Shown piece by piece: positions 1 to 64,000 of a DNA stretch of 64,000 nucleotides. Each line of letters opens with the position of its first letter. The first letter of the stretch is position 1. The DNA comes from Tubiluchus corallicola. Its lineage: Eukaryota > Animalia > Priapulida. The translations under genes were made by a program, and so were the position numbers. The notes beneath the pieces were generated by a model. The model was not told the DNA's origin. It did no database searches and worked only from the letters and a program-made list of their open reading frames with translations. The stretch spans positions 1 through 64,000 of the forward strand of contig JAQGDQ010001048.1 of NCBI GenBank assembly GCA_030141605.1, in the 5' to 3' direction.

Positions 1-68
1 TAGAAGTATATTATTCAAGACTTCAAGTGTCGATTCACTTCAGTTTTACAGGCTAACGAGTTCAACCA

Positions 69-1212
69 TAGACATAGACATAGACATAGAACATTTATTT
101 TCTCCAATTGGTTTAATATCAAAAGTTTTTTAAATATTAAGTAATTATAATCATGGAGCAGGGCAAGGAAGGACCATAGGGTCATCTAGTCTCCTGCCCT
201 TTCTTATAATAAGAAAAAATAATAATAAAAACAGTCTAAGTGATACAAATTATCCAAAAACAACTGAAAACAAAAAATAAAAAAGTTGGATACCAAAATC
301 TAAACAAAACAATACAATTATTCAGTAATTAGGATTATTATATGTAGTAGTTTCAAATGGGGTCTTATTAACAGGGGAATTTGACCAAGGTTAGTGAGTA
401 AAGTTAAAAACTGAGAGTATGGAAAGAAAAAATAAGCATAAAAACGTAAAATATATAAAAATTTATGAGAAAAAGTAAGTATGAGAAAGAGCAACAATTA
501 CTTAGGAGATGAGGAGAAAAAAAGAAAAAACTTGCTAGCTTGCTTATTAGTCTTAACCATGTTTCTATTTGTCCTCCTTCCTATCCGTACAACACCCAAA
601 ACTATGTGTACCCCAAAACTTCTAATATGTCGTCGAAGACTTTTAGAAGTATTCAAGACTTCAAGTGTCGATTAACTTCCGTTTTACAGGCTACTGAGTT
701 CAACCATGTTTCTCCTCATCTCCTAAGCAATTGTTGCTCTTTCTCATACTTACTTTTTCTCATACATTTTTCTATATTACACTTTTTTATGCTTATTTAT
801 TTCTATACTCTCAGTTTTTAACTTTACTCACTAACCTTGGTCAAATTCCCCTGTTAATAAGACCCAATTTGAAACTACTACATATAATAATCCTAATTAC
901 TGAATAATTGTATTGTTTTGGTTAGATTTAGGTATCTAACTTTATTATTTTTTGTTTTCAGTTCTTTTTGGCTAATTTGTATCATTTATACTGTTTTTTT
1001 ATTATTTTTTCTTATTTGTTTTTATTTTTGTTATCTGCAGCATCACCGTTAATTTTTAATATACGAATCTATTTATAACAAAGGGCAGGAGACTAGATGA
1101 CCCTATGGTCCTTCCCTGCCCTGCTCCATGATTATGATTACTTAATATTTAAAAAACGTTTGATACTAAACTAATTGGAAAAAATAAATGTTCTATGCCT
1201 ATGTCTATGTCC
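69..1212. repeat. Inverted pair of a roughly 450-500 bp retroposon-like 3' fragment inside a direct duplication
   Basis: About 69-515 is the reverse complement of about 709-1212 (AATAAA then (ATGTCT)n tail). Flanks 1-68 match about 644-707, and about 564-599 match about 1216-1249, in direct orientation. Confidence 0.85.
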
Positions 1213-1544
1213 ATGTCTTTGTCCTCCTTCCTACCCGTACAACACCCAACTCTCAGTAAGCTGTACAGAAGACATTTACAATGTCGTTACATAATCATAA
1301 ATCCATATACAGACGAAATGATTACAGCTCAGCCCCACCCTGCATCAGGCTGGCACCACATTTGAGTCAGCTGATCAATACCGGAGATGGTGCGTTACAA
1401 CTGCTTGGCTTCAAATCAATGAATTTCTTGCACGCCATGTGTGCGAAGCCAAACACAGGCAACACGAGTGAACTATGTACAGACCCCCTAAGGCATACTA
1501 CAAGCTTCAGAAATCTAGAACATACAAATAAGAAGATGCAGGAA

Positions 1545-1603
1545 GAGGAGAGGAGAGGAGAGGAGAGGAGAGGAGAGGAGAGGAGAGGAGAGGAGAGGAG
1601 AGG
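1545..1603. repeat. (GAGAG)n microsatellite
   Basis: Direct reading. Confidence 0.95.
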
Positions 1604-2942
1604 ATACTCAGGGCAGCGAGGAAGGATACCGTTTGAATGCAGATCATTTTTATCGACACAACTAAATATGGAAATCTCACTTTTTATAGGTGGAAAGACA
1701 TACATTTCTACCTGTGTTACAAGCCAAGTTGATAGATAAGTAAATAAGTAAACAAACAAACAAACAAACAAATAAATAAACAACTGAATTAATTAAAGCA
1801 AAACCAAACCCAATATTAAACTGCAGGTCAAAACAATCTACTCTTTAAAATATATGGAAAAAGAACATGCTATTTCTTTCAAAAATGACTTACGTGAAAG
1901 AATTATTACAACACAAATGTAATTTCACGTTGGCGCCACTAGTTCTTCACTGTTACATGCATTTCGCCATTTACTAGTCAGACGGGCAATAGCGCCTGCA
2001 TTTATTCTTTAATCTATTATTTAATTATGAGAAACGCTTTTGCAATATTAATCGCATTAAAATGTATACTTTTCATCGGATTTGCAAATGGGGTAGTACA
2101 TGAAAAATCATTCCGTCTTCCTGTAAAGGAAAACCGGATCATTGTGTAAACATTCGTTCAGAATAAAGAATGCTTTAAAATATTGAAAACTACAATAGCT
2201 TTTTGTAAATCAAAGCTTAGATTAAATAATAACCTCGGATACTCAAACTTTTAAAGCTATGTGTAGCTCAGTGAATCTACTAAGATTGGCAGCGGCGCCT
2301 TTTTGTCACATTCGCGTGGCCGACAAATAGAAGGCGGTATCGTGATAAGGATGATCCTGAATTACAGTGTTAGTTTCTGACATCATATGATGGAGAACCC
2401 ATTTTTCGTGACATCATGCGTCTAAACAGTACTGTAACACCTATGCAAATGTGCTTGACACGCAAGGGAAGACGCCTGCCATTGTACAAACTGTGGTTAG
2501 TTTCTGACGTAAACAATAGCTGTATTCGGTTGCCGTTAATTAACTTTCTAAGCTAATTATTCAAATATAAGAAACAATTGTTAACTTTTATAGGCATTAA
2601 AATGAGATTGAATCTAAACAATCATCCTGTCTTCCTTTACGTAGTAATCTGATTGTTAAATCTGAAAATCGTGAACCATGTTGTTACTATTAATGAACGC
2701 GTGTGCAATAATGCACTTGACATATCATCACATCGCGTGCAAACAATGACAATGAAGATATCACACGTACTGAAATCACAGAGTTGATTTGTTTATGAAC
2801 CACGGGGGAATAATTCCCCCCAAGGAGAGAAATTTAGGTTTTTAAGGACAAAACTGGGAACAGGGACTAGCAGGCCCAGTAGCAATATTAATGGAACATT
2901 AATCCGCAAATTACAATCCTGTAAATTACACATGATCTACGG

Positions 2943-3444
2943 CAGGGGTGTGCAAATTATCTGACTAGCCGGGCCATATTAAACTTTCCCGCAATTCCTG
3001 TGGGCCACAGGCAGTTTGATCAAGGAACCAAGTACAGAAGGGCCTAATAACGATTTTTTTTGCATCCGACCTGCGTACATCATTACTACTACCCTCAAGA
3101 AACTATTTTAGAAGTTATTAAAATTTATATTACAAACCATATATTTCTACTTTCAGGACAGATACTGGTAATTTCATTACAATGTATATTAGTAATGTGT
3201 ATCACACAGTCTGCGTAGTACAGTGACATTAAGCTACAACCGTCTTGTAAGGGTTAATGGCATCCGATCTAGTAGAAAAAACTACCCGCCCTATCTTTGG
3301 GAGCGTGGCACGGACTTCAGCTGGATACACTCAATTAATCGCCCGGGCCGCACTTTCATTAGGTTGACAAATCTCTTCGTGGGCTGCACAAATTCTCTCG
3401 GCGGGCCCGCAAGTGGACCGCGGGCCGCAAGTTGCACACCCCTG
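2943..3444. mobile_element. hAT-type MITE (family A)
   Basis: TIR CAGGGGTGTGCAA...TTGCACACCCCTG, imperfect 8-bp TSD. Reverse-orientation relative at 21836-22269. Confidence 0.8.
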
Positions 3445-4537
3445 CGCTACGGGATATCAGCCTACTAAATGCCACAGAATAATTCATCACTATTTCTACA
3501 CAACTTTTCAAATCTTATCAACATTTGTTATTGATGTTAAATTGTAAAGATCCACTACCTGTATAAAAATTCTCCAAGCAAATCTGACATGTGTAGAATG
3601 TTGGAAAATGAGGCGCAACATTCTAACATAACACGTCATATTATGGCAAAAAGGATGCATGGTGCAATGCACTAAAAATCAGACAATCTCCGAAAAAAGG
3701 GAACGACATTCTCACTTCTAATAAGCCTTTTCACAGTTCCAGCGATTGATGATGATCGTGAAAAGATCAAAAGTTAAGTGTACCACAGAACGCATTTGCA
3801 TACACTTAACAATGCCTCGCCGCTCACACTACTGTAATAGTAACAGTTTTAACAGCTAGCTAGAATCTTACCTAGTTCATTTTTTCTTGGTCTCAAGCAA
3901 GATCCTGCCAGTGAATCACCATATGCACTCTATGCAGATTAATACATAGTTACGAAAAATCCGTGTAAAACAACTGAAGTTACTGAACCGATGTGGTAGA
4001 CAGCTTTGCTTTACCGACATGTCACGTGATGATTGCAGTTAACACACGTTGCTCTAGTACACTTAAATTTTGGCTTACGGCAAGTGCGTGTGTGCAAAAC
4101 GAAACCGAGAAAAGGCTTAATATAGGCGAAAATGATGGATGGAGGAAAAAAGACTCATAATCACTTAAACAGATTGTTCATGCTAGCACTTACAACATAA
4201 CAGGACACAATAAAAGTTTTAACGACGCGCGCGCATTGAACGTTTCGAATTCGATTAAGATTTTTAATTCAAGAATTTTTTATCTAAAATTATGGATTCA
4301 AATTATTCACTTCTCTAACAACGTCTTTCATCACCAAAACGCTTGAAGCATCAAAGCAATCAAGACAATCTAGCGCAAATTCTATGTATAATTTTAAACA
4401 AATTATTAGTGTCTTTATTACACACAACAAAATCAAGTAATATGCACAATCTTTGCGAGACCGCTTTTTATTTCGTGTTCAAAACTAAAATGTTCAAATC
4501 GAATTCATTTTCACGCTCACCCCCTGAATGTTTACAA

Positions 4538-6583
4538 CATCGTTCATTCCGCTATCTCGTGCATCGTTCATTTCACTATCTCGTCCATCGTTCATTTCAC
4601 TATCTCGTGCATCGTTCATTCCACTATCTCGTGCATCGTTCATTCTACTATCTCGTGCATCGTTCATTCCACTATCTCGTGCATCATTCATTCCACTATC
4701 TCATGCATCGTTCGTGCATCATTCATTCCACTATCTCGTGCATTGTTCGTGCATCATTCATTCCACTATCTCGTCCATCGTTCATTCCACTATCTCGTGC
4801 ATTGTTCGTGCATCATTCATTCCACTATCTCGTGCATTGTTCATTTCACTATCTCGTCCATCGTTCATTCCACTATCTCGTGCATCGTTCATTCCACTAT
4901 CTCGTGCATCGTTCATTCCACTATCTCTTCCATCGTTCATTCCACTATCTCGTGCATCGTTCGTCCATCGTTCATTCCACTATCTCGTCCATCGTTCATT
5001 CCGCTATCTCTTCCATCGTTCATTCCACTATCTCGTGCATCGTTCATTCTACTATCTCGTGCATCGTTCATTCCACTATCTCGTGCATCATTCATTCCAC
5101 TATCTCGTGCATCGTTCATTCCACTATCTCGTGCATCGTTCATTCCGCTATCTCGTGCATTGTTCATTCCACTATCTCGTGCATCGTTCATTCCACTATC
5201 TCGTGCATCGTTCATTCCACTATCTCGTGCATCGTTCATTCCACTATCTCGTGCATCGTTCATTCTACTATCTCGTGCATCGTTCATTCCACTATCTCGT
5301 GCATCGTTCATTCCGCTATCTCGTGCATCGTTCATTCCGCTATCTCGTGCATTGTTCATTCCACTATCTCGTGCATTGTTCATTCCGCTATCTCGTGCAT
5401 TGTTCATTCCGCTATCTCGTGCATCGTTCATTCCGCTATCTCGTGCATCGTTCATTCCGCTATCTCGTGCATTGTTCATTCCACTATCTCGTGCATCGTT
5501 CATTCCACTATCTCGTGCACCGTTCATTCCACTATCTCGTGCATTGTTCATTTCACTATCTCGTCCATCGTTCATTCCACTATCTCGTGCATCGTTCGTG
5601 CATCATTCATTCCACTATCTCGTGCATTGTTCATTTCACTATCTCGTCCATCGTTCATTCCACTATCTCGTGCATCGTTCATTCCACTATCTCGTGCATC
5701 GTTCATTCCACTATCTCGTGCATTGTTCATTCCGCTATCTCGTCCATCGTTCATTCCACTATCTCGTGCATCGTTCATTCCACTATCTCGTGCATCGTTC
5801 ATTCCATTATCTCGTGCATCGTTCATTCCACTATCTCTTCCATCGTTCATTCCACTATCTCGTGCATCGTTCATTCCACTATCTCGTGCATCGTTCATTC
5901 CACTATCTCTTCCATCGTTCATTCCACTATCTCGTGCATCGTTCATTCCACTATCTCGTGCATCGTTCATTCCACTATCTCGTGCATCGTTCATTCCATT
6001 ATCTCGTGCATCGTTCATTCCACTATCTCTTCCATCGTTCATTCCACTATCTCGTGCATCGTTCATTCCACTATCTCGTGCATCGTTCATTCCACTATCT
6101 CGTGCATCGTTCATTCCATTATCTCGTGCATCGTTCATTCCACTATCTCGTGCATCGTTCATTCCATTATCTCGTGCATCGTTCATTCCACTATCTCGTG
6201 CATCGTTCATTCCACTATCTCGTGCATCGTTCATTCCACTATCTCGTGCATCGTTCATTCCATTATCTCGTGCATCGTTCATTCCACTATCTCTTCCATC
6301 GTTCATTCCACTATCTCGTGCATCGTTCATTCCACTATCTCGTGCATCGTTCATTCCACTATCTCTTCCATCGTTCATTCCACTATCTCGTGCATCGTTC
6401 ATTCCACTATCTCGTGCATCGTTCATTCCACTATCTCGTGCATCGTTCATTCCATTATCTCGTGCATCGTTCATTCCGCTATCTCGTGCATCGTTCATTC
6501 CACTATCTCGTGCATCGTTCATTCCACTATCTCTTCCATCGTTCATTCCACTATCTCGTACATCGTTCATTCCACTATCTCGT
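4538..6583. repeat. 24-bp minisatellite, roughly 85 copies
   Basis: Unit CATCGTTCATTCCACTATCTCGTG with single-base variants. Confidence 0.98.
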
Positions 6584-7327
6584 GAACATTCGTGATCGAA
6601 CAGCAATTTGCAAGGTTGCTTTTTAAACTAGGCAGCACAGACTTGACTTAGAGATTGCTTAATAACTGTTCAGCCATTTCTAATTTTGCCTCATTTTCCC
6701 CTTACCTGAACGAAATCATAACGAATTCAACAGAAGTCCTCAAAACTCTAGGTGAATTTTTCAAAATTAGATTTATTAAAGCATTCCTGAAGCAAACATT
6801 TTTAGAGTTTGGCACTTTGCCAGCTAGGATATAACACTGAGTGACAGGAATATTTAATATAACTGTGACAGGGGTGGAACCTTACTCATTATCAAGGCTA
6901 ATCCCTGAGAGGAGCAACTGCACTGGCAGAAGTGACTTAGCCATGAAAGAGCGCAGCTTCAATTAAGCAAACAGCCCGACTCAATATGACGAATGAAACT
7001 TTCCACAATGAGTAATGAAGCCAGCTAATTACTGACCAGCCTTAATGTTGCCTAATTTTGGTCGCAGAGTGGACCCCGTGACCACTCAGCTTACCACCCC
7101 CCACCGTACAGTACTACCCTAACTAAGGAATTAATGGTCGCTTGCGAATTCTAATTTTATAGAGTTTTAGTGCCAAAGTCAGCAATGACATAACATTTTT
7201 AGTAACTCTTGTACAACAAACCACTAAACCAGAATTTATAACGTCAACACTAAAGCGGAACACTAGATACATACTAATCAAACACGTAATCTTACATCAC
7301 TATTAAATTAAACTTTTGCATACTTAC

Positions 7328-7403
7328 TCTTTATCAATATCTGAAGTGCTTGAATACTAGGAGGTCCCATTCCGGAATTATACGGTATGACTGTCGTCAA
7401 GTA
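7328..7403 (-). CDS. Unc-76: Unc-76/FEZ coding exon 6 (final exon not found in window)
   Basis: TTTTCTTTTTGCAG| then YLTTVIPYNSGMGPPSIQALQILIK plus A|GTAAGT. YLTTVIPY is the conserved FEZ C-terminal motif. Not in the ORF track. Confidence 0.92.
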
Positions 7404-7595
7404 CTGCAAAAAGAAAATCAAGCTCATGTTGTACTATTTGCACACAAATTTTGCATTTAATAACACACCAAAGAACTTTAATTGGACTGTATTGCCACCC
7501 ATCTTGTTAGCTAGTCTGTTATACACCGTGTATGAGTAGCATGCCTAATCTGCTAATGACACTACAGTAATAGCATAGTGCAATAATGACCATTG

Positions 7596-7880
7596 TTGGC
7601 ATCCTTCTGTCTCGGAAGACAATGGAGTGTGCGCCAAGAGAGTCAGTTATTGATCGCATTGATGGAGCTGCAGCGTCGACTGTGGCTGAGCAGTCCGGTC
7701 CGTGAACCACTGGAATGGCCGCTCCAGGGCGCATGCCTGGGCAAGGTGTATGGAGATCCTGAGTAGCCCAGACAACAGGAACCCCCTCTCTTCCTTGCTG
7801 GTGTAGTCTAAAGGAAAGCGGAGCGATACGTTTGGCACCAGGTTGGCTGTAGGAGATGCCGGAGTCAGTGAGCATGCTGC
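7596..7880 (-). mobile_element. Retroposon fragment sharing the 3' body and tail of the 5S SINE
   Basis: TTGGCATCCTTCTGTCTCGGAAGACAATGGAGTGTGCGCCAAGAG...GGAGTCAGTGAGCA matches about 63075-63330. No 5S head. Confidence 0.8.
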
Positions 7881-8674
7881 ACTGGTCCGCCTTCAAGGCT
7901 CCACTCCACCTGTATGTCAGCGTGCTGAAGACATTTGATTAGAGTCAATTGCTAACAGTTTTTCTATACTTTTACATTGGAGTGACCTGTACTGGACGTT
8001 TTTGAGACAATTAGGTGATTGATTCTACATTACTGTGAGTCTAATACAGGCGCCTGTATGGCACCTACTGTATTAGCTTAGTATTGGTAAATGCAGACAA
8101 TCAGCAAATTCGGACCGACGTCTTCCCACTTCTATCCAGCAAACAGAGATATGAGTGTACTAACGAAACCGACAGTAAAGTATGAAAAAATTTTGCGCTC
8201 CCAGGGATTCGAACCTGGGCCTTCTATTGTCCGGAAGCTACGCTAACCACTACAACGTCATTCCATGGTGTTCTAATTTATTACATTCCACGTCGCTTCC
8301 CATCATTATTTTGGACATCCCAAGAATCGTACACTCGAACATAATTCTGAACAGGAGAACAACTGGTCGAAAAAAGTTGCAGATGTTTGTGTCAGGTCTG
8401 AATGAAGCCACGTCTTCGCTTAAGTGGGTGCTGGCTTCATTTTGGGAAGCTGTTTTTCCCACCACCAATCAATAATTCTCTACATTTTCCTTGCTAATGT
8501 TCTACATAAATCAAACGTAGGACAACTCTGCGGGTTCGTTTCCGGGGGCAGGAAAACTTTTACATTTTTCTCGGCGAGTTTACTGATTGTGTTTAAACGC
8601 ACCAGTCAACAGAAAGCATAAATTTAACTTAATGTATAACTACAAATTACAGCCTTCCAACTTTTAAGCTAAAT

Positions 8675-9100
8675 CAGGGTTCCCACAGAGTTTTAAAATA
8701 AATTTCCTGACTTTTCACTGACCAAATATCGATTTTTCGTGTCTAAGATGAGTAGAAATTGCATTACCAAATATTGCATTACCAGTATACATATGCAAAC
8801 ATTTTTGAACATGTACTGATATATAATGTGTCGGTCAATCATTATTTTTGGAACAGAAATCGAAACTGGGAGACTGCCATAGCAAAATTTTATTCGAACA
8901 CGAATCGCTGAAAAATGCGTTTGGAAAAATATCGATTCACTGTGAATATTTTTGCAACCCTTTCCAATTTTCCTGACTTTTTACCTCATTTTCATCATTT
9001 TCCCTGACTGTTTACCAAATTAACTTTATCCCTGACTTTTCCAGGGACTTTCCAGGATAGCCTGTATTTTCCAGGATTTTCCCTGACCGTGGAGACCCTG
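8675..9100. mobile_element. MITE
   Basis: Imperfect TIR CAGGGTTCCCAC...GTGGAGACCCTG with subterminal TTCCCTGAC repeats. Confidence 0.65.
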
Positions 9101-9163
9101 GCTAATGATTAACAACCCTCCCGCCACTCAGACTTCCTCCTCTGATTATTCAAAGCAACCTAC

Positions 9164-9402
9164 CGAGCGTCCTTCTCCACTTTTCTCCTTCTTCTTCTTG
9201 TTCTTCTTCTCCATCTGCAGCTGCCTGCGTTTATTCTGGATGCTTAGCAACAGCGAGATGAAGTGATTCTTTAACTCCTTCTCGTACTCCAGCTCGTCCC
9301 GTAAAGCCAACTCTCTGACTAGCGTCTCCGAGTGCTCCTTTATATTGCACTCCATCTCCTCGTAGATGCGAGTCAAATCGCTCACAGATGACTCTTCCAG
9401 TT
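9164..9402 (-). CDS. Unc-76: Unc-76/FEZ coding exon 5 (coiled coil)
   Basis: TTTCAG|AA then LEESSVSDLTRIYEEMECNIKEHSETLVRELALRDELEYEKELKNHFISLLLSIQNKRRQ...GEGRS, then |GTAGGT. LALRDELEYEKELKN is the FEZ coiled-coil signature. Confidence 0.95.
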
Positions 9403-10283
9403 CTGAAATGCAGATATCATGTAAAACCATAGATAAAATTAAAAAAGCTGTCAATGTCGCACATTTAATTCGCAATTCTTAATTTAAAGTACTACAATAA
9501 TAATTTAATATGTGCTGCTACCTACATTTAAAATTATTTATTATTGAACTTAATCAAGTTCAATCCAATGCCAGCCAAACGTGTAAGTATTAAATAAGTG
9601 CAGCATCCCTACTTCGTGGAAATTCACTTATCCCGGGTGGGCCTGGAGTGGAACAGCCGCAATAAGTGAGGGAACACTGTACAGGTTGAGTACAAATTGA
9701 CTCTAATTAAACCACTTTAGCATGCTGAATTACAAGCTACACACGTGTCATTACGTGCTGCTTGGATTCGAATTCGAAATACTGAAATTCCATTTGATTC
9801 GAATTCGAAAGTCACAAATTCGACTCTAATTCGATTTCTTGCAGAGAATGCTCGCCCCTAGTCAATGATACTGTAACCTGCAAAAACTGACAGACCAAAT
9901 TGCAGGTCATAGATTTACTATGATACGACAGCAGCTGCCATTAGAACGAATCTATCCACAATAACCATGGAAACCACAAGGGCAGGAAAATAATTAAATT
10001 TAATCGACTGGCGTCATGGGGAAGCTGAATGTCGCGTGCAGAACCTCTTGAAATCTGAGCAAAAACACTAAACAAACATGCGACGGACGAGGAGAGACAC
10101 CATTGTAAATGATTTCAGTATGGCGTCATACAAATAAACTTGAATTGAGTTCTACGACTGCAGTAAATTCGGGAAAATGCGAGATTTTTGAGGGAGCAGT
10201 TACGTCAATAATTTGGCTATTCGCTTCTTTATGGAAAATGAATGAAGCGTGAAACTGAAAGCCTCCGTAGCCTCTGTGGAGAT

Positions 10284-10641
10284 TAGGGGTGAGCATTCTC
10301 TACCAAAAAGCGAATTCGAATCGACCCGAACTTCAGTGTTTCGAATTGGAATTGAGATTGAACGATTTGGAACAAGTTTTCGAACCACCAGTAAAAATTA
10401 GTCTTACAAAGATCATGCATATCACTAGATTTTTTCTGCAGTAAAAGGACTAGCAATTTTTTTTAAAGTTGTGTGCAGAAATCACAGCTAAATTATGCTA
10501 ATTGCATGATGTTTCAATCGTTTTAATGAGCAGGAACATATGTGATTGAAGTGCTGAATTAGTCGAATCTATATTCGAACTAAAAAACTCGTTCGAATTC
10601 GATTCGAATGTTCGAACTCGAACGTTCGATGCTCACCCCTA
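10284..10641. mobile_element. hAT-type MITE (TTCGAA-rich)
   Basis: TIR TAGGGGTGAGCAT...ATGCTCACCCCTA, perfect 8-bp TSD GTGGAGAT. Related fragments at about 9765-9860 and 24100-24200. Confidence 0.88.
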
Positions 10642-11373
10642 GTGGAGATGCAAAAATGTGATTGTTCAAAAACCATGTTAAACGACGTTAAGCTAGCTGA
10701 ACTATGTACACCGTTACTGAAAGTGCATGATAAACCATAGATGCAATAAAAATTAATGTTAAATTGTTTATCATCTTTAACTCCTTCAGGAATGCACCAT
10801 TCAAAATAGGTGTGATAAGACCAATTACTTTTCTGTTATTGTATATGCACAGTAAAATGCTCCATTAAAAATAGAAAAATCTTATTTTCAAACATTTTGT
10901 TGCCTATATTTCATAAATAAAATTAAACGTGATTTTGCTCAAGTAAATTCAAACATGGTTCGATATTTCGGTTAATTGGGCCCGAAAATCCTAAAACTTC
11001 ACAGTCGTCAGCACGAAGGTGTGCCACATTGCCGGTAAGAGTGCATCAGAAGCTGTTATGTAAACGACATTTTCGCTTTATTTGAACTAAATTAGCCAAA
11101 ATTTTGGACTGGTTTTTCACATCTAGGAAAAAATTGGATAATTAGGTAAATGCTAGTAAAACCTAGGAAAATGCTACGGAAAAGTTATCCGAATTTCGGC
11201 TACGAAAGTAAATAAATTTCACCGAAACCGAAACTTAACCGAAAGTGCAATTATCGGCAAACCGGAACGAACTTTGGTTTCGGTCACATCCCTGGTAATG
11301 TTGCAGCTTGTGTACTCCACTTTACTTCCAAATGAGCATTTCACACTTAAGTGACCCCCTATGCAGTCAATAA

Positions 11374-11818
11374 GTCTTTTCACAGTTTTTTGGTGTTGCT
11401 GCAGGTCAAAGGTTAAGTGTACCAGCAAAGTGTCTTAAACTACACACGTCACGTGACATGTGGGTAAATGATGATAACGATAAATCTTTTATTATGCCTC
11501 TATTTGCAGACTCAAAACATATGTATTAATGCGAGCAAAGCAAAGTCATCTGCTGCATCGGTTCAGTGACTTCATTTGTTTTACCTGCACGTTACTTAAC
11601 TATGCGTTAGTCTGTGCATAGAGTGATTTACTAGCAGGACCTTGTTTGTGAACAAGAAAAATGAACTAGGTAAGGTTCTAGCTAGCTGTTGAAACTGTTA
11701 CTATTACAGCAGCATGGACTGCGAGGCATTGTCAAGTGTACACAAATGCGCCGTTTGGTACACTTGAACGTTTGACCTTTTCACGATCATCATCAATCGC
11801 TGGAACTGTGAAAAGGCT
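11374..11818. mobile_element. MITE family B (possibly PIF/Harbinger-like); other copies at about 3724-4116, 30370-30790, 35460-35810, 48925-49235, 56833-57145
   Basis: TIR AGYCTTTTCACAGTT...AACTGTGAAAAGGCT. Shared internal motifs GGTCAAAGGTTAAGTGTA and AAAATGAACTAGGTAAG in all copies. Confidence 0.75.
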
Positions 11819-13677
11819 CATTGTTACCTACAGAATTACCAAGCGCAGCTTTTACTCTCGTGTACAACAGTAATTTCTGCAGAGTGGCTATCACGGTCTA
11901 TTTATCTGTCTCAGTAATTTCTTTCCTTGCCATAAATGAAAGCACTATTTTTACTCTCATGAATAACAGTAATTTGTGAGTAGTAGGGCATCCCGGACTA
12001 CTTTACCCGCCTCGTTAATTTTCTTTTCTCGCCGTAAATGAATCCATCAAGTGGAACTCGAATCCATTAAGTGGAGCTCGGATCTATTCACTGTTTAATA
12101 TTGACCTGCTCCTGCTACTGCCGGCAAACAGGACTCTGATTACTCACCGGGCTTAGTGTCCATGAGAATCTACAGAATGTAACACTCAGCATCGCAGGTA
12201 TTGATCTGCAACTTCCTCATCCTCACAGCATCCCTGACATCCGGTGTATGAATCACTAGTACCAATTACACGGCAAATATCGACCCGAGGGTTACAATGA
12301 GGGGCAAAGAGTTAAGTGACAATGGTTTGCAAATTGATGCACTTTGCATACATCAAGTGGAGATATCAATTCCGATGCCTCGCACTAGTGAATCTGCATA
12401 GAAAATGGACGGGCGACTAAAGAAATTTCAGAATTTTTGTTCTCGACAAACTGAAATGTGCAAATTTTAATGCATCAATTAAATAAGTCTTCAAAATTAT
12501 CAGATTCTGACAGTTTGATTCAGTTCCCTATTTGAAAGTTCATTTAAATTTCTGTTTGGCTAGCTCACTTTTCACTTCATTTAATACGTTTTTTATTATT
12601 TTTTATTTAATATTATTGTTATTATTTTGCATGTTTTCTCATTTTGAGTTATACATGGACGATATGACAGCTTGAATTTTGATCATTTTTATATTCATTT
12701 GTACCACATTATTTGGCTTTTACTTACCATTGCTTTTTCTTCATCATTTTCCTGTATGTTTAGATATTTTTGATTGCATTTTCATCCTTCAGTTATTTAA
12801 AGTTGATTAGTGAATTTTAAACAGATCAAGTTGCTAAGTAAAATAGTAATAATGTAATTTCACTACTATTCATGAGTGAAATAGCTACAGTGTCATCCCA
12901 ATAATCACATACATCCATTGAAGGATGGCTTGACTAGTTGACCTTCTTGGTCTTTCGCCATCCTATTTCCATTGTGATAATGAAATACGTTTACTTGCCT
13001 CAGTTATATCATGAATATGGAAATAAATGCACGTTTTGAATTGAAATTGAATTGAATTGACAAAATTTAAAACGTTAATGATATTAATTTAACATTTGTC
13101 TTTGTTCTTACGTTCAGCCCGATCAGGCCACTGCAGGCAAATAATACAAATACTGCGATCATTTTTACAAGGTTTGTATGGACAGAGCAACTAATATACA
13201 AAATGTCCATTTTCTCTGCCTTTCTTAAATTCACATCACAGCAGGAGTTTAATCAATTTTTCATACAACAGTAGAACTATGACACTACAAGCGGAACTCA
13301 CAGTTCCTGCAAAAAAAGCTGGATGCATATATAATTATTACATTAATTTTTGGATAAATCCATAGCTATTCTCTTTACTGCATTGGCAAATTCAAAATCT
13401 ACACAAGTAAAATTTAGCACGGTGCTTTGTTAGCTTGCCTCATTTCTACTATAGATTAAGAATTTTTCAATTTTCTCTAATAGGTGTCACTGTTAAATTA
13501 ATGTCGTATTCACGCATCAGTTTTTACCTTTTTTGATGCGGGTAATTTTGTGCGGTTAATAAAGATAAACGAGATGCTTGTCGCCGGGGAAAAGTGAAAG
13601 CGCACAAACCCGGAAGCAGCAAATTGTTATAAAGTGAGTTGGAAGCGGTGTGACTCAGTAGATGAGTGTCATAACTT

Positions 13678-14480
13678 ACCCATTTGGGATTGATGCTTTC
13701 AAACGCTATTGGAAAAGCAATTTTTCACTGTCTACTGATGCAATGCGTTATATTGTATTGGATAAAATAATATTGTGATTCTTGATTTTAACTATTTATG
13801 TCCTAGTGTCTTCTTACTTTAAACTAATTAGTATTATTAAGCATTAAAGGAAAGAACGACAGTGTGTTGGGTTTATTTTACTGTTATCACTTAAACTGTT
13901 TGTGGTGTATTAAAGGAAAGAACGAGTCACTCAGTATGTTGTGTTTATTTTACTGTTATCAGTTAAACTCTTTGTGGTGTGCTAAAGAAAAGAACGAGTC
14001 ACTCAGTATGTTGTGTTTATTTTACTGTTATCAACTTAAACTGTTTGTGGTGTGCTAAAGAAAAGAACGAGTCACTCAGTGTGTTGGGTTTATTTTACTG
14101 TTATCAGTTAAACTGTTTGTGGTGTGCTAAAGGAAAGAACGAGTCACTCAGTATGTTGGGTTTATTTTACTGTTATCAAAACTCCTCTCCAGAATGATGG
14201 TCAATTTTACAGCAGTTTTTGAACATCTTCTATTGTTTTAAACTTATTTAAAGGAAAGAACAATTCACTCAGTACTGTTATCACTTAAACTTAGAAAAAT
14301 ATATAAAGAAATTTGCAAAGAACTGCCCGTAAAGGATAAATTTAAAATAAACTACCCCTGAATAGAAATTTTCAGTTTCAGCCATTCACTTGAAAATTAT
14401 GACGTAACTGGGAGACTTCGTGGCTTTTCGTAAGCGCGTCGTGGCTTTCCGTAAACACGCGCTGCTTAAACTAATTTAAA
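13678..14480. repeat. Dispersed element containing a 72-bp tandem array (copy 1)
   Basis: About 4.5 units of AAAGGAAAGAACGAGTCACTCAGTATGTTGGGTTTATTTTACTGTTATCAGTTAAACTGTTTGTGGTGTGCT. Flanks shared with 18306-19125. Confidence 0.8.
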
Positions 14481-14845
14481 CCATGGGGGTAAAATGGCCA
14501 ACGGTCAAGTCTTACACAAACCAGATCGTGGTGGCAGAATGGCAATGGTGGAAATCTCAAGTTTTCCACACACGAGACCATAGTAACCAGGCCATTCTCA
14601 CTCGAAGCCTCCCTCAAAGTCAAATCATGGAGGCCCAAAACTAATACTGCAAGGACATATTATTATCCTCTTGAAAACTGTAGGCAAGTCAGGCCATGGT
14701 GACACGTTTGCAAAGGTAATAACGAGTTTGCAGATCAATAATCATCATCAATTCCACTGCAGCTGCATGTCTCTAGTAGTACTAGGTTAATTTAGCAGGT
14801 CAGTAAAGCACAGTAAATCAATGAGTCATCAAAATGTCACCCAGT

Positions 14846-15403
14846 AGCAGCTGCACTTGTTTACAGGGTACATGATGTTCTGAAAATAATGCACATCACT
14901 GCACAGCTGCACTTGTTTGCAGGGTACATGATGCTCAGAAAATAATGCACGTCACTGCACAGATGCACTTGTTTGCAGGTGCATGATGTTCAGAAAAAAA
15001 TGCACGTCACTGCACAGATGCACTTGTTTGCAGGTGCATGATGTTCAGAAAAAAATGCACGTCACTGCACAGATGCACTTGTTTGCAGGTGCATGATGTT
15101 CAGAAAAAAATGCACGTCACTGCACAGCTGCACTTGTTTGCAGGGTACATGATGTTCAGAAAAAAATGCACATCACTGCACAGCTGCACTTGTTTGCAGG
15201 GTACATGATGTTCTGAAAATAATGCACGTCACTGCACAGCTGCACTTGTTTGCAGGGTACATGATGTTCAGAAAATAATGCACGTCACTGCACAGATGCA
15301 CTTGTTTGCAGGTGCATGATGTTCAGAAAAAAATGCACGTCACTGCACAGCTGCACTTGTTTGCAGGGTACATGATGTTCAGAAAAAAATGCACGTCACT
15401 GCA
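14846..15403. repeat. 55-56 bp minisatellite, about 10 copies
   Basis: Unit TGCACGTCACTGCACAGCTGCACTTGTTTGCAGGGTACATGATGTTCAGAAAAAAA. Confidence 0.95.
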
Positions 15404-15722
15404 TGACAATGAAGCATTCTTTGGTTTAACAATGAAAATGATTAAATTAAATTCCAATGGTACAGGGTGTTGCAAAAATATTGCACCACATCACTCACAT
15501 CACTCAATTACACATATCTCATTCACAAACATGTAATATTAACACACAGATGAGTAAAAAAGTATTAGTTTATTTGATATCTTCCCAACCACTTAGTCAT
15601 CATTTTGAATGTGCAAGGCAGCAAGTGATTTGTCTCTATTCAGCCCCTCATTAAGGGCTTATTTTTGGGATGACTGTGAAAATTGAATTCAACTGAATGT
15701 TATGGAGTGGAGTGCTGTGAGT

Positions 15723-15880
15723 GCTTTATGTCTCCTCTTGAGCTCGACCGCTACCACCAAGTTTCCGATGATCTCACAGAGCTGCCACCGTAATGCGAGG
15801 ACCGGAAGCAGTGGCGTGCGGGATACTACCTATGCTGGCCTGCCTCCACCTGGTGGGGGCAGTAAGTAAGCAAGTAAGTA
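15723..15880 (+). mobile_element. 5'-truncated non-LTR retroposon end
   Basis: 12-bp TSD AGTGCTGTGAGT (15711-15722 and 15881-15892), (TAAG)n tail, translates to EDRKQWR like LINE C-termini. Confidence 0.7.
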
Positions 15881-16415
15881 AGTGCTGTGAGTATAGTTTG
15901 CAAGCTGGTTCAGTGTAAAGTTACCACAGATGTAATTTTCTGAAAGAGCCAGGGTCATGCACTTGTTGACAAGATGGCAAAGTTCAACGTTAGTTTAGCA
16001 ATGATGGTTAGCACATGGATGGAGAAGTGAATGAAGAAACTGGGTGATTTGACCTTCCGTACTACTTTGGCTGTACGCCACTCTGAGAGACGACATAAAT
16101 GTATCCGATGCCTCTGCCGGGTAACTATGTCACGGTTCAAGATTATTTATTTCACATCAAGGCAAATACAAAATTAATACATTAAAGAAACTAAAAAGCT
16201 TCCAATAATGCAATGGTTGACAAAGTACATCGTAAGAAGCAAATTTTGAAAAAATGATCAGCTACCCACCTAAATGATTTGTGTTGCAGAGCATTAAAGA
16301 AGCCAAGCTTGTAGAAATGCTTTGACTATGAAATTTCAAGTAACAGGCTTACATACATTTGAATAAAAAAATGAAAGGAAAAGATGCGAAGAAGATGCAA
16401 GTGAGGATGAGATTT

Positions 16416-16706
16416 GGAGCAGACGGTTTAGTCTAGTGGGACTGATTTCCGTCGGGGAGGTCGTGAGTTCAAACCAGCGGCCGGGTCATACCAAAGACTT
16501 TAAAAATGGTACCTGCTTTGCCCTGCCTGATGCGTGGTATTTAGGGAAAAAGTGGGGTAATAATAGTCTCTGTTTTGTAGTTGTAGGTTGTTATTTACAG
16601 TCAGCGATAATAGCTCTTTGAGCTAATGTTAATTGTTGACCCAAAAGCCGACTTTAAATCTGATTATTATTATAATTATAATTATTATTATTATTATTAT
16701 TATTAA
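16416..16706 (+). mobile_element. tRNA-headed SINE with Meta-domain-like core and (TTA)n tail
   Basis: A-box-like and B-box (GAGTTCAAACC) sequence, then GGTCATACCAAAGACTTTAAAAATGGTACC, which resembles the MetaSINE central domain as I recall it; ends in (ATT)n. Confidence 0.65.
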
Positions 16707-18305
16707 TATGAGAATGAATGATGATGGATGAAAGTTGACGCATGATGAAATGGAAATAGAGACAATTATGCAAAATCAGTAAAGTGAAAATTCATCTTAA
16801 ATTACTGTTGGTGATTAACAAGCTAGAGTCTGGTACTGCCACAAGTATTCACAATCTCAGAGAAGAATTTAGATGCCGCCAAAATCAGAAAGAATGGTCC
16901 ACAGGGAACACAAGTTTGTTTAAAGACCTCGTCATACTAAATATTGCAAACATGGCCGTCGAAAAAACTATGCAAAGACAGGGAGACTAAATCGGATGTC
17001 AGTGTCAACACAAATCGTGCACGCTCACATGTGAACCAACCATTAGCACCATAATCACGGGCAGTTAAAACGTTACAGATTAGCGCACATCCTGCCAGCT
17101 ATAGCCGCACTTAATGACGCAGTCATAGTGAATTATTAATGAAAGTTTGCATTGCCACGGCAAATATCTGGGTGCCAAACTGCTTAATATTAATGCTCTT
17201 CAGGCATTTATAAATAATGTGTGCACGTATGACGACTAAATGTGCAATTATAATGCTCGCAAAGCATGTCACAACATCCTCTTTCTAGCATCGACGTTGA
17301 AATTTTTTTCTATAAGTAATTTAGAGCACAGGATTTGATGGCCATTAAAGCTGTTACCCCGCTATAATTTATGGACTTGCTACGCTGAATACTAGTAGTG
17401 CTATAAAACAACGTAAATCACACAGAAATGCTGAAATTACACAAAGAAACTTTGAACTTTCAAAAAAAGTAGAAGGGATGTGTTTTCTACGGTACACTTG
17501 CACTTCAAAAAGAAATCTTTGCATCTTATTAAGGACAAAAATGCTCGCGCATGAATGGAAAGTTTGTAATTTTGAAAAGAAATTCTATAATTTTGAAGAA
17601 ATACCTCTCACTTTCAAAGAAAATTTTCTGCATAATAAAGTTTGTGCTTGTAGTCTGCATTTTGAAAAATAATTTTTTTGTTTCGAACAAAAAGTTTTGA
17701 ATTTTTAAAAAGAAACCACACTTTTGAAGGCACTAGTATTTCAGAAACAACTTTTGCACATCTGACAAAACTATGTACTACAAAAAAATATAAAAAGGAA
17801 GATTTTTTGCCCTTAAAAAGAAACGTTTTGATTTGCATGAAAATTTTGCAACTTATGAAAAAACATAAAAAATTCGCAACTTATGAAAAAAACATAAAAA
17901 ATTCGCAACTTATGAAAAAACATTGCACTATTAATCAGACAGCGCCGATGAAAAAACGTTTATTTCGAGAATACTGCACTTCTGGAACTTTGCACTTCGA
18001 AGGGAGACTTGCACGCTTACAGAAAGGAGACAAGCCAAGGCGACTAAACACTGCAATACAATTTACAGCTAATTCATGAATTCATCATGTTAAAATACAT
18101 TGGGGAAAATAACGTCCGTATTGATCGTACAGCTCAAATTAAATATTCACAATTGCACGTAATTTGCCAGGCTGGTGTGCTCTTGTGTAACACACTAAAC
18201 AGATTAGCAAGAATCGATGCGGATCTAAATAATTAACTTGCAATCTATTTTCACTTCCTCTTCCATTATAAAACCGATCGATTTAAAAGACAAAATATTT
18301 CCACA

Positions 18306-19125
18306 CCTCTCCAGATTGATGGTCAATTTTACAACAGTTTTTGAACATCTTCTATTGCTTTAAACTTATCTAAAGGAAACAACAATTCACTCAGTACTGT
18401 TATCACTTAAACTTAGAAAAATATAATGAAAAAAATGGGATCGATACCCATTTGGGATCGATGCTTTCAAATGCTATTGGAAAAGCAATTTTTCACTATC
18501 CACTGATGCATTGATATTGTATTGGATAAAATAATATTGTGATTCTTGATTTCAACTATTTTTGTCTTCTTACTTTTACACTTATTAGTATTAGTAAGCA
18601 TTAAAGAAAAGAACAAGTCACTCAGTATGTTGGGTTTATTTTACTCTTATCACTTAAACTGTTTGTGGTATGCTAAAGGAAAGAACAAGTCACTCAGTGT
18701 GCTGGGTTTATTTTACTGTTATCACTTAAACTGTTTGTGGTGTGTTAAAGGAAAGAAGGAGTCACTCAGTGTGTTGGGTTTATTTTACTGTTATCACTTA
18801 ACTGTTTGTGGTGTGCTAAAGGAACGAACAATTCGCTCAGTATGTTGGGTTTATTTTACTGTTATCAGTTAAACTGTTTGTGGTGTGCTAAAGGAAAGAA
18901 CAAGTCACTCAGCATGTTGGGTTTATTTCACTGCTATCAGTTAAACTTAGAAAAATATAACAAAGAAATTTACAAAGAACTGCCTATAAAGCATAAATTT
19001 AAAATATACTATCTCTGCATAGAAATATTCAGGCGCGATGGCAGCCTCCATTCACTTGAAAATCGTGATGTAACTCGGGGATTTCATGACTTGTCGTAAG
19101 TGCACGCTGTTTAAACTAATTTAAA
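18306..19125. repeat. Dispersed element containing a 72-bp tandem array (copy 2, modules permuted)
   Basis: About 5 units of the same 72-mer, with the same flanking modules in a different order. Confidence 0.8.
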
Positions 19126-20582
19126 TTTCTGCAGCTTACATAACGTGTGTGAAAAATATCACTATCTAATTTGACGTCTTAACCATTACTGCTTCAATTG
19201 TAATATTAGTAGAAAAATTCGAGTATAAAAAATAAGCTTTAAAGAAAGACATACATACTACCCCATTTTCAAGTCGGTAAAAGTATCCAATTTAACACAA
19301 ATTAATACTGTAAAAGTGTTTCTGATAGTTAAATAATAGATCAAAACCTTAATTAACAAGTTGTCAAACATCACAAACTAACATGTCTGAAAGGAGAGGC
19401 AGAACAACTGTTTTTTTAGCAATGTGTTTCTGAAATGCAGGTGCTAGTGCCCGTCTAACTAGCGAATGACAAAAAGCATGTAACAGCAAAGAACTAGTGG
19501 CGTGAACGTGAAACTGTGTTTGTGTGGTAATAATTGTTTCACGTAAGTCATTTTTGAAAAGAGTAGATTGTTTTGACCTACAGTTTAAGATTGGGTCCAG
19601 TTTTGCTTTAAACGAGTTTTATTTTATAGGTTTGGAATTTACATAACAGTCCAACAAAAGTGCTGTTGTCGTTTGCATGCTTATAGATACTTATTTTTGT
19701 TTACGATAACCACGTTATGAAAAGCCTTCGCATCCAAGCACTGTCGACAGGGCGATAAGTTAATGAAAAAAGGTAGTCCCATATTGCTTGATTTCACCGC
19801 AATGGCGGCCATGTTTCAAATCAGGATCTATATGAGATTTAGCAAAGAAGAAGGATTGAAGTGAGGTAGTGTCGTCTTACATGGACTGGACAAGTCATCA
19901 GATTACCACAGGACTCCCCACTTACTACAGCATTACATCAAGCACTAATACCCGTGAAGAAACCAAAACGAGGACAGCTGATCATGCATTTAGATGTTCT
20001 CAAGAAAGACTTATTAAAAATGATGTGAATACTTGGCATGAGGCAGCAGATCAGGAAACGTGGTATCAAATTATGAGTGTCGGTGTGTTGCATAACGGAA
20101 GTAACCAAAGATGATGGTTAAGTTTATCGTGCAATTTTTAAGCTCCTTTTCCGAATTATAAGTACAAATGCGATCGATGCCCGTCAGCAGTTAAAAAAAG
20201 AATCGATGATAGAAAATAAAAACCCAAATCGATTATAACTGATTAATTCAATTAATCAGTTTCACCACTAACTGTGCTGTTTGCGATATTGATCAAAAAA
20301 GCTTACATATTAAGCGAATTCAATTAACCAAATTTTTTTCAAACTCGGTTTATTTCACCGACAAACAAACAAACTACAATAATGCAACTTATACATGTAC
20401 AACTCTTTTGTATAAATGAAAAAACAATTTTTGACTCTCTAAGAATACTTTATTAAAGTGTTGAAGTTTGCTGCATGGTAGCCACGAAGGGAACCTTGTC
20501 AAGCCACCACAAAATGTGAAACAAAGAATGAAGAATGAAGAAAATGAAAGAAGAGGAGAATAAAGAAGAAAACAAAACTTAC

Positions 20583-20670
20583 TGTGCTCCAACTCGGCCC
20601 TGTTCTTGGCAAGAAATCTTCCACTTTGGGGTCTGTCAAACGGGGAAGACAACTCGGAGGTTGGACTATC
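20583..20670 (-). CDS. Unc-76: Unc-76/FEZ coding exon 4 (variable linker)
   Basis: TTTTACAG| then DSPTSELSSPFDRPQSGRFLAKNRAELEH plus A|GTAAGT. Phase 0 to 1 exactly bridges exons 3 and 5. Confidence 0.8.
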
Positions 20671-21835
20671 CTGTAAAAGTATGTATAAAAAAGTTAGAAG
20701 GAATTCAAAAAAACAAACAGATTCATAAACTATACACACAAAAATAAGTTAGAGATGAACCAGATCCGCTTTTGCCGGTTCCAGAATGAATCCGGTTCCG
20801 TATGTGCCAGATATGGTGCCGGATCTAGAAATTAATGTAAACGATATTTCATTTGGTTTGCCTTTTGCTCATGTGGTGGCATCGCCTGTCAATTTCCAAG
20901 GTCATTGATTAAGTTTAAGTGGAATCACTGTAAACGTTAATGTAACGTAATTTTGAAAACTTGATCAGCACTTGGTTTAAACTAAAGAGAAATTCCAAAT
21001 TGTGCTTTTACTGGGTGGAAGTGAACAGCTCTAAACTTCAAGCAGACATGTTTACAGCAATAGTGCTATCTTTACACTATTTGCTTCAATGACCCACAGC
21101 ACGAAGGTTGCTGGTATTGCTTGCACAAGCACGGCAGCAGAAAAACTCAGTGATACTTTCGTAAATTCCTGAACATTTTAATAGAAATCATTCAATTCTT
21201 TTAAAAAACTAACCCTTTCACTACGGAAGGCGGCACACTGCTGCCTACTTTTTTCTCGTAAGGGAGGCAAGGCGGAAGACTGGCACCCCAACTCAGTTAC
21301 CCAGGTCTGTTTATTTCACTGCTAGTTCAGAAAAGCTTGTGATTGTGATTGTTCGCAACATGTAACGCTAACCAGCCAATTAGCGTCTGAAGCCAGGTGC
21401 ATTTCACAAAACTGTACCGTAGAGTACGTTTTCGTGCAAAATTGCTTGTTGATAGTTGGTGAAGCCTGTTTAATCACTTGTTCTGCATTCTTTTAAAATA
21501 ATTGTGTATTATGAATCAGCAATATGTGACTTTTGCAAAAATTGGCTTCTAAATATAAGCATGTGCTTGTTTGAGTGGGTGTGCGCGCATGCATGAGTGC
21601 ATATATGTGTGCATGAATATAACTAAAATTAATATTCAATATTACTGTTTAATAACAAACTCTACATTGTCTTCACATTTTTAAGCTCTGGTCTAGAATG
21701 TATTTCCCAACTCTTAGGTTTTCAATTTTCCTCTTAAGACAACGAAGCTTAAACGAAGGCAGTGCAGTAAACTGGATTTTTATAAACATTTTAACTACTG
21801 GATACAGTAATGTCTCCATGACTAATACCTTAAAC

Positions 21836-22269
21836 CAAGGGTGTGCAAACTGCGGCCCTCGGGCCACTTGAGGCCTACTGAGAGATCTTGTGCGGCCGCA
21901 AAGAGGTTTGTCAACGTAATGAAAGTATGGCCCACGCGATCCAGCTGAAGTCCATGCCAATATCGCAAAGATAGTGTGGGTAGTTTTTTTCCTCTAGATC
22001 GGATGGCATTAACCCTTATAAGACCGTTGTCACTTAATGTCACTGTCGGACACGACGAAATATATGGTTTTAATATAAATTTTAATAACTTCTAAAATAG
22101 TTTCTTGAGTGTAGTTAGTGCAGTAGTAATGATGTGCGCAAATCGGATGCAAAAAAAATTGTTATTGGGTCCTACTGTACTTGGCTCCTTGACCAAACTG
22201 CATGTAGCCCACAGGAATTGCGGGAAAGCTTAATGTGACCCGACTAGTCAGATAATTTGCACACCCCTG
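21836..22269. mobile_element. hAT-type MITE (family A)
   Basis: TIR CAAGGGTGTGCAAA...TTTGCACACCCCTG, perfect 8-bp TSD CCTTAAAC. Confidence 0.88.
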
Positions 22270-22921
22270 CCTTAAACCATCAAGGCACTGACTCACCTAA
22301 AGTAATGGCTTATTTCCTTTGGATAAACACGGATATCAACAACATGGATTTAAGAAACGTCAGTGAAAATCCTAAACGTGCTCAATCTACAGGGATGAGA
22401 ATGACAAATTGCAAACAACTCTGAAAGAGGCCGGGGTTTTGCGGCCTGGGGTTGAGGGGCAAAGCCCCCTTGAAGCCAGTAACAAATTGCAATTTTATGA
22501 CCATAGAGAGCCCCTAAGTGGACCTAATATCAGTTACCTTGTTTCATGCATAATTTAAAATACCCAACTATCAAGGATACATGATACCTAATTGTCTCAA
22601 AAAAGGCCTAAGTACTGGCCGCTCCTATGCAAAAGTATATTAACTGTCTGCAATTGATTCAAACAACTCTGCACAATTGATTCTATATTTTCATACATAG
22701 AGATATACACGTGTTTACACTGATGTACGTGATGTAAACAAAGTGACGGCCTGCCAACTAGCAGTCAACTTGTGAAATAATGTACTGGGTCCGTAAAAAT
22801 TTTCTCAACGAATTTACGCGATTTACAAAAATGGCACTGCTGGTCTTCCATAAAACTCAGAATTCCGCATATCCGCGGAATTTTCTCATCCTTGAATCTA
22901 CCTGTTCAGGTATTTGCTCAC

Positions 22922-23068
22922 CTGTAATAATTCATCAATTTCCTCAATGACGTCTTCGGCAGACACGACCGGTTCTTGCGGCACTGATGATACAATGAGT
23001 GAATGCATGTCAAAAGCCTGCGCCAAGTCCTCGTCGTCCGACAAGTCCAAATTGTCATTTGCATTTTC
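22922..23068 (-). CDS. Unc-76: Unc-76/FEZ coding exon 3
   Basis: CTTTTTGTCTAG| then ENANDNLDLSDDEDLAQAFDMHSLIVSSVPQEPVVSAEDVIEEIDELLQ, then |GTGAGC. DMHSLI and AEDVIEEID are FEZ-type motifs. Phase 0 to 0. Not in the ORF track. Confidence 0.93.
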
Positions 23069-23116
23069 CTAGACAAAAAGAAACAATGATATAAAACATT
23101 GAACTAACTGCTTCGC

Positions 23117-23305
23117 GTTTAGTCATTATCCATTACTAAACAATGGATATCCATTGTTTAGTCATTATCTGTAGTTTAGCCATTATCCATTACTAAACAA
23201 TGGATATCCATTGTTTAGTCATTATCCGTTGCTTAGTCATTATCCATTGTTTAGTTATTATCCATTACTAAACAATGGATGTCCATTGTTTAGTCATTAT
23301 CCATC
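23117..23305. repeat. Short tandem repeat with three 28-bp palindromes
   Basis: ACTAAACAATGGATATCCATTGTTTAGT at 23135-23162 and 23192-23219, and with one mismatch at 23267-23294. Confidence 0.9.
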
Positions 23306-24349
23306 ACTACCAGTCTGCACACCTGCTGCGAAAAAAGTCAAAAGGTACGGAAGCTGTGCACAGCATGAACATTGAAACAAAGCACCAGGTGTCCAAATCA
23401 CAAATTATCACCAAAGAGAGACCCACTCGGGCAGCGGTTGGCTCATTCTAGGGCAGCGGTTGGCTTATTCTAAGTCACATTCTAAGGCTTTTCTAAACTC
23501 GATTGAAATCTGTGACATTTGGTCAAACTTCGAAATACAGTTCAGACATATAACAATATTCGATTTAAACGAAACAGCTGTAGTAATCGATATTTGCGTG
23601 AGTAACAACGAGATACTAGCATATACAGTTTATATAGATACGTCAATATTGTTTTATTCTACACACAGAATATACGTTCATCAGGCCGACGATAAAAATA
23701 TTTCAGTTTCCGTCTAATCGCTCGAGCAATATTTTTTTATCGCATACCCGCATATTTTTTTATTGCACGTTTTTTATACTTTCATATATTTACTTAACAT
23801 ATAACAGCATTTTTTAATTTAAAACGTAAATCGCAATAATTATTATAACATCGTTCTTTCGAGGAATGCAGGAGGCGGCCATTTTTTTCACGGCTAACTC
23901 TCGGCCAGGGTTGCCAGACATACAAAATGGTATTTATAAATATTAAGGTGGACTGTGGGGCCTCGGTCAGAGAACTTTACAATAGTCAGATGACATGTAT
24001 AGAAGAACGCTTCGATAAAACAGTAGGCAGCGCGGGACCGGATCGCGGCAGAGAAATCACGGCTCAATTTTGCTAACTGTATGACGTTCCAAACGTTTTT
24101 AATGTGGTTGAAATTCTGGATCGTTCGAATCAACAATCTTAGGTTCAAATCGAATACGAACTAGAAAAACTCGTTCAAACTCGAACGTTCAATGCTCACC
24201 CTTCGAAGACTCAATGTTCCTAATGCACAGAAGCCATTCATAATTAACGTATCAGGACTCGTTATTTTTTCAAATACTTCATAATTAATATGCAATGAAT
24301 GAATTCATAAACAACTTGATGATAAGTTAGTCTTTACACGTTACCAGTA

Positions 24350-25120
24350 CACTCGTATCTCGGTTTGCCTGACAAAAGCGAGGAGAATCGCATGAGAATC
24401 GAATTTTCTCAGCTAAACTACGACCTTTTCTCTAAAGGCTGTAAAGATAATAACAGTCATCCAATATTGCCGAATTGTAACTGTGGATTTCGATTTGCGT
24501 CTGTTGAACACTTTTTGTTGCACTGCCCATTGTATCAACAAACTAGGGTTGTTATGTTTGATAAACTAAATGAAACGCTTCTGCCCGTAAACCTTAATAT
24601 AGCTGCCTTAGGAAACAATGATCTGTTGAAGTTGTTATTATTCGGAAAAGATTAATTTAACTATGTCGCTAACTGTAAAATATTCCAATGTATACATAAC
24701 TTTATATTACGTACTAAACGCTTCCAGTAGTTTCTATTTGATATAAAATGCATCAGTGTTAAATAATCGTACATTAATATTTTCTAACCGTCATTTTCTA
24801 CTAATGCCTAATGTAATCTTGTAGTAAAACTTGTCAGCTTGTGTAGTTATGGTCAATTCTTACTGTAAATGTTACTAATGTCTAATGTAATCTTGTAGTA
24901 AAACTTGTCAGCTTGTGTAGTTATAGTCAATTCTTACTGTAAATGTTACTAATGTCTAATGTAATCTTGTAGTAAAACTTGTCAGCTTGTGTAGTTATAG
25001 TCTATTCTTACTGTAAATGTTCTTGTAAATAGTGTATAAAGTCTGTTGTGAAGATCCTAAATCATGTTATTCAAACTGTCTGATCCAATCCTATAATAAA
25101 TTACGTTTAAACTAAAACTA
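24350..25120 (+). mobile_element. LINE 3' remnant with CCHC knuckle and three roughly 74-bp tandem repeats in the 3' UTR
   Basis: ORF 24365-24655 has CNCG...EHFLLHCPLYQQTR. AATAAA and an A-rich tail at about 25095-25120. Tandem units at about 24800-25020. Confidence 0.7.
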
Positions 25121-25452
25121 AATACAGTAGGCATGGTGTATCAAACTCACAGTAATGTAGAAACAATCACTCAATTGTCTCAAAAACGTCTAGTACGGGC
25201 CGCTCGTGACATACAAGCTACACACGTGTCATTATATGCTGCTTGGTTGCACTGATGTGACGATGTAAACAAAGTGACGTCCTGCCAACTAGCGGTCAGC
25301 TTGCGAAAAAACGGACTGTGTCCGTAATATGTGGGACTTTTAACAATCCAGATGTCCGATATCCGTAAAAGCAAGGTCAGGCAAATCGAGATACGAGCAT
25401 TATGGGAGATTGGTATAACATTTGTAAAGCAGAGAAAAAATGTGCTAAGTAC

Positions 25453-25561
25453 CTTTCGCTCGGACAAGTTCAAGGAAGGCATGTGCAACTGTCGAGCGTA
25501 CGTTTTTGACCAGTCGATAGGAAGAATGTTACCATAGTTACCAGTGATTGTCCACCACATT
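25453..25561 (-). CDS. Unc-76: Unc-76/FEZ coding exon 2
   Basis: TTTCAG|A ATG TGG TGG; encodes (Q)MWWTITGNYGNILPIDWSKTYARQLHMPSLNLSERK, a conserved FEZ motif. Donor AAG|GTACTT. Phase 2 to 0 matches both neighbours. Confidence 0.95.
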
Positions 25562-26463
25562 CTGAAAGCAAAACACATGCTGTTTACCTATAGTAGCCAC
25601 TTTATAATTATTGGATAACTGATTGCATCTTAAAAGTGATAAAGCTAAACATTTTTTATAATTATATTATACAAAATTATATTGTATAATTTTGTATATT
25701 GTATTGTATTTATATTGTATATTTTATTAATCATGTTTTATTGTAACACTATAAAGAGATAAATAAATTGAAATTGAATTGAATTCTGTAAATTATTTTA
25801 TGTACATTTATTAGGCTAATGTTTAATAAAATACGGTAACCCATGGAACCTCCCCCGGGAAACCAAACTAAGCTATCACACCCTACGTTGAAAACTCTTC
25901 AAAATGATGAGTAACACCCGTCTCTCTCCTTCCTGTTAGAACTTCAGTTCGCAGTTTTGAAGGTTTTGCAGAGAAACAGGCAAAGATGCCATGGATGTTT
26001 AGGTTTTTCGTCCGTCGTTTCTCTACACAACACGAATTGGAAAATGGGAGACAAGAGACTTTTTTTGATATCACTTTTTCCAGTACTAGTTTAGAAAATG
26101 ACGCATTATATAAATAAGCATGCCTGGGGGAATTACTGATAGTAGGAGTATTAGATAAATATTCATCGTCTACTAAAGAAAAACAGTAGTTTAAGGAAGT
26201 ATGTAATCATATTCTTGGAGTTACATTAGTATAACTGATAAAGCTACAGTATAGAAAACCAAACTAGTATTTGTTTAATTTTACACTTAATACCAACTCG
26301 AAGTTGGCCTATTAGTCATATAATTATTGGCCGCTGATAAAATTTACTGGTATTAGGTAGCTAATCTCAGTCGTAAACTTACTGTACTTAAACTAGTTAA
26401 TTGTGAAGTATCAATGCAGGGAACTGACAGAATCAATGGACCCTAATTCAAAGTTATACTTAC

Positions 26464-26804
26464 TGGCAGTCGTTCATTATTTCCTCTTGTGTTCTCACTT
26501 GCACAGGGGCAATTTTATCCGTCTTCTCTTCGTAGTTCTTGAAACATTTTGTAATTTTTTCGTCGAAGCAGTTAACCAAGTCCTCAAGCGAGCCAGAAAA
26601 TTCGCTGAAATTGTCCACTAATAAATTCTCTGTAGAATCACGAGCCGACACTTGACTTTTTGATTTCACCGATTCTTGGTGCAATTTATTCGAATTCTGA
26701 AAATCCTCTGAACTTTGAAACTCGTTGAAGTCGATCCATTCCTCAGCATCAAATTTGGCCAAAGGAGCTTCGAACTTCAACTCCGCCATCTTTGCTTCCC
26801 TCAT
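26464..26804 (-). CDS. Unc-76: Unc-76/FEZ family kinesin adaptor, coding exon 1
   Basis: Encodes MREAKMAELKFEAPLAKFD...SGSLEDLVNCFDEKITKCFKNYEEKTDKIAPVQVRTQEEIMNDC, the characteristic Unc-76/FEZ N-terminal motifs. Donor CA|GTAAGT at 26463 (phase 2). Probable acceptor TTTTGCAG| with exon start at about 26901. Confidence 0.95.
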
Positions 26805-28846
26805 TGTGTCTGGCGCGAAGTAAACAAGCAGTAGAGCAGATTGATTGATGATTCACGAACAATTTCTCTATCGCCCGCTAGAGACCGCCACGTACTTATA
26901 CCTGCAAAAATTGTCTAGTAAAAACTAATCATAAGCCTGGATCTTCTATGGGGTGTTACATTATCAAGTTATATAACCTTATGCTGAAAGACACCTTGCA
27001 AAATAATGATGCCAGCCAATTTGAGCTGAAGCAGTGTAAGTTTTTATTAACTAACACTGATTGATTATCTCTGTAAAGTTTTTATCAGTGATTATCAATG
27101 TTTTAATGACAAATAAAGATTATTATATGCAATAGTGGAGCCATTGAGAACCTAAAATTGAAATTGAGTTCAAAATTAATTATAGTAGGGAAGACTCGTA
27201 CGTCTCAGACAGCTTACAATCTGGTGGACGGTCGCTAAATTCGAGCCCCTATTCAAAAACTTTGTGAGTGAATCAAACTCATTGGCCTGGAAATTCATCC
27301 TAAATCGTTCCTGTCGCGACGCATAGGTCGTGAGTTCAATTCTAGGTTTTGTAGTTATTTTTCATTTTTATATTTTGATTAACATTACAGTTTTGTTGCT
27401 TCAAAATTTTCTTTTACTTTAAATATATTTAGTTTGCTTAATATTTCCTGTTGCTCATAAATAATCTGTACATGTCGATCTGTAGGTCTTACATCACCTG
27501 GCTTGATCACCTGACCTGATATGCATCAGCTGTTAACTGGCTTCTTTGTAAAGTTTATATAAGCTATGAGGTTCTGACTATTTGACACGTGTCAGTTTGA
27601 TAGTCCACATGTACCTGTCGGAAAATCCGCTTTAAACCAAACCTGGCTTCTTTGGTGGCCTTACAATATTATTTAGATCGTATGCTTCGTTCATGCATGT
27701 GTAACCATGCGTTTAGTTAACCTTGACTAGAAAAAGGAAGTGTCACCTCTGATCGGTGACCACTTATCAGCAGGTACCACAAAGGGTGGTCCCTTTTTTT
27801 CTTGTTTTTTATGCAGGCCTGTATGTGAGATTACTCATTTAAAGTGCTGTGAATTATGTGATTATTTTTGCTATGATTTGTAACTTAATTTGAAATGTAA
27901 AGTGTAACAGTTAAATTTAAATTTTGTTAATAAAGTGCATTATTAGCGTGGCCACAATTTTTACAAATCGTTATATTTCTCTAATGACTATTTTTGACTG
28001 GATTATTTTCACGGCACATTTAATGCAAAATCACAGGTAAGAGCAAATCAATCAATACCCACTAAGGTTTAAGCGTAATGCAACCTTTCTGACTGTAATA
28101 AGTTAATAGTGCACGATCAGGACAGGCTCTCTCCCTCTCTATAAAGCTATTTGGCATCAAATTCAATTTTTTTTATAGTAGCTTTTTGCTTATAATGTTT
28201 TTTTTGTGATATCTATTATGTTTTTTCCTGTGCAGTAATTGTGATAAAATCGTGTATATGTTTAGTTATTGTGAAGTGAAATCATAAAAGTTAAGTGACA
28301 TTATTGTGACAATAAAGATTTTGTTAGCCATGGCTTATATATTAAATTATCTTCAATTTTAATTTTGTTTTTACTCATTGCTGAGATTAAATCTGCTGAA
28401 ACATTAAAATGATAAATTATGCAGGTTAAATACACACAATGAACTACTACATTCTGCTAAGCGTTATGCATGGTTTATTCTGAAATATAAAAACAGTTTA
28501 ATAAGGTTTACATGTTCTCTTTTTCTTTATGTTCCTAGATTAATCCGGACATTGTCGTCATTATCCCACCTTCAGTCCTTCCTAATAGCTCTCCCACCTT
28601 TCTATATTTTCTGCCTTCAAAATTAGAAACGTCAAAACTGTAATTAATTTTAATACGGCATTTTCATCTCAAGAAAGACCAAAAACACTTAAAAATGTAG
28701 CTAAAACGCCCGTGTAATTTTAGACATGGCAAATAATCTGTTCGCATCGACAGCTTTACAAAAATCACAAAACTTTGTGAGAGCAAAGGTTACTTGAATA
28801 AGTACAGTCATTAATTAAAAACTAAAAAATGCATGATACGACTCAC

Positions 28847-29000
28847 CTAGCAGCCAGCACACAGCCTAGTGTCTTGTGCTCATTTTCAACCTTCTCAGTA
28901 GCTACCTAGATGGCGAATGCAGAAAGAACAGGGCTGTAAATTCTTCTGGCTAGATGGTTTATGTCCGCTGGAGGTTTACGTTAACTCCTCGAGTATCTCT
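28847..29000 (-). other. Candidate non-coding 5' exon of Unc-76 (5' boundary approximate)
   Basis: Strong donor TAG|GTGAGT at 28846, upstream of the acceptor at about 26902, in non-repetitive sequence. Confidence 0.35.
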
Positions 29001-29768
29001 TAACGTACTGATTAAACTACAACATCGTGGCGGCTATGTAACTACAAAGTGACCATCGAGGGTTAAGAAAATTACGGATATTTTATAACTCCTGTAGGAG
29101 CTCACGTGAAAAGCTACCCGACTCAGACCTTGTAGAGATCAATAGTATAAAATGTCAGACAATAGACAACTAGCAATGCAAACCCAAGTGCATAAAGGTG
29201 AAATTATGAAAGAATGAACGCATGATCAAACGAACGAAAGGATAAGTGAATAACGAGTAGTCTAAGACTTAGTAAAATAATTTCATAACAACAAAAAGAA
29301 AGTTTATCTTGTACTGCTTAAAGGGAAAATCGACAATACTTTGTTATCAGATTTTTATTTCAGTTCTTGTTTCAGTTTTTATTTCAGTTCAGTTTTATTT
29401 CAGTTATTTTCAGTTTGATTTTTTTTATTATGCACTTATTATTACTGTGTATATTATTATAATTGTACTAACACGTTATAAGCATATCAATTTAATGTCA
29501 TTCGTAACAAGTAAATTAACATATTCGTAAAATTGTACTAACACGTTATAAGCATATCAATTTAATGTCATTCGTAACAATTAAATCTTTATTATAAGCA
29601 GTACTAACACTAATACACTGTAGCATAGCGCCTATAAAAAATGTTTATCACTAACCAAAGGGCAGCTGACTAGATGACCAATTGGTCTTTCGGTGCCCTT
29701 TCTTCACATTTTTGTTTCCAAATTAATTGTCTTATAACTGTGCGTGTGTTACAAGATAAATAAAAAAG

Positions 29769-29769
<1 letters not shown>

Positions 29770-29816
<47 letters not shown>

Positions 29817-29922
29817 GTTATTATTATTGTTATTGTTATTATTATTGTTATTGTTATTGTTATTGTTATTGTTATTGTTATTGTTATTGTTATTGTTATT
29901 GCTATTGTTATTGTTATTGTTA

Positions 29923-29991
<69 letters not shown>

Positions 29992-30242
29992 TTATTGTTA
30001 TTGTTATTGTTATTATTATTATTATTATTATTGTTATTGTTATTGTTATTGTTATTGTTATTGTTATTGTTATTGTTATTGTTATTGTTATTGTTATTTT
30101 TATTGTTATTGTTATTGTTATTGTTATTGTTATTGTTATTGTTATTTTTATTGTTATTGTTATTGTTATTGTTATTGTTATTGTTATTGTTATTGTTATT
30201 GTTATTGTTATTGTTATTGTTATTGTTATTATTATTATTATT
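29770..30242. repeat. (TTA)n/(TTATTG)n microsatellite
   Basis: Direct reading. Confidence 0.98.
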
Positions 30243-30946
30243 TAATTTCTTCAAAGACAGTTTAAAATTGTATGTCCTAATATTGTCAGTCAAACATTTT
30301 TAATTACTTATTTAATAGTCGTTTATCACCGGTTTAAATTAATAAGCTAATGATTTTTGCGGTGTAATCAGCCTATTCACAGTTTCGTTGTACGCACGCG
30401 CTGTTGCTGTAGGTCAAAGGTTAAGGTCGTCTTACTACAACCGTCACGTTACATATGTGTAAATCATGATGATGATAAATCTTTTTACACCTCTATTTGC
30501 AGGCTGAATACATCAGTATTAATGTAGGTACAGCAAAGTCGTCTGTCACATCATTTCAGTAACTTCAGTTCTTTTACGTGTGCTTTACTTATTTATGCAT
30601 TCATCTGCGAGTAGAGTGATTTAGAAAGATTTTGCTTAGAAACGAAAGAAATGAACTAGGTAAGGTTCTGCCTAGCTGTTAAAACTGTTACTATTTCAAC
30701 AGCATGGGCTGTAATGCGTTGTGAAGTGTACACAAATGTGCTGTCTGATGCAGTTGCACCAGGTGCAACTAGAACGTTTTTTCCACATGCTGTTTCGTCA
30801 AAATTTCGAAAAAAATCACTGATAATATTTGTTATTATAGTGTTTCAAGGGAGTGGTAAAGTACGTTATAATTGCTGTGGAATGTATAAAAGTTAAATAA
30901 CTGTTATATTATATGAAAATATAATGGTAAATAACCAAATTTAATA

Positions 30947-31043
30947 TTAAGTAAGTAAGTAGGTAGGTAGGTAGGTAGGTAGGTAGGTAGGTAGGTAGGT
31001 AAGTAAGTAAAGTAAGTAAAAGTAAGTAAGTAAAAGTAAAAGT
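30947..31043. repeat. (TAAG)n/(TAGG)n microsatellite
   Basis: Direct reading. Confidence 0.9.
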
Positions 31044-31199
31044 CGCCACGGACTCCATTAAGCCAAATTCTTTCAGCTCAGGTTAATTTTGCTCTCGTAG
31101 TTAACAACGCACTTTCATAATACCGCCGCTAGATGCCGCCACAATGTAATTAGTGAAATGAATTTTAGGAGCTAGTGTATAGTTGGGGTTTTAACAATT

Positions 31200-31880
31200 A
31201 CTCAGGAAAAGCAGATCGACACATTTTATGGAAATCTTCTAAGGAAAGTTTTAAAGATAAGATGGCCATACATAATCAAAAATGAAGATTTATTCACTAG
31301 GACGAAAGAAATTTCTTGCAATTCAAAAAAGTAAAGATCCGAATATGAAGATGGCTAGAGCATCTTCCAAGAATTTCAAATGAAGCACTAGCAAGAATCA
31401 CCTTAAAGAAAGCCTTAAAACCTTGCAAGAAAACCGCCTAGTAAACCTAAAACAACTTGGATGGCTAAGATGGATAAGTAAGTTTAAAGGAAGACAGGAT
31501 GATTTTTTATATACCATATCATTTTCAAGTCCGATAAAAAGTATACATTTTAACACGATTACTACTGCAAAAGCGTTTCTGATAATTAAATAATAGATTA
31601 AAAAGTTAATTTACAGCGGGCGAGACCAACTATTGATGACATCACAAAATAACATAATTTTCAACAGCAAAAATATTTCACGAGCGTGTTGCACGTGTTT
31701 GTTAAAGCGAAAATTGAAGTACAGCGCTACTGTAAGATATTCAGTGTGCTGTACTAGAATTAGGCAAGTAGAAGAACTTACCCTGTTAGCTACAGATAGA
31801 AGTGGGTGGAATACTCTAATAAATGTTGATGCTTCAATGCCTACAATACGTGGAATGAGACTTCGACGAAAGTACTAGTA
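31200..31880 (+). mobile_element. Decayed RTE-like LINE 3' fragment interrupted by a MITE (about 31485-31760)
   Basis: Translates NLLRKVLKIRWPYIIKNEDLF...RWLEHL...KPKTTW and, after the insertion, LATDRSGWNTLI. Confidence 0.6.
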
Positions 31881-31917
31881 GATAGAAGAAACACTGGCTT
31901 AGTGAGTTACTAATATA

Positions 31918-32506
31918 CAGGGTGTCTACAAAGTCTCTTTACAGTTTTACAAATTTATTACAAAGGCAGTTGACACGATTTGTTAACTAGATTTATTCAA
32001 ACGTAATTGGTTGTTGTCAAAGTTTTTTTGAACTCATTTAATACACCTCTATATGGGTACCATTAGTTGCACGAAGCACATCAAGACGGTACTTGATTTC
32101 TTGCCATGTTCGCTGTAGCGTAGCCTCATCAATGGTGGCGATGGCATCAGAAATCCCTCCTTCAAGTCAGTAATGTCCCATATCTTTGTTCGATACACGA
32201 TGTCTTTCACATAACCCCATGGATCTCTTCCACACTTAGTTCTGTAGTTTTGCTGAGTCTGCACGTACGATTTTGTCTCAATAAACCACGATACACACTG
32301 TGCCTTCTCATGAGGGGTACGCATTTTTGGGGTTTCAGTTAACAATACCCTTCTACCAACAGGAGACCTACATAAAACGCAAAATTTCAATGTGATCTCA
32401 AACTTAAATAAAAACCGTTAAAAACAAAACAAATCTGTGAAGATATCTTGTCAACTGCCTTTGTAATAAATTTTTGAAATTGTAAAGAAACTTTATAGAC
32501 ACCCTG
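31918..32506 (-). mobile_element. Internally deleted Tc1/mariner element
   Basis: TA TSDs and roughly 55-bp imperfect TIRs (CAGGGTGTCTACAAAG...CTTTATAGACACCCTG). Transposase N-terminus (EKAQCVSWFIETKS..TQ.NYRTK) is fused directly to a C-terminal WGYVKDIVY motif. Confidence 0.88.
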
Positions 32507-33709
32507 TATTGCTGTTAGTATACTTTTTTTGATACAACTAGTTTGTCTAGAAGTTTCTTATGAGTCTGTAATTTATTTGCATAATCAATTTCTCTCGTTT
32601 CTCGACACTAAAATGAGAAATACGTCACTTCGTCTGAATGTGTCTCTTAATTGGGAACAAATCAAGCTAATTTGTTTCGCTTGCAAAATTATTGAAGGTT
32701 AGACGCTATCTAAACTCTTACTAATTGCAGAACAGCTGCTAATTGGATAAGTTCTTATTTGTATTAAATTATTTGCTTTACTAAGTTGTTGGTTGAAAAC
32801 TTGTACATGATTTTAGTCCGCTAGGCAGCGCTGCTACTGTTGTTATAAAAATGGAAAATTATTAGAAAAATGACGAACTAAAATTTAAAATTTCAATTTT
32901 TACATTATTATAATTATGAAAATATTATGTATACGCAAAATATTATACTGAGTGTTGTACAATAGCACTGTACTTGAATTTTCTCATTCGCAAACATGTG
33001 CAACACGCTCATTGAAAATTATGTTCGTTTGTGACGTTATCACTAGCTGGGCTCGTCCGCCGTTAATTAAGTTTTCAATCTAAAGTCTATTAGAACTTTT
33101 ACTTTAAAAGTATGGCAGCAGCTGAAGTCGCTGCTATACTGATAGATTGTGTTTTTTTTATTTTTTTGACAAAATTTTAATGTGTGAGTTTATGAAAACG
33201 TTATTTCTACAATCGATCTGAGATTCGATACTTGGACCTATTGTCGTGGTTGCTTGTATCAATGACCGACGGTATCGCCATCTGCTGACTTCACTGCAAA
33301 ACTAGTGGAAGCCAGAGACTCTTTAACATATGCACCGAAGGCTAGCTGAATTAATTGAAATTACATTTATTATTCTTAAATTACAAAAACCACAGCACAG
33401 ATCTAAATATGAAATCAGATAACCCTATAGGAGCCGTCAGACATGTTTTTCTACGAGTTGGACATTAACATATTTACAGGTGTGTTTTTCAGTGGTACAG
33501 CAACGATTCATAAAGGTTTTAAATAACTAAATGGCTTCATTTATAATGACTAAGAAAGGGAGGAGCTTCATGTAAGTGTAGGAGAAATGTTTCTGTAATT
33601 ATGAAGGGGAAAACTAAATAAAAATGTCAGTTAAATTGTATCAGTGAACGACTGTAACACGAGTTCAACTTTTCAAGTCTAAATCATTTTACCAATCAGC
33701 AGCGTCTTT

Positions 33710-33947
33710 GTTACCTAGGAAGTGCAAGGCGATACAGCATCTTGGTTACCTAGGAAGTGCAAGGCGATACAGCGTCTTGGTTACCTAAAAAGTGCAAGGC
33801 GATACAGCATCTTGGTACCTAGGAAGTGCAAGGCGATACAGCGTCTTGGTTACCTAGGAAGTGCAAGGCGATACAGCGTCTTGGTTACCTAGGAAGTGCA
33901 AGGCGATACAGCATCTTGGTTACCTAGGAAATGCAAGGCGATACAGC
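33710..33947. repeat. 35-bp minisatellite, about 6.7 copies
   Basis: Unit GTTACCTAGGAAGTGCAAGGCGATACAGCGTCTTG. Confidence 0.95.
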
Positions 33948-34551
33948 AACCTCAATAACGTAATGGAGACAAATTTGTCAACTGCAAGAAATCTACACCA
34001 AACTCTATCTAGGCTCAAATAATTTGTACCAAATTGGCTTAGTTTTTTCCACTCAGAGTAATAAATACGAAAGATTAGGTATCATAGTGTCATAGTGAAG
34101 CAATTTCTGTAATTGTGAGCAATTGTAATGGAAGAATTTGTGATGTAGTTGTGACTGCAATGTTACTACCTATCAGACTTCTTGCAGAATCTTTTTACTA
34201 TTTTCGCCCCCATCGAGCCGATTGGCATTATAAAGACGACACAGAAGCGAATAGATTTCACTTTGAAGCATATGCAAGCGATGTTTTCTATCTATCCTAT
34301 TTGCAAACAGTGCCCATTGTCTACAGGCAGCGTCTACACTGATCCGTCTAGGCGATCCGGTTCTTTAGTAGATCCAGCATTTGTGAAATGTAACGAAGTG
34401 CATCGTAAGAAACGGAAATAACTGCGGATGTGACAAAATTGCGTTCAGTTTCCTTTTCCGTCTTGATCGAGGAATTCCAGGAAGCTTTAAACAATGGAGT
34501 AGATAATGGACAAACCTCTTTGCTGTAACTGTATTTAACATTATATTATAA

Positions 34552-35093
34552 CATGGGTTCCCAACCTCAAGGTAGCGGCCCCTGTCGGGCTAATCCACAA
34601 ACTATTTTTTTAAAAAATGCTGTTTCCATGAAAATATGCAAGTATTTCTTGTTTTCTTAGTCTCTCATTACGTAATTTTATTCTGGAAAGTGAAACTGGG
34701 TTTTCGCGCTCTAAATGTGGTATATCACTGCCTGATTTTCCGGGAAAATGAAAATGCGCGTTGTTCTGTACAGTGTACACTGTCCGAAAGCCGTCGCTAT
34801 TCATTTTACGTCGGATCTTCTTAGATGCCTATCGCATTGCGTTACTGGTCCCAGAAAAACAGGCACAACCATCACATGAATGGATTAATGAATCATTCAT
34901 TGCTCAATAATTTGTTGAACAGTAAATCACTCATTGCTCAATAATTTGTTGAACAGTAAGTTAAAATTAATAAATGCGAACGATAATGATGTGTAAGTAA
35001 TAGTATAATATGTGATTATGTTCTTCGTGGGGTCGCGATATGATGCAGGGTTCTAGAAAGGGGTCGCCATCATCAGAAGGTTGAGAACCATTG
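34552..35093. mobile_element. hAT-like MITE in the 3' flank of the knottin gene
   Basis: CATGGGTTCCCAACCT...GGGGTCGC...AGGTTGAGAACCATTG termini, degenerate TSD. Confidence 0.6.
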
Positions 35094-35187
35094 TTTTATG
35101 ACAATTTCATTGTCTACACAAGTTAATGACTCTGATGCAAACTTTTCACTAAGATCGAGTGGGTTGGTTACTCTCTAACGTAACATC

Positions 35188-35392
35188 TCATTTTCCCCAT
35201 AAGCTGATGACCTTGCGAATGCATTTGCAATTTTGTCCCCACAAGTTACATTTGCAAGTGTTTCCATAACAGCAGTCATCTACGCTGATGCTGCACCTGT
35301 CCATGCGTCGTTTGCACCTGTATTTTCGCTCTCTAACGTAGTACCGACTGTATTTACGAGGTTTGTAGTAAGAGGGCGTGTAAGATCGTCTC
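35188..35392 (-). CDS. ALP: Agatoxin-like knottin (U8-agatoxin/ALP-type) mature-peptide exon
   Basis: TTTTCTTCTTACAG|G then RRSYTPSYYKPRKYSRYYVRERKYRCKRRMDRCSISVDDCCYGNTCKCNLWGQNCKCIRKVISLWGK*. Framework C-x6-C-x6-CC-x4-C-x-C-x6-C-x-C, the CNLWGxNC motif and a terminal WGK amidation signal are typical of arthropod agatoxin-like peptides. Confidence 0.92.
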
Positions 35393-37106
35393 CTGTAAGA
35401 AGAAAATGAGACATTTTTTAGAAATGAGATGCACTTACGTTGATGTAAGCTTGTAATAAACCTTTTCACAGTTGCAGTGATTGATGATGATCGTGAAGTG
35501 GTCAAAGGTTAAGTGTACCAGACAACGTATTTTTGTACGCTTGACAACGCCTCCCAGCCCATGCCATTGTAATAGTAACAATTTTAACAGCTAGCTAGAA
35601 CCTTTCCTAGCTCATTTTTTCTTGCTGCCAAGTAAGGTCTTGCTAGTAAATCACTCTGCGCACAAACTAATGCATAATTAAGTAAGTAAAACAACTAAAG
35701 CTGATGCATCAGACGGCTTTGTTTTACCCATAAGTCACGTAACATGTTGCTGTTATACACTTAACCTTTGAACTAAAAAAATTGCGCATGCGCACAACGA
35801 AACTGTTTGAGGGGCGTCACATAAAAAATTCTTATTCTCCACGGAAAATGTGTATAACTTAAAAAGTTCCACATAACAAAAAGAGTGCAAACTATTACAC
35901 AACAAACAGTTGCGCAGCCCGCTTGAATATAAGCGCTACGCAAACATACGTAATTAATAATGACAACGTAGAAAATAGGTTAATATTGTTTCTAATACAC
36001 CACAAGTAATTGTCCAAGCTGCTCACTACATAAACAATCAAAAATTTCCAATTTGGGCGGGACTAAACTATCAACCTACTGCATCGTAAAGAGATGCGCC
36101 TCCGATTCTAAACTTCTACCATATCTAGCAGTTGGCAGACGTAGGGCTGTGAGAGAGGAATATAGCAGTTTCTGTATTCTTCCCGTTAAAAAACCTTGTA
36201 TTCACGTGCACTGATAGTTCAGTGAGGTGACATTTTGAAGCGGAAACGTCTCAAATTAGTCGAGTGTTCTGTACAGGAAACATGTCATAATTCTGGGATT
36301 TTGTTTCTTTTTTATTTCTTAGTAGCGAGCAACGACGTGAGTGAACAGGAAAGAGAATTAAAAGCACGAGAGAAAGAGAATGACTCGACGAAGCACAAGT
36401 AAACCCTCCACTTACACAAAGCTTAAAACATCGTCTTGAAATTTTACAACACTTAAGTATTGACTTTTTGCATGCAGGGCTTGCATCGGCAGTAACACTG
36501 TATAAATCTTGTAAATTTATACGGATGACCGTTAGACGCAGCCATTTTGACAATGAGTCATTTGAAACAAGTTTAGATAAAACTGAGTAAAGTTTGAAAA
36601 AAATCAGAGCATTCGTAATGCGTGTTACTAACTAAATAAGGTTTTAATAATTGTATCTTGGCAGTAAGATTAAAAATATTTTTTTGGTTAGTGAGTGGCG
36701 CACCCTGGAAGGTGAGTCAGCGACATTTTACTAATTGGCACGAACATTTTAAATTATTTCTAGTTACATAACTCTTTCTAACAGGTAAGCGAAAAGCTAA
36801 GTAATATAACTGCATGGAAAGTTTTTCGGGACATAATTTAACATTCCTTTCTTCCTTTGATTTACGTTGTGCGTATATGACGTCATGTAATGGCGCCGTC
36901 GGAACAGTATTGCGGGAAACTTAAAATGAAAACAAACAAAAAATCCTTTCAACGCGAGCACGGTATATGCATAAAAAAGCTGTAATGTAGTATAATTTTT
37001 TAAGGCGATTTTTGTGAAACCTACTTCAGGTGCCCCTTTTCTTGTCCTTAATGTTTTTGAATATCAATAAATCAATTTTGAATGTTGATAAATGAATTTT
37101 TAATAT

Positions 37107-37455
37107 TGTTACGGAGGCACCTGTGTCGGGTCAGGTGTAGGGCCCTCTACACGCCCTGCTTCCAGATCAGCAGCGACTCACCCCTTTCTTGTAGGTCCAG
37201 ACGTCTTGTTTGGGCCTACACGTGGTGTGAGAAGCCAGCTGACCTGGAATGCCAGTATAAAAGCGTGTAGAGGTCACTACAACCTTGATTTCTGACACAG
37301 GTGTTCCTCGGGTGTAGTGCTGTTACTGAGTTAGTTAGTTATTTTTTTGTGCACGTGTATTTTGTTCCCTATTTTTATTAGTGCTGTTAATAAACTCCGT
37401 ACAGTGTAGTTTTTGTGTATTTTATTTTATGAGAGTTAAATGACATGCTATAACA
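37107..37455 (+). mobile_element. Solo LTR (Ty3/gypsy-like)
   Basis: TGTTA...TAACA inverted ends, TATAAAA at about 37256, AATAAA at about 37389. TSD not clean. Confidence 0.65.
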
Positions 37456-38254
37456 GGTATATGGTACTAGTTTACAGGCATTAACTTAGTTAATTAGCAT
37501 AACATTTGTAATTAACATTAACATTTGTAATTAAGTATCGGTTACACAACGATAGTAAAATGGATCTTCATGATGCACAATATCAAGACCGCCATGCCAT
37601 CTTGGAGTTCGACCCCCTGAGTCGAATTCAGTCCAATATTAATAAATCAATTTTGACTTATTCATATTTTGACGTTGACTTATTGACAAATGATGATATA
37701 AGAATCATGCATATATTTATATTAATAAATCATTTATCAATATTCAAATTTGGTTATTAATATAATATAAATGATTTATTAGTATTAGAAAAACATAAAA
37801 TTATGTTTTGACGTTCCGTTAAGAAGAATAAAAGAAACTTGAGAAAAACATTAAAGTATAACGAGAAAAAACTCAGGAAAAGTGCAAGAAAAAGCAAAAG
37901 AAAGGGAAAGTAAGAAACGAGAAGGTGGAAAAGATTGTAGAAAGCAAGAAAAAGAGAGGCACAAGCAAAAAAAGGCAAGGGGAAAGAGAAAAAGGAGAAA
38001 AGAAGAAAGAGGAAAGGACGAAAGAGGCAAGAAAAAAAGAAAACAAAGCAAGGAAAGAAAATGATTGCATAAACAAATCAAGAATTTAAGAAAGAAAGAG
38101 TTAATAAACATCAATAAAGAAAAAAGGAAAAGAGCAAAGAAAAAAACAAGGTGGAAAAACTAAAAAAAGAAGAAAGAAAGTAAAAAGTTATGAAAAAGGG
38201 AAGGAGAACAAGAAAAGCAAGAGCAGGAAATGAGTGAACAAGACAAATCAAGTT

Positions 38255-38560
38255 GATAATGACGATGATAATAATGACGATGATGACGATGACGATGGTT
38301 CCGAAGATGATCATGACTATGATGATGATAATGACAAAGACGGTGATGATGGTGATGATGATAATTATGATGACGATGACGATGATGATAATGACAAAGG
38401 TGGTGATGATGACGGTGATGATGGTGATGATGATGATTATGATGACGATGCGATGATGATGATGACGATGATGATGATGATGACGATGACAATGATGATG
38501 ACGATGATGATGATAACGACGACGACGATGATGATGATGATGATGACGATGATGATGATC
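38255..38560. repeat. Degenerate (GAT)n microsatellite after an A/G-rich tract
   Basis: Direct reading. Confidence 0.95.
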
Positions 38561-39408
38561 ATCATAATCAAAAATCTTTATTTTATACATAATAAGAAGA
38601 TGAAAGACATAATGCATAAAGTTTTTTTGATGAAATCTTCATTGTTTTATAGTAGATGGCGCGTCAATCACTGCTTGTCACAAACCTGCAGGTTTACCTA
38701 TTGGTTTTTGCGCTGATTGTTGAAATGCGCTGCAGAGTTTTCACAAAATCTTGCTTCTGCTTTAGCGTTGGAGGCTGCAGAGTAAACACTTTTTCAACAA
38801 AAAAATTGTGACTGTAAATTGTCCGCAAGGGTTTTACGAAATGCGAGTATTAACACACTAGAGAGCTTTCCGAATTTCTGATTTACTCATAAAAACTTTC
38901 TGATGTTCGAATTTACGTGTTTATTATTGCCATAAGGCTGCCGACTTGGCAAAATTCCAAGCGATCCTGCTTATACCTCTGAAAAGTGCGTCTCTGACGT
39001 TAAATTGTAGTAATTTTCTGACTATTTTTCTTCGTCTCTGGCAGATGAGATCTATCACCGACCGTAAGTGAAATGGAAAAAATTTGAGCTAAAGAAAAGA
39101 AGCGAGGAACTATAATATAGCTCCTCGGGTGAAAGGGAAAAGCTAAAATTGTGCAAATGCCGCGACTTTATGCAGTGATTATTGAACTTAGAACCTAATA
39201 TGAATTTTCAGAATTGGCCCCCTAGTGGTAAAAATATGAATTATCTTTTGTGTGCAGTTGATTTTGCTTCACTGCATCGCTACTGGTACGTAAACAAAAA
39301 CTGATTCATGATTTGATTCTATTTTCTATGAAATTGCAACGAAATTATAAAATCTCATTATTGTTGACAGGTAAGTTGGATCATAAATACGATAATAAGC
39401 TTACTTAC

Positions 39409-39435
39409 TCAGATACAGCATACAAATCACTATAC
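39409..39435 (-). CDS. ALP: Agatoxin-like knottin prepropeptide, 27-nt micro-exon (probably alternative)
   Basis: CTGCAAG|G TAT AGT GAT TTG TAT GCT GTA TCT GA|GTAAGT = YSDLYAVS(E). Symmetric phase 2 to 2, perfect donor, weak AAG acceptor. Confidence 0.55.
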
Positions 39436-39449
39436 CTTGCAGGCAACAC

Positions 39450-39455
39450 GATGAT

Positions 39456-39544
<89 letters not shown>

Positions 39545-39734
39545 GGTGATGAAGGTGATAATGATGACGATGATGACAATGACGAAGACAGTGACGATGA
39601 CGACGATGTTGTTGATGACGACGACGACGACGACGACGACTATGATGGTGATGATGATGGTGATGGTGATGGTGATGACGGTGACGATGACAATGACGAA
39701 GACAGTGACGACGATGACGACGACGACTATGATG

Positions 39735-39795
<61 letters not shown>

Positions 39796-39923
39796 CGATG
39801 GCGGTGACGATGACAATGACGATGACAATGATGATGATGAAGCGGATGACGATGACGACGGCGACGATGATGATGATGATGGTGGTGGTGGTGGTGGTGG
39901 TGGTGATGATGATGATGACGATG
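39450..39923. repeat. (GAT/GAC/GGT)n microsatellite
   Basis: Direct reading. Confidence 0.95.
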
Positions 39924-40067
39924 GGGATTATACATTTATATATATATATATATATAACAACATATATATATAGTTGTTATCATGAACCACGTTATCGTCG
40001 CCATCATCATCATGATCACTAATGTTGTCATTAAGAACAAAAAAACGTATAAATCAGTCACACTTAC

Positions 40068-40122
40068 TTTGGCGTATTATGTAAAAAGGCCTGAAGCGCC
40101 GTGTCTTCGTCATAAAGAACAT
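40068..40122 (-). CDS. ALP: Agatoxin-like knottin prepropeptide, propeptide exon
   Basis: TTTTTCTTTTTCAG|AT then VLYDEDTALQAFLHNTP, then AA|GTAAGT. Strong splice sites, phase 1 to 2. Acidic-then-helical propeptide like that of agatoxin-like precursors. Confidence 0.8.
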
Positions 40123-40682
40123 CTGAAAAAGAAAAATTCGTGTCAGAAGCACCTGTTACAAAAATCTGCAGTATAAACTCATTAAGATGCACGAAACAGC
40201 GAGAACAACTGTAGCAGGAGCAGCAACGACAACAATGAACTGCATTTGTGAAAACTTACTGCAAGAAAAACAATAACAAAAAGGCACGCACAATAACAGC
40301 AACAACGACAACTACAGCGCCAAGACAACAAAAATAAAAGCAACTGCGTCAATGACAGCGGCTGGCACAGTAACAGCGACGGCGACAGAAGCAATAACAC
40401 ACAGTCACTTCCGTCACTGACTGCAACACTCAAAAAATCAATAACTCAATAGCACATTGGTTTCAATGACTAACAACTACAAAATCTCAGCTCTTCACAA
40501 AGAAGCCAGTTGAGGAAAGGAGTCAGTTTCAAAATGCAATTTGATTGTCTAGTCGCCAGAGTGACAAAAGACTTGAAAATGAAAACAGTTCAATATCCTG
40601 CAAACTTCAGCTAACATCGCCAAATAAAGACAGAGAATTGTTTTTCTGAATGTTTCTGCGAGCTCTAATCCAATGCTGGCCA

Positions 40683-41138
40683 TCGTCGTCGTCGTTAGCG
40701 CTGTTGCTGTCGTCGTTGTTGTTGTTGCCACTGTTATTGTTGTTGTTGTCATTGGAGGTGGCGGTAGTGGTAGTCCTGGTGGCGGTGGTGGTGGTGTTGG
40801 TGGTGGTGGTGGTGGTGCTACTGCTGCTGCTGTTGCGGTTGAAGTTGTTGTTGTTGTCATCGGCGGCGGCGGTGGCGGTAGTGGTAGTCCTGGTGGTGGT
40901 GGTTGTGGTGTTGGTAGTGGTGGTGATGATGGTGGTGCTGGTGTTGGTGGTGGTGGTGCTACTGCTGCTGCTGTTGCGGTTGAAGTTGTTGTTGTTCTCA
41001 TCGGCGGCGGCGGTGGCAGTAGTGGTAGTCCTGGTGGTGGTGGTTGTGGTGTTGGTAGTGGTGGTGATGATGGTGGTGCTGGTGTTGGTGGTGGTGGTGC
41101 TACTGCTGCTGCTGTTGCGGTTGAAGTTGTTGTTGTTT

Positions 41139-41212
<74 letters not shown>

Positions 41213-41280
41213 TGCTGCTGCTGCTACTTGCTGCTGCTGCTGCTTGCTGCTGTTGTTGTTGTTGTTGTTGTTGCTGTTGC
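40683..41280. repeat. (GGT/GTT/GCT)n low-complexity tract with an internal duplication of about 141 bp
   Basis: Direct reading; about 40860-41000 is repeated at about 41000-41135. Confidence 0.9.
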
Positions 41281-41928
41281 AACTGCTGCTGTTGTCGTCT
41301 GTAAGCGTTGCCTATTGCTGCTGCTGTTGCGGTTGCTGTTGTTGTTGTTGTTGCAATTGCTGCAGGTTTTGTTGTCATCACTGATGCAGTCATTTACTTC
41401 CAGCTGACCCTAGTTCATGAATCAACATGAAATCTAATCCTCAGAAAGGAACTCGTGTTGCTGTTGTTGCTGTTGCTTGCTGCTGTTGTTGTTGTTGTTG
41501 TTGCTGCTGCTGCTGCTGTTGTCGTTTGTAAGCGTTGCTACTGCTGCAGGTTTTGTTGTCATCACTGATGCATTCATGACTCTAGTATACGAATCAACAT
41601 GAAATCTAATCTTCAGAAAGGAACTCATGTTGCTGCTGCTGCTGTTGTTGTTGTTGCTGCTGTTGTCGTTTGTAAGCGTTGCTACTGTTGCAGGTTTTGT
41701 TGTCATCACTGATGCATTCATGACTCTAGTATACGAATCAACATAAAATCTAATCTTCAGAAAGGAACTCATGTTGCTGCTGCTACTGCTGCTGTTGTTG
41801 TTGTTGTTGCTGCTGTTGTCGTTTGTAAGCGTTGCTACTGCTGCAGGTTTTGTTATCATCACTGATGCATTCATGACTCTAGTATACGAATCAACATGAA
41901 ATCTAATCTTCAGAAAGGAACTCATGTT
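41280..41928. repeat. Compound tandem repeat (about 170-185 bp, about 4 units) with embedded (GCT/GTT)n
   Basis: Block GTAAGCGTTGCTACTGCTGCAGGTTTTGTTGTCATCACTGATGCATTCATGACTCTAGTATACGAATCAAC...GAAAGGAACTC is repeated. Confidence 0.88.
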
Positions 41929-41940
41929 GCCATAAATTAC

Positions 41941-41999
41941 TTGTATAAATATGAGGCACCAGTTCATCCCACTCAGAGTAATCGTTAAACAGATAATTC
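41941..41999 (-). CDS. Candidate cassette exon of the agatoxin-like gene (NYLFNDYSEWDELVPHIYT)
   Basis: GTTTCTTACAG|G...A|GTAATT, 59 nt, phase 2 to 1, acidic peptide. Stays in frame only together with the 16-nt candidate at 48872-48887. Mirror copy at 63886-63944 (+). Confidence 0.35.
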
Positions 42000-42295
42000 C
42001 TGTAAGAAACTCTCCACAAAAGATTGAACTTTTCAGTATTGATTCCACGCCAGTTAAACCATTTAGCAACCTGCCCCTCAAAGTCTTCCCAACTCCAGCG
42101 CAAATAAATTCAATCAGAACTTGACAAGTCTCTGATTGATTGTTCTGAAATCCCGCGGGAAAGTTCCCGGTAAGGATGGATCAGTTTCAGTTCTGATGTT
42201 ATTACTCGGTTATTGTTGGTTCAAAGAAATCATTAAACCTGGAATATTTTGAAATTTGATTGAAATGTTCGTTTGTTTTTTTAGTTGCTTGGTAG

Positions 42296-42802
42296 AGACT
42301 ACGGCCAAATCACGTTAAAAACACCGGTTCTCGTCTGATCACCGAAGTTAAGCAACGTAGAGCTTGGTTAGTACTTGGATGGGTGACCGCCCAGGAATAC
42401 CAGGTGCTGTAGGCTTGCGGGATGCCCACACTGTATTTCGACACTAGGCGGAGGAGCTGCACAAGCAGCCAACGGCTAGAGGGCGGAGGAGGTCAAGTGA
42501 CCCAACGGCCATGTGTAGAAGAGGAAACCTTCCAAATCAGGAGTGGAGCCCCGAGTTGCTCACTGACTCCGGCAGCTCCTGCAGCCAACGTATCGCTCCA
42601 CTTTCCTTTGGACTACACCAGGAAGGAAGAGAGGGGGTTCCTGTTGTCTGGGCAACTCAGGATCTCCATACACCTTGCCCAGGTTCAAGGATTGCACTGC
42701 TCAGCCACAGTCGACGCTGCAGCTCCATCACTGTGATCAATAACTTACTCTCTTGGCGCACACTCCATTGTCTTCCGAGACAGAAGGATGCCAACCAACC
42801 AA
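42296..42802 (+). mobile_element. 5S rRNA-derived SINE (SINE3 type) with RTE-LINE-like 3' tail
   Basis: 120-nt 5S head (42297-42416) with no T-run terminator. Body ends ...CATTGTCTTCCGAGACAGAAGGATG(CCAA)3. Tail translates to SRIALLSHSRRC, like the RTE C-terminal motif. Flanks CTTGGTAG (42288-42295) and CTTGGCAG (42803-42810). Confidence 0.85.
42297..42416 (+). rRNA. 5S rRNA-like sequence (SINE head, probably not a functional 5S gene)
   Basis: GACTACGGCCAAATCACGTT...GATCACCGAAGTTAAGC...GTTAGTACTTGGATGGGTGACCGCC...GTGCTGTAGGCTT. Full-length metazoan 5S with internal A and C boxes. Confidence 0.65.
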
Positions 42803-44323
42803 CTTGGCAGTTAAAGGAAAGACCAAGTCGTTTGAAAAGTTGGACTTTTTCAACTTGGTGAAAAATGTTAGAAGGATTTAGTAATAAAAGTGTGATAATT
42901 GCATCTAGTAGTGCAAATAGAAAAATCACTTTAAATTCGCGATCATTTCACGCTTATGCTGTCCCATTTTGAACGCTAATTCTTCCACCAATGACGTCAT
43001 TCACGACTGAACAAAAGCAGAGCTCACTGTCAAATTTCTCCAGAAATAAAACAAGTTTTTACAAAAAATAGATAGCTAATTTTGTGATATTTCGCATGAA
43101 CATTACGTAAGCTACAGAATTTTTCATCTTTACACTTATGAACAGTCAATATGTTCACCAGTAACGTCATAATCTTCAAGTAAATGGCAGCTACCACCAC
43201 GCCTGAAAACGTCTATACAGAGATAGTGTAAATTAACATTATTTTTTTGTAAATTTCATTGTTACATTTTTTAAGTTTAAATGATAACGGTAAATAAACC
43301 CATCATGCTGACTGAAAGACTTGACCTTTCCTTTTAATTTTGTACTTAATTTTTTTTATTCACCGCCATCCAGTGTTTGTGTCCATCACGCAACAGTTAG
43401 ACAGCCTTAACGTAAACGGTGCGGCGGGACCGCAACTTATAAAATTATCACGAGTAAGCCGTGAAAAATGAAAACTAGTTACAATGTTAATAATTCTAAA
43501 TTCTAGATTCTACCAAGCCGATGTGTGATATTTTATGTTTCCATAGCAACCACGCGATAATTTTTTTTAATTCTTCATAAAAAGAACAATATCTGTTTCA
43601 AAAATATTTCATTACATTTCAATTTTGATAAATTCTTATTAGGAAAATGCAACGTTTCAGCTGCAAACTAGCACTCGTCGCCGGGATTTATATAAAGAAT
43701 GATCTAAAATGTTATGTTAAGATTAAACTAAAGCCTTAGCTAAATATATTGCTTATTAATGACATTCTGAGGGTTAAAGACAATCGTTTATTTGGCAAAG
43801 ATTATTGTAATTTTATGTGTAACCCTGATTTCTCTTTAATGAATCATAATGCAAAGACTTGGGCAAAGAAAAGTTAAGCCCCACCCATCATTCCTGTCGA
43901 CGAATCAGGATTAAAATAATTTAATGACGTCGTTGTTGACGTCAGGCGTTTATGCTTCCTGAAATTGTTTACTTTATGCCGATGACGTTGATCTTCTACA
44001 TAAAATCCTGGGTAAAAACGCCATTTTAAACAGCTGCTTAGTCGAAATTGTAGCAAAGTTTGCCAGACTTAATCTGTTTGCAAAGAAACGCCTTTCACTC
44101 GTAATTTCTATTAAAATTTTCATAAGAAGTGCAGACAAACTGGACAGATATCAGAATTACTGTCAACGTCGAAGAAAAAATGGTTGCCATTGGCAACACA
44201 ACATTTAGCAGAGATATTGGTTAGATCAATATACAATCATCTACCGATTTTTCTTTAGCTTCAACGTTTTTTTTTGATACCTATTTTATAGATATTGTAC
44301 TACAGGGCTGTGGTGAAATGAAA

Positions 44324-44880
44324 TGTAATGCTGGCAGGGGAATGCAGTAGACTTCTCAGGTGTGCGTGTGAGCGTGGCTTTATCTAGCACAGACACGTAT
44401 TCTGACCTTGTATTAGTCAAAGCCACTAGTCACGTGCACACCTGAGCTTATAAAAAGGGAAGGTCTGCTGTAGATCCTTGTCAGTGGTCGTGTCTTTCAT
44501 TGCAGCTCTGTTCACATTTCACAGGCTTTGCCGCAAACGCCGTTCTTCTAGGTAAACTGTTTGTTCCTTATTGGGGGTGTGATATGTAGAATAAAATTGT
44601 CATTTCGACTCTATTGTTCGGGTTTGTTTTGGGTTTGGTGTTGAAGGACTTAATTGGGACTTGCCGCACGGTGTGGGCTGCGGTGCCATCCGTCCTGCCT
44701 CCGTTAAAGCGGACAGCAGTCCAATATACATAATTATATTTCTGAAAGATGATGTTAATGTAGTAGCTGCATTGAATGACCAACATGGTGACTGTAGTGA
44801 AGTAATAAAACAGACGCAAAACAACTTTATCCAGAAAAATGGGCGAATTTTCCATTAGCGTTACTGCCACCCCATATAAT
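44324..44880 (+). mobile_element. Possible solo LTR (mirror at about 60975-61530)
   Basis: Starts TGTAA, TATAAAA at 44449, TCAGT at 44481, AATAAA at about 44803, higher GC than flanks. 3' CA end not clear. Confidence 0.4.
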
Positions 44881-45051
44881 GTTTCTGTTTGATCAGTGTG
44901 AGTTGTCATCGAACCATGCAAAAAATCGAAGTTACCGAACCAATAACGATAATTAGAATTTTCAAGATATCGAAGCTGATATATTTCTCTCTCTCACTCT
45001 GTCTCTCACATTCTCTCTCTTTCTCTCACTCTCCCGCCATAACCCCTGTCT

Positions 45052-45234
<183 letters not shown>

Positions 45235-45834
45235 ATTTCTCGTTCTTTCTTTCTCTTCCTCCCTCTCCCCTGTCTCTTCTCTCCCGCTGCACACTGTCTC
45301 GATCTGTTCTCATTTCTTTCCCTTTTTCATTCTTCCTCTATCTTTGTAATTTTAATTAGTAATTTACACTGTGTCTAGAATCACCTTATTTTATTATTTT
45401 ATTAGAAAATTTGTAAAATTTATACTTATGCTGATCTTGTACCTGCAAATAGAGGTCTTATTAATAAAGATTTTAAATAAATAAATAAAATAAAATCCCT
45501 TCTCTCCCTTTTTCTCCTTCTCCCCTGTCGTGTTGTCTCTCTTTCCCTCACCCCATTCCTCACTGTATTCTACACATCGAGCTGCATTTCTAACAACATC
45601 TAAATTCTTTCTCCCTCCACATCTTCAACTCTAATTAAAAGGAAATGACCTCCTCCTGAGAACTAAATGACTCATCACAAGACGCAGGGTGAAGGTTATA
45701 ACTCTTAACTACAACTAATCTAGCTCAGGAAATTAAAAGGTTAATGAAAGTTGATCTTTTGTTTTACATAGCTTCCAAACCACTTACGAACCTCCTGCAG
45801 TAGCTCAGATCAATATCAAAGTCGCCTGTCAAGG

Positions 45835-46400
45835 CCCTATTTTGAGACACAGTTCAGTTTGGAGTCTCATATTGTCCCACAGTTGCCATAGTAATAACAC
45901 GCGTAGGATGCATGAATAAGGGTGATGGTATTAACAATGTAGGACCGAAGAAAGATCCTTGCAGCATCCCGTAATCCCTATTTTGAGACACCGTTCAGTT
46001 TGGAGTCTCATATTGTCCCACAGTTGCTATAGTAATAACACGCGTAGGATGCATGAATAACGGTGATGGTATTAACAATGTAGGACCAAAGAAAGATCCT
46101 TGCAGCATCCCGTAAACCCTATTTTGAGACACAGTTCAGTTTGGAGTCTCATATTGTCCCACAGTTGCCATAGTAATAACACGCGTAGGATGCATGAATA
46201 AGGGTGATGGTATTAACAATGTAGGACCGAAGAAAGATCCTTGCAGCATCCCGTAATCCCTATTTTGAGACACCGTTCAGTTTGGAGTCTCATATTGTCC
46301 CACAGTTGCTATAGTAATAACACGCGTAGGATGCATGAATAACGGTGATGGTATTAACAATGTAGGACCAAAGATAGATCCTTGCAGCATCCCGTAATCC
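45835..46400. repeat. 141-bp tandem repeat x4, derived from a reverse transcriptase fragment (x3 in the mirror arm, about 59664-60087)
   Basis: Units start CCCTATTTTGAGACAC at about 45835, 45976, 46117, 46258. Minus strand reads DYGMLQGSIFGPTLL, like the LINE RT GVPQGS-LGP motif. Confidence 0.88.
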
Positions 46401-47409
46401 ACATGCAGTTTTATCAATAGTAACTTTCTTTTGATCATTTTCCCTACAAGGTGCTGCTTCATCCACACTGGATAATTAACGACTGCGCAAGAATACTAAT
46501 AGAAGTGCGGAACTATCACTGATGCTTATATAATTAATAATTTGTGCAATTTGCAACGAGCACTGCAGTATGGAGGGTGCGTTTGTAATGTTTATTAAAC
46601 AACCCACAGAGAGAAAAAGTCTTGAAATTACGTTGCCCATTTACCACCTCTCTGGAACTTCAAAAAATTCACCCCCTTTTCAATTAAGTTGATCAATACA
46701 GTACCTCCTTTGAACAAAATTAGAAAAAAATACTTTAATGGCTTTAATGTCTTCCTGTTTTAGGACTCCTGGAACCAACAATCGGTCATTTCTGTAATTA
46801 GCAGTCCATCAAATTTACAGGAGTGTGTTTATAGGAACACCAGGAGCCTGGGTATTGAACCCGGTATACTTCTCTCTTAAAAGGAACTGAAAGAGCTATA
46901 AAACTGCGCGTTTCTACTTTATATGTCTAGTTTAAGTTTTGCAGTATTCTGACAAAAATACTACCCCCAGACCGGTTTTTTGCATTTTACCTTTTACCAT
47001 ACGCATCCCAGTAAACCTTTTATATGACTTTTCTAAATATGTTTTGTGCACAAAATACTTATTTATTTATTTATTTATTTTAGGCGCATTGTCTCACCAC
47101 GAAATAAAAGTAAAAATGCAATATGTCGATTTTTTAACATAGTCGAAACTTCGCTTGTCTATACATTATACATTATACATTATACATTATACATTATACA
47201 TTATTAATGTCTGTACATTAATTACTCCATCTAAAAGAAAAAGTAGTAGACAATAAATTCAAAATAACAATGACAATAACAATGGTGGTCAGCATAACCA
47301 CAAATTATGCTGTTGCTGTTTACTAATGAAACACGTTTAACAAAAGTGATTTACGAATTATGGTGGGGGTAATATTTTACCCCCCCCCCCCGGTTACCAA
47401 ATATGCACT

Positions 47410-47970
47410 TTAACATATTGAAATTAAACATGCCATTTATTCAAAAATGACTTCCATGAAAGAATTATTACCACACAAACATAATTTCACGTTCGCGCCA
47501 CTAGTTCTTCACTGTTACATGTTTCGCCATTCGTTAGTTAGACGGGCACTAGCGCGTGCATTTCGGAAACAAATTGCACAAAATTGCACCTCTCAGTTCA
47601 GATATGTTAGTTTGTGACGAACTACATACATTCGACAGCTCATGCGTGAACACAGCAGTAAATTTGAAATTTGAATTTTTATCTTAAAACTTGCCTAGTT
47701 TTAGTACAGCACTGAATACCTTACAGTAACACTGTACTTCAATTCTCGCTTCCACAAACACGTGCAACATGCTCGTGGAATATTTTTGATGTTGAAAATT
47801 ATGTTAGTTTGTGACGTTATCAATAGTTGGGCTCGCCGCCGTTAATAAATTTTTAAACCATTATTTAATTATGAGAAACACATTTGCAGTATTATTTGAG
47901 TTAAAGGTATACTTTTTATCGAACTTGAAAATGAATTAGTATACGAAAAATCATCCTGCCTCCCTTTAAA
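47410..47970. mobile_element. Dispersed DNA-transposon-derived repeat family C (Kolobok-like end); other pieces at about 1790-2130, 19240-19620, 31485-31760, 32940-33110, 58090-58650
   Basis: Shared terminus TTAAAGGRAGRCAGGATGATTTTT and internal GCGCCACTAGTTCTTCACTGTTACATG. Confidence 0.6.
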
Positions 47971-49237
47971 GGATAAGAAACGCTCTTTATTAACAATATT
48001 TATTAATAATTAATAATAATATTATTAACGTCCTGATATTTAATATCATTTGTTAAACGTAAAGTCATCTGTAAATGGTACTATTCAAGCAGGAATCCAA
48101 CACACAGGACTCACTTAATGAACATAGACGTGGCAAGACCGAAACCCAACTCAGTTGTCACGGAACTCGGCGTTGCCTAATTTTTGACAGCAAACACACA
48201 TCGTGACACTTTACCAAACGATTTTCCACATTTATGGCTCAGAACTGTTCAGTAAATCAGGAAAAGTCCTGGAAATCTGCACAAGACACGCAAGAACTTC
48301 TACACTGTAGTTCGTATTCGAGTCATGATCTTCTACTTCAATAAAATTAAGTGGAACTATTTATACCAATCTCATCTGGTATTAGTCACTCAGTGTGACT
48401 TTCTAAATTAAGAAATCAGCTACTCAGTGAATTAGTTAGTTGAGTTATGTCATCACAACAGTGTTAGCGCCAATGCATTTGCATGGCTTCATTGCATTAG
48501 CTACAATTCTTGCACATGGCTTCAATGGTTTCAGCAAAAAAAAACAACATATTTGATTAACGAGAAATTTCTGTATAAACGAACATATGAAGTACTAAAT
48601 TCAACACAAGAGCACAAACTGTAACTAAATCTTCAATCAATCGATGAATCGGTCAGTTACTTAGTCAGTGAGTCAGCTAGTCAGTCAAACAGTTAGTCAG
48701 TCAGTCAGTTATTCAGTCATTTAGTTTTGAATGTGAGATAAAAAAGCTAAATTTAAAAATTCAAATAAAGTCATTTAACTGGTTAGTTAGTTAATCAGTC
48801 CGTCCGTCCATTAATCAATTGGTGCAAAAACTGTAAGCCAAAACTGTAACTGTATTTGAAACAATGTTTACTGGGGCCCTTCATTACCTGTTTTGTAACA
48901 TCAGAGAAGAAGAAAATTGGCAGATTTCACAATTTGGCTATAACGCATGCGCAGTTACTGTAGGTGAAAGGTTAAGTGTAACACAGCAAAGTGTCTTAAA
49001 CTACAATCGTCACGTGACATGTGGGTAAATAATGATGATGATAAATCCTTTATTACGCCTCTATTGCAGGCTCAATACCGATGGGTATTGGTGTGGGTAA
49101 AGCAAAGCCGCCTGCTGCACCGGTTCAGTAACTTCTGTCGTTTTAAATAGTCTTTAAGCATTATGCATTAGTTGTAGAGTGATTTACAAGTAGGATCTTG
49201 CCTGGGAACAAGAAAAAATGAACTAGGTAAGATTTAC

Positions 49238-49334
49238 CTGACAAATCTTCATCATTGTCAAGTGTGTAAGAAAAGGTATCTCCTAGTAGAACCACCAGCA
49301 TCACTGTGAAGACTGCAACCTGCCCAGGAGACAT
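49238..49334 (-). CDS. ALP: Agatoxin-like knottin prepropeptide, signal-peptide exon (copy 1)
   Basis: Acceptor TTTTTTCCAG|, 8 nt of UTR, then MSPGQVAVFTVMLVVLLGDTFSYTLDNDEDLS (hydrophobic signal plus acidic propeptide start). Donor CAG|GTAAAT, phase 1, matches the exon at 40122. Confidence 0.82.
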
Positions 49335-49832
49335 CGTGGACACTGGAAAAAAGTAGATAAGATGCTAATTAAATTGTTGGTGCTCGACGCTGTGCTTGGC
49401 CGACCTAAAATGTTTCTCCAAGCAACAGTACAGCAGTTTTAGACTAGTTAAGGCTGTAATTATCACTGTCGGCTGTTATTGCTGTCGCTGCTGCTACTAG
49501 TGATGATGATGATGTTGCTTCTGCTGCTATCATTACTGTTATAGTAATTATTATTGTTGTTGTTGTTGTTGTTGTTGTCGCTGCTGCTACTAATGGTGTT
49601 GATGGTGATGACGAAGACGGCGACGACGAGAATAAAGGCACAGCACTTTGACCGCAATTACGGTGTCAGAAATCAGTAAAAGTCAGAAAAAAGTAAAAAA
49701 TCAAGCCTGTATGCGAACCTACAACCCACGAGACAGAGATGAACAAACAATTGTTCATGTACATTTTTATGTTATTTACGTGCTTTTTTACTTTTTAGTA
49801 TTTCTTTATCTGACGTTTGTCCTAAATAATAT

Positions 49833-50635
49833 AATGTAATGTAATGTAATGTAGTGTAACGTAATGTAATTTAATGTAATGTAATGTACTGTAGTGTAAT
49901 GTAATGTAATGTAATGTAAAATAACACATTGTAAATCCACTATAAATAAATAAAGTTTAAACTAACTAAAATAATCTAGCATAACGTAACGTAAAATAAC
50001 ATAGCATAACATAAAGTAAAATAACATAACATAACATAACATAACATAACATAACATAACATAACATAACATAACATAACATAACATAACATAACATAAC
50101 ATAACATAACATAACATAACATAACATAACATAACATAACATAACATAACATAACATAACATAACATAACATAACATAACATAACATAACATAACATAAC
50201 ATAACATAACATAACATAACATAACATAACATAACATAACATAACTTAACATCATAACGTAACTTAACATGACATACGTAACGTGACATAAAATAACGTA
50301 ACATAACGTAAAATAACATAACATGACATCACATAACATAACGTAAAATAACATAACATGACATGACATGACATGACATAACATGACATGACATGACATA
50401 ACATAACTTGACATCATAACGTAGTATAACGTAACTTAACATAACATAACGTAACGTAACATAACATGACACAACACAACATAACATAACATAACATAAC
50501 ATAACATAACATAACATAACATAACATAACATAACATAACATAACATAACATAACGTAACTTAACATAACGTAACTTAACGTAAAATAACATAACATAAC
50601 ATAACGTAACGTAACATAACATAATAATGTAATAA
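49833..50635. repeat. (TAATG)n and (CATAA)n pentanucleotide arrays (mirror at about 55729-56235)
   Basis: Direct reading; marks the inner end of the inverted arms. Confidence 0.96.
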
Positions 50636-50867
50636 ATGTAGATGCATCCGAAGACTATAGCTGTAGGTGAGAATTTCTGATAAAGACATTATAATTATAA
50701 CACAATAAAATGGCTTCTATACATTGCAAACTAAATAACATTGCATATTCTCAATATGTATTCGTTTAGTGAATCATCTCCCTAGATCACAGTTGCACAA
50801 TTAAGAACCTACGCCCAACACTGCGAGTCAATTAAGCAAGCCTACGCCGTGATAATTATGCACCTCT

Positions 50868-50977
50868 ACTAACCGCATGTTTTCAAGTCTATTATGTTGC
50901 ATTCGAGCATTCAGTGAGAGCACTGGATGTCTTCCCACGAACGATCAAAAGCAAAAGAAGCCAGCGCTCTAAACTGA
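50868..50977 (-). promoter_or_regulatory. Candidate initiator and first exon for the agatoxin-like gene
   Basis: Arthropod Inr consensus TCAGTT at 50977-50972 and donor CG|GTTAGT at 50873, in unique spacer sequence upstream of the acceptor at 49343. Confidence 0.3.
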
Positions 50978-51048
50978 ATCTCTCGTTTCGTCAAGACAAA
51001 AAGAAGCCACAAAGAATTTGACGCGAAAAATTATAAATTAATGAGCGT

Positions 51049-53529
51049 TTGTACGTCTCTGGTGAATACAGACAGTTGAGATGAGACGCCTTGTATTTCA
51101 TGTGGGATGTAAAACAGACAGGAGAAACTTGTACGTCTCTGGTGAATACAGACAGCTTGGATGAGATGCCTTGTATTTCATGTGGGATGCAAAACAGACA
51201 GGAGAAACTTGTACGTCTCTGGTGAATGCAGACAGTTGAGATGAGATGCCTTGTATTTCATGTGGGATGTAAAACAGACAGGAGAAACTTGTACGTCTCT
51301 GGTGAATACAGACAGCTTGGATGAGATGCCTTGTATTTCATGTGGGATGCAAAACAGACAGGAGAAACTTGTACGTCTCTGGTGAATACAGACAGCTGAG
51401 ATGAGATGCCTTGTATTTCATGTGGGATGCAAAACAGACAGGAGAAACTTGTACGTCTCTGGTGAATGCAGACAGTTGAGATGAGACGCCTTGTATTTCA
51501 TGTGGGATGCAAAACAGACAGGAGAAACTTGTACGTCTCTGGTGAATACAGACAGCTTAGATGAGAGGCCTTGTATTTCATGTGGGATGCAAAACAGACA
51601 GGAGAAACTTGTACGTCTCTGGTGAATGCAGACAGTTGAGATGAGACGCCTTGTATTTCATGTGGGATGCAAAACAGACAGGAGAAACTTGTACGTCTCT
51701 GGTGAATACAGACAGTTGAGATGAGATGCCTTGTATTTCATGTGGGATGCAAAACAGACAGGAGAAACTTGTACGTCTCTGGTGAATACAGACAGTTGAG
51801 ATGAGATGCCTTGTATTTCATGTGGGATGCAAAACAGACAGGAGAAACCTGTACGTCTCTGGTGAATACAGACAGCTTGGATGAGATGCCTTGTATTTCA
51901 TGTGGGATGCAAAACAGACAGGAGAAACTTGTACGTCTCTGGTGAATACAGACAGTTGGATGAGATGCCTTGTATTTCATGTGGGATGCAAAACAGACAG
52001 GAGAAACTTGTACGTCTCTGGTGAATACAGACAGTTGAGATGAGATGCCTTGTATTTCATGTGGGATGTAAAACAGACAGGAGAAACTTGTACGTCTCTG
52101 GTGAATACAGACAGCTTGGATGAGATGCCTTGTATTTCATGTGGGATGCAAAATAGACAGGAGAAACTTGTACGTCTCTGGTGAATACAGACAGCTTAGA
52201 TGAGATGCCTTGTATTTCATGTGGGATGCAAAACAGACAGGAGAAACTTGTACGTCTCTGGTGAATACAGACAGTTGAGATGAGACGCCTTGTATTTCAT
52301 GTGGGATGCAAAACAGACAGGAGAAACTTGTACGTCTCTGGTGAATGCAGACAGTTGAGATGAGATGCCTTGTATTTCATGTGGGATGCAAAACAGACAG
52401 GAGAAACTTGTACGTCTCTGGTGAATACAAACAGTTGAGATGAGATGCCTTGTATTTCATGTGGGATGCAAAACAGACAGGAGAAACTTGTACGTCTCTG
52501 GTGAATACAGACAGCTTAGATGAGATGCCTTGTATTTCATGTGGGATGCAAAACAGACAAGAGAAACTTGTACGTCTCTGGTGAATACAGACAGTTGAAA
52601 TGAGATGCCTTGTATTTCATGTGGGATGCAAAACAGACAGGAGAAACTTGTACGTCTCTGGTGAATGCAGACAGCTTAGATGAGATGCCTTGTATTTCTT
52701 GTGGGATGCAAAACAGACAGGAGAAACTTGTACGTCTCTGGTGAATACAGACAGTTGAGATGAGACGCCTTGTATTTCATGTGGGATGCAAAACAGACAG
52801 GAGAAACTTGTACGTCTCTGGTGAATACAGACAGCTTAGATGAGAGGCCTTGTATTTCATGTGGGATGCAAAACAGACAGGAGAAACTTGTACGTCTCTG
52901 GTGAATACAGACAGTTGAGATGAGATGCCTTGTATTTCATGTGAGATGCAAAACAGACAGGAGAAACTTGTACGTCTCTGGTGAATACAGACAGTTGAGA
53001 TGAGATGCCTTGTATTTCATGTGGGATGCAAAACAGACAGGAGAAACTTGTACGTCTCTGGTGAATACAGACAGCTTAGATGAGAGGCCTTGTATTTCAT
53101 GTGAGATGCAAAACAGACAGGAGAAACTTGTACGTCTCTGGTGAATACAGACAGCTTAGATGAGATGCCTTGTATTTCATGTGGGATGCAAAACAGACAG
53201 GAGAAACTTGTACGTCTCTGGTGAATACAGACAGTTGAGATGAGATGCCTTGTATTTCATGTGGGATGCAAAACAGACAGGAGAAACTTGTACGTCTCTG
53301 GTGAATACAGACAGCTTAGATGAGATGCCTTGTATTTCATGTGGGATGCAAAACAGACAGGAGAAACTTGTACGTCTCTGGTGAATACAGACAGCTTGGA
53401 TGAGATGCCTTGTATTTCATGTGGGATGCAAAACAGACAGGAGAAACTTGTACGTCTCTGGTGAATACAGACAGCTTAGATGAGATGCCTTGTATTTCAT
53501 GTGGGATGCAAAACAGACAGGAGAAACTT
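51049..53529. repeat. 80-bp minisatellite, about 31 copies, in the spacer of the inverted duplication
   Basis: Unit TTGTACGTCTCTGGTGAATACAGACAGTTGAGATGAGATGCCTTGTATTTCATGTGGGATGCAAAACAGACAGGAGAAAC. Confidence 0.98.
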
Positions 53530-53617
53530 CACTGAAACGGTTTCTTTCATTTGTTTTGCTTTATGGCATTGATTTGGTGTGTGTTTACTTTAAAGGAAAG
53601 ATCAAGCCTTCTAGGAA

Positions 53618-53840
53618 GTTACTACTGCTGTTACTACTGCTGTTACTGCTATTACTGCTGCTACTGCTGTTGCTGCTGTTATTGCTGTTGCTACTGCTGC
53701 TACTGCTGCTGCTGTTGCTGTTACTGCTACTGCTGTTGCTGCTGTTACTGCTACTGCTGCTTCTGCTGCTTCTGCTGCTGTTGCTGTTGCTGCTGCTGCT
53801 GCTGCTGCTGTTGCTGTTGCTGCTGTTGCTGTTACTGCTA

Positions 53841-53932
<92 letters not shown>

Positions 53933-54170
53933 ACTGCGGCTGCTACTGTTGCTGCTGCTGCTACTGTTGCTACTGCTGCTGCTGTTGCTGCTCTTACTGC
54001 TACTGCTATTGCTTTTACTGCTACTGCTGCTTCTGCTGCTGTTGCTGTTACTGCTACTGCTGCTGCTGTTGCTGCTACTGTTGCTACTGCTGCTGCTGTT
54101 GCTGCTCTTACTGCTACTGCTATTGCTTTTGCTGCTGCTGCTGCTGTTACTGCTACTGCTACTGCTACTG

Positions 54171-54225
<55 letters not shown>

Positions 54226-54278
54226 TACTGTTAGTGCTGCTGCTGCTGTTACTGCGGCTGCTGCTCCTGTTCCTGCTG
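53618..54278. repeat. (CTG/TTG/CTA)n microsatellite
   Basis: Direct reading. Confidence 0.97.
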
Positions 54279-54584
54279 TATTTTCGATTCTCCAATTACG
54301 ACAAATGTTGAACTAACCTATTCGATTGAGCAAGATAATAAATCTTCTTAAGTAAACCGTATCAACGTGAAGAGACTATTATGTTCAGAGCTTAGACAGC
54401 ATAGCAGTACGCACGTCCCATCTCATGTTTAGTAATTGCCTTAACGCATATAGACAAGCTCTCTGTAATTATACGGATGTGGAGTCCAATCATGTCAATT
54501 GATTTTGTCAGATGAATTAATTCAATAACAAACAGTGAACAGGCAGTGAAAGTTTGTCTGTTATCAGCTAATATAAACTGTCTT

Positions 54585-54834
54585 TGTTTCTGTTTCTACA
54601 CATTTGCATATTTAAATTTTCTTCACATGGCGATCGAGTCGAGGTTTTCTAGAGGTCGCAGAGTGTTGCTGTTGTTGATGTTGATGATGATGATGATGAT
54701 GATGATGATGACGTTGTTGTTGCTGCTGCTGCTGTTTCTGTTTCTATTTCTACACATTTGCATATTTAAATTTTCTTCACGTGGCGATCGAGGTTTTCTA
54801 GATAGTCGTTGTAACTGCTGCTGAGGTTGCAGAG

Positions 54835-54898
<64 letters not shown>

Positions 54899-55008
54899 GC
54901 TGCTGCTGCTGCTGTTTCTGTTTCTACACATTTGCATATTTAAATTTTCTTCACGTGGCGATCGAGGTTTTCTAGATAGTCGTTGTAACTGCTGCTGAAG
55001 TTGCAGAG

Positions 55009-55039
<31 letters not shown>

Positions 55040-55209
55040 GCTGTTGCTGTTGCTGTTGTTGCTGTTGCTGTTGTTGTTGCTGTTGTTGTTGTTGCTGCTG
55101 CGGTTGCTGTTTCTGTTTCTGTTTCTACACATTTGCATATTTAAATTTTCTTCACGTGGCGAGCGAGGTTTTCTAGATAGTCGTTGTAACTGCTGCTGAG
55201 GTTGCAGAG

Positions 55210-55246
<37 letters not shown>

Positions 55247-55266
55247 GCTGTTGCTGTTGTTGCTGC

Positions 55267-55348
<82 letters not shown>

Positions 55349-55669
55349 GCTGTTGCTGTTGCTGTTGCTGTTGTTGCTGTTGTTGTTGCTGTTGTTGTTG
55401 TTGCTGCTGCGGTTGCTGTTTCTGTTTCTGTTTCTACACATTTGCATATTTAAATTTTCTTCACATGGCGATCGAGTCGAGGTTTTCTAGAGGTCGCAGA
55501 GTGTTGCTGTTGTTGATGTTGATGATGATGATGATGATGATGATGACGTTGTTGTTGCTGCTGCTGCTGTTTCTGTTTCTATTTCTACACATTTGCATAT
55601 TTAAATTTTCTTCACGTGGCGATCGAGGTTTTCTAGATAGTCGTTGTAACTGCTGCTGAGGTTGCAGAG

Positions 55670-55729
<60 letters not shown>
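54585..55729. repeat. Compound repeat: constant roughly 85-bp block alternating with variable (GTT/GCT/GAT)n tracts, 6 units
   Basis: Block TTTCTACACATTTGCATATTTAAATTTTCTTCAC..GGCGATCGAG recurs at about 54592, 54746, 54921, 55122, 55432, 55582. Confidence 0.9.
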
Positions 55730-55730
<1 letters not shown>

Positions 55731-56733
55731 ATGTTATGTTATGTTATGTTATGTTATGTTATGTTGTGTTGTGTTATGTTGTACTGTGCTGTGCTGTGCT
55801 GTGCTATGCTATGCTATGCTATGTTACGTTATGTTATTTTATGTTATGTTATGTTACGTTATGTTATGTTATGTTATGTTATGTTACGTTATGTTATGTT
55901 ATGTTATGTTATGTTATGTTATGTTATGTTATGTTATGTTATGTTATGTTATGTTATGTTATGTTATGTTATGTTATGTTATGTTATGTTATGTTATGTT
56001 ATGTTATGTTATGTTATGTTATGTTATGTTATGTTATGTTATGTTATTTTACTTTATGTTATGCTATGTTATTTTACGTTACGTTATGCTAGATTATTTT
56101 AGTTAGTTTAAACTTTATTTATTTATAGTGGATTTACAATGTGTTATTTTACATTACATTACATTACATTACACTACAGTACATTACATTACATTAAATT
56201 ACATTACGTTACACTACATTACATTACATTACATTATATTATTTAGGACAAACGTCAGATAAAGAAATACTAAAAAGTAAAAAAGCACGTAAATAACATA
56301 AAAATGTACATGAACAATTGTTTGTTCATCTCTGTCTCGTGGGTTGTAGGTTCGCATACAGGCTTGATTTTTTACTTTTTTCTGACTTTTACTGATTTCT
56401 GACACCGTAATAGCGGTCAAAGTGCTGTGCCTTTATTCTCGTCGTCGCCGTCTTCGTCATCACCATCAACACCATTAGTAGCAGCAGCGACAACAACAAC
56501 AACAACAACAACAATAATAATTACTATAACAGTAATGATAGCAGCAGAAGCAACATCATCATCATCACTAGTAGCAGCAGCGACAGCAATAACAGCCGAC
56601 AGTGATAATTACAGCCTTAACTAGTCTAAAACTGCTGTACTGTTGCTTGGAGAAACATTTTAGGTCGGCCAAGCACAGCGTCGAGCACCAACAATTTAAT
56701 TAGCATCTTATCTACTTTTTTCCAGTGTCCACG

Positions 56734-56830
56734 ATGTCTCCTGGGCAGGTTGCAGTCTTCACAGTGATGCTGGTGGTTCTACTAGGAGATACCTTTTCTT
56801 ACACACTTGACAATGATGAAGATTTGTCAG
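56734..56830 (+). CDS. ALP: Agatoxin-like knottin signal-peptide exon (copy 2, in the inverted arm; remainder expected beyond the window)
   Basis: Exact reverse-complement copy of 49238-49334 with intact acceptor (56724-56725) and donor (56831). Confidence 0.7.
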
Positions 56831-59800
56831 GTAAATCTTACCTAGTTCATTTTTTCTTGTTCCCAGGCAAGATCCTACTTGTAAATCACTCTACAACTAA
56901 TGCATAATGCTTAAAGACTATTTAAAACGACAGAAGTTACTGAACCGGTGCAGCAGGCGGCTTTGCTTTACCCACACCAATACCCATCGGTATTGAGCCT
57001 GCAATAGAGGCGTAATAAAGGATTTATCATCATCATTATTTACCCACATGTCACGTGACGATTGTAGTTTAAGACACTTTGCTGTGTTACACTTAACCTT
57101 TCACCTACAGTAACTGCGCATGCGTTATAGCCAAATTGTGAAATCTGCCAATTTTCTTCTTCTCTGATGTTACAAAACAGGTAATGAAGGGCCCCAGTAA
57201 ACATTGTTTCAAATACAGTTACAGTTTTGGCTTACAGTTTTTGCACCAATTGATTAATGGACGGACGGACTGATTAACTAACTAACCAGTTAAATGACTT
57301 TATTTGAATTTTTAAATTTAGCTTTTTTATCTCACATTCAAAACTAAATGACTGAATAACTGACTGACTGACTAACTGTTTGACTGACTAGCTGACTCAC
57401 TGACTAAGTAACTGACCGATTCATCGATTGATTGAAGATTTAGTTACAGTTTGTGCTCTTGTGTTGAATTTAGTACTTCATATGTTCGTTTATACTGAAA
57501 TTTCTCGTTAATCAAATATGTTTTTTTGCTGAAACCTTTGAAGCCATGTGCAAGAATTGTAGCTAATGCAATGAAGCCATGCAAATGCATTGGCGCTAAC
57601 ACTGTTGTGATGACATAACTCAACTAACTAATTCACTGAGTAGCTGATTTCTTAATTTAGAAAGTCACACTGAGTGACTAATACCAGATGAGATTGGTAT
57701 AAATAGTTCCACTTAATTTTATTGAAGTAGAAGATCATGACTCGAATACGAACTACAGTGTAGAAGTTCTTGCGTGTCTTGTGCAGATTTCTGGGACTTT
57801 TCCTGATTTACTGAACAGTTCTGAGCCATAAATGTGGAAAATCGTTTGGTAAAGTGTCACGATGTGTGTTTACTGACAAAAATTAGGCAACGCCGAGTTC
57901 CGTGACAACTGAGTTGGGTTTCGGTCTTGCCACGTCTATGTTCATTAAGTGAGTCCTGTGTGTTGGATTCCTGCTTGAATAGTACCATTTACAGATGACT
58001 TTACGTTTAACAAATGATATTAAATATCAGGACGTTAATAATATTATTATTAATTATTAATAAATATTGTTAATAAAGAGCGTTTCTTATCCTTTAAAGG
58101 GAGGCAGGATGATTTTTCGTATACTAATTCATTTTCAAGTTCGATAAAAAGTATACCTTTAACTCAAATAATACTGCAAATGTGTTTCTCATAATTAAAT
58201 AATAGTTTAAAAATTTATTAACGGCGGCGAGCCCAACTATTGATAACGTCACAAACTAACATAATTTTCAACATCAAAAATATTCCACGAGCATGTTGCA
58301 CGTGTTTGTGGAAGCGAGAATTGAAGTACAGTGTTACTGTAAGGTATTCAGTGCTGTACTAAAACTAGGCAAGTTTTAAGATAAAAATTCAAATTTCAAA
58401 TTTACTGCTGTGTTCACGCATGAGCTGTCGAATGTATGTAGTTCGTCACAAACTAACATATCTGAACTGAGAGGTGCAATTTTGTGCAATTTGTTTCCGA
58501 AATGCACGCGCTAGTGCCCGTCTAACTAACGAATGGCGAAACATGTAACAGTGAAGAACTAGTGGCGCGAACGTGAAATTATGTTTGTGTGGTAATAATT
58601 CTTTCATGGAAGTCATTTTTGAATAAATGGCATGTTTAATTTCAATATGTTAAAGTGCATATTTGGTAACCGGGGGGGGGGGGTAAAATATTACCCCCAC
58701 CATAATTCGTAAATCACTTTTGTTAAACGTGTTTCATTAGTAAACAGCAACAGCATAATTTGTGGTTATGCTGACCACCATTGTTATTGTCATTGTTATT
58801 TTGAATTTATTGTCTACTACTTTTTCTTTTAGATGGAGTAATTAATGTACAGACATTAATAATGTATAATGTATAATGTATAATGTATAATGTATAATGT
58901 ATAGACAAGCGAAGTTTCGACTATGTTAAAAAATCGACATATTGCATTTTTACTTTTATTTCGTGGTGAGACAATGCGCCTAAAATAAATAAATAAATAA
59001 ATAAGTATTTTGTGCACAAAACATATTTAGAAAAGTCATATAAAAGGTTTACTGGGATGCGTATGGTAAAAGGTAAAATGCAAAAAACCGGTCTGGGGGT
59101 AGTATTTTTGTCAGAATACTGCAAAACTTAAACTAGACATATAAAGTAGAAACGCGCAGTTTTATAGCTCTTTCGGTTCCTTTTAAGAGAGAAGTATACC
59201 GGGTTCAATACCCAGGCTCCTGGTGTTCCTATAAACACACTCCTGTAAATTTGATGGACTGCTAATTACAGAAATGACCGATTGTTGGTTCCAGGAGTCC
59301 TAAAACAGGAAGACATTAAAGCCATTAAAGTATTTTTTTCTAATTTTGTTCAAAGGAGGTACTGTATTGATCAACTTAATTGAAAAGGGGGTGAATTTTT
59401 TGAAGTTCCAGAGAGGTGGTAAATGGGCAACGTAATTTCAAGACTTTTTCTCTCTGTGGGTTGTTTAATAAACATTACAAACGCACTCTCCATACTGCAG
59501 TGCTCGTTGCAAATTGCACAAATTATTAATTATATAAGCATCAGTGATAGTTCCGCACTTCTATTAGTATTCTTGCCCACTCGTTAATTATCCAGTGTGG
59601 ATGAAGCAGCACCTTGTAGGGAAAATGATCAAAAGAAAGTTACTATTGATAAAACTGCATGTGGATTACGGGATGCTGCAAGGATCTATCTTTGGTCCTA
59701 CATTGTTAATACCATCACCGTTATTCATGCATCCTACGCGTGTTATTACTATAGCAACTGTGGGACAATATGAGACTCCAAACTGAACGGTGTCTCAAAA

Positions 59801-60687
59801 TAGGGATTACGGGATGCTGCAAGGATCTATCTTTGGTCCTACATTGTTAATACCATCACCGTTATTCATGCATCCTACGCGTGTTATTACTATAGCAACT
59901 GTGGGACAATATGAGACTCCAAACTGAACGGTGTCTCAAAATAGGGATTACGGGATGCTGCAAGGATCTTTCTTCGGTCCTACATTGTTAATACCATCAC
60001 CCTTATTCATGCATCCTACGCGTGTTATTACTATGGCAACTGTGGGACAATATGAGACTCCAAACTGAACTGTGTCTCAAAATAGGGCCTTGACAGGCGA
60101 CTTTGATATTGATCTGAGCTACTGCAGGAGGTTCGTAAGTGGTTTGGAAGCTATGTAAAACAAAAGATCAACTTTCATTAACCTTTTAATTTCCTGAGCT
60201 AGATTAGTTGTAGTTAAGAGTTATAACCTTCACCCTGCGTCTTGTGATGAGTCATTTAGTTCTCAGGAGGAGGTCATTTCCTTTTAATTAGAGTTGAAGA
60301 TGTGGAGGGAGAAAGAATTTAGATGTTGTTAGAAATGCAGCTCGATGTGTAGAATACAGTGAGGAATGGGGTGAGGGAAAGAGAGACAACACGACAGGGG
60401 AGAAGGAGAAAAAGGGAGAGAAGGGATTTTATTTTATTTATTTATTTAAAATCTTTATTAATAAGACCTCTATTTGCAGGTACAAGATCAGCATAAGTAT
60501 AAATTTTACAAATTTTCTAATAAAATAATAAAATAAGGTGATTCTAGACACAGTGTAAATTACTAATTAAAATTACAAAGATAGAGGAAGAATGAAAAAG
60601 GGAAAGAAATGAGAACAGATCGAGACAGTGTGCAGCGGGAGAGAAGAGACAGGGGAGAGGGAGGAAGAGAAAGAAAGAACGAGAAAT

Positions 60688-60725
<38 letters not shown>

Positions 60726-60746
60726 CTAGGGAGAGAGAGAGGGCCC

Positions 60747-60805
<59 letters not shown>

Positions 60806-63065
60806 AGACAGGGGTTATGGCGGGAGAGTGAGAGAAAGAGAGAGACTGTGAGAGACAGAGTGAGAGAGAGAAATATATCAGCTTCGATATCTTGAAAATT
60901 CTAATTATCGTTATTGGTTCGGTAACTTCGATTTTTTGCATGGTTCGATGACAACTCACACTGATCAAACAGAAACATTATATGGGGTGGCAGTAACGCT
61001 AATGGAAAATTCGCCCATTTTTCTGGATAAAGTTGTTTTGCGTCTGTTTTATTACTTCACTACAGTCACCATGTGGGTCATTCAATGCAGCTACTACATT
61101 AACATCTTCATTCAGAAATATAATTATGTATATTGGACTGCTGTCCGCTTTAACGGAGGCAGGACGGATGGCACCGCAGCCCACACCGTGCGGCATGTCC
61201 CAATTAAGTCCTTCAACACCAAACCCAAAACAAAACCCGAACAATAGAGTCGAAATGACAATTTTATTCTACATATCACACCCCCAATAAGGAACAAACA
61301 GCTTACCTAGAAGAACGGCGTTTGCGGCAAAGCCTGTGAAATGTGAACACAGCTGCAATGAAAGACACGACTACTGACAAGGATCTACAGCAGACTTTCC
61401 CTTTTTATAAGCTCAGGTGTGCACGTGACTAGTGGCTTTTACAAGGTCAGAATACGTGTCTGTGCTAGATAAAGCCACGTTCACACGCACACCTGAGAAG
61501 TCTACTGCATTCCCCTGCCAGCATTACATTTCATTTTGCCACACAGCCCTGTAGTACAATATCTATAAAATAGGTATCACAAAAAAAACGTTGAAGCTAA
61601 AGAAAAATCGGTAGATGACTGTATATTGATCTAACCAATATCTGTGCTAAATGTTGTGTTGACAATGGCAACCATTTTTTCTTCGACCTATAACTGACGT
61701 TGACAGTAATTCTGAAAACTAACCAGTTTTTCTGCACTTCTTATGAAAATTTTAATAGAAATTACCAGTGAAAGGTGTTTCTTTGCAAACAGATTAAGTC
61801 TGGCAGACTTTGCTACAATTTCGACTAAGCAGCTCTTTAAAATGGCGTTTTTACCCAGGATTTTATATAGCAGATCAACGTCATCGGCATAAAGTAAACA
61901 ATTTCAGGAAGCATAAACGCCTGACGTCAACAACGACGTCATTAAATTATTTTAATCCTGATTCGTTGACAGGAATGATGGGTGGGGCTTAACTTTTCTT
62001 TGCCCAAGTCTTTGCATTATGATTCATTAAAGAGAAATCAGGGTTACACATAAAATTACAATAATCTTTGCCAAATAAACGATTGTTTTTAACCCTCAGA
62101 ATGTCATTAATAAGCAATATATTTGGCTAAGGCTTTAGTTTAATCTTAACATAACATTCTAAATCATTCTTTATATAAATCCCGGCGACGAGTGCTAGTT
62201 TGCAGCTGAAACGTTGCATTTTCCTGATAAGAATTTATCAAAATTGAAATGTAATGAAATATTTTTGAAACAGATATTGTTCTTTTTATGAAGAATTAAA
62301 AAAAATTATCGCGTGGTTGCTATGGAAACATAAAATATCACACATCGGCTTGGTAGAATCTAGAATTTAGAATTATTAACATTGTAACTAGTTTTCATTT
62401 TTCTCGGCTTACTCGTGATAATTTTATAAGTTGCGGTCCCGCCGCACCGTTTACGTTAAGGCTGTCTAACTGTTGCGTGATGGACACAAACACTGGATGG
62501 CGGTGAATAAAAAAAATTAAGTACAAAATTAAAAGGAAAGGTCAAGTCATTCAGTCAGCATGATGGGTCTATTTACCGTTATCATTTAAACTTAAAAAAT
62601 GTAACAATGAAATTTACAAAAAAATAATGTTAATTTACACTATCTCTATATAGACGTTTTCAGGCGTGGTGGTAGCTGCCATTTACTTGAAGATTATGAC
62701 GTTACTGGTGAGCATATTGACTGTTCATAAGTGTAAAGATGAAAAATTCTGTAGCTTACGTAATGTTCATGCGAAATATCACAAAATTAGCTATCTATTT
62801 TTTTGTGAAAACTTGTTTTATTTTTGAAGGAAATTGACAGTGAGCTCTGCTTTTGTTCAGTCGATGAATGACGTCATTGGTGGAAGAATTAGCGTTCAAA
62901 ATGGGACAGCATAAGCGTGAAATGATCGCGAATTTAAAGTGATTTTTCTATTTGCACTACTAGATGCAATTATCACACTTTTATTACTAAATCCTTCTAA
63001 CATTTTTCACCAAGTTGAAAAAGTCCAACTTTTCAAATGACTTGGTCTTTCCTTTAACTACCAAG

Positions 63066-63589
63066 TTGGTTGGTTGGCATCCTTCTGTCTCGGAAGACAA
63101 TGGAGTGTGCGCCAAGAGAGTAAGTTATTGATCACAGTGATGGAGCTGCAGCGTCGACTGTGGCTGAGCAGTGCGATCCTTGAACGTCTCCAGGGCGCAC
63201 GCCTGGGCAAGGTGTATGGAGATCCTGAGTTGCCCAGACAACAGGAACCCCCTCTCTTCCTTCCTGGTGTAGTCCAAAGGAAAGTGGAGCGATACGTTGG
63301 CTGCAGGAGCTGCCAGAGTCAGTGAGCAACTCGGGGCTCGACTCCTGATTTGGAAGGTTTCCTCTTCTACACATGGCCGTTGGGTCACTTGACCTCCTCC
63401 GCCCTCTAGCCGTTGGCTGCTTGTGCAGCTCCTCCGCCTAGTGTCGAAATACAGTGTGGGCATCCCGCAAGCCTACAGCACCTGGTATTCCTGGGCGGTC
63501 ACCCATCCAAGTACTAACCAAGCTCTACGTTGCTTAACTTCGGTGATCAGACGAGAACCGGTGTTTTTAACGTGATTTGGCCGTAGTCT
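63066..63589 (-). mobile_element. 5S rRNA-derived SINE (mirror copy)
   Basis: Reverse complement of 42296-42802, 17 nt longer. Perfect 8-bp TSD CTACCAAG at 63058-63065 and 63590-63597. Confidence 0.85.
63469..63588 (-). rRNA. 5S rRNA-like sequence (SINE head, mirror copy)
   Basis: Reverse complement of 42297-42416. Confidence 0.65.
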
Positions 63590-64000
63590 CTACCAAGCAA
63601 CTAAAAAAACAAACGAACATTTCAATCAAATTTCAAAATATTCCAGGTTTAATGATTTCTTTGAACCAACAATAACCGAGTAATAACATCAGAACTGAAA
63701 CTGATCCATCCTTACCGGGAACTTTCCCGCGGGATTTCAGAACAATCAATCAGAGACTTGTCAAGTTCTGATTGAATTTATTTGCGCTGGAGTTGGGAAG
63801 ACTTTCAGGGGCAGGTTGCTAAATGGTTTAACTGACGTGGAATCAATACTGAAAAGTTCAATCTTTTGTGGAGAGTTTCTTACAGGAATTATCTGTTTAA
63901 CGATTACTCTGAGTGGGATGAACTGGTGCCTCATATTTATCCAAGTAATTTATGGCAACACGAGTTCGTTTCTGAGGATTAGATTTCATGTTGATTCGTA

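What the first reader, a model, noticed from the sequence alone, without database searches (positions are those of the whole stretch)
35188..49334. Complete, divergent agatoxin-like knottin precursor hidden in four small exons over 14 kb
Seen: phase-consistent GT-AG splicing gives MSPGQVAVFTVMLVVLLGDTFSYTLDNDEDLSDVLYDEDTALQAFLHNTPKYSDLYAVSERRSYTPSYYKPRKYSRYYVRERKYRCKRRMDRCSISVDDCCYGNTCKCNLWGQNCKCIRKVISLWGK (127 aa). Known: arthropod neuroendocrine agatoxin-like peptides share this cysteine spacing, CNLWGxNC and a C-terminal WG(K), and are usually strongly conserved in the loops and in a QRMGLFQKW-type tail; the scaffold also occurs in spider and remipede venoms. Inference: the altered loops (MDR, SISVDD, GNT) and tail (IRKVISLW) suggest a fast-evolving paralogue, possibly a venom or defence peptide.
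Basis: partly seen in the sequence, partly recalled or inferred. Interest (0 to 1): 0.75.

Follow-up and report, generated by a model that had tools for sequence, protein, structure and literature searches.

The report
Priapulid agatoxin-like neuropeptide gene
This is an ordinary gene for a small cysteine-rich secreted peptide of the agatoxin-like/CCWamide family, likely from a priapulid worm; it is no more different from the insect versions than its relatives in Priapulus are, and it likely works as a neuropeptide rather than a venom.

Summary
The gene is real: minus-strand exons at 49334-49238, 40122-40068 and 35392-35188 have good splice sites and join in frame. The venom reading rests on comparing with arthropods, but the host is likely not an arthropod: the neighbouring FEZ/UNC-76 gene groups with Priapulus caudatus (100/99), outside Arthropoda. 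The cysteine domain is 48% identical to arthropod agatoxin-like peptides (ALPs), the same as two Priapulus ALP-type proteins (45%, 49%) and a tardigrade one (49%). The gene meets the published definition of the ALP/CCWamide family: signal exon, phase-1 intron, phase-2 intron splitting a basic cleavage site, eight cysteines, Trp-Gly-Lys end. Best reading: a neuropeptide with an unknown receptor. Orthology to either Priapulus gene is unresolved (63% and 51%), so 'paralogue' stays open. No genome or RNA could be checked. New member of a known family; low interest.

The parts
49238..49334 (-). Coding exon 1: predicted signal peptide (about residues 1-22) and start of the acidic propeptide; ends in phase 1
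   Evidence: Kyte-Doolittle 11-mer maximum 3.13; cleavage site inferred from the -3/-1 rule, no signal-peptide predictor run
40068..40122 (-). Coding exon 2: acidic propeptide with the D-x-AL-x-x-F/Y-L motif of priapulid and mollusc homologues; ends in phase 2 inside a Lys codon if joined to exon 4
   Evidence: (p 0.007 against Priapulus P0156, 0.018 against Dreissena, 3 of 9 comparisons under 0.05, uncorrected)
39409..39435 (-). Possible 27-nt cassette exon (phase 2-2); alternative in-frame TAG acceptor would give 21 nt (39429-39409). Unproven
   Evidence: not above chance; precedent in nemertean CCWamide isoforms
35188..35392 (-). Last coding exon: RR site, Tyr/Arg/Lys-rich extension, eight-cysteine domain, Trp-Gly-Lys, TGA
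35323..35385 (-). 21-residue Tyr- and basic-rich extension with two further RK sites; holds a short internal repeat
   Evidence: Tyr-rich extensions also stand in nemertean and mollusc CCWamides
35197..35322 (-). Predicted mature peptide, 42 residues, cysteine spacing 6,6,0,4,1,6,1, predicted Trp-amide
   Evidence: boundaries inferred from dibasic sites
56734..56830 (+). Identical second copy of coding exon 1, head-to-head with the first
41885..50338 (.). Left arm of an inverted duplication holding exon 1 and most of intron 1
55727..64000 (.). Right arm of the inverted duplication; runs off the window about 1.8 kb before a mirror copy of exon 2 would begin

Best explanation
This is an intact gene of the protostome agatoxin-like peptide (ALP)/CCWamide family, likely from a priapulid worm, and it likely encodes an endogenous neuropeptide rather than a toxin. 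Shown by sequence: signal-type exon, acidic propeptide, the family's two intron positions, eight cysteines and a Trp-Gly-Lys end. Inferred: the precursor enters the secretory pathway of neurosecretory cells, folds into a four-disulfide knottin, is cut by prohormone convertases at the (K)RR site and at one or both RK sites, loses its last Lys and is amidated at Trp, giving a basic 42-residue peptide plus short Tyr-rich fragments. The main transcript is likely the three-exon form (E1-E2-E4); E3 is at most a cassette. The peptide would act on an unidentified receptor; I put a GPCR at about 55%, direct ion-channel modulation at about 30% (my estimate; no receptor is known for the family).
For: Host: FEZ/UNC-76 8.4 kb downstream pairs with Priapulus at 100/99 in two trees, and 19 arthropod-side rows form a branch without it at 98/94 and 96/89. 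Family: 55 hits at E<=0.001 among 1.84 billion proteins, all ALP-type by eye; of 23 looked up, 12 bear an organism name: 10 arthropods, 1 tardigrade, 1 Priapulus. The 12-residue core around Cys5-Cys8 is identical in Priapulus P0156 and the nemertean Tubulanus. Divergence from 12 arthropod ALPs: window 48%, Priapulus 45% and 49%, tardigrade 49%. Gene structure equals that of Tribolium, Centruroides, Crassostrea, Notospermus and Phoronis genes: phase 1, then phase 2 in a basic codon (PMC8557429 section 9 and supplement part 214; window). Optional phase-2-2 exons at that intron and Tyr-rich extensions exist in nemertean CCWamides; 2 to 4 splice forms in decapods (PMC4888303 passages); beetle ALPs confirmed by mass spectrometry in a neuropeptidome study (PMC9552230 passages).
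Against: No expression or peptide evidence for this gene. Orthology is unresolved: the 43-column peptide tree puts the window row with tardigrade and spiralian rows (82/81), not with the two Priapulus rows, though a priapulid clade is not rejected (p-AU 0.34). Window-Priapulus peptide identity (63%, 51%) is low for a pair with 79% FEZ identity; 15 arthropod pairs keep 58-86% at 53-86% FEZ, so priapulid members are looser or paralogous. The arthropod set was picked by likeness to the window peptide, which favours its 48%. The 23 residues before Cys1 are longer and richer in Tyr (7) than in 13 homologues with a clear first site (1-16 residues). The FEZ tree lacks kinorhynchs, loriciferans, nematodes, tardigrades and onychophorans.
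Confidence: 0.85

Rival explanations
1. Fast-evolving paralogue recruited as a venom or prey-subduing toxin.
For: The family has been recruited into spider and remipede venoms (PMC8557429 section 9; PMC11288129 passages). Best structural matches are spider toxins. Priapulus has two paralogues and the window may hold a fresh duplicate.
Against: Not more divergent than Priapulus or tardigrade members. Keeps the neuropeptide gene structure and amidation signal. Among the solved structures returned no neuropeptide ALP is listed, so toxin matches are expected for any member. A search for priapulid + venom + toxin listed 9 papers, none about a priapulid venom by title or start of abstract. Only one cysteine frame in 64 kb, no array.
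Confidence: 0.05
2. Secreted host-defence (antimicrobial) knottin, using its basic, Tyr-rich extension on microbial surfaces, in the way of horseshoe crab tachystatins.
For: Last-exon product has net charge +15 with 7 Tyr in the extension; tachystatin B and A appear among fold matches (Z 3.8 and 2.5).
Against: The cysteine domain's charge (+6) equals that of ALP/CCWamides (+5 to +8). The extension is cut up by dibasic sites and has counterparts in nemertean CCWamides. The Z values are weak and tied with many knottins.
Confidence: 0.06
3. A silent or truncated copy: this locus was cut off from its promoter by the inverted duplication, or the exons are not joined as modelled.
For: An acceptor-like pyrimidine tract + CAG stands 8 nt before the ATG, hinting at an upstream non-coding exon, yet no consensus donor outside repeats was found on the minus strand in the 6.4 kb up to the far arm.
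Against: All frames are open, E1, E2 and E4 splice sites are good and phases match the family.
Confidence: 0.04

Closest known systems
Priapulus caudatus XP_014678767 ('omega-agatoxin-Aa4b-like', P0194) and XP_014664846 ('U8-agatoxin-Ao1a-like', P0156); automatic RefSeq names
   Same: Eight-cysteine domain (62-63% and 50-51% identical), same divergence from arthropod ALPs, similar propeptide; P0194 has a tail of the same length ending WGK; P0156 has the identical core around Cys5-Cys8 and the same spacing.
   Different: Loops differ; the window has 23 residues between the first dibasic site and Cys1 against 1 and 5. Which one is the orthologue, if either, is open.
Arthropod agatoxin-like peptides (ALP; Sturm et al. 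2016, seen only as cited in PMC8557429 and others)
   Same: Cysteine spacing 6,6,0,4,1,6,1, CNLWGxNC motif, Trp-amide signal, intron phases, optional small exons.
   Different: 48% identity only; lacks the GLFQxW tail and has CKC...QNCKC where most arthropods have CRC...[ST]NCRC.
Spiralian CCWamides (molluscs, nemerteans, phoronids; Thiel et al. 2021, PMC8557429)
   Same: Core motif, Tyr-rich extension before Cys1, LWG ending, intron phases; 54% mean identity to 5 members, slightly above that to arthropods.
   Different: Second loop is 6 residues, not 10; tail is 3 to 4 residues longer.
Venom knottins: Tbo-IT2 (7ay8), omega-agatoxin IVA/IVB, purotoxin-1, remipede xibalbin 1/13
   Same: Eight-cysteine knottin scaffold; weak sequence matches (E 0.008-0.15) and fold matches (Z 4.5-5.0).
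   Different: These come from venom glands of arthropods; nothing here ties the window peptide to a gland, and it is far closer to neuropeptide-type members.

Membership tests
ALP/CCWamide (definition of PMC8557429, section 9) | Signal peptide encoded in the first coding exon | tested here: met
   Hydrophobic N-terminus in E1, KD maximum 3.13; no dedicated predictor run
ALP/CCWamide | [quoted passage not shown] | tested here: met
   Acidic E1/E2 stretch, then RR at the start of E4
ALP/CCWamide | Eight conserved Cys with an aromatic residue between Cys6 and Cys7 | tested here: met
   Spacing 6,6,0,4,1,6,1 with Trp; 7 of 8 Cys invariant and the eighth at least 90% in 46 rows
ALP/CCWamide | C-terminal aromatic residue followed by an amidation signal | tested here: met
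   Trp-Gly-Lys-stop; amidation itself is predicted
ALP/CCWamide | Phase-1 intron after the signal exon; phase-2 intron in a basic codon before the last exon; mature peptide wholly in the last exon | tested here: met
   Met for E1-E2-E4 (Lys codon split); with E3 the phase stays 2 but the split codon is Glu
ALP/CCWamide | Expression in neurons or neuroendocrine tissue; peptide seen by mass spectrometry | not testable with these tools
   No reads or proteomes could be laid on the gene
Arthropod-type ALP (narrow sense) | QRxGLFQxW-type tail and about 75% mutual identity | tested here: not met
   Tail differs; 48%. Also not met by the Priapulus and tardigrade members
Pfam Toxin_9 (PF02819) | Score above the gathering cut-off | tested here: met
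   31.3 and 28.9 bits against 21.3; the family also covers non-venom members such as P0194-P0196, P0198
Inhibitor cystine knot fold | Knotted disulfides with a C-terminal beta-hairpin | tested here: inconclusive
   AlphaFold2 model pLDDT 79, hairpin at 22-25/34-37; top matches are knottins but weak (Foldseek E>=0.44, VIA Z<=5.0); disulfide pairing was not read from the model
Venom knottins (U8-agatoxin, xibalbins) | Made in a venom gland, present in venom | not testable with these tools
   No expression data; no paper on priapulid venom among the 9 listed
Venom knottins | Accelerated divergence relative to the physiological copy | tested here: not met
   Same distance to arthropod outgroups as both Priapulus members and the tardigrade; dN/dS not testable
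Venom knottins | Expanded gene family beside a conserved physiological copy | tested here: inconclusive
   One cysteine frame in the window, a duplicate of exon 1, no genome held, two genes in Priapulus

The most novel reading that the evidence does not exclude
Priapulids hold a small, loosely conserved family of ALP/CCWamide genes, and this member, freshly duplicated head-to-head and carrying a long Tyr/Arg-rich extension, has been recruited as a secreted prey-subduing or defence knottin: the first peptide toxin of the phylum.
Probability: 0.05. Interest if true: 0.65.

Novelty: new member of a known kind. Interest (0 to 1): 0.2.

Why it matters
Little on its own: the family is described across protostomes, two Priapulus members are already in RefSeq, and a 2024 preprint shows an agatoxin alignment among peptides found in Priapulida and Rotifera. 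The modest value is comparative: this peptide joins arthropod cysteine spacing to a spiralian-type core and Tyr-rich extension, and shows the family's intron pattern in a likely priapulid, which helps to reconstruct the ancestral protostome ligand. The family's receptor is still unknown (PMC8557429, PMC13311285), and this gene does not make that question easier to test than insect or mollusc members do.

Tried and rejected
No whole genome is held, so the search for a canonical copy elsewhere could not be done. No RNA holder listed for 34900-35450, so no reads were laid. The word-based search with the last-exon product found no candidate among 36-118 residue proteins; 'longer' was not run for it; the profile search (9-184 residues) gave 8 of 69 candidates, none near-identical. 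The Atlas does not hold the window peptide; Priapulus P0194 there hits Toxin_9/ALP clusters first (0.91), which speaks for the homologue only. Foldseek gave no match at E<=0.001. The peptide tree is too short to settle orthology. Exon 3 as a required exon: rejected. Long Tyr-rich extension as a unique invention: rejected, nemertean CCWamides have one. A second or alternative last exon inside the window: none. Inverted arms as a same-molecule read chimera: unlikely, since they differ by 61 substitutions outside repeats (35 transitions, 26 transversions) and by repeat copy number; allele versus paralogue cannot be told. Christie et al. 2020 (PMC7747469) is not held. Paper searches: Priapulus + agatoxin 1 paper; CCWamide 8; agatoxin-like + tardigrade + neuropeptide 1; agouti-like + agatoxin + invertebrate 0. 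Earlier findings: none near this place or like this sequence.
Full report
Observation. The four stretches lie on the minus strand as described. Exact limits, splice sites and phases are: E1 49334-49238, E2 40122-40068, E3 39435-39409, E4 35392-35188; introns of 9115, 632 and 4016 nt; 127 residues in all. E4 passes the Pfam Toxin_9 cut-off and is the only frame in the window that a profile of homologues finds (E 5e-16). Among 15 candidate phase-1-to-2 exons between E1 and E4, the two that share E2's donor score far above the other 13. E3 is weak: AAG acceptor behind a CAT repeat, symmetric phase, and 2 to 3 similar candidates in the same intron against 0.6 to 2.2 expected. Without it the precursor has 118 residues.

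Host. A FEZ/UNC-76 gene lies 8.4 kb downstream on the same strand, with five pieces found between 26804 and 7329. Its best hit among 381 is Priapulus caudatus. In trees of the window's pieces with 35 of the 120 listed homologues it pairs with Priapulus at 100/99, both with all pieces and with the N-terminal part alone, and stays outside the branch that holds the arthropods. Kinorhynchs, loriciferans, nematodes, tardigrades and onychophorans were not sampled, so the claim is 'priapulid or near kin', and not P. caudatus itself (76-79% identity). Unreviewed notes on other pieces of this genome point the same way; they are not independent support.

Relatives. The full-library search gave 55 proteins, all of ALP type by eye. 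Of 23 looked up, 12 bear an organism name: 10 arthropods, the tardigrade Ramazzottius and Priapulus XP_014664846. A profile search added Priapulus XP_014678767 and mollusc and nemertean CCWamides (8 of 69 candidates). Over the cysteine domain, mean identity to 12 arthropod ALPs is 48% for the window, 45% and 49% for the Priapulus proteins and 49% for the tardigrade, while arthropods keep 75% among themselves. The arthropod set was chosen by likeness to the window peptide, which can raise its figure a little. The window is 54% identical to 5 spiralian members, and nearest to XP_014678767 (62%).

Against a plain reading. With FEZ at 79% between the window and Priapulus, the peptides share only 63% and 51%; 15 arthropod pairs share 58-86% at FEZ 53-86%. 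The peptide tree does not group the three priapulid rows, nor reject such a group (p-AU 0.34). Priapulid members are therefore either less constrained or paralogous. That leaves 'paralogue' open but gives no sign that this gene runs faster than its kin.

Family definition. Thiel et al. 2021 (PMC8557429; passages, section 9 in full, supplement parts 10 and 214 seen) unite spiralian CCWamides and arthropod ALPs by precursor layout and by a three-exon gene with a phase-1 intron after the signal exon and a phase-2 intron inside a basic codon of the cleavage site. E1-E2-E4 reproduces this, with the Lys codon split before RR. Their Notospermus and Cerebratulus isoforms carry an optional 8-residue phase-2-2 exon at the same intron, a precedent for E3, and Lineus and Cerebratulus CCWamides carry Tyr-rich extensions before Cys1. 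They state that no receptor is known and that venom use is a secondary recruitment; PMC13311285 (passages) says the same. Decapod ALP genes give 2 to 4 splice forms (PMC4888303, passages); beetle ALPs were confirmed by mass spectrometry (PMC9552230, passages); ALP numbers are expanded in barnacles and copepods (PMC13760995, passages). A preprint (10.1101/2024.07.20.604414; passages and section 12) shows an agatoxin alignment among peptides found in Priapulida and Rotifera and does not list it among the rotifer firsts; that it came from Priapulus is my inference, since figure, table and supplements were not visible. Remipede xibalbins 1 and 13 inhibit potassium and sodium channels in oocytes (PMC11288129, passages), which keeps channel modulation plausible for the scaffold. 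Sturm et al. 2016 and Christie et al. 2020 were not seen.

Fold. The model of the last 45 residues has pLDDT 79 and a C-terminal hairpin. Matches are knottins from spiders, a sea anemone, horseshoe crab and human AgRP, all weak. This fits a knottin and says nothing on function.

Mechanism. Shown: the coding layout and processing signals. Inferred from general neuropeptide processing (own knowledge): secretion, four disulfides, cleavage at (K)RR and RK sites, removal of the last Lys and amidation of Trp, giving a 42-residue peptide of net charge +6, like other members (+5 to +8). The internal KRR between Cys1 and Cys2 is also present in the tardigrade protein, and RR at that place in most arthropod ones, so it is likely not cut. 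The target is unknown.

Inverted duplication. Exon 1 and 135 nt around it recur exactly at 56734 on the plus strand. The arms 41885-50338 and 55727-64000 align over 7859 columns with 75 substitutions, 61 outside tandem repeats: 12 in the inner 4.6 kb and 49 in the outer 3.4 kb. They flank 5.4 kb of mostly satellites, and the right arm starts where a TGT run passes into a TGTTA satellite. The differences look biological, but two haplotypes joined at a repeat and a young head-to-head duplicate fit equally. Whether the second copy is complete lies beyond the window.

Verdict. A real, intact gene; a new member of a known neuropeptide family, likely priapulid; the venom reading is not supported. 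Interest 0.2.

Noticed in passing
window 41885-50338 and 55727-64000: Inverted duplication of at least 8 kb (96-98.6% in blastn blocks) with a step in divergence near 45300 (about 0.3% inside, 1.4% outside); real duplicate or two haplotypes.
   Followed up: partly
window 26804-7329, minus strand: FEZ/UNC-76 gene, at least five coding pieces (26804-26463, 25563-25453, 23044-22922, about 9424-9212, 7406-7329); used to place the host.
   Followed up: yes
window 42297-42415 (+) and 63470-63588 (-): Full-length 5S rRNA match (102.6 bits) inside intron 1 and in its mirror; a neighbouring stretch (42557-42795) recurs at 7595-7874.
   Followed up: no
window 49343-49360, minus strand: Pyrimidine tract + CAG 8 nt before the ATG suggests an upstream non-coding exon; not located. 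A donor-like AG/GTGAG sits on the plus strand at 50667 in the unique spacer.
   Followed up: partly
window 36416-36463 and 37182-37238, minus strand: Two further open phase-2-2 cassette candidates in the E2-E4 intron, as good on paper as E3.
   Followed up: no
window 51049-53529, 4538-6584, 14848-15403, 45835-46400: Tandem arrays of 80 nt x 31, 24 nt x 84, 56 nt x 10 and 141 nt x 4 (x 3 in the mirror arm).
   Followed up: no
proteins P0123 and P0124 (unnamed Logan records): ALP precursors with two eight-cysteine domains in one chain, one divergent and one canonical.
   Followed up: no
PMC8557429 supplement part 10: Lineus and Cerebratulus transcripts share the first exons but end in two different CCWamide domains, suggesting alternative last exons; nothing like it within this window.
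   Followed up: partly
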